Source: Hormiphora californensis
Taxonomy: Eukaryota > Animalia > Ctenophora
DNA length: 64,000 nt
Reading direction: 5' to 3'
NCBI GenBank assembly: GCA_020137815.1
Contig: CM035353.1
Coordinates: 7,502,001-7,566,000 of the forward strand
The translations under genes were made by a program, and so were the position numbers. Under the pieces are notes generated by a model. The model did not search any database and had not been told where the DNA came from. It was given only the letters and a program-made list of their open reading frames with translations. The first letter of the stretch is position 1. Each line of letters begins with the position of its first letter. This document shows positions 1 to 64,000 of this stretch, piece after piece.

Positions 1-294
1 TTCCATGCTCATGATGATGTTCATTGAACTTGGTGACAATTGAACATTGTTCAATTGTCACCAAGTACCAAGTTTCACCAAAGTAAATTGAGGGTCTGGT
101 AAATCGAACATCACTTCCCTCTCAGTTGTATAGCGGAGTGTAGAGATAATGTACTTATAAGGGCATGTGTGCAATATGCATGTGGTACCATCTCACCCTG
201 ATGACAACAACCCCCCATATAATGAAGTACCGGCACCTTGGAGCAGTGGGTCAAGTGTGGAATGAGGGAATACAAGAAATGGGGTAAGTATGTC

Positions 295-645
295 GAACAT
301 TTCTTATCCGAGAAAAAAAAATCGAATCGTAATTTCAAAGCAAAAATTTCTCGGTTCGAGGGTAGCGACTGGCTCAGGCTATTTGAAATGGCGGCTAATT
401 TGAAACACCCCCTCTATAACAGGCCAGCAGGTGCACCAGATCAGTGGGCTAGTCAGAACTCATGCCAAGTTTCAAATTAACCATTTTAAATAGCCAGTCA
501 CTACCCTATAAGTAAGAAACATTTCCCGAATCGCAATTTCTAAGCGACAAATTTCTTAGAGATAAAATTTCTTGAATCGTAATTTCTTACCGAGAAAATT
601 TTTCCCGGATCGAAATTTTCTCGAATCTCAATTTCTTAGAGATTT
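295..645. repeat. Degenerate AT-rich repeat patch (GAAAATTTTCTCGAATCGCAATTTCT-like units)
   Basis: Recurrent TCGAATCGYAATTTC / GAAAATTT units; same family at 19005-19290. Confidence 0.7.
359..507. mobile_element. ~150-bp MITE
   Basis: TIR AGGGTAGCGACTGGCT / AGCCAGTCACTACCCT; left end recurs at ~48862-48905. Confidence 0.65.
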
Positions 646-687
646 GATGGAATTCATCGATTGTAACAGTTTCTTTTACATTTGGGT

Positions 688-703
688 GGCTTTGAAAAAA
701 GCC
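688..703 (-). terminator. Histone 3' stem-loop (H4 copy 1)
   Basis: GGCTTT-TTTC-AAAGCC followed by ACCCA and downstream AAAGAAA. Confidence 0.9.
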
Positions 704-747
704 TTTTGCGGCACTGGGTAAGCCCAGTACCTGAGAATTCAGAGAAT

Positions 748-1062
<315 letters not shown>

Positions 1063-1139
1063 TCAGTAGAAGATGTACAGAGAGTGTAAACTGTTCGGTG
1101 TTGAGAATGTTGAGTTGGTTTCTTTGTCGCTGACCCCAC

Positions 1140-1360
1140 CGGTATATAAACTCGTACTGAGCTGGTCTTCTGCTTCTCCATTGGCTACCGCTAATTGCAT
1201 CACTAGAGCAAATAAGGATGCTCCAATTTGGACACGTGACTAATTAGAATAGAGAATTTCACATGCTGCTCTCTCACTGGCCAGCTTACAAAGGGAGCCT
1301 TCTCATTGGCTCACTAGCTTCAAAGAATCCGACCCTGTATAAATACCGCAAAATTCGAGG
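1140..1360. promoter_or_regulatory. Bidirectional H4/H1 promoter
   Basis: TATA boxes facing each gene (TATAAATA ~1338; TATATA ~1143), CCAAT boxes, CACGTG; homologous to H2A/H2B spacer. Confidence 0.75.
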
Positions 1361-1418
1361 CCTCAAGTTTAATTCGTTAAATCAGCTCAACACTCAACAG
1401 CAAGTTTCATCTATAGAC

Positions 1419-1916
1419 ATGTCTACCCCAACCAAGAAAGCCGCTCCCAAGAAGCCCTCTGAGCATCCGCAGTACAAGGAGATGATTGCCGCTGCCATCG
1501 CTGCTCTTGCAAACCGCTCCGGAAGTTCAAAGGTCGCCATCTCCAAGTACATCTCCGCCAACTACAAGGTCGGAGATAGGCACGAATCCCAGCTCAAGTT
1601 GGCCCTTCTCCGTGGTCTAAAGTCTGGAGCTCTCGTTAAGAAGACTGGATTGGGATGTGCCGGATCTTTCAAGCTGGCGGCCGTGGAAAAGAAGCCTGCT
1701 GCCAAGAAACCTGCTGCCAAGAAAGCCGCTGCAAAGAAACCTGCTGCCAAGAAACCTGCTGCCAAGAAGGCCGGTACCCCCAAGAAGAAAGTTGCCGCCA
1801 AGTCTCCCAAGAAGAAGACTGCTGCTGCCAAGAAGACTACCCCTAAGAAGAAACCTATTGCCGCCAAGAAGAAGCCTGCTGCCAAAAAGGCCACTCCCAA
1901 GAAGGCAAAGAAATAG
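1419..1916 (+). CDS. H1: Linker histone H1 (165 aa)
   Basis: HPQYKEMI...RSGSSKVAISKYI...GCAGSFKL globular domain plus K/A/P tail; start moved to ATG 1419 downstream of TATA. Confidence 0.96.
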   Translation: MSTPTKKAAPKKPSEHPQYKEMIAAAIAALANRSGSSKVAISKYISANYKVGDRHESQLKLALLRGLKSGALVKKTGLGCAGSFKLAAVEKKPAAKKPAAKKAAAKKPAAKKPAAKKAGTPKKKVAAKSPKKKTAAAKKTTPKKKPIAAKKKPAAKKATPKKAKK

Positions 1917-1960
1917 ATCAAAATTTGATCTCCTTCTGAAGGCATTCCTTCAGGAACAAC

Positions 1961-1976
1961 GGCTTTTTTCAAAGCC
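1961..1976 (+). terminator. Histone 3' stem-loop (H1)
   Basis: GGCTTTTTTCAAAGCC, AAAGAAA ~14 nt downstream. Confidence 0.9.
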
Positions 1977-2011
1977 AACCAAATTAAATAAAGAAATTCT
2001 CCAGTCCATCA

Positions 2012-3187
2012 TCACTGCGCTGGCAAGCGCAAAGGTGGCCCCATCCCCTCCCCCCTAAAACTTTTCCCGAAAAAGTGGGCCCGCTTGCCAACAGCGTAGA
2101 TATAACAATTTTGAAGTTTTAGCCCATTTTGGCACTTTTCGACCCCTCCTAACTCCGGAACCAGATGAGCTAGGAGACTGAAATTTGGTACTAAGAAGCT
2201 TCACATAGACCTCTACTGACGGTACAAATTTCAAGTGGCTAGCTCATTCCGGTCGCAAGTTATGGTACCACCCCCAAAACAGAAAATTCAGTGTGGCGAT
2301 AGGTATATATATATATAGATAGATAGATAGATAGATAGATATAGACGCTTCACTGTGTAACACTTATAGCTCGAACCATACTAGCTAGAGACTTGAACCA
2401 AGTTTTATCCGTTAGGAAATCGTTTGGGGCATGCATTAGTTAAGGTTTCCAGTGAAAATGTCTACTATGACGGGCGTAATGACGTCAGAAAGTGACGTCA
2501 TTGAAAAATCTCAGACCAAATATTTTCAAACGCCTCTAGCACCCTCAAGACATTTTCTAATTCCTGATTTGACGTAAAATCGTTAGTGGCAAATTGTCTG
2601 AACTTTCAGTTACTGTAAAGCGAATTTCTCTAACTTGTCATTTTCAGACCCTAAAACACGTCGGAACTCAAAAATTTGATGTGAAAATCTATATAAAAAC
2701 TCACATTTCGTGCAATAACTTCAGTTCTTGACCACCATGGCCTTTAAAACTTTTCACACGTTTAGTGCTTCATTGGCCGAATAGTCTGTCATAACTTTTT
2801 ACGTCGTCGTGACGTCACGTGTGACGTCACGACGTCAAAACGACGTCGAATTTTGAAAATTTCGTCAAATCAGTTTCCTTCAACCCAGGTACATTTGAAC
2901 ACTTTAGTTGACAATTAGCTTATAGTTGTTTGAGGTCATAAATGACCTCAAACGACAAAAAAAGAGTACAAATTTAGAGCAAAAACTAATTGAAATTAGT
3001 TCGCCAGAAAGGTGGCCCATTTTGAACTTACTCCTTCATTTCCGTCACCTTTGAGTTGAAGGCGGAAAAGTTTACGGATACCTCAATGTCTTTGAAGCCT
3101 CAACTCAAAGGTGACGGAAATGAAGGAGTAAGTTCAAAATGGGCCACCTTTCTGGCGAACTAATTTCAATTAGTTTTTGCTCTAAAT
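2012..3187. mobile_element. Asymmetric non-autonomous element, family A (Helentron/Helitron2-like)
   Basis: TCACTGCGCTGGCAAGCGCAAAGGTGGCC end; (TA)(GATA)n; ~90-bp-arm terminal inverted repeat 2972-3187 containing AAAGGTGGCC. Confidence 0.7.
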
Positions 3188-3511
3188 ACTATTATACGTC
3201 ATTATCATAGAACACACCATCAACTTTCAATATCGGTACGCTCAGTAAACCTCTATTATACCATCCCTTGGTGACACACATGTTGTGGGTCACTCACACA
3301 TATAACACTGTGTTTTTAAATGACTGAGACTGTTAAAATCAACATAAGTTGTGAATATTTTGCTCTGAAATTATTTATTGCACTTAAATTTCAGAAAAAT
3401 CGGTCGTTATATATATTACTGAATGAACCTGTAGCCCAAAAACCTCCTCAAACTTTGAGCGCTCAGATCTCTGCGCGATCACGCCAGGATCTTCGAAACA
3501 ATTGCTTCGAA

Positions 3512-3770
3512 GATCCAAACTGAATCACACTGAAAAGTTTGGTTGGTTCTTCAAATTAGCAGGCGCTCAGTTGTGAACGCCTGTAATTGTGCGCGGCGCA
3601 TTGGCACGTGCGACATGGGCGCTGGCAAGATGTTACTTGTTGCAACATGTAAAAGCCTGCCAGCGACCATGTCGCACGTGCCAATGTGCCGCGGACAACA
3701 GGCGTTCACAACTGAACGCCTGCTAATTTGAAGAACCAACCAAACTTTTCAGTGTGATTCAGTTTGGATC
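3512..3770. mobile_element. 259-bp near-perfect palindromic MITE inserted in left TIR
   Basis: GATCCAAACTGAATCACAC...GTGTGATTCAGTTTGGATC; absent from the mirror TIR at 7675-7685. Confidence 0.8.
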
Positions 3771-3984
3771 CCCTAGTCAGAATATAATACTTATTATTTT
3801 CAACAATACGTATTAAATACACGCGCAAATATGTATTTAATACGTATTAAATACGTATTATACGCCGAAAATACAGAAAAGCCGCGCATTTAGCAAGTGC
3901 TACCATCGCGAGCCGCACAACTTCCGACCCAATTTTAGGTCAAAAGCGCGTTACAGATACGACATACAGCCTCACCCTGCCACA

Positions 3985-6900
3985 TGTCCCAATACAGCTC
4001 TGCCGCGAAGTGCTACTGTGTTCCTCCGTCTTCTAAAACAGGTCCCTGTCCCAATACAGCTCTGCCTGCCACGAATTGCTACTGTGTTCCCCCGCCTTCT
4101 AAAACAGGTCCCTGTCCCATTACAGCTCTGCCACGAATTGCTACTGTCTTCCCCCGCCTTCTAAAACAGGTCCCTGTCCCAGTACAGCTCTGCCACGAAT
4201 TGCTACTGTGTTCCCCGCCTTCTAAAACAGGTCCCTGTCCCAATACAGCTCTGCCTGCCACGAATTGCTACTGTGTTCCCCCGCCTTCTAAAACAGGTCC
4301 CTGTCCCAATACAGCTCTGCCACGAATTGCTACTGTCTTCCTCCGTCTTCTAAAACAGGTCCCTGTTCCACTACAGCTCTGCCACGAATTGCTACTGTGT
4401 TCCTCCGTCTTCTAAAACAGGTCTCTGTCCCAATTCAGCTCTCCCACGAATTGCTACTGTGTTCCCCGCCTTCTAAAACAGGTCCCTGTCCCAATACAGC
4501 TCTGCCACGAATTGCTACTGTGTTCCTCCGTCTTCTAAAACAGGTCCCTGTCCCAATACAGCTCTGCCACGAATTGCTACTGTGTTCCTCCGTCTTCTAA
4601 AACAGGTCCCTGTTCCACTACAGCTCTGCCACGAATTGCTACTGTGTTCCTCCGTCTTCTAAAACAGGTCCCTGTTCCACTACAGCTCTGCCACGAATTG
4701 CTACTGTCTTCCTCCGTCTTCTAAAACAGGTCTCTGTCCCAATTCAGCTCTGCCACGAATTGCTACTGTGTTCCCCGCCTTCTAAAACAGGTCCCTGTCC
4801 CAATACAGCTCTGCCACGAATTGCTACTGTGTTCCCCGTCTTCTAAAACAGGTCCCTGTCACAATACAGCTCTGCCACGAATTGCTACTGTGTTCCCCGC
4901 CTTCTAAAACAGGTCCCTGTCCCAATACAGCTCTGCCACGAATTGCTACTGTCTTCCCCCGCCTTCTAAAACAGGTCCCTGTCCCAATACAGCTCTGCCA
5001 CGATTTGCTACTGTGTTCTTCCGTCTTCTAAAACAGGTCCCTGTCCCAATACAGCTCTGCCACGAATTGCTACTGTGTTCCTCCGCCTTCTAAAACAGGT
5101 CCCTGTCCCAATACAGCTCTGCCACGAATTGCTACTGTCTTCCTCCGTCTTCTAAAACAGGTCCCTGTTCCACTACAGCTCTGCCACGAATTGCTACTGT
5201 GTTCCTCCGTCTTCTAAAACAGGTCTCTGTCCCAATTCAGCTCTCCCACGAATTGCTACTGTGTTCCCCGCCTTCTAAAACAGGTCCCTGTCCCAATACA
5301 GCTCTGCCACGAATTGCTACTGTGTTCCTCCGTCTTCTAAAACAGGTCCCTGTCCCAATACAGCTCTGCCACGAATTGCTACTGTGTTCCTCCGTCTTCT
5401 AAAACAGGTCCCTGTTCCACTACAGCTCTGCCACGAATTGCTACTGTGTTCCTCCGTCTTCTAAAACAGGTCCCTGTTCCACTACAGCTCTGCCACGAAT
5501 TGCTACTGTCTTCCTCCGTCTTCTAAAACAGGTCTCTGTCCCAATTCAGCTCTGCCACGAATTGCTACTGTGTTCCTCCGTCTTCTAAAACAGGTCCCTG
5601 TTCCACTACAGCTCTGCCACGAATTGCTACTGTGTTCCCCGCCTTCTAAAACAGGTCCCTGTCCCAATACAGCTCTGCCACGAATTGCTACTGTGTTCCC
5701 CCACCTTCTAAAACAGGTCCCTGTCCCAATACAGCTCTGCCACGAATTGCTACTGTCTTCCTCCGTCTTCTAAAACAGGTCCCTGTCCCAATTCAGCTCT
5801 GCCACGAATTGCTACTGTGTTCCTCCGTCTTCTAAAACAGGTCCCTGTTCCACTACAGCTCTGCCACGAATTGCTACTGTGTTCCTCCGTCTTCTAAAAC
5901 AGGTCCCTATCCCAATTCAGCTCTGCCACGAATTGCTACTGTGTTCCTCCGTCTTTTAAAACAGGTCCCTGTCCCACTACAGCTCTGCCACGAATTGCTA
6001 CTGTCTTCCTCCGTCTTCTAAAACAGGAGGCGGGGAACACAGTAGCAATTCGTGGCAGAGCTGTAGTGCGACAGGGACCTGTTTTAGAAGACGGAGGAAC
6101 ACAGTAGCAATTCGTGGCAGAGCTGTATTGGGACAGGGACCTGTTTTAGAAGGCGGGGAACACAGTAGCAATTCGTGGCAGAGCTGTAGTGGGACAGGGA
6201 CCTGTTTTAGAAGGCGGGGGAAGACAGTAGCAATTCGTGGCAGAGCTGTATTGGGACAGGGACCTGTTTTAGAAGGCGGGGAACACAGTAGCAATTCGTG
6301 GCAGAGCTGTATTGGGATAGGGACCTGTTTTTGAAGACGGAGGAACACAGTAGCAATTCGTGGCAGAGCTGTATTGGGACAGGGACCTGTTTTAGAAGAC
6401 GGAGGAAGACAGTAGCAATTCGTGGCAGAGCTGTATTGGGACAGGGATCTGTTTTAGAAGGCGGGGGAACACAGTAGCAATTCGTGGCAGAGCTGTAGTG
6501 CGACAGGGACCTGTTTTAGAAGACGGAGGAACACAGTAGCAATTCGTGGCAGAGCTGTATTGGGACAGGGACCTGTTTTAGAAGGCGGGGAACACAGTAG
6601 CAATTCGTGGCAGAGCTGTAGTGGGACAGGGACCTGTTTTAGAAGGCGGGGGAAGACAGTAGCAATTCGTGGCAGAGCTGTATTGGGACAGGGACCTGTT
6701 TTAGAAGGCGGGGAACACAGTAGCAATTCGTGGCAGAGCTGTATTGGGATAGGGACCTGTTTTTGAAGACGGAGGAACACAGTAGCAATTCGTGGCAGAG
6801 CTGTATTGGGACAGGGACCTGTTTTAGAAGACGGAGGAAGACAGTAGCAATTCGTGGCAGAGCTGTATTGGGACAGGGATCTGTTTTAGAAGGCGGGGGA

Positions 6901-7323
6901 AGACAGTAGCAATTCGTGGCAGAGCTGTATTGGGACAGGGACCTGTTTTAGAAGACGGAGGAACACAGTAGCAATTCGTGGCAGAGCTGTATTGGGACAG
7001 GGACCTGTTTTAGAAGACGGAGGAACACAGTAGCAATTCGTGGCAGAGCTGTAGTGGGACAGGGACCTGTTTTAGAAGGCGGGGGAAGACAGTAGCAATT
7101 CGTGGCAGAGCTGTAGTGGGACAGGGACCTGTTTTAGAAGACGGAGGAAGACAGTAGCAATTCGTGGCAGAGCTGTATTGGGACAGGGACCTGTTTTAGA
7201 AGACGGAGGAACACAGTAGCAATTCGTGGCAGAGCTGTAGTGGGACAGGGACCTGTTTTAGAAGGCGGGGAACACAGTAGCAATTCGTGGCAGAGCTGTA
7301 GTGGGACAGGGACCTGTTTTAGA
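3985..7323. repeat. 61-62-bp tandem satellite, ~33 forward units then ~21 inverted units
   Basis: Unit TCTTCTAAAACAGGTCCCTGTCCCAATACAGCTCTGCCACGAATTGCTACTGTGTTCCTCCG; orientation switch at ~6027. Confidence 0.97.
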
Positions 7324-7327
7324 TTCT

Positions 7328-7419
<92 letters not shown>

Positions 7420-7450
7420 TTCTTCTTCTCTTCTTCTTCTTCTTCTTCTT
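7324..7450. repeat. (CTT)n microsatellite
   Basis: Direct reading. Confidence 0.97.
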
Positions 7451-7972
7451 GCAGCTGGTCCCTTCTACGAATTGCTGCTGTTTTTCCCGCGCTCTAGGTT
7501 CATCCAACGCGACTTTCAGCCTCAGCTTGGACGTTTAATGGCGCGGCTCAAGTGCTAAATGCGCGGCTTTTCTGTATTTTCGGCTTATAATACGTATTTA
7601 ATACGTATTAAATACATATTTGCGCGTGTATTTAATACGTATTGTTGAAAATAATACGTATTATATTCTGACTAGGGTCTTCGAAGCAATTATTTCGAAG
7701 ATCCTGGTGTGATCGCGCCCTGAGGTAGAGGGGGTGAGAATACGGCATCGATAAACAGGGAACTATCAGTGAAACACGATGAGACGTCACAAGCCTGACC
7801 AATCAAAGCGCCACGTTTGTGTCCTACAAAGTGCTAATCACACGCTCATTCAATGCTTTCATATGCTATTCAAACTCTCGCGCCCTACGTTTGATCTAAG
7901 TCAGCTGTTTTGATATTGAATCATTATCAATTGGGACGATTGGATCGTACACGTTTCTTTTGATTTTTGGGT

Positions 7973-7988
7973 GGCTTTGAAAAAAGCC
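7973..7988 (-). terminator. Histone 3' stem-loop (H2B copy 1)
   Basis: GGCTTTTTTCAAAGCC-ACCCA on minus strand, AAAGAAA downstream. Confidence 0.9.
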
Positions 7989-8029
7989 TTTTTGCCGTGT
8001 TTAGAAAACATGGCGGGAGTTTCCCCAGT

Positions 8030-8404
8030 TTACTTGGAGGTTGAGGAGGTGTACTTGGTAACAGCCTTGGTTCCTTCAGACACGGCGTGCTTGGCTAGCT
8101 CACCGGGCAAAAGCAGCCTCACGGCAGTCTGGACCTCTCTGGAGGAGATGGTCTTTCGCTTGTTGTAGTGTCCAAGTCGAGAAGCCTCTCCGGCGATCCT
8201 CTCAAAGATGTCGTTCACGAAGGAGTTCATGATGGACATGGCCTTGGAGCTGACTCCAGTGTCGGGGTGAACCTGCTTGAGGACCTTGTAGATGTAGATG
8301 GAGTAAGACTCCTTCCTCTTCTTCTTTCGCTTCTTGTCTCCTCCGACACGGCCGGCCTTCTTGCCTGCCTTCTTCTCGGCTTTCTTTCCAGAAACAGGGG
8401 GCAT
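8030..8404 (-). CDS. H2B: Histone H2B (124 aa)
   Basis: MPPVSGKK...[21 protein letters not shown]...[11 protein letters not shown]; first ATG at 8404. Confidence 0.98.
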
Positions 8405-8449
8405 CTTCAAGTTGATTTGGGTACAGCTGCAGTTAGTGAGTTATTTTGA

Positions 8450-8705
8450 CCCCCGAATCTTGCGGTATTTATACAAGGTCGGATTCTTTGAAGCTAGTGA
8501 ACCAATGAGAAGGCGCCCTTTGTAAGCAAGCCAGTAATAGAGACGCTCCACTCTAATTGGATATCCTGTTGTCACGTGTCCAAATTGGAGCATCCTTATT
8601 GGTTCTAGTTATGCAATTAGAGGTAGCCAATAGTGAAGCAGGGTTTTGAAATTTAGCTCTCTATTCTATCCGAAGTTAGCTCAGTAACAGTATATAGACC
8701 GGGGC
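8450..8705. promoter_or_regulatory. Bidirectional H2B/H2A promoter
   Basis: Opposed TATA boxes, CCAAT boxes, GTCACGTG; near-identical copy at ~15865-16120. Confidence 0.75.
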
Positions 8706-8768
8706 TATGAATACAGAACTCAATTCCAATCTTGAACTCAGCAACACAGTTTTCAACAACTCATCTGA

Positions 8769-9155
<387 letters not shown>

Positions 9156-9206
9156 ATCGTTTCTAACGATTTACTGCTCGTTTCTCTTCGGGGAAACTGG
9201 CAAAAC

Positions 9207-9222
9207 GGTGCTTTTCAGCGCC
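9207..9222 (+). terminator. Histone 3' stem-loop (H2A copy 1)
   Basis: GGTGCT-TTTC-AGCGCC-ACCCA, AAAGAAA downstream. Confidence 0.88.
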
Positions 9223-9624
9223 ACCCAAATCTAAAAAAGAAACTCTAGCATTGTATAAAAACTGTACGTTTCCTTGAACATGATCTTAGGAACTTCGAAC
9301 TCAATCTTTCCATGCCACCTTAATTTCCTTCGTACAAATTCACCATAGTAGTAGTGATTTAGAATGGTCTGAGAGCACAGAGCTGAGGGGAGCGTTTCAC
9401 ACTGGCTTTCAAATGGCGTCTTCTCATTGGCTTATACTTTACTCGCTACAACGAATCGGTCCCTGTATTACAGACATATCTAGACACACATACCTACAAG
9501 TGAACTATTGCAAGCTGATAAAGTAGAGAGAAAGATAAGGAATACCAATGTATCTCCCTTGTGCAGACACCCTGTCGCCAAATGTCTCCTTCTTATAGAG
9601 ATTACAAAGTTATGCTCGAATACG

Positions 9625-10984
9625 GGGCGTTATGCCTCCTGCCGGTATGCCTACCAGTGGTGGGCATACCGGCAGGAGGCAGAAGGGTACCCTAGCCGAC
9701 CGTTATGCCCACCAACCAAATCAGGTATATTGCGGCATAGTGGTGGTGGGCATACCGGTATCCTAGCCGGCCGTTATGCCCACCTGTTATGCCCACCTGT
9801 TATGCCCTCTGTATGTAATTAATGGCATCACACATTCGGAGATCTACACGCTAAGGAGTGGTACCAATTAGACGCTTAGCCTTCTCGTATCGTATAATCA
9901 AAGCGCGTTTGGCTTCACTTTTCAGGAAGAAATAAAAGTCTTGTATTCACTGCACAAAAATCTAATAATTAATAAATAACCACAGTTGTATTACTCTTCA
10001 AGTTCATCATATTCAAGGTCCAGTAATATAACCATACTTTCTAAGATACTGAGTAACATCGGTGTTATTATCATACTTTGAAACACACTGGAAAATCTTC
10101 TCTTTTATTCACTGCACAAAAAATCGATAAACTAATAAGCAAAGATGTACCACTCTTCATCATATTTAAGATCCAGTAATAAAAGCTAACTTCCTAAGAT
10201 ACTGAGTAAGGTCGTAAAGACGAGTGGTACCACTGTCAGGAAACGGAGAGGGCAGGTGTAGGTTTTGAAACAAAAAGTCATTAGCATCAGAGTACAAAGA
10301 CGAGAGAAGGTTTGGACGATACGTCATGGTTACGAATAGTTTGTTTCGGAGATGCTTATATACGAGTGATTGCATAACTTTTTACGAGCACTCATTCCTA
10401 AACTGACAATGTCAGTGACATCGTCGGATATCACCAATCAACCTGATTAGTGTCAGGTCCATGTTTCCTGATCTCCCTTGATGAGAAACTAGTCAGCTCA
10501 TAGCATTCCTGTTTCAGTCGTGTCCAATTATGTAGTATCAGATCCAGTTTCAGATCCAGTATCAGATCCAGTATCATGATGCTTACGAGCAATATAATGA
10601 AATTGAACGGATAGAACATGGGTAATAAGTCATAATTTTTATTGGTTTTTCATAATTTTTAAATTCTACCACAACTAAGGTAGTGTAAGGTTTACACACA
10701 GTTGTCGTATGATCTGTGATACGAGAAGGCTAAGCGTCTAATTGGTACCACTCCTTAGCGTGTAGATCTCCGAATGTGTGATGCCATTAATTACATACAG
10801 AGGGCATAACAGGTGGGCATAACAGGTGGGCATAACGGCCGGCTAGGATACCGGTATGCCCACCACCACTATGCCGCAATATACCTGATTTGGTTGGTGG
10901 GCATAACGGTCGGCTAGGGTACCCTTCTGCCTCCTGCCGGTATGCCCACCACTGGTAGGCATACCGGCAGGAGGCATAACGCCC
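9625..10984. mobile_element. Non-autonomous TIR element, ~267-bp TIRs
   Basis: 9625-9891 is the reverse complement of 10718-10984; internal TATGCC repeats; TTATGCTCG occurs a few nt outside both ends (possible 9-bp TSD). Confidence 0.8.
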
Positions 10985-11536
10985 GGCCACCTTATGCTCG
11001 CGTTGCCATGTTGACATAGTGAGGTGATGATAATTGATAATCACCTTCCGTAACATTTTAACACATTCCCATGTCCCATCTAATTAAGGGTATTTCTGTT
11101 ACACACATAATATCTTGATATGGCTTCGTCTAGAGATACGGTCATTGGTTAAACGGTGTCATGTGACAGAACGATCCCTTTAATAGATCATGAAAATGTT
11201 ACGGAAGGATGCTCCGGAGGTGATTATCATCACCTCATTACCATTTAGACCCCATTTTGTCACCTGTCTAGAGTTACTCACACGAGGGTTGTCACACCTT
11301 TCTGAATGAGTGCGTAATCAACAGCACTCTTCATGTATCCAGATATCAGTCAAGTTGTGCGTGGGCATTTTTTTTCTCTAGTGCAGTGAGCTTGCAATAC
11401 AGTGCAAGCATTTTCTACCCACTTCTAATTCTAAGCGCAATTTGTGTGACCTAAGCAGTGTGGAGTCTAGGATTAAATCCCAAAAGGATTAATTGGAATT
11501 GTTTCTTAATATCATGGTTTCTTTTTATATTTGGGT

Positions 11537-11552
11537 GGCTTTGAAAAAAGCC
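11537..11552 (-). terminator. Histone 3' stem-loop (H4 copy 2)
   Basis: Identical to H4 copy 1. Confidence 0.9.
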
Positions 11553-11596
11553 TTTTGCGGCACTGGGTAAGCCCAGTACCTGAGAATTCAGAGAAT

Positions 11597-11911
<315 letters not shown>

Positions 11912-11987
11912 TCAGTAGAAGATGTACAGAGAGTGTAGACTGTTCGGTGTTGAAAATGTGTTGGTTTGTGGAAATAATTCTCTGTTT

Positions 11988-12347
11988 ATTATGCCAAAAA
12001 CTAACAGAAATTAGTTGGCTGGAAAGGTGACCACTTTTGTTGTCAAACTGACACCTTTGCCATCTCCGGGTTATATCAGATCACTATCTTTCCCTCTGAT
12101 TTCTCTCTCTCTCTCTCTGTCTTGGGCAACAAGATACGTGTGGAGAGCGGTCCGTGGACAGAAGAAGAAAATGTAAATCACCTATATGAACCTGGAGATT
12201 ATGGAGATGATAATAAATATAAGCATGTACGGGTTGCAGAGTGCTATATATATGTTCAACCACAAGGTATGTTGTATAATCAATGAAACCGGGTTTATAT
12301 GTAGCGGGTGATTCGCTATATGGTATAAAACCCGACCCTCTCTGATT

Positions 12348-12438
<91 letters not shown>

Positions 12439-13463
12439 AAACTCCCTGATTTACCCCATCGATGATATCCGTAACCCGGGCCGGGCAAAGGTGTCAGTTT
12501 GACAACAAAAGTGGTCACCTTTCCAGCCAACTAATTTCTGTTAGTTTTTGGCATAATTGGGTATATTTTTGGTATTTTCTGATGTGAAATACGAAGTAAG
12601 ACACGTCTGGAAGTAGCAGAATGTGTAAAGACCGTCAGGAATCGCTAAAACACGAAAATTTTGATTTCGACGTCATTATGACGTCATAGCGTGACGTCAC
12701 GACGTTATAGCGTCATGATAGTGAAGTAGTATTATCAGGCTTACCTAGATAAAGATGCTGACCAAGTTTGAGATCGATTGGACAAGAATTGAGGTCGCTA
12801 TGGCGAAAAACGCACTATCGTCATATCTATTTTCATACAGTCTTAAAACTTCAGACGCGATTTAAGACCCTTGGAAATAGAGTTTCACAAATTCGCAATA
12901 TAGTTTCTTAAAGTTTAGACGATTATCTTTCATAAGTGTGGTCTCCGTTTTCCAATCAGAAGCCGTCTTCAGGGTGTAAACTGAGCTCAAAGAAATTTGG
13001 TCGATTTGAAAAATGTCTTAACTTTATGACAGTTTTTAAGGACGTTCTGGTTGGACCTAGAACATGAAAACCGTCCAATAACACAATTCAAACGATTATC
13101 TTTTGAATGATTCAAACGAGAAGTGTCTATCTCTTGTAGTTTTTCCAGAAAATTGTCTGCAAATTGTGTAAAAAAGCGTCTATATATATGTATGTATGTA
13201 TGTAGACCAGGGACATTTATTGCTTTTTTCACCATGTCATAACTCTGAAACTAAAAGAGATAGAGACTTGCCCTTTTGAACTCCAGTAGATCTAGTTTAC
13301 GTGACACTGTATACCAAATTTCAGACCGATTGGTGCAGTGGGGGCTTCGCTATGGGCGTCGCAAAATGCCATTTTTGGCTAAAAACTGAAAAAACTTATT
13401 ACTGCTTTCTGGCACGCGCGGCTGGGGGAGGTGGTGGTCACCTTTGCGCTTGCCAGCGCAGTG
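11988..13463. mobile_element. Asymmetric non-autonomous element, family B, inserted in H4 TATA box
   Basis: Absent from paralogous spacer at ~18340; second copy at 33690-34918 in opposite orientation; terminal IR 11988-12557 with (CT)n spacer. Confidence 0.92.
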
Positions 13464-13677
13464 ATATAAGAATTTCTACAAGCACGTTAATAACTTTGGA
13501 TGCTATTGCAGCCCCATTTTGTGCTCTCTATCCCATAACTGTCTCAAACTATCCGAAGACTCTTCCTAGCTGGCCAATTAGCTTCGAGCTCTCTTACTTT
13601 ACAGCCAATGAGGTTCGCTTACGTGTCATGCTCTCTCTGGTTCAAAGCCGTTGGGCGGGAAACTTGTGAAGTATTAA

Positions 13678-14148
<471 letters not shown>

Positions 14149-14193
14149 TTCTTAGGTGTTCTCAAGTTGTTACCGTAAGGTAACAACGACAAC

Positions 14194-14209
14194 GGTGCTT
14201 TTCAGCGCC
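14194..14209 (+). terminator. Histone 3' stem-loop (H3 copy 1)
   Basis: GGTGCTTTTCAGCGCC-ACCCA, AAAGAAA downstream. Confidence 0.88.
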
Positions 14210-15440
14210 ACCCAAATCAATTAAAGAAATTGTAATAGATGCATCGCATTGCAGAAATTTGTATTTCTAGAACGGCTTCAATGATTTATACTTTGACTCC
14301 TCTCTTCATTGAATTTATACACCGTATTACACTGTAATACTATAACAGTTCAGGTCCGTACACCATCCTATTCAATGGAAAAACTATTCAGTGAATATAC
14401 ATGCAAATAGTGTGGTTTAGGACCACGATTAAACATGGGGCTGAGTGTAAATAGAGTTTAGATTGTAAGGCAGGCTTGGATTATGAGAAATTGGGCGGGA
14501 GGTCGCAACAGGAGAAGTGAATGGGTATTTGTGCTAAGCACACTGTACCTTCAACACACAGGATATAAGTTTGGGTACTGCAGTTAATATAAGTTTGGGT
14601 ACTGTTCGTTTGTAAACATCGCCAGATGCACCCTGGTTGCACCCGCGAGGGAGTTGGCAGCACGTACAGGGTATAACACGGCGTCATACACATTTCTATT
14701 CGGAATTTCTATCTGGAATTTCTATTTGGAATTTCTATCTGGAAGAACCGCACGTGCAGATGCACCGCGGCTCAAATTCACGTGCGAGATTAAAGAGAGA
14801 GACGCCCATTAACGTTATCAGTTTGTCTCTGACTCTATCTGGAAAACGCACACGTGCAGATGCGCCGTGCCGCGGCTCAAATTCACGTGCGTGTTATACA
14901 GATTCTGACAAAATACGAGCAGGGAATTCCAGGTGGAAATGTGTATGACGGAATGTGTATGACGGAATGTGTATGACGGAATTACAGCGTGACGTGCCCA
15001 AACCCGCGAGGGAGCAATTCGTGTCGCGAATCCTTTGCATCTGTGCAGAAGTATCAAGTGTACTACATAAAATAATAAAAGCAGTCAAGGTGTTCTCCAA
15101 AACACTAAACAGGTATTAGCATTAGAGTGGATTACAAGGGTGCCTGTAGTAGAGAATACGGTATAGTATCAGAGCGCCAGATTGCCAACGGTGTGTGTCT
15201 TGTATTATAGTGCTAATCGTGCGTGGATTCAATGATTTCATTTGCTGTAGGCCAAATCCCTACGTTTGGCACACACACGCCAGTAAACCGTATTGGTCAG
15301 ATACTGTATAATTAAGATACCCACTACGAGCTGTTAGTACAGCTAGATTTTAAATGAATAAAATGGGACGATTGGATCGCACATTCTTTGGTTTTGGGTG
15401 GCTGAAAAGCCTTGCCTTTAAACACGCGGGGTTCTCCCGT

Positions 15441-15815
15441 TTACTTGGAGGTTGAAGAGGTGTACTTGGTCACAGCCTTGGTTCCTTCAGACACGGCGTG
15501 CTTGGCCAGCTCACCGGGCAAAAGCAGCCTCACGGCAGTCTGGACCTCTCTGGAGGAGATGGTCTTTCGCTTGTTGTAGTGTCCAAGTCGAGAAGCCTCT
15601 CCGGCGATCCTCTCAAAGATGTCGTTCACGAAAGAGTTCATGATGGACATGGCCTTGGAGCTGATTCCAGTGTCAGGGTGAACCTGCTTGAGGACCTTGT
15701 AGATGTAGATGGAGTAGGACTCCTTCCTCTTCTTCTTTCGCTTCTTGTCTCCTCCGACACGGCCGGCCTTCTTGCCTGCCTTCTTCTCGGCTTTCTTTCC
15801 AGAAACAGGGGGCAT
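15441..15815 (-). CDS. H2B: Histone H2B copy 2
   Basis: One V/I difference from copy 1 (DTGISS). Confidence 0.98.
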
Positions 15816-16183
15816 CTTCAAGTTGCTTTGGGTAGTACAGCTGCAGTTAGTGAGTTATTCTGACCCCGAATCTTGCGGTATTTATACAAGGTCGGATTCT
15901 TTGAAGCTAGTGAGCCAATGAGAAGGCGCCCTTTGTAAGCAAGCCAGTAATAATGAGACGCTCCACTCTAATTGGATATCCTGTTGTCACGTGTCCAAAT
16001 TGGAGCATCCTTATTGGTTCTAGTTATGCAATTAGCGGTAGCCAATAGTGAAGCAGGGTTTTGAAATTTAGCTCTCTATTCTATCCGAAGTTAGCTCAGT
16101 AACAGTATATAGACTGGGGCTCTGAATGCAGAACTCAATTCCAATCTTGAACTCAGCAACGCAGTTTTCAACAACCCATCTGA

Positions 16184-16570
<387 letters not shown>

Positions 16571-16619
16571 ATCGTCTAACGAATTACCGCTCGTTTCTCT
16601 TCGGAGAAACTGGCACAAC

Positions 16620-16635
16620 GGTGCTTTTCAGCGCC
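16620..16635 (+). terminator. Histone 3' stem-loop (H2A copy 2)
   Basis: GGTGCTTTTCAGCGCC. Confidence 0.88.
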
Positions 16636-17595
16636 ACCCAAATCTAAAAAAGAAACTCTCAAATCTCTCCAACACCCCTCTCGCTATCCTCCATACGTTT
16701 CATTTCCCCAATGCGTCAATTGAGCTGCACTGCAAGGATCCCGAGCGGTAGTAAGGGGTTTACAGTTATATCTGCACGCCAAACGATGTTTGTGATATCT
16801 ACACCTGAGTAAAATCAAGGTCGCACGGCGACCGAGATCGATATCACATTATTCGCGGAGCGAAAATAGTAATGGATCCAAGCTCACACACAGATCTCAC
16901 ACAAAAAGGGTCATTGGTCAAACAAACACTTGAATAACAATTGTTGGATGAAATGCAGAGAGATAGTATTGAACTGTTGGTAACGAAGTTACCCCTCCCT
17001 TGCCGGCGTGCGAAGCGCGCCAAACGAAGGCCAGACAGAGTGTGAGATGTCTTCGATACCAAGTTGAACTGTGGTTCATGAGCGCCAGACTAGCCGGTGC
17101 CATGGCTCCGGCTAGTCTGTTGGCGTCCAAGTTTAGACAGAGAGCGTTGTTCGTTTTACACAAACTGTTATCATGCCATTTTATTGTGTTTCCAGTGATA
17201 TTTACAGTGATTTACACAAATCTCAAGCTCCAATTATAGACGTACACTTACGTCCAGTGCACGTCCCAATAGACCGGTGCAATTTGTTCGCATGTGGCAT
17301 GCGTCCATTTGAGCCAGCGGGGTCATATCAAATCCCCCAGTCCCCACCCTCTAAAACAGATTTATGGCGCAAGATAGAAGTCAGTAAGAAAAGTGACTGT
17401 CATCGAGACGGTGAGAGAAAAACCGACACGTTTTATTTAGAACCAATCTGTTTAGATGAGGTGAAAAGATCTCGATCGAAAGTAAGTAGGGTGGAGAGAG
17501 AGAAAATGAGAGGAAGGAAATGAGAGATAGATGGCGAATAAGTATTGCAATGTTTCATCGATAAGTAAATCGGGATTTCTTTAGTTGATTTAGGT

Positions 17596-17611
17596 GGCGC
17601 TGAAAAGCACC
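17596..17611 (-). terminator. Histone 3' stem-loop (H3 copy 2)
   Basis: GGTGCTTTTCAGCGCC on minus strand. Confidence 0.88.
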
Positions 17612-17656
17612 GTTGTCGTTGTTACCTTACGGTAACAACTTGAGAACACCTAAGAA

Positions 17657-18136
<480 letters not shown>

Positions 18137-18421
18137 TCACAAGTTTCCCGCCCAACGGCTTAGAACCAGTGAGAGCATGACACGTAAGCGAACCTCATTG
18201 GCTGTAAAATAAGAGAGCTCGAAGCTAATTGGCCAGCTAGGAAGAATCTTCGGATAGTTTGAGACAGTTATGGGATGGAGAGCACAATATGGGGCCGCAA
18301 TAGCATCCAAATTGTCATTAACGTGCTTGTAGAAATTCTTATATAAACAGAGAATTATTTCCACAAACCAACACATTTTCAACACCGAACAGTTTAACAC
18401 TTTCTGTACATCTTCTACTGA

Positions 18422-18736
<315 letters not shown>

Positions 18737-18780
18737 ATTCTCTGAATTCTCAGGTACTGGGTTTACCCAGTACCGCAAAA

Positions 18781-18796
18781 GGCTTTTTTCAAAGCC
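18781..18796 (+). terminator. Histone 3' stem-loop (H4 copy 3)
   Basis: GGCTTTTTTCAAAGCC, AAAGAAA downstream. Confidence 0.9.
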
Positions 18797-19004
18797 ACCT
18801 AAATATAAAAAGAAACCATGATATTAAGAATCAATCCCAATTATGTAGTCGATTTTTCACTTATTAACCCTTTTGGGATTTGCTTCCGAGTTACAAAATG
18901 AGAGAAGGGTCAGTGGGGACTGCAGCAGGGGAGAGAAGATTATGTCTGATCTGGAATCACCCTTTCTCTTACTAAACGTGTGTGTGTACTGGGTACTAGT
19001 GAAA

Positions 19005-19290
19005 CAAATTTTCTCGCTTAGAAATTGCAATTCGAGAAATTTTCTAAGCGAGAAAAAGTTCACTTTCAGGAATCGCAATTTCTGAGCGAGGAAAATTTCT
19101 CGAAATCGAATCGCAACTTGAAGTTGCGATTCAAGTATTTTCTTCGCTAAATAATTATGATTCGAGAAGTTTTCTCGCTTAGAAAATTTCTCGAACGCAA
19201 TTTTTTAGCGAGGAAAATTTCTCGAATCGCAATTCTAAGTGATGAAAATTTCTCGAATCGCAATTTCTAAGCGAGAAAATTTCTCTAATG
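19005..19290. repeat. Degenerate AT-rich repeat patch in both orientations
   Basis: GAAAATTTCTCGAATCGCAATT units, same family as 295-645. Confidence 0.75.
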
Positions 19291-20058
19291 CAATGGCAAT
19301 TTCTTACAAGCTGGCAATATTCTCTGGATCTGGGGCTGCTTGTCCTCTCGTCCTCTCCGTTCTCGGTGTGCAGTTCAATACCAAAGAGTGGTTACCACTC
19401 TGTCAATGCTGCATCCTGTCGTTGTTGGTCCTGTACGGGCTCACAAAACCCGGGGACAAAGAACTCAACGGGATCAGGAAGAGGGACCGTGGGGTTCAAT
19501 GGTTCATGTCAAGTCAGCGAGATGTCTGACCTTTCTCCTCGCTCCGCTCTGATCGAAGCACGCGATGCCTGACAGGCCAAGTGAGATTCGGTATTCAAGT
19601 ATCTGTCAAAGAATTGTCTCTGTCGTTGTCCTGTATGGCGTCGCCAATACCCCATTTGACAGTGCGCTCAGACGGGGTCGCGGCGCCAGACAGGCCCACT
19701 ATATCGTTATTATCATCACCCAACTCAATGGCGACTGTCAGACAGGCCATCTGCAAAGGGCTTAGAATCCAATTAATTGGCTAGACCCGCTCCAAGTCAG
19801 TTACTCAGTATTACTGCCATACTTTTAAGGGTGTACTATCTTGAATTTAAATTGTTTTAATTTGTGTCACAGGAGGAAAATAAAACCTTTACTCAACAAA
19901 AATAGACTTTAGCTACAACACATTCGGGCACATCGATATCATCTATATTTATATTGTCTTTTTCACCAGGCTACTATAATAACTACTACTATAATACTAT
20001 ACTAACTACTATAATATAACTACTTTCATAGTCCAAATCAGGTTTTTGCTGGTTTACT

Positions 20059-20871
20059 TTAGTCTGGTGTGGAGGTTGTTGTAGCATGTCGGGTTGGCAT
20101 AACATTAACAAGTATTGGCGGAGCTGTGTTATATTTGTTTGGTGCAAACTCAGCAATCTTCGTTATATCTCGAGCCATGTCTAACAGTTCCTTGATTTCA
20201 ACCATTGTTTTCCTCGCATATTTCACCTGTATTTCCTCCAACACCTTCCCAAACGCATCCTCCCTCTCCTTCTCTTCCCCAACATCATCCGCCAAGCTTT
20301 CCGCTGTCTTTTTAATTCTCAGATCTTCCATCGTTTCATCCATACCCTTGTGAAACTCATTGGATACCATCACGTTCTGTTTAGCCATATCTATAACATC
20401 CATCACCTCAAGATCGGCAACCATAAGATCGGGGTTCGCTAGATAGGTATTAAGGAACCAGTCTTCTCGGATGGCGGGGGTATAAGGAAGTAGGTGCAGG
20501 TCGTAATCATGGTTCAGGGTACACTGACGAGCAGTCGTTAAAGAATTAACGCAGCCACCTGTTATACCCTGCTGGAAATAGTCAAGTCCACAACTCCGTA
20601 CACGATTTGCATACACCGGCAACCCGATATCATCCCACAGTAGGCGTTGGACAGCTAATGCTATGTTAGTTTCACTTTCAATCGGGGGTAAGGTAAACTG
20701 AGGTATCGGGGGCTGTATGTACTCAGACTCCCCTAGACCTGGAAGTGGCTTTAAATAATAATCATCGGTATCGTCAGAGGTACGGGTATTATCGGGGCCC
20801 TTTTCTTGGTACACACTGTCAGCGACAGGAAGGTGGCAAGAAAAGAAAATTAACAAGAGAATCAACCGCAT
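20059..20871 (-). CDS. Intronless 270-aa protein of unknown function, probable signal peptide
   Basis: Longest ORF in window, ATG start, MRLILLLIFFSC hydrophobic N-terminus, non-repetitive composition. Confidence 0.65.
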   Translation of the reverse strand: MRLILLLIFFSCHLPVADSVYQEKGPDNTRTSDDTDDYYLKPLPGLGESEYIQPPIPQFTLPPIESETNIALAVQRLLWDDIGLPVYANRVRSCGLDYFQQGITGGCVNSLTTARQCTLNHDYDLHLLPYTPAIREDWFLNTYLANPDLMVADLEVMDVIDMAKQNVMVSNEFHKGMDETMEDLRIKKTAESLADDVGEEKEREDAFGKVLEEIQVKYARKTMVEIKELLDMARDITKIAEFAPNKYNTAPPILVNVMPTRHATTTSTPD

Positions 20872-21275
20872 CTTTTAGAAATGGAAAATAAACAAATAAC
20901 GTCTGACCCCTTTCTCACACAAGCATAGTTTCTTTAGCGTGCACTTAAAATCATTTTAGGTCGCCAGAGGAGAATGGAGTTATGTGGCTCTGTGAGGGTT
21001 TGGTAGATCAAAGATCGAGGTGAAAGGAGCAAATATAGTTCTCTCTCTCAGCTCATAGCTCTCCATCAGGTTGCCTAACTCAACCCCTTTTCGCGAGCCC
21101 CGCCCGCAGATAGAATCCTTTACAAATGTAAAGGGAGGGTTAGAACAAAACAAGTAACAACCATCAGGTAGACCTTATCCGGAACCTGAGAGACGAGAGT
21201 GCCCAAGCACAGTGGCTAATAACATAGTGTCCAAGCACGACCAGGTTTTCCGGCGAGCGGTGTTATACAAATGTA

Positions 21276-22051
21276 CAGGGTGTTCACGTGGGATCTTTAC
21301 AAGAGTTTGGCTTCACCCAGAAAAAGTTGACAAAATTAGCTTATGAAACTTCATACACGGTCGCTTGTAGTGGGAAAACGGTAATGGAAAACGAAGATAC
21401 AGTAAGACGACGCGCAACCGTGACCAATCAGGGCGCTAGTACGTGCTGACACACGAACTTTTTGCCGCGCGTTATGCACCGTGCACGTCTCCTTACTGTA
21501 TTTTGCGTTACCGTATTTTGACTGCAAGCAGCACTGAGACTTGGACTATTATATACCCTCATTCAACGTCAAGGTTCCTGGTGTTTCCGGAGCTCTAATA
21601 CCCTGGAAGTGTGTTTTTGGCATCAAAACTTCCAGAAGGAATTTTTTGCTGTGTGTGGATGTGTTTTATGAACTCAAAAGTTCGAAAAAAGTGCCTGGAA
21701 AGACTCTAAAATATCAATTTTTGCCGTTTTTGAGCTGCTTTTGGGGCCTTTCCAGCCAGTTTATTTGGAACTTGGTGACTGAACCACACATCCAATCATC
21801 ATGACACTTTTGAATTGATATGGAAAATACCCAAAAAAACATTCTAGCAAAGTCTCAGCACCAGCAAAAAATTCATACTGGTAGTTTTGATGCCAAAAAC
21901 ACACTTCCAGGGGCATCAGAGCTCCGGAAACACCAGGAACCTTGAATGAGGGTATAGAATAGTCCAAGTATGAAGTTTCATAAGCTAATTTTGTCAACTT
22001 TTTTCTGGGTGAAGCCCAACGCTCGTAAAGATCCCACATGAACACCGGCCT
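21276..22051. mobile_element. Tc1/mariner-type MITE
   Basis: TA-CAGGGTGTTC...GAACACC(GG)CCTG-TA, ~175-bp TIRs; left TIR interrupted. Confidence 0.75.
21356..21537. mobile_element. ~180-bp MITE nested in left TIR
   Basis: Missing from the mirror TIR; inverted copy at 56378-56540, fragment at ~39625. Confidence 0.8.
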
Positions 22052-22138
22052 GTATACAAAACAACGCAACCAAATTTTTTGAACATTTTATTTAAAATTG
22101 CGAATTTAAAAATATGTAGATGGATAAGAATAATTTAG

Positions 22139-25100
22139 TCATATCCCTCTTTTAAGGATTTCCGTGTACTCTCTCATCAGTGTATTACCCTCCTCGGTTA
22201 GTTTTCTCATTTCAGCCTGGTGTCTCTCTGTCTGCTCTATGTGCCGTTTGTTCTCCTCCCGCATTTTCTGGTAGACCCTTATCAGTTCCTGGGTGACGTG
22301 TTTGTCAGGTCGGGCTGGTCTCTTCACAGCTGTACTCGATATGGTGCTGCTGCTGCTGGTGGTGGTGGGATTCATTTCTACTTTGGATGTGTTGCTATCC
22401 GTGGTACCGATATTGGCGTGCAGAATTGCGTAGTAACTTGGCTCCGGGAGTACACCTCCTTTCTGCATTGTTCTCAGATACTCGTTTTTAACCTTTGCCA
22501 CCTTATCTGTCACTGCCTTCCCAGTCAAGTTTAGCCCATAGTCCTCGTTCATTTTCAGAGCGATTAGCCTGTAGGGTAACACGCTGGTAATGGTATGACA
22601 TAATTTAAAACTCATTTGCAGCTATAAAACGCACGCATGTAGGGGAAGGGGGGCAGGGTACGCCATGGTCATTGGCCATAGTACTTTTCAGGTAATGGTC
22701 CCAGTACTTTTCATGATTAGACAAAAACTATGACTTTTTGGCCTAAAAACCGAAAAATGTTCCAAGCTTCGCTATCGCTTCGCCCGCGCCCAATCTATTC
22801 AAATTTGCAAATGAAAAGTTTCAAAACTTCCCCTACAGCTGTATGCCAGATAAAACAGCTAATAATCCCATATATTACCGGTTGATATGAGACTGGTTCC
22901 CGTTTGCTTCCCGTTCTGTCTCAAAGGTATCTCCGTAGTAGAGCTCACAAAGCTTCTTAGTGGCTACTTCTGGCCACTGGTACCTAGTTCCCCTGAAACA
23001 CGCGTGCAGTGAGAGGAATCATTGGAATGAATCTTAACCTGCTGGAATCCAAACACTTGTACTACTGGGCAATTTCTGATTTGCCGCATACGGCGTCTAG
23101 ACGGCGTCGCAACGCCGTCTAAACGGCGTCTAGACGGTATACCGTCTGGACGGGTTTCGGTGAAATCAGCTAAAAACGGTACCGAAATTGCTTGCGACGG
23201 GTTATAGACGGTATCAGACGGTCTCTAGACGGGTTATAGACGGTATCAGACGGTGTTGCGACGGTATCAGACGGTCTCTAGACGGTGTCTAGACGGTACC
23301 GTCCCGGCGTCTGGACGGCGTCTGGACGGTGTCTAGACGGTATCCGTCCGAAGTTGAGACGGCACGTCTGAAAATTGTACCAGACGTTGAGACGGACTTT
23401 TAGAACTCCGTCTGTATTTCAGACGGAGTTTTAAAAGTACGTCTCAACGCAGTCTAAAGGAAAATCGATGAAAGTACCGTCTAGACAACGTCTCAACTGA
23501 AACCGGTCAACATACCGTCTAAACAACGTCTAGACAACGTCTAAACAGAATCTCGCGATTCAGTTTCAAATACCGTCTAGACAACTTCTCCAGCAATTTC
23601 GATAAGAATACCGTCTAAACAACGTCTAGACAACGTCTCAAATAATGATGTCTAGACTCGACCGTTTTCGAAGACCATTCTGGATTACCCATGCCAGTTG
23701 GAATTAGTGGTAGATGTGTGCCTATTGAATGAAAATTACACATGTGTTTAACCCAGCGGGGGGAACTCAGGTTCTTCGTGCCAGCTGAGTTCTTCGAGCT
23801 CAGTCCCGTTGCCGTGGACCTGGTTGGCTGATGGTCCAGTGATTACGGTCAAATCACACCGGCTCTCTCCCCAATCTTGGGGAGTAAACTTTGCCAGAGA
23901 CCTTGCCGAACTCAACTATGGCACCGAGCTCTTGCAGTGCGGCTGGTCCCTGCTGGGATTTGGTTCGGCGGTCGATTGATGAGCGGTTGGTTGACGATTG
24001 ATATCAGTCGTTGATCGATCGTTTGTCGGTCGGTCGTCGGGCTGAGTCTTAGTGAGGATCCCGGTTGAGCTGATAATCTCACCCCAGCCAGTAACCTTGT
24101 TACACATGGCAACCCATGATTTGTAATCACCGAGGGCCTCTGCCTACTAGGCATGCCTGATGACCCTTCGGCTGTCTCCCATTTAATTATGGGGGTAAAT
24201 TCTACGCCAGAGAACTAGCCTCCCTCAATTATGGCAACCCATGATTTGTAATCACCCGGCAGCTGTAGCCTTTAAAACAGCCCTCCTGTCCAACATCCCA
24301 TATTGGTCGGACGGAGGTTACCTTCTCTCGCAAAAATAGGGGTTATTCCCCTGGGGAACCTCTGCCCAAATTTTTGCCACATACTACCTTTGCAATATAT
24401 CTAGAACAATCCTCCTCACTAACAAACAGATCAAGCAACACACTTGATTTGGTAAAATTCTCCAAACTAATAGCCAAAAGTAACCTATTCGATTAAACCA
24501 TCCCCAACCATCCCGACCTGAAAGAAGTAGCAAACCACAGGGCAAGAATCGCTACGGCCGGGGAATTCCAACAAAACCACATCATAAGGGACCCACGATT
24601 AAGGTAGGGCAGGTCTGGGCCATAACAAAGGGCCACCTCCGCCGTATGGCAAGTAATTACCCCGCAATAGTGCAACCCCTGGGAGCTGATAATTTGCCAA
24701 ATGCTCACCAGAAGTTTACATAAGCGTTTTTCATGCTTATCTGTGCTTGCTAAGAAATTAGCTGTCCGGACCCCCAGGTTGCATGCTGATAAGTACTGCT
24801 AGCGGTTTTGACCAAAGACCTGAGGTGTGATAAGATATTTCAGCCGTCACCGATTAGATGGTGAACCCACGGTATTGTCATATTCGGCAACCCACCTACC
24901 TCTACAGCTCCCTGGAGCAGTAGTAACCAAAGACCAGTCTGTGAGACAGGTAAATTCCATCCATTGTCCTGACAATATAGGTATGTCAGTCTAATATTAG
25001 ATTCACTGTATCAAATACTCTTCTTGTGATGCCGGCGAAGGTTCGAGGGAAATGTTGAGCTTGCTCGACAAAATACCAGGACCCAAACCGGAACAACATC

Positions 25101-26277
25101 AACATTATCCCTACGTGTGGGGGACGGTGGCGAAGAGTGATATTAATATAGGTTGTCTGCCGACCATTGTGGGGCAGTAAAGTGGGAGGAATGACGGGCG
25201 GTGCAAAACACACACACACACACACATGTGTTTAACCAGCACAGTCGTACCGCGATGCTCGGGGACGGGAAAGGGGTTATCCTCCCGGTAATTTTCGTAC
25301 CCAACTTCAAATAAATCGAGGTCCAACTGTACATCATTTTCATTATCAAAAAGGCACACATTCATTGTAATACAACTGTGAGATACTGTCTATGGCTGAT
25401 ACTATCAGTGATAGATAGTGTCGGTTATGAGACGTTGTTTAGACGGTATCTGTATCGGATTCGCTTAAGACGTTGTCTAGACGTTGTTTAGACGGTATTC
25501 GTATCGAAATTGCTGGAGAAGTTGTCTAGACGGTATTTGAAACTGAATCGCGAGATTCTGTTTAGACGTTGTCTAGACGTTGTTTAGACGGTATGTTGAC
25601 CGGTTTCAGTTGAGACGTTGTCTAGACGGTACTTTCATCGATTTTCCTTTAGACTGCGTTGAGACGTACTTTTAAAACTCCGTCTGAAATACAGACGGAG
25701 TTCTAAAAGTCCGTCTCAACGTCTGGTACAATTTTCAGACGTGCCGTCTCAACTTCGGACGGATACCGTCTAGACACCGTCCAGACGCCGTCCAGACGCC
25801 GGGACGGTACCGTCTAGACACCGTCTAGAGACCGTCTGATACCGTCGCAACACCGTCTGATACCGTCTATAACCCGTCTAGATACCGTCTGATACCGTCT
25901 ATAACCCGTCTCAAGCAATTTCGGTACCGTTTTTAGCTGATTTCACCGAAACCCGTCCAGACGGTATACCGTCTAGACGCCGTCTAGACGGCGTTGCGAC
26001 GCCGTCTAGACGCCGTATGCGGCAAATCAGAAATTGCCGTACTACTGAATCTTATAACCACTATAACAGACATAATCCTGAAGCCCGCATCCCCCCTATC
26101 TTGAATGATTCAGTGAATCCCCCCCCCCCCCCCCCCAATACCGAATCTCCTCATTATATAATCCTCATTATATCCTGAATCCTCTCAAATGAATCCTTAC
26201 CGTTTCTGGGGTGGTGGGGCTGTGATAGAAATCTCAACAGGTTCGTTAACTACATCCAATATCTCTCCCTTCATCAT
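22139..26277 (-). CDS. Myb/SANT-like (trihelix, Harbinger ORF1/MSANTD-type) protein, 3 exons, ~206 aa
   Basis: Exons 26277-26201, 22992-22879, 22568-22139 with GT-AG and matching phases; YQWPEVATKKLCELY...LIALKMNEDYGLNLTGKAVTDKVAKVKNEY...YYAILHANIG, C-terminal coiled coil. Confidence 0.75.
23068..26038. mobile_element. MULE/foldback-like non-autonomous transposon in intron 1 of Myb/SANT gene
   Basis: ~570-bp TIRs built of TAGACGG/CCGTCTA repeats; perfect 9-bp TSD GTACTACTG (23059-67, 26039-47). Confidence 0.92.
23754..25221 (+). mobile_element. Retroposon-like insert with highly structured 5' region and (CA)n tail
   Basis: 16-bp flanking direct repeat ACACATGTGTTTAACC (23738-53, 25222-37); CA tail; no recognisable RT ORF. 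Confidence 0.7.
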
Positions 26278-27600
26278 TGGATAGCTGATCGAGGCAGTTT
26301 ATATCAAATATTAACAAGGGGCCATTAAAAATTTGGTGAAAAGTAAAGCAAATGAATGGGAAACTGGGATGGCCTGGCCACATTTCACAATCGCATGGTC
26401 TAGCTAGCAGTAGAAAGCGCAACAGGGTACATTTCTCTAGCAAGAGTAAGGTGTCAAGTGACATGTACACATACAGTGAGAGAAAGGAGAGAATAATCGA
26501 GGATGTAAAGTAAGAGATAGTGAGAGACAGAGGGGGAAGAATACATATATCATTTCTCTGGCTGGTTGCCCATTTTCTGCTAATTGCTATCTCTCTTTCT
26601 CTTACTTGCAACCAGATTGGCTGAATGAAATCAGGTGTTGAGTCATGTGCTAGGCGCTCATTATACGTTGCTGTCGCTTACTGGAGTAAAGTCACGTGGA
26701 GAACAGAGAGTTGCCTGCACGTGAGGGATCATGTGATCAACATCAGCCAATCGAGTTGCAAGAGAGGGAGAGAAAGATCGAGAGAGAACTATAAAGTGAG
26801 AGAGAGAGAGGATGATCGAGAGGAGGGAGAACGAGGGGTGGAGAGCCGGAGAGAAAGGAAGATGGAGAGAGAGAGAAAAGGGAAGAAGTAAAGAGAGGGA
26901 AATTGAGAGAGGGATAAAAAAGAGAGAGATTAACCATCGTAATCGGCTTCCTGACGTACGTTGGAACTTTAAAACTGAGAAAGAGAGAGAGGCCGGAGAC
27001 GTGCAGTTATAGCTAATAGGAGGAGGGGTGGCATGCTGCAGCCCCTTTAATTTTGGCGAGGTTCACCCACAGTCCACACTTGGTGACATAGACACCTGGC
27101 GCGACCCCCGCACACAGGTGTCACTCTATGTCACCAAAGTCCACACCCGCCTCATGGCCCACCGACCACCAATATCTCAAAATGACTTGAAACTGGGTGT
27201 ATGAACAATTGGCAGTAAACCTAACAATTTTCTCCCCAGAGAAAGAGAGGGAGAGAGAGACACACGCTTGCATGGGCAGGTCGCCATTGGATTGGTTTTG
27301 TTTGCATTCACTTCAGTTTCACATTTAAAAGTTAAACAAGATATGATTCACAATTTGAACAGATATGATTCACAATTTGAACAGAAAGATATATATTCAA
27401 CAATTCAAACACAATAACATCATTTACTGCAACAATCTTCATTGACATCTTCATAGATAACAGACTTCGGTTCTATAACGGTTGTACCTTCTCCCCCTCC
27501 CTCACTCACTCTCGCTAAATTCTTTAGTCTATTCAACACTACCAGTCTGTTACCAAGTTCGTGTAGAGATACACGGCGGGAGGGTGTGCCTTGACTACTA

Positions 27601-30600
27601 TTACACAGAGCCTAGACTTTGTTTTCGTCTGGCCACTGTGATCTTCAGGTACGCAACGAAGTCTCTGTTGACGGCGATGTAAAGTAGAGGGTTCGCTGAA
27701 AAGAGAGAGGCAGTGTGTTAGACAAATGATAGTGCTGCACTGCTGCAGGCAGGCCCATTTAAGGGGGATGGGGCCATCAAATGGACCATGCTTGTTGGGC
27801 TTTGGATTGGTGACCTTGAACTGTCGCAGTTTTGAGGATGTGGCGCGGATGCGCGTGTAAGAATAAGAAGTACAGCTTGTCAGCAGGAGTGGCGGAACCG
27901 GGAAGGGCTAGAGAGGTGTCGCGCGCAGTTGATAAAGGGCGGAAAATACGCTGACGATTGATACTTCCTATTCTAAAACGCGCACCCGCGCCACATCTTC
28001 AAAACTGCGACACAGCACGGGAATGTGATTTGTGCAGATAATGATAGGGGGCTTGTTGTAAGTTTGTGTCACGGCACCTACCGAATGATCCACAGAAGTA
28101 GGCACAGATCCGAAGTCTCTCTAACCACATTGGCCCATGGTCTACACGGTGTATGTAGGTCCAGAGGTGTGTGACCATACTGGGTGACCAGGTCAGTATG
28201 GTCACCGAGCACAGCCCAACTACTGTTATTATCCCTGGAGAGGGGGGGGGGGTGTTAATAATACATACCTCTGTAAGCTCCCTGTAAATTACAGTGTACC
28301 CGGCTCCTCTGGTACCTTCAAGGTGAGGTACTGTACCCGATATTACAGTGTAATATCGGGTATAGTACCTCGCCTAGAAGGTACCAGGGGAGTAGTATAT
28401 ACTGCAACAATAGGTACGAGGGGAGGGGGAGGTATTATATTAGGGGTATTATAGTACCTCGTAGGTGTGGCTGTCTCCTTGGCAAAGAACAAATTTTAGA
28501 AAAGTCAGAGGCTCGTCTTTGAAGTGCTTCGACCACCTGCAACGATAAAAATCATGTAAATATATTGGGTAGAAAATAATGACATATCTGATTTTACAGA
28601 TTGATTTTACAAAAAAGTCAAACAAATTGTTTTTAGAACGCTACTATTTTCATGAATTCATGACCCCACTATAACTGTGGTCTGTGAGACCAATCACATA
28701 TATTGGTAGTACTAGTACCTCCTTTTCCTGCCTTATCTTGGTCCTTGCCAGAAGACAGAGGAGTATGTTAGCACCAAGAATTAGGATGAAGGGAAGAAGA
28801 CCAAGAATAGTGGATAGAAGGAGGCGTCGTAGTGGGGAGTTCATGTGTCGTACAATACACATTGCAATATCTGAGGGGAGGGGAGTTCATGTGTTGTACA
28901 ATACACATTGCAATATCTGAGGGGAGGGGAGTTCATGTGTCGTACAATACACATTGCAATATCTGAGGGGAGGGGAGTTCATGTGTCGTACAATACACAT
29001 TGCAATATCTGAGGGGAGGGGAGTTCATGTGTCGTACAATACACATTGCAATATCTGAGGGGAGGGGAGTTCATGTGTCGTACAATACACATTGCAATAT
29101 CTGAGGGGAGGGGAGTTCATGTGTCGTACAATACACATTGCAATATCTGAGGGGAGGGGAGTTCATGTGTCGTACAATACACATTGCAATATCTGAGGGG
29201 AGGGGAGTTCATGTGTCGTACAATACACATTGCAATATCTGAGGGGAGGGGAGTTCATGTGTCGTACAATACACATTGCAATATCTGAGGGGAGGGGGAG
29301 TTCATGTGTCGTACAATACACATTGCAATATCTGAGGGGAGGGGAGTTCATGTGTCGTACAATACACATTGCAATATCTGAGGGGAGGGGAGTTCATGTG
29401 TCGTACAATACACATTGCAATATCTGAGGGGAGGGGGAGTTCATGTGTCGTACAATACACATTGCAATATCTGAGGGGAGGGGAGTTCATGTGTCGTACA
29501 ATACACATTGCAATATCTGAGGGGAGGGGAGTTCATGTGTCGTACAATACACATTGCAATATCTGAGGGGAGGGGAGTTCATACTTCATGTGTCGTACAA
29601 TACACATTGCAATATCTGAGGGGAGGGGAGTTCATGTGTCGTACAATCACATTGCAATATCTGAGGGGAGGGGAGTTCATGTGTCGTACAATACACATTG
29701 CAATATCTGAGGGGAGGGGAGTTCATGTGTCGTACAATACACATTGCAATATCTGAGGGGAGGGGAGTTCATGTGTCGTACAATACACATTGCAATATCT
29801 GAGGGGAGGGGAGTTCATGTGTCGTACAATACACATTGCAATATCTGAGGGGAGGGGAGTTCATGTGTCGTACAATACACATTGCAATATCTGAGGGGAG
29901 GGGAGTTCATGTGTCGTACAATACACATTGCAATATCTGAGGGGAGGGGAGTTCATGTGTCGTACAATACACATTGCAATATCTGAGGGGAGGGGAGTTC
30001 ATGTGTCGTACAATACACATTGCAATATCTGAGGGGAGGGGAGTTCATGTGTCGTACAATACACATTGCTATTATATCTGAGGGGAGGGGAGTTCATGTG
30101 TCGTACAATACACATTGCAATATCTGAGGGGAGGGGAGTTCATGTGTCGTACAATACACATTGCAATATCTGAGGGGAGGGGAGTTCATGTGTCGTACAA
30201 TACACATTGCAATATCTGAGGGGGGGGGGAGTTCATGTGTCGTACAATACACATTGCAATATCTGAGGGGAGGGGAGTTCATGTGTCGTACAATACACAT
30301 TGCAATATCTGAGGGGAGGGGAGTTCATGTGTCGTACAATACACATTGCAATATCTGAGGGGAGGGGAGTTCATGTGTCGTACAATACATGCATTGCTAT
30401 TATATCTGAGGGGGGGGGGGGGGAGGGAGTGAAGTTGGTATATTCCAACGAATATTAACATGGGGGGGGGGGAGGGGGAGTATGGTATATTCTAAAACGA
30501 GAAAGATTTGTTGTGTAACCTCTTAACTCACTGTCAGGTCAATACTCTGACAGCTACAGCTAACTCAACATGAAGTTTCGAAACAATATTTCCCTAAAAT

Positions 30601-31866
30601 AGACAGAAACTCCTATTATATTGTGAAATAGTAGGACTGATATAGATCATAGCTGGGTATACATAGAGGATGACTGGGACACAGAGTGAGGATAGCTTGG
30701 TCAGATAACTATAGAGATGGGACACGTCACAGTACTGACCATATCTCGAGCTAGAATGCTCAGTATTGAGACCAGGAACCGACCGAATCAGGTAATACTG
30801 GTCCCTGATTGGCTGATAACCAGTCACGTGACCTAAATAACGAGTTCTGATTGGTTGTTTACTTGTTTCGGTCGGTTCCTAATTGAGACACGCGTCACAC
30901 TGACCTGGAAAGAACTGGACCTTTCCCTTGCTTGCTGATGTGACGATGGAACAGAGAGAGGAGTAGGTCCACACTAGGATTATAGAGATAGTGGACCGCT
31001 GGGCATGTCATTATCGAGTGGTACCTGATGATTGGAGGGTGTCAAATATAATATATTGGGGGAAGTTGTAATTGATATTCTGAAGGAATCCCTTCTTCCA
31101 TATATTTCACAAACACCCTCAAATACAATCAATATAGGGGGGGGGGAGTTGCTATAATTAATATTAGCTAGGAGTGACAGGTCTATAATGATACCTCAGA
31201 GGAAAGAAGCAGTTGCACAGTCGGTGAATAGAGAGAAGGAGGATAAAGTGGACATCAGCCACTAGTGGTACATATATCAGTACCCCAGAAAGGTGGCAGA
31301 TTGTATCACCCAATATCCACCTGACAAACAACATGGGTATAGAGAATTATATCATATCACTGGGTGAAATAATAGTTTTGCCTTGTTCGACCCAGTGTCG
31401 CTCCCCGTGAAAATGAGAAACATTTATAGCAATGGCATGGGTACATGGGAGTTAAATATTAGGTTACCACATATCACTGGGTGAAATAGTAGTTGGTACA
31501 TACCCTTGAAATATGTGAACGAAAGCAGCCGGAATGACTGCTATCAGAGAATATAAGACATCAGCAATGGCCAAGTGTTGCACCAGGACATTAGAAAAGT
31601 TATCCATCCCAAAGTTGGTTTGCTTCATCCTATACACAGTCCAGAAGACCACCACGTTACCTACTAAACCTGGAAACAGAGATCAGACAGAGATCAGATG
31701 GGAGTAGCAGGGAATGATAATAGTGAGGAGTAATTAGTTTGTAATTAATTGATAATTGTTGCATATAATTACCAGCTAGAAGTGCAGTGCAGGTAAATAT
31801 GATGAAGGCAATGTTGGTGGCTTTCCCCGTTATCTCTCTGTAGTCTTCCATTATATAACTCTCCAT
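27601..31866 (-). CDS. Class A (rhodopsin-like) GPCR, 8 exons, with one apparent frameshift
   Basis: Exons 31866-31773, 31669-31504, 31320-31195, 31024-30905, 28870-28719, ~28536-28458, 28234-28082, 27695-27601; motifs GN, LAIAD, WILG..C, HRL, TM4 W, TWSP, NPLLY; exon 4 has one extra base. Confidence 0.85.
28833..30410. repeat. 46-bp tandem satellite, ~34 copies
   Basis: Unit GGGAGTTCATGTGTCGTACAATACACATTGCAATATCTGAGGGGAG. Confidence 0.98.
30774..30880. mobile_element. ~107-bp MITE in GPCR intron
   Basis: TIR AGGAACCGACCGAA / TTCGGTCGGTTCCT; recalled as an abundant Pleurobrachia repeat. Confidence 0.75.
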
Positions 31867-32325
31867 ACTACTTACATAACAATGGTTTTATTATCTATTG
31901 GTAAGCGGACTCTAGTGCTAAAATCACGAAAAGCGAACTCGAGATTTCGGCCGTTAGGCCAGAAACGAGAGTTTGCTGTGCCTCTATACTCATTTAGAAG
32001 TGTTAGGGCCGTTAATTGGGTTCGAGTTTAGGGGTTGGTGTAAAGGTTAGGGTTAGATATAGAATCCTCATTGGGTTTAGATATAGAGTCCGTTAGCACT
32101 ATAGTCCGCCTACCTTATCTTATCTATTGGGTATGTTTCATTCGTCAGTTGCCTCTTTCCATACAAAACCGGCCATTTCAATAAACAAAAATAGTAATAG
32201 AAGCACTTATATTCTGCCCATATAATACTGTCTAGGGGAAGCAGGTCAATCAGAAACAAAACGACGGGTAGCAAATGAAGAAGGAATGCCAATATGACGA
32301 CAGGGAGAAAGAGAGATAGAGAGAG

Positions 32326-32394
<69 letters not shown>

Positions 32395-32885
32395 GCCAGT
32401 ATTAATAAATTGACAGGCCCGGACCCCCTGACATGTTATAACAAAGAACGCGAAATATGACATAGACTTGAGGTATATTATTATATTATATTATTATATT
32501 ATTGCGAAGGGGTGGTTGCATTGCACTGTCAGACCCGAGGCGCACAAGAACACTGAACAGTGGTCAGAGCCTGCCAGGGAGGGGAGAGAGATATAGAGAG
32601 ATATAGAGGTGCAGGGATATTATAAGGAAACTAAGAGATATGAAAAGAACGAGGAAGAGGGACATAGTGTGTACGTCGCTTGACCAATCTGTTGTAGATG
32701 GTTACGTGTTTCACCCTATACGCGGTTACTTCAAATCAATCTATCAACTGTAAGCCGTCCGCAGGATGTCCCAAGACCACTAGCATTTTATAAAAAACCC
32801 TAGCTACATTATTGAAACATGCACATATGAGTTTTATATATGAGTTTTATATGTAATAAATCGTACGCGGCAGTGAGTGAGAGAG

Positions 32886-32937
<52 letters not shown>

Positions 32938-32943
32938 TGAGAG

Positions 32944-32978
<35 letters not shown>

Positions 32979-33509
32979 AATAGAGAAAGAATAAAGGAAA
33001 GAGTTAGATAAAGAAAGAGTGTGGGTGGAAAAATATTAAACATGTGTAAAATGCGAGCGGGCAGTTCATCACATTTCTTTAGTAATCTCTATCTCTCTCT
33101 CTTCCTATCTATCAATCCAATATATGGGTAGTTCCAGCTGGACAGCACTATCATACGATATTGGACTGCAGCTAATGCACCCATGTGCATGAAATAGATG
33201 AGTTCTAGATACTAGGTGTACTACACAGGGAGATGGTCCATAAATTCAGATCTGTGGTGGACCGGGGCCCCTGCACTATAGATTAATGAGATGAACTTTT
33301 CAAAGCTGCTGTAAATCCATCTTATTGTTAATAATATCGCATGTGCAGTTGATACCGATATAATGCAACACAAAATATTAAACTGATTAAATGACATGAA
33401 GAAGAAATAAAGACAGATTGAGAAGGAAGGCAGCCGCGGTTTAACAGCTACGTGCTAAACTACCGTTTAACAAAATATAATTCTCACGGCCAGAATCCAT
33501 TATATACTC

Positions 33510-33640
33510 CACCGGGATGCTCGGGGAAAAGGGGTTTTCCTGGTAAATCGGGGTGAAATCCTATATATCGGGGGAAGTTTATCCTCCCGGTAAATCGGGG
33601 TTCCGGTATATCAGGGCCCGGTAAATCGGGGTCCGACTGT
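33510..33640. mobile_element. pogo/Tc1-type MITE fragment
   Basis: CCGGTAAATCGGGGTCCGACTG end, same family as 47172-47818. Confidence 0.65.
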
Positions 33641-33689
33641 GCTGTGCATATAGCAATCTATATTATAGAGGGATTTCTAGTTCTCTATG

Positions 33690-34744
33690 TCACTGCGCTG
33701 GCAAGCGCAAAGGTGACCACCACCTCCCCCCAGCCGCGCGTGCCAGAAAGCAGTAATAAGTTTTTTCAGTTTTTAGCCAAAAATGGCATTTTGCGAGGCC
33801 CATAGCGGGGCCCCTACTGAACCAATCGGTCTGAAATGTGGTATACAGTGTCACGTAGACTAGATCTACTGGAGTTCAAAAGGGCAGGTCTCTATCTCTT
33901 TTAGTTTCAGATTTATGACATGGTGAAAAAAGCAATAAATGTCCGTGTCTATATATACATACATACATACATCCATAGACGCTTTTTTACACAATTTGCA
34001 GACAATTTTCTGGAAAAACTACAAGAGGTAGACACTTCTCGTTTGAATCATTCAAAAGATAATCGTTTGAATTGTGTTATTGGACGGTTTTCATGTTCTA
34101 GGTCTAACCAGAACGTCCTAAAAAACTGTCATAAAGTTAAGACATTTTCCAAACCAACCAAACTTCTTTGAGCTCAATTTACACCCTGAAGACGGCTTCT
34201 GATTGAAAAATGGAGACCACACTTATGAAAGATAATCGTCTAAACTTTCAGAAACTATATAGCGAATTTGTAAAACTCTATTTCCAAGGGTCTTAAATCG
34301 CGTCTGAAGTTTTAAGACTGTATAAAATAGATATGACGATAGTGCGTTTTTCGCCATAGCGACCTCAAATCTTGTCCAATCGATCTCAAACTTGGTCAGC
34401 ATCCTTATCTAGATAAGCCTGATAATAATTTTTCACCAGCATGACGTTATAACGTCATGACGTCACGCTATGACGTCATAATGACGTCAAAATTAAAATT
34501 TTCGTACTTTAGCGATTCCTGACGGTCTTTACAAGTTCTGCTACGTCCAGACATGTCTAACATCGTATTTCACATCAGAAAATACCAAAAATGAACCTAA
34601 ATTATGCCAAAAACTAAAAGAAATTAGTTGGCTGGAAAGGTGACCACTTTTGTTGTCAAACTGACACCTTTGCCCGGCCCGGGTTACGGAAAGAGAGGGA
34701 AAGAGAGAGAAAGAGAGAGAGAGAGAGAAAAAGAGAGAGAGAGA

Positions 34745-34806
<62 letters not shown>

Positions 34807-34918
34807 TAGTGATCAGAGGGATATAATGATGAAAAAACCCGGAGACGGCAAAGGTGTCAGTTTGACAACAAAAGTGGTCACCTTTCCAGCCAACTAATTT
34901 CTTTTAGTTTTTGGCATA
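33690..34918. mobile_element. Asymmetric non-autonomous element, family B copy 2
   Basis: Reverse-complement homologue of 11988-13463; terminal IR 34601-34918 with (GA)n spacer. Confidence 0.9.
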
Positions 34919-35894
34919 TATATAATAACGGTAAACGGTAAACTATGTTACATCATAAAATAGAAACTATATTTTTGGTTATTCACCTAGCTTATCTTAT
35001 AATATTATGTCCTCTTCAAATCCCCAAATTCGGTCAGTGTACCCTTAAGATGCATCACATTATGTGGCCTAAAATCCGTTTAGTCAAGGAGGAGATCAAG
35101 AGCATACAAAATGTTTCAAATATGGAGTACTAGGTAGGTCTTAACATGCACTAATACTTGATATGTTCCTAAATACTCATAATAATATCATCCTATAGCA
35201 TATTCTCTAATCTCCAATCTACTTCGTAGTACATTACTGCACGGTGTACATATGCACTACATTATAATTAGTACTCCAACATGTTATACAGTATAATATA
35301 TCAGGACAACGCCCAGCCCTCCCCAAGTTAGGTGCTGATAATGAAATGGGGGAACACAAAAAGAGATGGATATTTGATAGAGAAATGAGGGAGATAGACT
35401 TTTAGTTAAAGGTTGGAAGATAGGAATGTGATAAAAGGTTGGGAGAAAGGAATTTTAAAAGGTTTTACGCCTCTAATGAAAACACAGAGTTATAAATATG
35501 TTCCTCAGTGAAACTATGAAAGGACAGCTTATAATGTGGCTTCAATCAGTGCTCACTACTATAACTGTATCAAATGGTAATACGATTTAAACTTTAAAAA
35601 GAGCGAATTGAAAACGGGTCGCGAATATATTTTAGTAGTTTTGTTATTAAATATTACAGAACTGTGAGAATATAAGCCAAGGTAAGCGGCACGATCAAGG
35701 GGAACTATCAAGGGAGAGAGGGAGAGTTCAAGCAAGGGGTGGAAATAAAAGAAAGGGGGAGAAAGTGTTGTAATTAATCAGAATCTCAGTAGTAGTATGG
35801 TGGTAGCAAGCTAAGAATAGTACACGATTTTACGAAGTAATTAGATACATAAAATATACATGTTCGATAAACTGTCTCGTAGGTCTATACTCAA

Positions 35895-37305
35895 TCATAG
35901 CACTGGCAAGTGCCCCGGGCCCAAAAGGGGGGTGTGGGGGCACAGCCCCCACCATAAACGGGGGTGTGGGGGCAGAGCCCCCACCTTAGAAATACCCTCT
36001 AACTCCAAAAACAAAAGAGAGAGCACACGCAACACTTCTACACACAAGCACGTGAAATCCTGCCAGTGCTACTATATACCATTGCAGATTTCGAGGTTTT
36101 TGATGCTTTAAAAAAGCATGTTCCAGTTGAAGTAGAGAGCTGAAATTTTGTACTCTAAGGGCCCTCATATAGGAGAAGAGGCATGCAAATTTTCAGAACG
36201 ATCGGATGGAAGGTAAAAATTTGCCAGAGGGGTCCCAAAATGCAAAAATGTAAGGAGGGGAGGGGGAGGGGGGGGGAGGACGCTTTTTTATCTTTGAGTG
36301 TTCTCCTAAACCACACATAGTAGAGACTTGCCGTTTGGAACAGTGGTTCCTTACATCATTGCGCTCGGTAATAGCTGTGTGAGAACTTCGAAATCGCCAT
36401 AGTTCATGAATTATTCATTAATTAGTCATTAAATATTCATTTTAACCATGGTTGCGATATGACACGACTGGAAGGTCATAAAGACTTGAAACCGGTCTTA
36501 TTCGACGCGGAATGGTCGGTTTATGGGGGGTCTTACTCGGGACAAAAATCTCTATCTCGCACCATTAAGCCGTCATTTGCATATTTATGCACCAATTCAC
36601 GATTTTATGCATATTTTCAATATTTTCACTTCGGCTGGTACTAGAACGTTTTCATGGACATATTTCGACGCAAAATAGTCGATTTATGGGGGGTCGTCCC
36701 CCAGACAAAAAGTCGTATCTCGCACCGTTTAGCCGTTATTTGCATATTTATGCACCGATTCATAATTTAATGCATATTCTGAATATTTCCAGTTCAGCTG
36801 GTCCTAGAACGTTTTCATGGACATATTTCGACGCAAAATAGTCGATTTATGGGGGGTCTTACTCGGGACAAAAATCTCCATCTCGCACCGTTAAGCCGTT
36901 ATTTGCATATTTATGCACCGATTCAAGATATAATGCATATTCTTAATATTTCCACTTCGGATGGTCCTAGAACGTTTTCATGGACATATTCCGGCGCAGA
37001 ATAGTCGATTTATGGGGGGTCGTCCCCCTGACAAAATCAGAAAAAATTCCGAAAAAATAGCTTTTTTCTATTTTACACCAAAAAGAACAGAAATTTAGTC
37101 CAAAAACCAATTAAATAAATTAGTTTGGATGTCCGGGCCCATGTGGTGTCACGGGGGTAACACCTTTAGGCTATAACTGTCCTAAATGATGGATATCGAG
37201 AGAGATAAAGGCAAAGGAAATTAAGATAGAAAGGGTGAGATATAATCAAGAAAGACGGAGAGATAAATAAGAGGAGAGAGAAAAAGATATAGTGAAAGAA
37301 ACAGT

Positions 37306-37337
<32 letters not shown>

Positions 37338-37339
37338 TA

Positions 37340-37370
<31 letters not shown>

Positions 37371-37553
37371 TGAGAGAGAGAAAGACGAGATTGAGAGAGA
37401 GAGATAGATAAAGATAGACAGATTGAAGGATAACAATTAACAATTAACGAGATATACCGTTAATTATGGCAGTAGTCTAAAGGTGTTACCCCCGTGACAC
37501 CACATGGGCCCGGGCATCCAAACTAATTTATTTAATTGGTTTTTGGACTAAAT
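35895..37553. mobile_element. Asymmetric non-autonomous element, family C
   Basis: TCATAGCACTGGCAAGTGCCCCGGGCCC end; ~3 internal ~165-bp repeats; terminal IR 37093-37553 containing CCGGGCCC with (GA)n spacer. Confidence 0.72.
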
Positions 37554-38534
37554 ATATCCATTAAAACATTTTGGGCGGACATTTAATTTTTCACAATTGA
37601 TAATGCACTACACAACTCAGTTGCTACTACGGGTGGTATACATGTTGCGGGTAGCCCCTGGTGATGCATGCGGTGGACATGTATTTATCCGTCTGCCACT
37701 TTAGCTATACTAGTGCAGTCGGAGCCCGGCTTAACGGCAGGATAATCTTCCCCCGAAAGTATTCGCTTTCCATCAACCATCATCCTTAGTTGAATCCATC
37801 ACAACCTATTCTCGCTCCGCGAATAATATGTATGTGAGATCGATTTCGGTCGCTGCGCTCGACCTTGATCTCACTCATGCATCAATGTGGCCATCATCCT
37901 TAGGAACATCCTACAGAACGTCTTAAAGTCGTCATGTTTTATGTTCGAATATTCTCTTTCATGCCAACGGGAAACCAACATTAAATTCACAACAATGGAA
38001 TATGGACCTGTATAAATTTATCGGATACAGCTCCAAGCCCACTCAGTGCATTATATAATGCTAAAGGGGGAACGATAAATGCTAATAGCTATGTTGATAA
38101 AAGGTCCATTAACATGAATGGCCGCAATAAAACCGGGTATAGAGCTGAGAGAGAGAGATATACCAGAGACCCGTATACACTCTCCATGAACAATATTATG
38201 AACACTATTATGTCATTCAGTGCAGATCATTTCTACACAGTGCTCTCCTTGTCAAGTGGGATATATTCAAGTAGGCATTTAATGCATCTTTCCTTCAAAA
38301 CAAGCAGGGAAAGAAGAGGGCATGACAGCTATTCTAAAATATATTATATTACTAGGGAGAATGCATTTAAATAGAGTGGGAATTCTGATAAGGAATTCCG
38401 TGGAACTCATAGGAGAAACATCGATTAATAAACCTAATACTACCAAGCTGCATTGCAATGTTGATATGCAATATCAAATCACGGCACTGGTAATAAGTCG
38501 GTCTTGTAAATGTTATGTTATGTGCGGCTCTGTA

Positions 38535-39556
38535 TAGTAAGGGAATTTTAGTATATTTTCTCAGCAAAATTTTTAACAAGCTAATTTTTTCACCAATAGG
38601 TCCGGATAGGTGTCTAGTATCACCAAAAAAAAGTACACGATAATCGGAAGTGCGCATGCGCACTGAGCGCGCAAGAAGTAAACACATGTAAATACATGTA
38701 TTTCTAGCCTGGCACGAAAACCCAAAAACCATCTTAGGAGACGAGTAGAGAAAAAATCAAGGGCACTAGATTGTGTAGCGTCCTCGCATTAGTGGGGGTA
38801 GGTGCTGGAATTAAGTCTCTATCTCATCTGGTTAATTAGATAATTGGATAATTAGATATGCACATAACCGTATTTTGGCTATATGGCTATAGCCACTTAG
38901 GAATGGTTTAGAGACTTTTCATTGGTGCCATTTTGTTCAGAAACAAAATTCAATCTAAGAGTTGTGGAAAAATTTAGAGCCTATCTCTTACCGTTTTGGC
39001 GTAATTTACGGTCAAAGAAGGCCAATTAACTAATTTTTTGGCATTTTCGGCTGATTTGGCATACTTTGACCGCAAATAACGCCAAAACGGTAAGAGATAG
39101 GCTCTAAATTTTTCCACAACTCTTAGATTGAAATTTTTTTCTGAACAAAATGGCACCAATGAAAAGTCTCTAAACCATTCCTAAGTGGTTATAGCCATAT
39201 AGCCAAAATACGGTTATGCGCATATCTAATTATCCAATTATCTAATTAACCAGATGAGATAGAGACTTAATTCCAGCACCTATCCCCACTAATGCGAGGA
39301 CGCTACACAATCTAGTGCCCTTGATTTTTTCTCTACTCGTCTCCTAAGATGGTTTTTGGGTTTTCGTGTGAGGCTAGAAATACATGTATTTACATGTGTT
39401 TACTTCTTGCGCGCTCGGCGCGCGTGCGCACTTCCGATTATCGTGTACTTTTTTTTGGTGATACTAGACACCTATCCGGACCTATTGGTGAAGAAATTAG
39501 CTTGTTAAAAATTTTGCTGAAAACTTGGCCCTTTTTTTACTAAAATCCCCTTACTA
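38535..39556. mobile_element. Academ-like ~1-kb palindromic element
   Basis: TAGT...ACTA termini, GTA duplicated on both sides, ~480-bp arms. Confidence 0.82.
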
Positions 39557-40709
39557 GTAAGGTCGCACTTGATCATATATATATGCAGACTACTGTTGTA
39601 CAGATCTCTGGAAGCTGATCTTACAGTGCTGCTTGTAGTGGAAATACGGTATCTGGATAATTATATGGTATCTGACCAATGCGTCTTCTTACCGTGTTAC
39701 CGTCTTACCAGTACCTCACTGGTATAGGAGTTCTGCTGCTAGGGGACGAAGAGAGAGAACCCAGGGAGAATAATTGCAGAAGTATAAAAGAGGGAGCCCA
39801 GAGAGAATAACTGCAGAAGAAGCAATTCAGGGAAACAATCAAGAAAGTTGTATTATATTCAGTCACAAGAGAATAGTATAGATCAGTTCTAACATGAGAA
39901 TAATATGTCACTTCTGAACATGGTAGATAGAAGTTTAACGATATCTAGAAATATATTATGTTGACTGATGAATGTGTATCAATCAGAGAAGGCTTTTATT
40001 ACTATACCACAATTGTTCATAATGTAACTGCCAACCAGAACCAGATTAAAACTTCTAAGCTTTGTATTTTCTTCTATAGTAGAAGAAAAAATAAATCTTA
40101 GAATTTAGAAAGAAGGGAAGTAATTTTGATATCTCCTTCTGGTGATCAACACACACACGCCCTCTATACAACAGTTTTAATTCTTGCTCTGAACTCATTA
40201 TTCAGAATACTGTCAGCAATGTTTTAACGCTTGTCAAGCTTTGTGACAGGTATTTTCAAAGTTATTTTGCTCAAACTATTTTTTAGTTGCGTGCTATTTT
40301 ATAATCACAATATGAACACCATACATTCTACTAGTAAAATGAACACAAAAGGGTGCAAGCTGGGGGGTGATTGCGAGAGAGTATTAATGAAATGGCGCGC
40401 CCGTCATACAAAAGTTGATTCATTAGCTGAGCTGTGAAAGAGCTGAAAGCAAGCATTTGAATTACTCGGTATAATCAACAAGGGAAATCATATAATGACC
40501 TTTGCTACACACCCTCCAAGCCCTACAGAACGATTTTGAACACAAAGTCGAAAGCCTACGTAGTCTTTTCTAGATCAATATATTTATCAGGTTGCTTATC
40601 ACTGTATTTGTGAGCACTGACCCCACACTGCACGTGACCTACCTACCATCCTAGGCCCTAGAGATTAATCAGCCTCTCAGATGTGGTCCATATAAAAAGT
40701 ATGATGCAA

Positions 40710-41759
40710 GGGGCAGTACACACCAGTAAAAATTAAAACCCGTTAACCCTTTGGGACCGATAGTGGCGCCATCGACAGAAATATCTGAAAATTGCTGGAG
40801 ACACTCCTAACAAGCCTACTTGAAAGCAGAACCAAAAAACTCGTCTCTACGAACTTTGTTTCTGTGGGGTCACCAGTGACCCTATCGGTCTCAAATGGAA
40901 TGCAAACAATTGAGATTTCGTAGCTATTTTGCCTCATAACTCGAAAACCGCTCATCTTAGACCCTATGTTTCTTCATAACACTTATATAAACCCGGCCAT
41001 TCTACACATTTTACACACCCTATGGACCTCTGTATCTCATCTGTAGCCGATTTTAGAATTTCAAATTGGCCGAGATGAAAATTTTTATGAAGGAGCACGA
41101 ATCTCAAAAAAATTTTCAGCGACTCTCTAAGATGTATAGATAACACTGATGGAGTCTGTTAGTCGCTAGCACCCGTTTGAAAAATGCCGTTTTAGACCTT
41201 TATCGGTGGCCAATCCTTTAGAAATGCACGTAAAATCCAAATTTCTATATTAGCGTTAGGGGACGATAGGGTCACTGGTGACCCCGGCATTATTTGCCCT
41301 CTGAGCGTTGTAAATTTGATCAAATCATCACGAAACTTCATACCGGGGTAAAACCTATGGTTTTCTTTTGATTTGTAGGTCCATTATTGGCTTACTTATA
41401 CCGTTTTAGAGATATGGCCAACTTTACACCAAAATTTCAACTTTTATGGCTTAGAGTTGGCATTTCTAGTAAACTAAGATGTTCAAAGCTTAAAATGACC
41501 CCAAAAACAGCCAAAAAGTGTCTATTCTAACCCGGAAAACCATTTAAACTTCTTAGATTTAGTTCGGACAGACGCTAGATGCATAATTAGCGTGGGGTCA
41601 CTGGTGACCCTATCGGTCTCAAAGGGTTAAACTCCTCCTGTGTGCGTCGAAATGATTAGCACTTTTGGAATTAGAGAGAGCATTTTTTAACAACGGTCGG
41701 TGCTGTCCGCTGAAAAAGTTTAACTTTAATTTTTATTTTTTACTGGTGTGTACTGCCCC
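40710..41759. mobile_element. PIF/Harbinger-like MITE interrupted by piggyBac element
   Basis: TIR GGGGCAGTACACACCAGTAAAAA, 3-bp TSD CAA. Confidence 0.75.
40747..41626. mobile_element. Non-autonomous piggyBac element
   Basis: TTAA-CCCTTTG...CAAAGGG-TTAA; repeated GGGTCACYRGTGACCC palindrome. Confidence 0.88.
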
Positions 41760-42146
41760 CAACTTTAAATAATGAGAAAAAGAATATTTGCACTGTAATT
41801 ATAACAGTTCTACCAAAGTAATGGGTGAATACGACAGCTACCTTGGGGAGATAGGATGGTAGTCGATATACTCCATTACCACTACCACACTACTATTTTC
41901 TATCAATAAGATAATGGTTTCACACTATAGTGGTGTTTTATCATCATGGTGTTAAGAGGGTGAGAGCTGGTCGACTGTCGAGCATGTCCTAACTAATAGA
42001 TCTATTTTTTGGGTCACGTCTGTATACGATTCTTAGAATCGTCGATTCTTAGAATCGTCGATTCTATAGTCCATACAGCATCCATTGATCCTTATAACTC
42101 AACTGTACAAATATGATAGAAGTGTGAAACAGCTGTATAAGGGACC

Positions 42147-42368
42147 AGTTACAGATTTGGAACCGGGCGTCAGGTTCCTGGTGCGCGAATTTTTGCACAC
42201 TGCTGACAATTAATCCTGCTCAACTCCCCATTAATGGGGAGTTGAATTCATCCTAGCTGGAAATTTAGTCGCACATTGTAAATGATGCAATGATGCGCAG
42301 CATGGTTCATCGGGATCTCCTATCAGGAATCTCCCATCAGGAAACTGACGCCCGGTTCCAAATAACTG
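42147..42368. mobile_element. ~220-bp MITE
   Basis: TIR TTTGGAACCGGGCGTCAG / CTGACGCCCGGTTCCAAA. Confidence 0.7.
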
Positions 42369-43044
42369 GAACGTAAGGGATGTAAAGTCTATTTAGCTGC
42401 CATGCACTGCCGTATCGCCGAAAAGCAATTTAGGAATTGCCGGTATGGAGAGAGATGTAAAATATAATGGCAAATATATGTGGGTAATTCACATAGTTCA
42501 CGATCCCTTTCTTTTAATTTGTCCCATTTCTTTAGTTGCGATTATTGGTTTTGATATAATATATCTCAATTGTCTCTCTTTCCCACGCAGACAATCAACA
42601 TGATAATTGATATTCCGTCGAAAGATCGCGTTTCCTCTATGCAGCTTCGTCGTGTACATCTTACTATAAATCAATCAGAAGATGACTGAATGATTTGTCA
42701 ATGAACCTTCTCTCCAGGCATCTCACTATCTCACCGTGTCCGCTGATATTATATATAGTTGTGCACGCTGTGTGTTTTATAACTAGTGAACGAACGATGT
42801 TCAATAAAATAGTTTGAGAAAATATAACGAGTCTTTAGAAAGAAGAAAACAACAATCTGTCGCCAACTTTCACTTTCTAGGATATCTTTCTGTTCATGCT
42901 CTCTTTCACATATTTTCTCTACCTCACTATTTCTCTTTTCTACTCTGATACAGCTGCAGCACTAGCAACATCTCACAGCTGCTATACCACTTGTGGATAT
43001 AACAGCTTACCCCTCATTAACCTGTCAGCATGGGATGGAGGATA

Positions 43045-43150
<106 letters not shown>

Positions 43151-43778
43151 AGTAGTATGAGGCAATGTGACCTTCTAACCAATATAGCTTAGTGAGGGAC
43201 ATGCTGGGTTCAGAACTCTTATTCCATTTAACTATATAATAGCTAGTTATATCTCGGGTCGATTGATTTAAACAGCTTCCACTGTTCATGTTTGAGTGTC
43301 TTTACATGGTCAATTGACAATGATTAATTGGAAAGGAACATATCACTTAAGCATTCGTTTTGTTGATTTTGTAATAATAGTCTCGTTGATCAAGATGGTA
43401 TCTATAATAGAATTAAGCCATTGACATTTATATTAACATATTCAGGGTGCATTAGAAACACTTCTTCTAGTGTATATATATGTTATAATTACACCCACTA
43501 CTCCAAGAGCAACATATGATATTATATGTTATGTGGGGACACTATATTACACAGTTCGTTAGGCTAGGCATTATATAGCTCAATGAGACTGTTCCTTTAT
43601 ACCACGGCCCTCTGGGGGGGGGGGGGCTCTATATATTGAGATGACGTGTAGAATGTACATACATGTCGACATGTGTCATTTCGAAGCTGTAAAAGCTTGA
43701 TATATATTTATAGATCCAAAATGGGGTAGTTACGTAGCTATGTAGTGGATCGCTAGTAACTTCCTTCCTTTCTTTGCA

Positions 43779-43978
43779 TATGGCACAGTCCACGTCTGAG
43801 TGAGATAATCTCACTCAGACATCACAGAATATTTTTTTACAAAAATAGAGTTGTTACATAAACTAGAGATGCTCTAGTTTATGTAGCAACTCTAATTTTT
43901 GTAAAAAGATTGTACACTTGGGAGAAATTCTGTGATGTCTGAGTGAGATTATCTCACTCAGACGTGGACTGTGCCATA
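43779..43978. mobile_element. 200-bp palindromic MITE
   Basis: ATATGGCACAGTCCACGTCTGAGTGAG...CTCACTCAGACGTGGACTGTGCCATAT. Confidence 0.75.
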
Positions 43979-44116
43979 TACGATACAAGCATTTATAGCT
44001 TTCATAAACTCAGTATAATTATTGAGGGCCGATAGAAAATAGTTTCTTGCTTTTGTTATTTATTACGTGTGAAAGATTGTTTTTTATCATCTATCGGTTC
44101 CATTCTAGCTGCCACT

Positions 44117-44503
44117 ATGTCTGGGTCTACTCTAATTGGTACTATTCTCGCCGGCTTGATACTTTTCTGTGGGTTTCTTGCTGGCCTCATCTTTCTTTGT
44201 TTCTGTATTCGCTCACACTGCGGGGAGACTGCCAATAAGGTATTGCATGATCTCTGACTGGGTACAGTGTCCCCCGCTACGTCCCGATAAGAGAGGCCAG
44301 AGGGTACACCGTACTCGACAAGATCTCTCCTGGCAGTGCCTACGTACAGGGGATTGCCGTGATGTGCCCAAAGATCTCTCTGACTCTTCCCCTTAAAATT
44401 CATATATGGTCCCACTCAGGTGAGACCGGTTGCAGTGTTTCCGACAACGGACCTTACACCAACTGCAAACAGCGCAGGGCACGAGCTGGTCAGTGCGGTT
44501 TGA
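44117..44503 (+). CDS. Putative ~68-aa single-pass membrane microprotein, 2 exons
   Basis: MSGSTLIGTILAGLILFCGFLAGLIFLCFCIRSHCGETANK|VRPVAVFPTTDLTPTANSAGHELVSAV*; GT-AG phase-0 intron. Confidence 0.45.
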
Positions 44504-44906
44504 ACTATAACATGCCAGTATTACTGACCCATGAAGTGGTACTGACGGTGAATAATCTAATCGTGCCCAGCTATAAAAGTCAGCGAAGCATGTTGCAAAC
44601 AACAAGTGCGTGTTAACCACCACTAAACTAGCTCTGTCCAGAAGTAGGCGAGTAGGTACGTACTAGACGCGGCAGGGAGGAAAAGTCTCCTGTATCGATG
44701 TATCAAGGGGGCCATTGTGTATCAATATATTAATTGCGTTGTATTGGTATATCTATTAAGGACACTATATTCAAGGTAGAAAACGCAAGCTTTTTTGATC
44801 AGCGGTCAGTCTCCAATCAATGCACCTTGTTCAGCTTCCCTCCCTCTCCATACTAGATTTGTCTTCTAATTGCAGGTGTTTTACAGATGGGAGGATCTGA
44901 TGTGAA

Positions 44907-46052
44907 ATGCAGCTTGTAGCAGTGCAGTTGGTAAGCGCTGTAGTTACTGTATTGTTTTAATAAGTGATTCTTAGTATCTACACATGATCCCAATTGCTAA
45001 AACATGTTCTAGTTGTACTGTATAAGGCCACGCACAGACTGTTGTACTGTATAACAGACTACTATGGTCTGCCCACCAGGTACTCTGCACTGCATTGGTG
45101 GTATGTCTGGTGGAAGGACAGTTTGTCTACAAGCGCCCTGTTAAAAAGACCACCAGCCGAACATGGAGCCTTTCAGACCAACTAACAACACATGCTAAAG
45201 CATTCATTCACGAGGTACGAGAGATACATTATACTGAGTGCACCTCATCGGACGATAACTATTGAAAGAGGCAAATAGTTGCTGCACTGTCAGGCTAGCT
45301 GCCAGCTGGACCTACTTCACATATTCTTCATATGTTCAGTTGTGATCCGACCTATAAACAAAATACACATTGTCTATAACAGATAGTGGAGACAGTCGAT
45401 ATAGATGGGAACCATGCCAAGAGAATAACACGGAGAAGAGTGACCAAGGAGGAGCTGCACAAGGATCTAGAGATAACAAAAGGAGTGTGCTATGGTCTTA
45501 TTGCTAGTTACTTAGTTACTGTTGCCTTTGTAATCATCATTGGTATTGCATGGTGAGTGTCTTGTAATCGATCATCTTTCTGTGACGTGTGATGAATATA
45601 TATACTTGCAAGCTTAGATTCTCAGGCACCATTATTCATTACAATTTACATTAGTTTCACTATTGTAAGGAGTGATCGTGATTTAGGAACAATATTTCCA
45701 ACTGTACATAAGTAAAAGCACAGATCAAAAGCCAAAGCCCTTTGTATATGCTACAGTCCCCTCCTGCATGTTACAATATCGGGTACTCACTAGAGGGGCC
45801 TGCAGCGTATGCCAACCAAATTAGGAACGGGCATGGATGCTCTCCCTTCTCCTCCTAATTATATTTTGATTTTGCAGGTACTTTGCGTGTTGCCGTCATG
45901 GTCGGTTTTGTTGCCTCTGCTGCTACAATGGGGAGGGACAGTGTTGCTGTGCATGTTCTAACGATGAGGCTGGACCTGTTCTAGAGGGAGCTAAACCAAC
46001 TGGATACAACAGTACTAACGAAGAAAACAATGAAAATGAAAACTATCCATGA
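44907..46052 (+). CDS. Putative 167-aa type I membrane protein with Cys-rich tail, 4 exons
   Basis: Exons 44907-44930, 45080-45214, 45383-45552, 45878-46052, phases match; signal peptide, TM segment, CCRHGRFCCLCC...CCCAC. Confidence 0.65.
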
Positions 46053-46372
46053 ACTTATATTCATTTTGTACATTTATCTTGTTACTACATTGTTTATGAT
46101 CTGCACACAACTACTTTCAATTTTGGCTAATGTGAAGAACAACAGATCACCTCTCAATCCACACACGTCACCTACACATGCCTTATAGTCAGTCATCTGT
46201 TGTGTATTACACGTGTGTGATATAGCCTGCATAATACTTATTATCATAACTACAGCTGTATTTGACGGGGCCATTTATATTTCCGGGATAGGTTGTATTT
46301 GTGGGCCTATAAAAGTCGCTATTAATAGTTTTGCATTTGCCAGACGACATTGACACGCCGTTTGTATAGAAA

Positions 46373-49109
46373 ATGTTTCTCTTTGTCTTGTGTGTGTTGC
46401 TGTGTTTCTCTGGCAGTAAGCCAGAAGTGTGTAACGAATGCCAAGAGTTTCAACTACAGACTGACTATTGTCTACCTCACGCAGGTAATACAATGCTGCA
46501 GTACCAGTATTATGAGTTGTGCCAGTGCAGGTATACTAAGCAGCATCTTTTGCCCTAATTGTGTCCTAATTGTGTCCTAATTGTGCCCTAATTGTGTCCT
46601 AATTGTGCCCTAATGTTGCCCTAATTGTGTCCTAATTGTGTCCTAATTGTGTCCTAATCGTGCCCTAATTGAACTTTAAATATATGTCCTAATCGTGCCC
46701 TAATTGTGTCCTAATTGTTTCCTAATTGTGCCCTTATTATGTACTATCCTGCAGTTGTCCTTGGTCATGTGCGTCTAAGAAGATGGTGGGACGAGACAAG
46801 GGATTACTATATCATCAGTATCAACCAGATATTCAGACGAAGGTAAGTAGGTCTGTAGTTACACACAAAATCAGAAAAAGCAGAAACACTGACACGGGTC
46901 ATCGTATAACACGTAAAATACAGTTTTTCCAACAACACATAATTCAGCAGGCCAAACAGTGTATGCCTAGCAGAACCTACTTTAGCAATTTTCATGATTA
47001 TGAAACAAATGAAAGCGTGAAAGTAGAATACTGATGCAGTGGGGATCTCTAGTACAGAGAAGATTGGATTGGGCCCTGAACGTTGTTTTCAAAATACAAA
47101 AATATTGTTGAATGTCCCAAATATTTTCTCAAATGTTTTCGTATTCTCCAATTTTATAGCTACAACAATTACAGTCGGACCCCGATTTACCGGGATCCTC
47201 GGGGGAAGTCATTTTGCCCGGTAAATCGGGGTGCCCGGTATATCGGGATGATGAATTTCTGACCCTTTTTCGATATAATTTTCACACCCATAAGCAGTTT
47301 CAATGACATACTAAGCCTTGTTTAGCATATTAGTAGCTGCAGCATTGCTATTAAGGTATATACTTAATGAACTTCAGACAATAATTCATTGAATCCGTCT
47401 GACTATCAATCGGTAGCGGTGGGGAATCACGTATCATCGATTTTAATACAAGACGGATATCGATACTGTGACCTCATTAGACTTAGAGATCACGTATCGT
47501 GATATCTACAGGCTAATGGTTTACTCGATGAGTCGGGCAGGTACCTGTGTGATTTTCTACCACTTTACCCAATCACTCGATTAGTTACAGTAGGTCATGT
47601 ATCGATACTATGGCCTCTTACAACGTATGATATGTGATTGTCCACCTCAATCACCCTGATTAGTCGTCACGCATCAATTCACGATTCGATAGAGATCACA
47701 TGACATGGCTAATTAGAAATTTTGTAAAACTGAAATTTTCCTTGAAAATGGGCCAAATATTTCGGGGTAAGTTTATCATCCCGGTAAATCGGGGTTCCGG
47801 TAAATCGGGGTCCGACTGTATTAACAATTAAAGTGAGAGTGGACAGAATCAGAATTGGACAAGTTTGTTGGAGGTAGTAGAGATTAGTTCCACGAGCATT
47901 TTGCCTTTTTCCCGCTCAAAATCGACCCATCCATCACCGATATATTTTTGTTACTCTCGGGGAATTCCTGCTGGATCAATATTTATCAAACAGGATAGAA
48001 ACAATCCTTGTGTTTTACTAAAAAATTCTATAAATCATATCATACTACTTACTAAGCAAATTGTGTGACACATGTCACCTAGCAACTACACTTGCACGTG
48101 CAATTATTAGAGGGACCTGGAGACCTCTCTCCCGGTTGCAGTTGGGTACCAAGGGGGAATTCAATTCTGCACGTGCATTCTTTTACTTCTGTCCTGATGT
48201 CTAGCTCTTCCACCCCAAGCGCTATTCGGCAACGTTGATCTAGGTCCAGGAGAACTGCTGCTGTCAGGGAGCAGGCTAGAGAATATGACAAATTACGCCA
48301 ACGTGTTCAAGCGAGCCAATCAACGACTACTGATAGCTTTACCCAATCTCCGAATTGGCTACATAGCGGCCAAGTTTTCACGTGATGAGTTTCTGGAACA
48401 GCACTGCACCTCCATGACATTGATCTCTTAAATTCGCACCTTGACATTGCCAGGAAGCCCAGAGCGTACAACAACATGGGTAGGGAGAAAGTGAGAGATA
48501 GGCTAGGAACGGATGGTGCAGGTGATGTCAGCGTTCCCTAATCCAGCTACCATTTCCCCGAAATTCGCCCGTAGGGCGAACGGGCATACTAGTTTTTAAT
48601 ATGCTGAATTGCATTGCTCTGCTTCTGTGCATGGACATGTCAACCTCACTGCTTATATTCAGAATGTGTTAGTAAAACACGACGATTGATTCTATCTTGT
48701 TTATTACATACTGATTAAACAGGAATTCCCCGAGAGTAACAAAAATATCTCAGTGATGGATGGGTCGATTTTGAGCGGCAAAAAGGCAAAATGCTCATAG
48801 AACTAATCTCTACAACCTCCAACAAACTTGTCTAATTCTGATTCTGTCCACTCTCACTTTAAGGGTAGCGACTGGCTTTTTGAAATGTCGGCTAATTTGA
48901 AACAATTCCCTCACTATTATTTAACTAGTTTCAAGGTAAAAGCGGAAGTAGTACGAGTGTTAACAGATAGAAACTGCGGAGTAAACTTGGAAATGGGGGC
49001 TTCCTATATTCTAGGAGTTAATAGTGATGACACTGGGACTCTCTCATTACCACCATGCTCTTTAGCACTGAAATATACCGAGGTAAAGTCTGGTATCAGT
49101 GCATCATGA
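46373..49109 (+). CDS. Secreted NTR/N-TIMP-like domain protein, 3 exons, ~126 aa
   Basis: Exons 46373-46484, 46755-46842, 48929-49109; signal peptide, C..C...Q.DYC, YIISINQIF, CGVNLEMGASYIL, terminal CS. Confidence 0.7.
46551..46733. repeat. 11-bp minisatellite (TGTCCTAATTG)n in intron
   Basis: Direct reading. Confidence 0.93.
47172..47818. mobile_element. pogo/Tc1-type non-autonomous element
   Basis: TA-CAGTCGGACCCCGATTTACCGG...CCGGTAAATCGGGGTCCGACTG-TA. Confidence 0.88.
47832..48858. mobile_element. Kolobok-like non-autonomous element
   Basis: TTAA TSD, AG...CT termini, ~140-bp TIRs. Confidence 0.78.
48035..48592 (+). mobile_element. Non-autonomous Helitron nested in Kolobok-like element
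   Basis: A|TCATATCATACTAC start (5' end +/-5 nt); TTCGCCC-GTA-GGGCGAA hairpin then CGGGCATACTAG|T. Confidence 0.68.
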
Positions 49110-50306
49110 ATAAAAAAGTAGAAAGATGAAATATTGATCGATTGGAAAGATATGAGTTGACAGCTTCATTAGTTTACTTGCTTTAACTAGATATATGACA
49201 GTGGTGCTCTTTCATATTTGACGCCCGTGTGATAGCGGCAACGACAAGCAGAAATAAGCAGACATGTATCGTATTGACTATTGAGTAACATTTTGACAGG
49301 TGGAAAGGAGTGTGAGAGGGGTAATAACAAAGAGGAGGATAGACTGCAGTTGTACAGAAGACAAGTGTGGCACAAACACCTGTAACACACTCCACCAGGT
49401 CAGGCTGAACCATATATATAATATCATATTCATAAAGGAATGAAAACCAACATTAGATACATGGCACACGAGTCTAACGATTATCTCAATCTGTGAGCGG
49501 GATATTTAGGCCGGGTCCAGAAGAGTAGTAGGTACTAGGTAGCATGGCCGTGGATATCTACCACAACTACCACTCGTCTGGACACTAATACATATATATA
49601 AATATAATCTACCATGGTAGGTTGTATACAGCTGTAATACCTCGGCCCTTTTTACAGCCTTCCATCATGGTAGCTTATAATGGTAGACTACTATCATGAT
49701 AGGTTGTCAATCGTCTGGACACCCTCTGACATATATGCCATAAAGAGATAATTTTACTTCTATTGGATATGAGAAATTTGACCACCTCGATGATTTATTT
49801 AGGACAAACTGCAAAAAGCAGTCGTCACATGTAAACCAGGTGACAGAAGTATTATGGTAGATGTGTCAGAGGGTGTCCAGACGAGTGGTAGGTCTACCTT
49901 ACCATGATTGCCTTCCATGGTAGATTAGCACACTCGCCTCTACGTATTGAAAGACAAGGGGCAAGGGCGTTAGAAAGTGCCGAAGTAGCAAAAAGAAAAA
50001 GAAACAATTAATACAGTGTGACGTGTCGATGTGATGGCTAAAAGGTCTCGTCGATTTAAAAAAAGCTTGAAACATGAATTTCTATTAACTGTATTGTCAT
50101 AAAATGAACTCTGACAAGCCTGACCCGTTAACTTCATTCCCTTTTTAGGGCTTATTATCTGATCTCGAGAATGAAGGAGCAGGAAAAGCATGCCTAGATC
50201 AGACGGGTTTCTGCAGTAAGATTGACAAGAAAGGTAAGTACAGATAAACTTCCCAGGGGTCGCCCCTGTGACGCATGGGCTGACATTAAATAGTCGAGAA
50301 TCCGTA

Positions 50307-51247
50307 TAGTAGGGTCGGTTGTGGGAAGTTGGGTCTGGAATTTTAAATTTGACTTGCTGATATGATTAGGGACTCTATAAAAAGTCCAAAGTACCATCCC
50401 ACAGGTCTCTACCACCACCAGTTCACTAATTAGTCGTAATTATGTGATTTATGACGTTATCTCCAATTAGCACTAATAATACCAGTTCCTGGTCACTTAG
50501 AGCTTAGATTTTGATACCAGCTGATAGAGGATCACTAGATTAGTGGGCATTCAAAATTTTAGGTCGATCGGAGTTATGGTCGAGGAGTTATAACCGTTTT
50601 TCCGTTTGGCTGGCGGTTGGCTGGCACCACGTGGGATTACGGGTTTAGGTCGTCGTAGGAGGTCGTCATTGGTCGCGTTCGATCGGGCTCGATGAGGTGA
50701 TCAAAACCTAGTGGGGCCAGACCTTGGCCCCACCCCGTTCTTGGGTTATTAGGCTTTTTCGGTTTTGGCGGGAAAATATTTTGGCGGGAAACCGAAAAAG
50801 CCCAATAACCCAAGAACGGGGTGGGGCCAAGGTCTGGCCCCACTAGGTTTTGATCACCTCATCGAGCCCGATCGAACGTGACCAATGACGACCTCCCACG
50901 ACGACCTAAACCCGTAATCCCACGTGGTGCCAGCCAACCGCCAGCCAAACGGAAAAACGGTTATAACTCCTCGACCATAACTCCGATCGACCTAAAATTT
51001 TGAATGCCCACTTATCTAGCGATCCTCTATCAGCTGGTATCAAAATCTAAGCTCTAAGTGACCAGGAACTGGTATTATTAGTGCTAATTGGAGATAACGT
51101 CATAAATCACATAATTACGACTAATTAGTGAACTGGTGGTGGTAGAGACCTGTGGGATGGTACTTTGGACTTTTTATAGAGTCCCTAATCATATCAGCAA
51201 GTAAAATTTAAAATTCCAGACCCAACTTCCCACAACCGACCCTACTA
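50307..51247. mobile_element. Academ-like ~940-bp palindromic element
   Basis: TAGTAGGG...CCCTACTA, GTA duplicated on both sides, ~458-bp near-perfect arms. Confidence 0.85.
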
Positions 51248-54037
51248 GTATTCTGTCTTGCACACGCTTCAATCCTTTCTATTTAAGTAACGAGCGTGGT
51301 ACACGCTAGACGGAAAAATAAAGGAGTGTCAGGGACATGTTCCTTTTACAGGTGGTTGTTGTTGGACGTTAGACAAGGAGCGATTCTCGGATTGCTACAC
51401 TGAAAAGACAGCATTCTCTCAGTACACTATGCCCCCAATCGGTAAATTAAATATATGAACAACATCAGATCATTTTCATTCATCGTGTGAATTGTGATTT
51501 GCTGATTAAAACTTATTTCTCAGAAACGTATGCCCCATTCTACAAACGGTATAACGGCGCCGACACCGGAAACGAAGGTGCAACTGAGGCCAATTAAACC
51601 CAGGATCTGTTTACACTTTTTAAAATGAAGGATTTTATGAAGGATTTGATTTAAAGGAACTGATTTTGTTAACCAATCATTTGTATTTTTGTAAATCTTA
51701 TAAATTTTTACCTAAATAACTGTTTAAACTTTTCTCGTATCGGCTCCTGCTGTCTGCAGTGGACATGACACCGGTTTGTCAGTGCACTAAATTGGGTTGA
51801 CACTTGACACGTCAAGCGGCGCCGCCAGACATCTTTCTTTTCTTTTAAAATAATAAATTTAAATCAATTGGGCCAGGTTCGGAAATCACAGACGGCCATA
51901 CCGAAATTAGCTAATGAACAAATAACAGTCTTTGCAAGCCGCAAGGACATTCTAAAAAAAATTAAAAAAGCGCAAACTTTTTTAAAAAACACCTTGGCCT
52001 TGGCCTTTTTCGCTTTTAATTAATCAAATATTAATTGCGCGCCGCATTTTTCTTTCCATAATTTGCCGCGCGTTGATATTCCAATCATTACCGCGCGTTC
52101 CGGACCCTATTCCATTTCCTGATGAAATCTGTTTGGCGGCGCCGATCCGATCCTGTCTGGTGCCGCCAACCCCATATGACTATGAGAGCAATGAGAATCA
52201 AAACGGGGTCTGGCGCCAGGCGCCGCCAAACAGAATGAAATATAATTTAATTCAATTCAATTATATTATATTTCATTCTGTTTGCCGACGCCAGACCCCG
52301 TTTTGATTCAATGAATTAATTAGACTGAGTTTTTAAAATTCAAAAAAATTAGTAAAAAAGTTTACACATTTAAACGTTTCTTGACCAGTTATATCTGCAT
52401 TTTAATCACAAAGTGCAATATCAAAAAGTAAATTTATAGTCTCAGTCTCACTTTCAGTTTCACTTTCAGTCTTTGTGATTGTCTAATTTAAGTCTAAATG
52501 GAGTTGGACAAACTTACTTAATACAGATGTACTCTAGTTCAAGTTACCTAATGCATATTATACATATGACCTTCAGTATTACTCAGCTCAGACTCAAAGT
52601 TATATGCTGAGCCATATGAGTATGACGCTATCAATCCGAAACGATGTTTCATTGCCTCAAGAACTAGAAGAAATGTACAACAAAATTATCAAATTAAAGG
52701 TGGACAACATATTGATATTGTTCGGTCCCATGGCTGTACTTCAATCACCACATGGTAACGCTATTATATAGTGGATGTTGTTGGTTCCGGCTCATTTTGC
52801 AGAGGATCAACAAGTGTGGTTCCTGTTATAACAGGAGAGGTGCCTGTGGCTGCTGGTGTGGAGGCTGATACAGCTGCTGGAGAGGTGCCTGTGGCTGCTG
52901 GTGTGGTGCCTGAGGCTGCTGGAGAGGTGCCTGTGGTAGTGGGGTCTGGCACGGTGGCAGCTGCAGGGGATGTTTGACCTCCTGGGGAGGTGCTGGTGGT
53001 GGAATTGTCTATTGCCGCTCTGTTAGCCCTGAGCAAGGAGGATCCTCGTCTGAAAGATAAAACATGGTCAATTGATGATTTCAAAATCAAAACGGGGTCT
53101 GGTGGGGCCAGACAGCTCCAACCCATGGCTCATGATGCCCCATTATTTAGCACATGGACACAACCCCCCCACCCCTGCAGCTTTATCTATACCTTGGAAA
53201 TGTTTCGTTGTTAGAGGTAGAGTTGAAGGTGCCTGGTCCTATAACGGATAGTCTCCCCGCTGGTCTATCTACAGATGGGGGGAGGATGTGGATTGAGGGT
53301 CGTGTCATCGTACCCCGCCTGCGGAACCAAGCTACACACCGGTTAATACACATCGGAACACGACAAAATGTACACATTGGGACCCCGATAACATGATAAC
53401 TTCTATTACGTGGTGTAATGTACCCCCTCTTACTTTTTCCCTCGTCAGAGCCCCCTCCTCCAGTGGATAGGACGCTGGTTGCTTGGTATAGCATGCGTGT
53501 TGCGCTCCTCTGCATGTCTGCATTACACTGGATCTGTACTAGCGCGTCCACAAACCCTGCCATAGTGTGGGACATGTAGAACCAAAGGTACAGGTATACC
53601 TCTCCTGTATCACTGTTACCTGAAAGTGAAAGAGTTTTTAATCCATGGTTACCATGGTTACACACAAAAACTAAGTGACAAGTTAGATCAATTAACTTGA
53701 TCTATTATTCGTTTCACTTTCTTTTTCGGCTCTTGGAGTTCCCTATTGAGCACTGTTGGTGGGAAGTTAACAAGTCATATGCAGCTCAGTTGCCATGGTA
53801 ACCAACTTGTTGTTACCAGTGGTAACTGTGTGCTAACCTGCCATTGTTTTGAAGACAGTGTTATCTGTTTTGAACATGTACACCACATTATAAGCCACGG
53901 TTACAAAATGAGCCACAAGATAGGTAGCACAAAGAGCAAAGGTACACTTTATCACCGCCATTTCCTTGGCCATCATTCGGATCTCTGAAGGGGTTGGAAT
54001 CATGAAATAAAAAGGGGGTCATTAGCGGATCGAGGGG

Positions 54038-54165
54038 TGCAATATAGCAACCTGATTACTGAATCAACCCCACTTTCCACTCCAGGGATATAAATGAACA
54101 CCCCCCCTTTATATCCCTGAAGTGGAAAGTGGGGTTGATTCAGTAATCAGGTTGCTATATTGCAC
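54038..54165. repeat. ~128-bp palindrome
   Basis: GTGCAATATAGCAACCTG...CAGGTTGCTATATTGCAC. Confidence 0.85.
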
Positions 54166-56377
54166 GTGGTAAAAGTATTGCGTATACTGATACAGTGTAA
54201 ACTGTTCGCCCTGGTTTTAAAACTTGTTTACCTGACTGTGAGGCCCGCCGTGATCTCTGGTCTTTCCTTTGGAAGGCTGCCTTTGCATTCTCCACCGCCT
54301 GTTAAGAGAGTTGTTTAGCTTGATATATATATGGAGTTGTAAATAGTGCAGTTGGGGCTTTGGAGTTATACAGATAGGTGCATATATATTTGAACTGCTC
54401 GCGTGTAAAGAGGTGTTTTGGGGAAAAGACTCCAACTAGTACATGCACGGATCATACTGATTTTATATGTGGATATATTAGAGAAAGAAACAAGAAAATG
54501 GTGGAATTATAAGATAGATCAAGAAGACAAAAGAGGGTGCAAATTGCACTGCAATAGATTGGGGGTGCAATAGTGCGATCATAGATTGAGAGAGAGACAA
54601 AATGCGAGATATATTGCAGATTTGTAGAGTGCAGATATATCATGACAAGTATAAGAACATCTTACTCGGGGTATACAGTGGCACACTCTTATACGTATAC
54701 TGTATGAAACACTGATCCTTGTATGCGGATTCTGACCTGTCCCCTGAGGGGTGGATTGTATAGACTATTTAGTAATCCAATATATGCTCTGTTGAATGAA
54801 TGATAGTTGTTTTGTCTGGTCATGTCGTCATGGAAGGTAATTGGTCATTGGCCAATGGTCAAGCGTCATTACTCCAGAATGTATTTGGCAGAGAGATAGT
54901 GTTGTCTAAGGTGCCAGTAAACAGGAGATATATATATATTTGAGGAGATACATTGAATGTGGGTGAGGTCAAAATATGCACCGCGTTGAAAGTGTGCTTT
55001 ATCATAAAGACGATTTATACCTACACTTTGTCTTTCTATGGAAGTCTATAAGATAATTTCCAGATTTAGTTAATGAACTGATTCTAAACACTGAATTAAA
55101 GGTGAAGTTGTGGCTTACTACATCTGTTATAAGTGGTGTATAGTTGTGTTGCTGGAATGGGCCCTCACTCTTATTTCCGTTATTTGACTGGGAGGTATAA
55201 CACTTGTTGAGTAGGGGGAATGAAAACGGAGAGAGAAACTCAGTTGCAGACCATTAATTATATCCCCTCTCGGCATCTCTCTCTCTAATAATACTGAGTA
55301 TAGGCAGGTAGGTACCCCACATAGTAATACTATACTGAGTTATATCCTATAACTAATCTATATTCAATGGGCTTTCTAGTATTTTATAATTCGGTGCTAA
55401 CTAAAGGATTACTCGTAATTATTAACCTAAATTGCTACCCAATTATAACGGCACATGGTTTGATACCTTCCCACACGAGACTTGATGTTTGTACTATTTG
55501 AATTGCTGTGTCACCACTTGGAACCCAGTGTGTGCTGCTTTTTTTGCAATAAATATATATAATATCAGTGACCATATGATCTAGTCGTGGCGTCTTTCTA
55601 AATGGGGGGTGGGGGTCATCTCCATGGTGCATAATTTACCCTTCTCCATACTTTGCAAACCAACTGGCCGAGTTAAACGATGCAAAATTACCGTTGGTCA
55701 TGGTGGATTGGAACAACTGACTAAAATAATTATACTAATTATACTAAGATAATTATACTAAATATCGTCCAACCGTGCGGGGATGCTTATTATTGAACGG
55801 CATAGTGACATACTTAGACAATGGATCACGTGCAGTTGAGTACTTTCTACCCCCACCCATCTAGACTTCATTTGAAAGGGACACAGACAACCAGACGTCT
55901 AACAAGGCTTCTTTTTAAAATTAAGTTTCCTAATTAAAATGCTAGGACCTCCCTCTTTTTAGTTGAGATTTGAAAATATTGCTGATATGTCGTTAGTTTG
56001 GTATGTTAGTACCCTTCTTCAAGTCCATCTAAGTCATTGCCATGTCCGACCACTATAATAGGTTTCCCATCAAAATTTGACTTTATGTGACGGGTGAATG
56101 AGATAGGTGGGGTGGGGGATTTCAAAGTTGACCTATCTATATAACCTGTGTTAAAAGTTATACCCGCTTACTTAGAGTAAATCCGGTACGAAAGTTTCGT
56201 TTATTCTCTGCATGTATCCCTTTTCAAATAAGAATAACGTTACCATTACAAAATATAATATCTCCCCATTGCACCCACATGGAACTGAGTGGATGAGATA
56301 CAGTGTGATATTATTCGCGTGGTGTGTATTTTCACTGCATTACTTTAGTGCCATTTCCTAAACAATGTTCAGCATTA

Positions 56378-56540
56378 CAGTGCTGCTTGTAGTCAAATTA
56401 CCGTAATGAAAATACAGTAAGGAGACGCGCACGGTGCATAACGCGCGGCAAAAAGTTCATGTGTCAGCACGTACTAGCGCCCTGATTGGTCACGGTTGCG
56501 CGTCGTCTTACTGTATCTTTCGTTTTCCATTACCGTTTTT
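56378..56540. mobile_element. Truncated MITE (family of 21356-21537)
   Basis: Reverse-complement match; flanked by 25-bp direct repeat. Confidence 0.75.
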
Positions 56541-57624
56541 ACTTTAGTGCCATTTCCTAAACAACTCATCATGCGAGTAGCTTCCTGACGCCGCGTCCTA
56601 CACCGTAATTCGCTCCCAGCCCTGCTATTTATTCTGGTGAACATTAACGACCGTTGTTAGTTGTTATAATCACGGAATAAAGATTCCATGTTGTTGCTGC
56701 AAAGGGTTCAGTCATTTGTTGAAGGCGGGACTTTCCATGCTGTCAATGACCAACTTGTGACAGGAATTAGAGAGAAGAGGGAGAGTGAGAGAGAGAGTGA
56801 GAGAGAATGAGGCAGAGTGAGAAAATGAGAGAGAAGGAAAGGAGGACAACCACCGTATACTAATATATTATAGGAGTGGCACCTCCTCCTTCTCTACTCC
56901 TTCTCTATCACTATGTAATGATCACAGACTGGTTCTCATTAGGTCCTATAGTGTCGTTAGTCTGTTAATGTGATCTCCTTAGCAGATGTCCCCTTTGTTT
57001 GCTACTACTCACGGAATAACTCAGTTCCTTTTTATTCTAGTTTTATTCGCGTTAATATTATATGCTCTAGCGCACCTAGGTGGTAACAATTGGGGGGGGG
57101 GGGGGGGTACTGAATCGGTAAAAATCCATGGAATCGTTTCTAACCCCCCCTAATATGCCGAACATATCGTATATAAGAAATGTTCGGCATATTAGGGGTT
57201 AGAAACGATTCCATGCGGTCAGGTATTATGGATCCCTGGCAAGCTTTAGGCTCCAAAATGACCGGGGGAGGGTAGCAAAAAACAAAGGGTGATTTTGGAG
57301 TAAAAAGAGAAAGTGAGATTCTGTGAGGTTGCCTCGGAGACCTATAAAATCAGCGTCAAATTATATTCTTTATATACACCACATATTTTGTTTATTACGG
57401 ACACGTTATATTACCTCGGGTGGCTCGTCAGTCAAGTCTGTAGGGTATGTCACCTTCAGTATACAAACACATGATATGATCAAGTCTCTGAGTGTCAGTA
57501 CTATCTTTCTCGCCTGTGTAACAGTCAGTGTTAGTGTTATAGTTGGTACCCATAGCAACCTGGTTGGTAACTATGGTAACTAAAACAAGCTGGTAACTAA
57601 AAAACAACTCCCTATTTAGTCATC

Positions 57625-58217
57625 ATGATGATCAAGACCCTGACCGTATGTACCATTCTCCTGGCTTGTGCCAGTGCAACTAAATACTGCGAGGTCTCTG
57701 GTGACTTCTACAATGTTCTAGTGTTAGGCGACGAGGAAAGGGTACGTGTTGGCTGGGGTGGGTACTTGTTGGGTTGGTGTGGGTACTTGTTATGCTGGGG
57801 TGGGGGTGGGTACTTGTTATGCTGGTGTGGGGCGGGTAAGTGTTAGGCTGGGTTGGGTACCCGGTACTTGTTTGGCTGGGTTGGGTACTTGTTATGGTGG
57901 GGGTGGAAAGGTTGGGGTGGGGGTATTTGGGAGAGGCTAAAAACATAGATTTAATGAGCCAGGGACCAATGTATGTAATAGGGCCACATCGGGCATTAGT
58001 CTACCTTGTTATATCCCTGGTACAATGAAAGACTTTGGGGAGCCAAAAAACCTGAATGAATTCGCATGACCTGGTGAGTATAGTGCTTTATTATACTGAC
58101 ACTTTTATCTATTTCCAGAAGATCTATTTGAACGCTGGGGAAATGATGTCCCGAACTAAAGCTGACATCGAGGCCAAGTGTGACGCCATGACTGTCGATG
58201 AATGTGCCTACATACAG
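57625..58217 (+). CDS. First two exons of a putative secreted protein (3' end not found)
   Basis: 57625-57741 MMIKTLTVCTILLACASATKYC...EER; 58119-58217 KIYLNAGEMM...KCDAMTVDECAYIQ; GT-AG, phase 0. Confidence 0.5.
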
Positions 58218-58532
58218 GTGAATGTTTAACACCCCCTTTTTTTTCTTTTTTTTTTGCACGTACACGTGGCTATTTCTCTATCCATGAGGCAGTCCGACTA
58301 TTGGATGCCGCCAAGCAAAGATAATAGCTCTCAATACGGTCCCTTGCTTGACCTCAGTGACTTTCACCGACACTTTAACACCCCCTTAACACCCCCCACT
58401 GAGGGGGGTCAGGGGAGGGGCTAAACATGGTGATGTGAGGAAGTTTAGTTTTTCCTTACTGATTATGTGTGGCTAATAAACAATCAACCGATCCTTATAT
58501 GCTGATATAGAGCGCTCTAAGAGTAGTGAATC

Positions 58533-59354
58533 GGGGGGTGCGACATGTTAATTTTGTTAACTTTGTTAATATTAACATCGAGAAAACAGGTGATTTATTA
58601 ACAAAATTAACAAAAAGTTAATAAACGTTAACAAATGCTATTTATGCTATCTAAATCACTTTAGCACGTGGTTTTGGTATTTAACACTTGTTCTGCGAGC
58701 TAAGTTGTTCCTTCTGCACGATTTAAATACTCCTACTACCTCTACTACAGCGATTTGTTCCATTGTGTAAATTTTAATAAAAACTGGCCAAACTAAACCG
58801 CAATTGAAGTCAAATGACCCTAATCCACATTTTCCAACCCTAAAAACTAAATAAGACTCATGAATTTACCTTAAAACGAAAAATATCCCAAAAATAAATT
58901 TTTCTAAAAAAACACAAGGATCTGTAGCGAAGCAAATTTTCAATCTTAATGACCAAAAAATTGATTTTGGAAAAATTATATTTCTTTTTCCAACAAAAAC
59001 GTTGTACATCATCTTCTTAAGTCCAAAGAATCGATTATCAATGAAAAAATTACGTTAAAGTGAGATTTTATACCCTAAATTGAAATATTTTTAACTTTTG
59101 GATTTTTATCGATTTTGAGCCAAAAAATATGTTTATCGGACTTTGGTTATCGGAAGAGGCCTTGTTAGGGTAAATATGTGTTAGATAAGTCATTAAAGTT
59201 TAAACTATAAAATTAAACCAGTTAAAGTCGTATTATCAACCAATAAGAACAGTCTTTTAGCATTTGTTAATTTTGTTAATTTTGTTAATTAACGTTAATT
59301 AACAAAATCGAAAAAAAGAGGTGATTTATTAACAATTAACATGTCGTCCCCCCC
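58533..59354. mobile_element. Non-autonomous TIR element with 8-bp TSD (Merlin- or MULE-like)
   Basis: GGGGGG..CGACATGTTAATT TIR, TGTTAA repeats, TSD AGTGAATC. Confidence 0.82.
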
Positions 59355-59951
59355 AGTGAATCATACTGAATACTAGGACCCGTGATTATTATTATAACAC
59401 AGTAGCTATAACACATCGTCTCTTCTCAGTACGACAAATACACCCGGGCCTATTGGATCCGACCCTCCAACGCCCCCCACCTATCATCCAACCGATATAT
59501 TGGCTACATCAGGGACGGTGACTGCTAAATATAATTGCGGAACGGGGGACCTGATATAACAAGCTTGTGTATTGCACGTTATGTAGCCCAACACGTTATA
59601 AGTTTAGCATGAGTTATAAAATATTGATAATTAGATTGTAGCTATATTCTTTGTGAAAAATAGCATGTTCTATATTCTTGATTATTTTACTCTAACTCCC
59701 CCTCGTTTCTCTTCTTCCTTGCCCACTCACCGCCGCATTGAATCTCATTGAAATTCAACATTTTACTATTTCTCAATGAAATAATGTGAACATTTACAAC
59801 GCCTGCACACGACCAACTATCTAGAGATGATCAATATTCCATTATTATACATCACATGTGCAGTACTGTATGCTCCACGACATGACAAAGTCTTAAACCC
59901 TCCCGGCCTGGCACACCACTCCCCCCTCCCATGTGTACCCTGCTCATTTAC

Positions 59952-61939
59952 CTGTTGTCGTGCTACTACCCCCGCCATTGAGGTCATGCTGGCAGCAGGG
60001 GCATGAGAGTTCCCTCCAGTTCTCTGTACCGTCATTCTGTTCTGCTGGAACAACTTGTGAATTACAATAGCTCCACCAACAACTATCACTACATAAGAGA
60101 TGTTCCCAGGAATCACAAACAGTAGTCTAGAAGGGAGAGAGATTGTTACTTTAACTAGGAGAGAGAGAACATGATGGATCAAAACAGGGAGAGAGATTGT
60201 TATTTTAACTATAGGAGAGAGATTGTTACTTTAACTAAGGGAGAGAGAGAACATGTGGGATCAAAATAGGGAGAGAGATTGTTACTTTAACTATAGGAAT
60301 GAGATAGTTACTTTAACTATAAGAGAGAGAACATGAGACATATAACTTACAGGCTGAACACTCTGGTAAGGTCCGTATCACCGTTTAGCACCTCGATAAC
60401 AAAGTAATCACAGGATCCTGATTTTGGCATGAAACACATCCACGTACCAAAAAAGAAGGGGAACAGTCCTGCAGTGAGAGTAGTTTGGAGGGAGGAGGGA
60501 TAATAGACCGTGGAGGGAGGAGGCATGAATGAGAGGTCAGGGGATACCAAATGTATAAGTGTAATCTTACTAAGATAACTTTAAACTTACCTACGGCTAT
60601 ACCGAGTATCCATGCAAATGAACTGAAGATCATTGGAATCACTTTCAGGTCGTTATTTACTTTCTGGTACCTGGTGAGCAGGAGAAACATTAATAGTCAA
60701 ACCCGTGCTGGTGAGCAGGAGGGATCCCTCCTGCGATCACCGGCGCGGGTTTGACTATTAATGTTATCGATAACATCAAAATATTAAATCTGGTGTTTAC
60801 AGTAATTGTACATTTTAGCCAATCGAGCCATGCAGTAAGTTAGATATCTCTATTGTTCTCCCCACTCTTACTTGTAAGGCCATAAAACTGCTACGACCCG
60901 GAGCGTAGTTGCTATTGCTAGTAGGATAGGAGCAGCGATGTATATAATATCCAACAACACTGCATACATCTGAAGAAAGGGGATAGTTGCAGGATATATA
61001 CTGCAGCTGATTCTAGCAAGTACCCATGAAGGGCCACTACCAACTACCTGATCCCAAACCCCTTGAAAACCCCAATAACCAGAGAGCGAGCTAGCTCAGT
61101 TAAAACAGGTAATACGGGAGGGACCCTGATTTGATTCTCATTAAGTCTGAGCACTTGACAGTGGACTCAGATGGGGTCTGCAGCGAAAGAGAGGGACGTG
61201 TTGTACCTGGCAGAAGATGATATCGAATCCGGGACTGTCTCCAAAGAGGCGGGACGATCTCCCACTGAGTATATTGCAGGACACCACCACCCCAACATAA
61301 CCTGGGGATGGGCCGGATATTACATAACCAGGATAGAAGGGAATAGGGGATATATTGGGGGGGGGGGGGTTTACGGAATAGGGGATCTCAGCTGTATAGC
61401 AGGGAGATGGGGGTATATTATGAGTTACCTTTATATGTCTAGATCAGTTGAAGGGGGGGGGTTAAAATATCGGTTGCATATTTTTTATAGGTTTGATATA
61501 TTGCTCCATCATTTTGTGGAGGGTGGTATTTTTCACACTAGTATACGAGGCTCATATACAAGTGTGACAAATTCTTGTTATGTTCTAACCCTCCCTTTAC
61601 ATTTGTAAAGGATTCGGGGGCGCGGCGCCCGAAACACAGTCTAACCTGGCAAACAAATTCATACTTGTTCTAAAAGCATGGCATACATTTTTACTTGTAT
61701 AATGCTGTTATACCTGATATCAGATCGTTGATAGCGACCTGGAACAGCACCAATGATGTCCCCTGGAGTTTCCTTGATGTCTTTGCAAAGGAGTATATAA
61801 CAAATGTGTTGAGGAATATGGTGGATACTGATATGGTGAGGAAGGCGATACCCAGCACGATATCCAGGGGTCTGATCCAGTGGTTATCATTCACTGTGAG
61901 ATTATACCCACAGCTGTATACCCCATTTGACAGGTTCAT
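59952..61939 (-). CDS. Class A GPCR-like gene, TM1-TM5 exons (TM6-7 not resolved)
   Basis: Spliced exons give MNLS...IFLNTFVI (TM1), VAINDLISG (TM2), FCQMYAV...TLRVVAVLWP (TM3), FAWILG (TM4), FMPKSGSC, LLFVIPG (TM5). Confidence 0.7.
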
Positions 61940-62998
61940 ATTGACCTGTGAAAAAGAGCTTGAGATACACATGACTGTCACATATAATCTGCCACACAAA
62001 ATAACAAGAAACAAAGCGTTTAACTTTCCAATCAAATATAACATGTCTCAATTTTGTCGGGATAACATATGAGGAACATTGAGACATTTTCCCAAGGGAA
62101 ATTTAATGAGTGACGAAAATTTGAGACAACCACGGCAGTTCATGCAAGAAAACAAAATCCATTGCAGTTAAGTGGTGATGTATGTGTGACATGTACAAGC
62201 TAAACAATGTCCCACACAATTACACATGTCATTTGGCGGCGTTGAGTGATTGCCAAGGTTACCTCAGCTATTATACTACTACATGTTTAAATGTTTATAT
62301 GCAGACCTCCTGATATGTCAAATTTACCTCAAATTTACACCGCTGGTATGGCTATAGGTCACTAAACCTTACAAAACGATTCCCTAAACCAACACCCTCC
62401 ATACCAATGCCGTGGTATGGAGGAGGATGTTGGTATGGAGGTATGGGTGCTGCCCCTGCACGTGCAAATTGGTGAGTGGACGTGTGTTCCTGCTGCAATT
62501 CAGTGACTGTGTAATCTCACAATCGCCAGCACAGGGAATGGTTATCTATAGATTCGGTACGATCGCCCATGTTTGATAATCAGAGTTTTTGTTATTCTCT
62601 CTGTGGCTGTTCAGCCACAGAGAGAATAACAAAAACTCTGATTATCAAACATGAGGCTAATAAACAGTTATCCGATCACCCAACTGTCTACGATCGCCCA
62701 TGTGTTCTATAATATTCATAACTAGCCCGGTAGTGACGAATCAGCATCATTAGAATATCGCTAACAGCTGAACATTGCAGTGATTTATCCTCTTATGGAC
62801 TATTGTAGCTGCTACATATATTGATTTTACCGCTAGATCGACAAAAAGAAAACAAACTCTACCATCGCTTACTTCTATACATATTGATATTGTCAATTGT
62901 GTTGATGAAAAATTAAAAAAACTCTACCAGTGCTTGCTTCTAATACATATTAATATTCTATTGATGAAACAGCTTTAATAATACTACACAATAGCAAC

Positions 62999-63148
62999 AC
63001 GTGGAGGGAGTGACCCCTTGTTGTGATCTCACGTGGATGAGAGTTTGGTCAGGCATAGAAGACTTAAAGTTGTTCACCTTTGTAACATACCCTGAGTCTT
63101 CTATGCCTGACCAAACTCTGATCACCACAAGGGTCACTCCCTCCACAT
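62999..63148. repeat. ~150-bp imperfect palindrome (MITE-like)
   Basis: GTGGAGGGAGTGACCC...GGGTCACTCCCTCCAC. Confidence 0.75.
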
Positions 63149-63792
63149 GTCTCCACTGCACGGAGGGTGCCATCAGCCCTACACAGCTGATCCGGGCAAT
63201 AGTAACACCACTGTATACTACTACTATTGATTACTACAACGCACTACACGCCGTAATATAGCGATTGCAGTTATAGTATGGGTGAAGCACACCGTATTCG
63301 ATCTATTGTATTGGTGCCCCATATAATAATGCAGGTATATCGGTAAAAGTGATCGGTAATTTGATGAATTACCAAGAAACAGGAGATTAATTCCCCGAAA
63401 TGTATGATTGACTGGGAAATTTTTGACATATATATGTAATTAAACTTCTCTGGAGGTGAAATGCTTATTTGTAAATTAATTGGGGCCGCGTATTGCGAGG
63501 ACATAAATATTACAAATCAGAAAAAATGAATTGGAATTACAAAAAGCCACCATTTGCATTGATTTTTATTGTATTTGTAAATTGGGGTATAAAAATACAG
63601 TTTTTGTGTGAAGACAATACGATATCTACAAGGCCTGAAAAACGATATCTACAAGGCCTGAAAAACTAGTTAGTTAGACATTGTCGTTGACCGATGTGAC
63701 GATGTCCACGTTAGACTAACTTCTGGTAGGACAGTAGCTACAAGAGTAATATGTAATAGTCACGACTGCAGCTGCAGCAAGTGAGCAACTTT

Positions 63793-63932
63793 CAATCGGA
63801 CCCCGATTTACCAGAACCCCGATTTACCGGGAGGCTAAACTTTTCTCGATATAGGAAATAAACAGTGTTTGACCCCGGTGTACCGGGCAAAACCTTTTTC
63901 CCGAGCATCCCGGTAAATCGAGTTCCGACTGC
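63793..63932. mobile_element. pogo/Tc1-type MITE
   Basis: TCGGACCCCGATTTACC...GGTAAATCGAGTTCCGACTG, family of 47172. Confidence 0.72.
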
Positions 63933-64000
63933 ACTTCTCGGATCACAATACGGCTCAACAACACATTTCATCAACAGTTTACAAATATATCCCGAGTCAT

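Follow-up and report, generated by a model that had tools for sequence, protein, structure and literature searches.

A hairpin rich in G-U wobble pairs in a putative ctenophore retroposon, probably derived by RNA editing and fixed by retroposition

Results

General features of the locus

The window analysed in this study, 64,000 nucleotides of Hormiphora californensis (GCA_020137815.1, contig CM035353.1, positions 7,502,001 to 7,566,000 of the forward strand), is repeat-rich animal DNA. An intronless histone H1 gene at 1419-1916 apparently stands alone among the open reading frames scanned; its best database match is the EukProt entry sb/3471140 (96%), an identifier in the style of Pleurobrachia gene models. 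On the minus strand a 270-amino-acid open frame (20059-20871) has no Pfam match above cut-off. Tandem repeats are found at 3985-7450, where a 62-nt satellite is present in 33 copies on one strand and then in 21 inverted copies followed by (TTC)43, and at 28834-30418, where a 46-nt unit occurs in 34 copies with 97% matches. At 38558-39523, 50307-51247, 54037-54165 and 62568-62653 there are long DNA palindromes that are near-perfect, their cores containing 0-1 wobble. The features of the region around the hairpin studied here are listed in Table 1.

Table 1. Features of the hairpin region and the evidence on which each was placed (positions in the window)
Feature	Position	Strand	Evidence or remark
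5' arm of the G-U helix	23951..24000	+	Fold and pairing; 23965-24000 made of 11-nt repeats
Loop AUAU (DNA ATAT)	24001..24004	+	Fold and pairing
3' arm of the G-U helix	24005..24054	+	Fold and pairing
Lower stem around the module	23935..24072	+	23935-23946 pairs with 24061-24072; four more G-U pairs
Hairpin module common to other repeat contexts	23947..24057	+	Contigs of X2, X3 and X6 have loose ends at 23947/23948 and 24054/24057
Putative non-coding, many-copy, non-autonomous retroposon, about 1.47 kb with tail	23754..25221	+	Tail and flanking target duplication; an empty site; even cover, with one unitig that begins at 23754
Left target-site duplication, 16 bp	23738..23753	+	Direct repeat
Right target-site duplication, 16 bp	25222..25237	+	Direct repeat and empty-site junction in run X6; first 4 bases could be tail
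(CA)n 3' tail	25209..25221	+	
Three loosely repeated units in the 5' part of the element	23836..24270	+	Exact 26-nt duplicate, 24106-24131 / 24231-24256
Outer foldback DNA element	23068..26038	.	574-nt inverted arms, 23068-23641 / 25465-26038, 99%

The hairpin lies in a putative retroposon inserted into a foldback element

The hairpin is positioned about 200 nt into an insertion that runs from 23754 to about 25221 and of which the empty site is present in the contigs of run X6. The inserted element is nested in a foldback DNA element, presumably Mutator-like, that is flanked by a 9-bp target duplication (23059-23067 and 26039-26047, so that it occupies 23059-26047 in all) and has arms composed of 11-nt repeats. 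Site-specific insertion into the foldback element is not supported: run X5 covers both elements, none of its listed pieces spans the junction and the piece of the inserted element starts at 23754, which speaks weakly against it.

Non-autonomous non-LTR retroposons with microsatellite tails, either SINE-like or LINE-derived, are a known class. The inserted element shares with them the target duplication, the simple-repeat tail, the lack of a reading frame and the fixed 5' end, but differs by its length of 1.47 kb and by the lack of a detectable tRNA or Rfam head. A six-frame scan of the element found no Pfam family, ARAGORN predicted no tRNA gene and no Rfam family was matched at gathering level. 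A classical pol III SINE was rejected, as in addition to the ARAGORN result no tRNA-, 5S- or 7SL-type Rfam match was found at E<=5 and the element contains three internal runs of T4-T5. Ribozyme families were absent among the 11 Rfam matches at E<=5 in 20000-28000, and core motifs of HDV-like, hammerhead or twister ribozymes were not seen in order by eye. A target duplication, a simple repeat as 3' tail, dispersal in many copies and the absence of an intact open reading frame are the features by which a non-autonomous non-LTR retroposon would be recognized, and the element has all of them. The 16-bp duplication and the (CA)n tail suggest target-primed reverse transcription, the plus strand being the RNA strand, and, taken with the empty site, passage of the element through RNA, for which the plus strand is the likely template.

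The hairpin is a strand-specific RNA structure

In a preliminary description of this locus, made from the letters alone, a 50-bp hairpin was reported that contained 23 G-U and 27 Watson-Crick pairs around an AUAU loop. Base-by-base pairing of 23951-24000 with 24054-24005 reproduced it exactly, without a single mismatch. The Watson-Crick pairs consist of 16 G-C and 11 A-U pairs, the wobble G's are divided over the left arm (11) and the right arm (12), and the first pair outside the stem is C.A. Regarded as DNA, the arms are complementary at 27 of 50 positions, which is the approximately 54% given in that description. The structure had also been claimed to exist at the RNA level and on the plus strand only, and this was borne out by folding of 23931-24074: the plus strand RNA reached -86 kcal/mol (z -10.4, none of 200 shuffles equally stable) and the minus strand RNA -21.8 kcal/mol (z +0.4). 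A hairpin of single-stranded DNA was rejected, since at -17.5 kcal/mol (z -1.3) the long stem was absent. When the 104-mer was shuffled 1000 times by mononucleotides, no stem exceeded 19 pairs. With a difference between the strands of 58 kcal/mol per 120 nt the hairpin is the most asymmetric locus of the 64 kb, the next one reaching 26 kcal/mol. The hairpin is real, RNA-level and strand-specific. Elsewhere in the element folds ranged from z -3.8 to +2.0, and only the plus strand at 24200-24340 stands out, as a multibranch fold (z -3.8, none of 200 shuffles equally stable) that has no Rfam match.

The apical 36 pairs (23965-24000) repeat their purine/pyrimidine pattern at a lag of 11 nt (23 of 25 positions matching). 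Avoidance of adjacent wobbles, of which there are 8 against 10.1 expected, is not supported. The stem contains 11% A, compared with 19% and, on its 3' side, 29% in the flanking parts, and the changes are confined to the RNA duplex and to one strand. As had been noted before, the other long palindromes of the window are near-perfect at the DNA level and carry 0-2 wobbles, for instance none in the 41 bp of 62568-62653 and one in the 90 bp of 50676-50878; they serve as unedited controls for the hairpin. Relatives of either arm that match at more than 40 of 50 positions when transitions are tolerated do not occur in the 64-kb window.

Other copies preserve the pairing

The stretch or a part of it is present in 20 of the 24 listed sequencing runs. 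Contigs were compared for five of these (X2, X3, X5, X6 and X13, the last being one of five RNA runs that contain it) with an identity floor of 80%. In X2, 6458 contigs fell on 1.8 kb and covered the element evenly, which indicates that it has many copies, although their number cannot be read from the depth. Over 23830-24024 the main X3 piece (depth 2138) does not differ from the window, which makes the G-U state the family consensus. Forms that lack the hairpin exist as well. In one of them 23939 is joined to 24064 via 11 other letters (depth 531 in X3, 36 and 14 in X2), and in a second, represented by an X3 contig, the sequence departs at 23950 and resumes near 24063. Conversely, the module bounded by 23947/8 and 24054/7 is also found in foreign sequence, where the 5' flanks are of at least three kinds and the 3' flanks of at least two. 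Besides the hairpin-less joint, X3 contains a joint from 24105 back to 23918 (depth 710) that suggests a tandem array of a unit of about 75 nt from the element. The segment 24475-24659 exists as two subfamilies of similar depth with 28 differences, and the 5' and 3' parts are nearly identical; it would be a swapped or fast-changing middle of the element.

Two variant families of the module were distinguished. Family B (X3 record 12, X2 record 3, X6 record 19) differs from the window at 14-15 of 107 places and family C (X3 record 11) at 4 of 77, and of these differences 7 of 14 and 2 of 4, respectively, are visible, apparently only in approximately 23978-24024. In family B three A-U pairs have become G-U by A>G (23982, 24014 and 24018), two G-U pairs have become A-U by G>A (23986 and 23990), and T>C at 23999 is accompanied by A>G at 24006, which converts a U-A into a C-G pair; this compensatory change does not stem from ADAR. 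Family C shows G>A at 23981 and A>G at 23982. All 8 visible variants preserve plus-strand pairing. For the six pair-level changes of family B, all of which keep the pairing, the chance expectation is 0.4^6 = 0.004. Seven of the 8 variants belong to the A/G class (p 0.035, the eligible sites being 15 purines and 15 pyrimidines) and 6 of 7 in family B alone (p 0.06); over the whole element in X3 there are 24 A/G and 24 C/T changes. The stem energy calculated with the visible family-B letters, -67.6, is virtually that of the window, -67.1. At two AU/AU steps the family of the window and family B wobble on opposite sides, and never on both.

One RNA contig, from X13, is identical to the DNA (0 differences); such a contig shows neither strand nor editing. 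Searches for the arm pattern yielded three loci in metagenome contigs, which are chance matches without similarity beyond a core of 19-20 nt, and none in viral or genome contigs. When two reading frames that cover the hairpin by chance were used to probe for predicted proteins of related copies, no match was obtained.

The direction of change looks to be A to G

The wobbles could descend from A-U pairs by A>G or from G-C pairs by C>T. In 23965-24000 the Watson-Crick homologues at lag 11 voted A-U for nine wobbles and G-C for one (p 0.0003 under a null that keeps the purine/pyrimidine pattern); the 11-nt repeats had first been spotted by reading wobbles as A-U, so this choice was not blind. When the letters of families B and C were added to the repeat columns, wobbles made up 9 of 15 pairs in A-U-only columns and none of the 10 pairs in G-C-only columns (p 0.002); in three mixed columns they made up 4 of 9. 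Over all 50 pairs the lag-11 vote was 8 for A-U against 5 for G-C (p 0.07). With family-B letters alone it was 2 against 5, a reversal that arose because in family B three A-U voters are gone and one C-G has been added. A lag of 3 gave 1 vote for A-U and 10 for G-C.

Relatives provide a second view. At each of the four places where the lower stem has a wobble G (23941, 23942, 24063 and 24069) an A is found in relatives, at the first three of them in hairpin-less forms by an ungapped reading of the 11 letters, and the three informative wobble pairs of the main stem likewise have A, not C, in relatives (3/3). At 24069, a U-paired place preceded by A, 99.8-100% of the depth reads A in each of 4 runs, and the window has G. 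Since essentially all other copies have A, the G of the window is a private A>G, the only one found. The preliminary description had named copy-specific A>G changes from a perfect ancestor as a sign of editing; apart from this position such changes are mostly absent, the edited state being a consensus that was amplified after the change. The ancestor of the stem would have had 31% G+C if all wobbles had been A-U and 75% if all had been G-C, compared with 43% in the window. An unedited or lightly edited source is absent from the 64-kb window, and an all-A-U version, being 78% identical, would fall under the 80% floor of the contig comparison. These tests, which were chosen after the data had been seen and are not mutually independent, make the direction look like A>G.

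Retained A's are found mainly after G

A-to-I editing is reported to favour a 5' neighbour U or A and to avoid G in all metazoans examined, and to have repeats as its main targets, also in a ctenophore (PMC9989829). Of the 11 A's retained in the stem, 9 follow G (null 5.7, p 0.037) and 1 follows U or A (p 0.021). Among U-preceded sites 9 of 10 are G, against 6 of 10 among sites after a fixed G. The window and family B together have 12 A states, 11 of them after G (p 0.009). Of the six G's common to both, not one follows G in both (p 0.003); family C holds A at one of these six.

The placement of the G's is also more stable than 97.6% of random placements, and context and stability are correlated (r -0.48). 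At matched energy the probability of at least 9 A's after G was 0.16, and the other context test gave p 0.08. Simulations were started from an all-A-U stem, with ADAR-like weights chosen by the author. At least 9 A's after G were obtained in 93% of the ADAR-like runs against 10-20% of the stability-driven runs, and the stability-driven simulation produced the lack of A after U or A in 3-8% of runs; the ADAR-like simulation reached the observed energy in 12%. The surviving A's thus appear to stand mostly in the context that ADAR disfavours, a reading that is confounded with helix stability.

Discussion

Origin of the wobble pairs

The preliminary description had left the choice between ADAR editing, C-to-U deamination and selection for a long helix. 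From sequence comparison, ADAR editing of the RNA duplex, fixed by retroposition, is probably the main source of the wobbles, and we assign it a probability of roughly 0.7. It is favoured because of the apparent direction A>G, the neighbour context and the fact that the strand that forms the helix is the inferred RNA strand (+) of the host retroposon. Ctenophores are reported to possess ADAR2-like genes and no ADAR1 (PMC4323055).

The events may be pictured as follows. An A-T-rich DNA palindrome with 11-nt internal repeats, of the type carried by small DNA transposons, would have been captured in the 5' part of a non-autonomous retroposon, its stem presumably being mostly A-U where it now is G-U. 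The plus strand RNA would have acted as template for target-primed reverse transcription by a LINE. In this RNA the duplex would have been edited A-to-I by ADAR and the inosine copied as G into germline DNA. One or several rounds may have turned as many as 23 of the 34 U-paired A's into G, sparing mainly the A's after G. The edited master would then have been amplified, its edited state becoming the family consensus, and other repeat families would hold differently edited versions. The edit patterns of the families agree at the best sites and differ at poor ones, which would fit independent editing and equally well descent from one partly edited ancestor. At present the helix may for the most part be carried along and tolerated, its disruption being selected against to some extent. 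Some such selection probably acts in addition to editing, in view of the compensatory pair, the near-equal energies and the fact that no pair-breaking change was seen, and the existence of hairpin-less relatives suggests that the hairpin is not essential. More speculatively, several retroposon families could have taken up one palindrome and each have been edited and reinserted independently until the editable A's were exhausted, and G-U-saturated masters would have won as non-palindromic DNA and as poorer dsRNA targets. This ratchet-like extension seems to us possible, though doubtful.

Could selection alone, without any ADAR, have shaped the hairpin? The helix would then be a working RNA element in which transitions drift among A-U, G-U and G-C and mismatches are purged. 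The family-B changes, one of them compensatory and all retaining the pairing, the energy equal to that of the window, the stable placement of the G's, the opposite-side wobbles at two AU/AU steps and the occurrence of the module in several contexts all agree with it. It does not readily account, however, for the G-C repeat columns without wobbles, for the intact CpG of the stem (observed/expected 2.0 versus 0.73 in the window), or for 46% G-U pairs at a cost of 13 kcal/mol relative to an all-A-U stem, which means that stability has not been maximised. The abundance of hairpin-less relatives (531 versus 2138 in X3 depth) and the rarity with which stability-driven simulations lack A after U or A also count against it, and we consider selection as the sole cause unlikely. 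Decay of C to T on the plus strand, by CpG methylation or a cytidine deaminase, would have turned G-C pairs into wobbles. The C-G pair of family B at 23999/24006, both in CpG, and the lag-3 vote agree with this, and two wobbles of the repeat column (23977 and 23988) may indeed be C-to-T. Yet of the 16 retained stem C's 12 stand in CpG and 11 come after T, the G-C columns are devoid of wobbles (0/10), the implied ancestor would be far richer in G+C than the window and decay of DNA would also have yielded A.C mismatches, of which the hairpin has none. As a general source of the wobbles it is thus highly improbable.

A precursor of small RNAs, either a microRNA or a hairpin endo-siRNA kept for the host, was considered as well. 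A long clean helix would suit it, Dicer is present in the ctenophore lineage and Rfam reports a weak match to MIR6136. That match is structural only, with 38.5 bits against a gathering threshold of 99, and the hairpin belongs to a mobile element with many copies. Drosha, Pasha and microRNAs are moreover reported to be lacking in a ctenophore (PMC3563456), and we regard this origin as scarcely credible.

Comparison with known systems

Hyperediting of the ADAR type in avian retroviruses, as in the U3 of Rous-associated virus and the inverted repeat of avian leukosis virus, resembles the hairpin in that a one-strand A>G cluster in an inverted repeat involves about half or more of the A's and is fixed by reverse transcription; the review states that nearly half of the A's in retroviral inverted repeats were changed to G (PMC12925331). 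The avian cases are viral clones, whereas here the element is inherited, present in many copies, non-LTR and non-coding, its consensus has the edited state, and other repeat contexts hold differently edited versions. APOBEC editing of LTR retrotransposons likewise leaves a strand-biased deaminase scar in genomic copies of retroelements. It consists, however, of G-to-A changes on the sense strand, takes place on cDNA, has no tie to a duplex and is reported absent from invertebrates (PMC4866542), whereas here A-to-G restricted to an RNA helix of an invertebrate is concerned. APOBEC editing as such was rejected, as the sense-strand stem is G-rich and A-poor. Metazoan A-to-I editing of young repeats has the fold-back young-repeat substrate and the 5' neighbour bias in common with the hairpin; those edits exist in RNA only (PMC9989829), and here the change sits in the DNA. 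Feedback of A-to-I editing into DNA is treated as a debated hypothesis (PMC10209271). A literature search, for which subscription literature was mostly outside reach, listed no report from ctenophores of retroposon copies that are rich in G-U or edited by ADAR, and none for a non-LTR family there. The hairpin likely behaves like ADAR hyperediting fixed by reverse transcription.

Significance

A-to-I editing is usually viewed as a transient mark on RNA. An edited retroposon that is inherited and amplified would be a direct route into DNA and would at the same time leave a testable record. Copies of which the changes have been polarised can reveal the site preference of germline ADAR; in this lineage, which is without ADAR1, the enzyme is probably ADAR2-like. 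A long helix rich in G-U within a repeat would then not necessarily be a sign of selection on RNA structure, which is of relevance to structure-prediction screens.

What the first reader, a model, noticed from the sequence alone, without database searches (positions are those of the whole stretch)
23738..25237. 1.47-kb retroposed insert whose first ~500 nt look like a complex structured RNA with a duplicated module
Seen: a 16-bp TSD and a (CA)n tail that matches the ACACA start of the target, typical of target-primed reverse transcription. The 5' part is a run of hairpins (GAACTCAG/CTGAGTTC, TGGACC/GGTCCA, GTGATT/AATCAC). The G-U helix is flanked by two diverged copies of CGGCTnTCTCCC[loop]GGGRGTAAA..GCCAGAGAnCTnGCCnnnCTCAAnTATGGCA (~23860-23922, ~24168-24235), whose stems are kept while loops differ; a GAG/CTC pseudoknot is possible. 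I found no hammerhead, HDV or twister consensus and no RT ORF. Removing the insert rejoins an 88-codon minus-strand ORF (MNVCLF...VKHMC|NFHSIG...DVV). Inference: a long non-coding mobile RNA, possibly carrying a new ribozyme, IRES or nuclease-resistant fold.
Basis: partly seen in the sequence, partly recalled or inferred. Interest (0 to 1): 0.75.

Follow-up and report, generated by a model that had tools for sequence, protein, structure and literature searches.

The report
Non-coding retroposon with ADAR-scarred helix
This 1.47-kb insert is a young copy of a repeated, protein-less jumping element, likely of a comb jelly and likely copied through RNA by a borrowed enzyme; its long hairpin is nearly half G-U pairs, likely because host RNA editing was written back into DNA, while its repeated short RNA motif matches no catalogued family and has no shown function.

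Summary
The insert is real. It has a 16-bp target duplication and an (AC)n tail, no coding trace, and an empty site in another run. It is one young copy of a multi-subfamily element sitting in a Mutator-like foldback transposon. The 'rejoined ORF' is chance. Only the 49-bp helix is strongly structured (22 G-U, no mismatch); the rest folds little better than shuffles. The duplicated module is real (74% alike), and its parts recur near the 3' end. Covariation is thin: two compensatory pairs. No known ribozyme was found. Some subfamilies lack module 2 or the helix. The main new result is the helix. In diverged copies, 6 of 6 listed single changes switch A/G opposite U. Surviving adenines mostly follow G. 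Reading G-U as A-U restores an 11-nt repeat. This fits ADAR edits fixed by retrotransposition, different in each lineage. The scan noted a similar ADAR fossil on other DNA of this genome (e1-10582599, unchecked). No partner LINE was found, so 'internally deleted LINE' is the likely class but membership is unproven.

The parts
23059..23067 (+). Left 9-bp target duplication of the host foldback element
   Evidence: Same 9 bases at 26039-26047
23068..23641 (+). Left terminal inverted repeat of a Mutator-like foldback transposon, built of 11-nt units
   Evidence: 574 nt, 5 differences from the right arm
23738..23753 (+). Left target-site duplication (16 bp; 12 bp if the first ACAC is counted as tail)
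   Evidence: Identical to 25222-25237; empty site in run X6
23754..23811 (+). Head of the element: two predicted hairpins (23760-23777, 23784-23804), possibly closed by a 7-bp helix that starts at the first base
   Evidence: Hairpin probabilities 0.95 and 0.98; closing helix about 0.05-0.6 by context; contigs of X3 and X5 start exactly at 23754; a variant with 6 bases put in behind 23770 would lengthen the first hairpin
23860..23923 (+). Module 1: hairpin + TAAA, then GCCA...TGGCA segment
   Evidence: a subfamily changes the 6-nt loop and keeps the stem (loose ends)
23952..24053 (+). 49-bp helix with 22 G-U pairs and no mismatch; likely ADAR-edited hairpin fixed in DNA
   Evidence: variants; skipped in one subfamily (joint 23939 to 24064)
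24087..24111 (+). Second GCCA...TGGCA segment, around a GTAAC/GTTAC hairpin
24106..24131 (+). 26-nt direct repeat, copy 1 (copy 2 at 24231-24256), bracketing the 125-nt unit that holds module 2
   Evidence: D16; joints that skip or repeat this unit
24169..24236 (+). Module 2
   Evidence: skipped by joint 24162 to 24254
24619..24651 (+). Fourth GCCA...TGGCA segment
   Evidence: in another subfamily this sequence stands before 23811 (loose end)
25151..25181 (+). Third hairpin + TAAA sub-motif, with a C-G to G-C swap in the stem
   Evidence: 13 of 16 positions, 0 of 3000 shuffles
25208..25221 (+). (AC)7 tail, continuous with the ACAC of the target
   Evidence: Only such run of 6 or more units in the window
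25222..25237 (+). Right target-site duplication
25465..26038 (-). Right terminal inverted repeat of the foldback element
26039..26047 (+). Right 9-bp target duplication of the foldback element

Best explanation
The insert is a young copy of a repeated, non-coding element with a target duplication and an (AC)n tail, likely copied from plus-strand RNA by the reverse transcriptase of an unidentified LINE, and its 49-bp G-U helix is likely a once A-U-rich hairpin whose adenines were edited by ADAR and written back into DNA. Steps. (1) Shown: a separate insertion into a foldback transposon, with an empty site elsewhere, an exact 5' boundary and several subfamilies. (2) Inferred: target-primed reverse transcription, primed by pairing of the (AC)n tail with the ACAC of the nicked target. 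(3) Inferred: origin as the 5' and 3' ends of an ORF1-less (RTE-type) LINE without its coding part, later reshuffled by template switching at short shared motifs. (4) Inferred from four statistics: each passage through RNA lets ADAR turn some helix A into I, reverse transcription fixes it as G, pairing survives as G-U, and lineages fix different sites (a one-way ratchet). (5) Least certain (about 0.4): the repeated hairpin + TAAA and GCCA...TGGCA motifs are inherited binding sites for the partner's protein or the ribosome, not catalysts.
For: Duplication and tail. Empty site, contigs starting at 23754 in two runs, subfamily joints. This copy differs from all laid contigs at only two listed places, 24069 and 24884. 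No coding trace; no tRNA or Rfam head. The helix folds on the plus strand only (-67.2 vs -10.5 kcal/mol). All 8 changes listed inside the helix for two diverged X3 contigs keep pairing: 6 single A/G switches opposite U, 0 C/U switches opposite G (p 0.01), and one double change U-A to C-G; 3 switches have G in the window, 3 in the variant. Surviving paired A follow G in 9 of 11 cases against 9 of 22 for the G of G-U pairs (Fisher p 0.03); ADAR disfavours a 5' G in all metazoans studied, a ctenophore among them (PMC9989829, passages). Reading G-U as A-U gives 33% GC and an 11-nt period (1 of 20000 shuffles) with repeated 8-mers; reading it as G-C gives 78% GC and no repeated 8-mer. ORF-less two-part LINE derivatives are reported from RTE, Ingi, Vingi and R2 (PMC5786205, passages).
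Against: No partner LINE found, so steps 2-3 rest on anatomy. No unedited source of the helix found. Only 7 of 14 differences of one contig and 2 of 4 of the other were listed; the unlisted ones could break the pattern. About 5% of random mixed readings give the same periodicity (1090 and 1003 of 20000), and the arm as it stands is already periodic (84 of 20000). Nine of 22 G-U guanines also follow G, several of them a G of a G-C pair, which ADAR should disfavour. Selection for pairing with ordinary transitions can also give G-U-rich helices. The statistics come from one helix and are not independent. Contig depth is no copy number. RNA contigs (X15 over 23797-24164; X13 and X19 from about 24230) show presence only.
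Confidence: 0.6

Rival explanations
1. Same retroposon, but the G-U helix arose by ordinary transitions under selection to stay paired as RNA while avoiding a perfect DNA palindrome; ADAR played no part.
For: No mismatch in 49 bp and one true compensatory change; the helix is shared by contigs whose flanks do not align (records 8 and 9), so it seems kept by selection or moved as a unit; G-U guanines often follow G.
Against: Predicts both kinds of switch; 6 to 0 was seen. Does not explain the 5' G bias of surviving A or the repeat restored by the A-U reading.
Confidence: 0.2
2. One reading: the duplicated module, or the head, is a new ribozyme, IRES or exonuclease-resistant fold on which the element depends.
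For: Exact 5' boundary; sub-motifs recur beyond chance; two compensatory pairs in the module hairpin; 8 transversions to 4 transitions suggest an old duplication with kept blocks; RTE, Ingi and R2 elements often carry 5' ribozymes; an unchecked note reports an ORF1-less LINE in this genome with six copies of an uncatalogued fold (e1-10648715).
Against: No Rfam match; no hammerhead, twister, hatchet, pistol or HDV core in simple scans; modules are internal, module 2 is skipped in a subfamily; no ORF to translate; weak folding signal and no clustering of differences.
Confidence: 0.12
3. The element is moved by Penelope-type machinery, like a retrozyme without a hammerhead, or is a passenger amplified with the foldback DNA transposon.
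For: Unchecked notes report ribozyme-less non-coding repeats with Penelope footprints in this genome (e1-10648733, e1-10607138); the host foldback element is itself repeated.
Against: No tandem monomers, terminal repeats or palindromic ends; clean duplication plus tail; contigs branch exactly at 23754 and the empty foldback exists, which implies other flanks.
Confidence: 0.08

Closest known systems
ORF-less two-part non-autonomous LINEs: RIME, NARTc, RTESINE, WALLSI3, R2 SIDEs (PMC5786205, passages; PMC3414825, abstract and outline)
   Same: No ORF, target duplication, simple-repeat tail, defined 5' end, no Pol III head
   Different: 1.47 kb (longer than these, by recall); reshuffled repeated motifs; no known 5' ribozyme; partner LINE not identified
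ADAR-type A-to-G hypermutation of Rous-associated and avian leukosis virus (PMC12925331, passages)
   Same: A to G in an inverted-repeat region of a reverse-transcribed element; there nearly 50% of A, here 22 of 33 if the A-U reading is right
   Different: Here a cellular non-coding element; the changes are fixed in the majority subfamily and differ between lineages; the helix stays fully paired
Ribozyme-headed LINEs: twister variants of Perere-3 (PMC8501958, passages), HDV-like ribozymes of R2 and L1Tc (listing)
   Same: Exact 5' end next to the target duplication, structured head
   Different: No twister, HDV or hatchet core found
Metazoan retrozymes (PMC7229834, search listing and start of abstract only)
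   Same: Non-coding, non-autonomous, RNA-structured
   Different: No hammerhead, no tandem monomers; LINE-type tail and duplication

Membership tests
ORF-less two-part non-autonomous LINE | Target-site duplication and simple-repeat 3' tail | tested here: met
   empty site
ORF-less two-part non-autonomous LINE | No coding capacity | tested here: met
   Six-frame translation; Pfam 0 of 3 plus-strand frames of 24236-25206; protein search with 1 of 3 frames, longer proteins only, no hit
ORF-less two-part non-autonomous LINE | Many copies with a defined 5' end | tested here: met
   Contigs start at 23754 in X3 and X5; subfamily joints; copy number not measured
ORF-less two-part non-autonomous LINE | 5' and 3' parts homologous to an autonomous LINE | tested here: inconclusive
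   None in the window or in the collections scanned; the host genome was not available
tRNA-, 5S- or 7SL-headed SINE | Small-RNA-derived Pol III head | tested here: not met
   ARAGORN 0 genes; no Rfam match
Known self-cleaving ribozymes (hammerhead, HDV-like, twister, pistol, hatchet) | Conserved core and fold | tested here: not met
   Rfam to E 10; relaxed HDV descriptor 0 on plus, 4 loose hits on minus; recalled core motifs 0 of 5 on both strands; hatchet core as in PMC6561176 (passages) not found at the head by eye
Retrozyme / Penelope-like | Hammerhead and tandem or terminal repeats of the unit | tested here: not met
ADAR-hyperedited double-stranded RNA fixed in DNA | A/G change on one strand in both arms | tested here: met
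   22 G-U, 0 A-C; 6 of 6 listed single switches are A/G opposite U; direction inferred
ADAR-hyperedited double-stranded RNA fixed in DNA | Spared A enriched after G | tested here: met
   9 of 11 vs 9 of 22, p 0.03; modest
ADAR-hyperedited double-stranded RNA fixed in DNA | Unedited source sequence found | tested here: inconclusive
   No match above 12 nt elsewhere in the window; rest of the genome not searchable
ADAR-hyperedited double-stranded RNA fixed in DNA | Editing seen in RNA against DNA of the same animal | not testable with these tools
   Only contigs; no matched raw reads
IRES or Xrn1-resistant RNA | Cap-independent translation or exonuclease stop | not testable with these tools
   Needs assays
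Mutator-like foldback element (host) | Long terminal inverted repeats and 9-bp duplication | tested here: met
   family label recalled; transposase partner not tested

The most novel reading that the evidence does not exclude
An actively amplifying non-coding retroposon evolves by an RNA-editing ratchet: ADAR edits made in its RNA become inherited sequence at each cycle, turning a captured transposon hairpin into a fully paired G-U helix, and its head and repeated modules are an uncatalogued functional RNA class, shared with an ORF1-less LINE, that defines its 5' end or recruits the LINE protein.
Probability: 0.25. Interest if true: 0.8.

Novelty: new variant of a known kind. Interest (0 to 1): 0.53.

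Why it matters
RNA editing is normally not inherited. Here a repeated family seems to carry different fixed edits in different lineages, so one alignment of all copies could show direction, neighbour preference and rate of ADAR-driven change in an animal genome. My paper searches (listings only, plus passages of PMC2873906 and PMC12925331) showed DNA editing by APOBEC in retroelements and ADAR-type change in retroviruses, but no paper on ADAR edits fixed in a cellular non-LTR family; most subscription papers were not searched. The repeated motif may also mark how a long non-coding RNA borrows LINE machinery.

Tried and rejected
Host genome not available. Pattern scans for relatives: viral contigs 2 hits in unrelated phage coding DNA, then 0 and 0; metagenome contigs 8 stretches in 7 loci, none with the flanking module, judged chance; prokaryote genomes 0 and 0. 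Look-ups in the scan's notes by sequence and relatives: nothing; by words for an edited SINE: nothing. Rfam: 4 + 4 weak matches, all below gathering score; the best (MIR6136, 38.5 of 99 bits) only reflects the long hairpin. The 88-codon ORF: chance. Coding remnant: none (weak search). Twister, hatchet, pistol, hammerhead and HDV readings tried by eye and by simple scans and dropped. A tRNA-like head cut by RNase P was considered; the closing helix is unstable in context and ARAGORN finds nothing. A spliced-leader head, as noted for other elements of this genome, was dismissed by recall only (the head is G/C-rich), not by a tool. A wider array of homologous units: of 55 pairs of segments only 2 align beyond chance, so only the sub-motifs are claimed. 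Bacterial promoter scan uninformative. PMC5753468 was opened and held nothing relevant. Runs with small shares that I did not lay are not used. Supplements were not read.
Full report
Setting. The window is animal DNA: histone H1, H2A and H3 genes by Pfam, H2B and H4 by translation, many simple repeats. Runs that hold the insert are one organism and marine metagenomes. Unchecked notes of the scan call the genome a comb jelly; I did not test that.

Two nested elements. The insert lies between 574-nt inverted repeats (23068-23641, 25465-26038; 5 differences) flanked by a 9-bp duplication: a young Mutator-like foldback element (label recalled). The insert has its own identical 16-bp duplication and an (AC)7 tail that runs into the target's ACAC. 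In run X6 two contigs pass from 23753 into the right flank, the empty site. Contigs of X3 and X5 begin exactly at 23754, as expected if copies share that start and differ upstream. Among the places listed at 10% share, this copy differs from all laid contigs at two, 24069 and 24884, so it is recent. X3 contigs have similar depth at the 5' end (2155, 2138, 2186) and the 3' end (1634, 1706), a weak hint that most copies are full length; depth is no copy number. The 88-codon ORF of the empty foldback is chance (140 of 500 shuffles; 24 of 73 slices).

No coding trace, no known RNA. Pfam finds nothing in the three plus-strand frames of the 3' two thirds read through with X; one frame searched against longer proteins gave no hit (weak). 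Rfam gives only sub-threshold matches, ARAGORN none. Simple scans for five ribozyme cores, recalled from memory, are empty; a relaxed HDV descriptor gives 0 hits on plus and 4 loose ones on minus.

How structured is it? The 516-nt z of -6.4 is due to the helix (z -9.8 on plus, 0.3 on minus). The head gives z -2.1 and the four other parts -0.9 to -1.4 on plus; two of them fold as well or better on minus.

The module. Modules 1 and 2 are 74% alike with 4 transitions and 8 transversions; the differences are not significantly clustered (p 0.18). The first hairpin is well supported (1.00 and 0.86). Between the copies it has one C-G to A-U swap and one U-A to U-G change (read from the sequence), and a subfamily changes its loop only. 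A third hairpin + TAAA stands at 25151-25181 with a C-G to G-C swap; a pattern built from modules 1 and 2 scores it 13 of 16, reached by 0 of 3000 shuffles (I had seen it by eye first). GCCA...TGGCA segments occur at four places against 0.18 expected (0 of 3000 shuffles reach 4; the copies are partly related by duplication). The second half of the module has no stable nested fold, and the proposed pseudoknots have several competing registers that two copies cannot separate. Subfamilies skip the helix (joint 23939 to 24064, depth 531), skip module 2 (24162 to 24254, depth 476) or reorder units (24105 to 23918, depth 710; sequence from about 24636-24665 standing before 23811). The element is thus a reshuffled mosaic in which neither the helix nor module 2 is required. 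An internal self-cutting module would destroy the full-length template, and an IRES has nothing to translate, so I read the motifs as inherited binding sites or relics. An unchecked note describes an ORF1-less LINE of this genome with six copies of an uncatalogued fold and a hatchet-like start (e1-10648715); I could not compare sequences, and our head lacks the hatchet core described in PMC6561176 (passages).

The helix. 49 bp, 22 G-U, 11 A-U, 16 G-C, no mismatch, stable on plus only. Two diverged X3 contigs match just the helix, with 14 and 4 differences, of which 7 and 2 were listed (8 places). All keep pairing: six single A/G switches opposite U (three with G here, three with G in the variant), none C/U opposite G (p 0.01), and one U-A to C-G double change. 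Surviving A follow G in 9 of 11 cases against 9 of 22 (p 0.03); ADAR disfavours a 5' G across metazoans, and repeats are its main targets also in a ctenophore (PMC9989829, passages). Reading G-U as A-U gives 33% GC and an 11-nt period (1 of 20000 shuffles; two repeated 8-mers), like the 11-nt units of local foldback arms; reading it as G-C gives 78% GC and none. Against this: 5% of random mixed readings do as well, the arm as it stands is already periodic (84 of 20000), many G-U guanines follow G, no unedited source was found, and half of the variant differences were not shown. I had this reading before consulting the notes. A note on other DNA of this genome reports an ADAR-edited foldback piece retroposed into DNA (e1-10582599); it agrees but is unchecked and not independent support. 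One RNA run holds the helix region as contigs (X15, 23797-24164) without A to G differences; this shows presence only.

Comparison. It works like ORF-less two-part LINE derivatives, reported from RTE, Ingi, Vingi and R2 (PMC5786205, passages; PMC3414825, abstract), but homology to a partner LINE, the defining feature, is unproven: all scans for relatives failed. It is not a Pol III SINE, a retrozyme or a carrier of a known ribozyme by the tests run. The helix resembles ADAR-type hypermutation of avian retroviruses (PMC12925331, passages). Genomic editing surveys that I saw concern APOBEC (PMC2873906, passages).

Verdict. Observation partly confirmed; interpretation partly supported. New variant of a known kind. 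Confidence: RNA-mobilised non-autonomous family about 0.85, ADAR origin of the helix about 0.65, new catalytic or IRES-like module about 0.12. Interest 0.53.

Noticed in passing
window 23059-26047: Young Mutator-like foldback element: 574-nt inverted repeats of 11-nt units, 9-bp duplication, 1487 nt when empty; repeated in the laid runs.
   Followed up: partly
window 748-18124: Histone gene cluster (H4, H1, H2B, H2A, H3, with a second H4, H2B and H3), partly duplicated and inverted.
   Followed up: no
window 3985-7323: 62-bp satellite in two opposite arrays meeting near 6030, a 3.3-kb palindrome, followed by (TTC)n.
   Followed up: no
window 25193-25203: The last bases before the tail resemble, by recall only, the antisense of a universally conserved stretch near the 3' end of 18S rRNA; 11 nt, may be chance; Rfam saw nothing.
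   Followed up: no
window 24069: This copy has G where all laid contigs have A, at a place predicted to face C24078; an A-C mismatch is a preferred ADAR site (recalled). One case only.
   Followed up: partly
window 23735-23746 and 24101-24109: The target site begins with a 10-bp palindrome, and a similar TTACACATG occurs inside the element; any target preference is untested.
   Followed up: no
window 20059-20871 (minus): 270-codon ORF with a hydrophobic start and no Pfam match.
   Followed up: no
window 38535-39556 and 50307-51247: Two more hairpin-shaped elements (92% and 98% self-complementary).
   Followed up: no
window 28834-30418: 46-bp tandem array, 34 copies, 97% alike.
   Followed up: no
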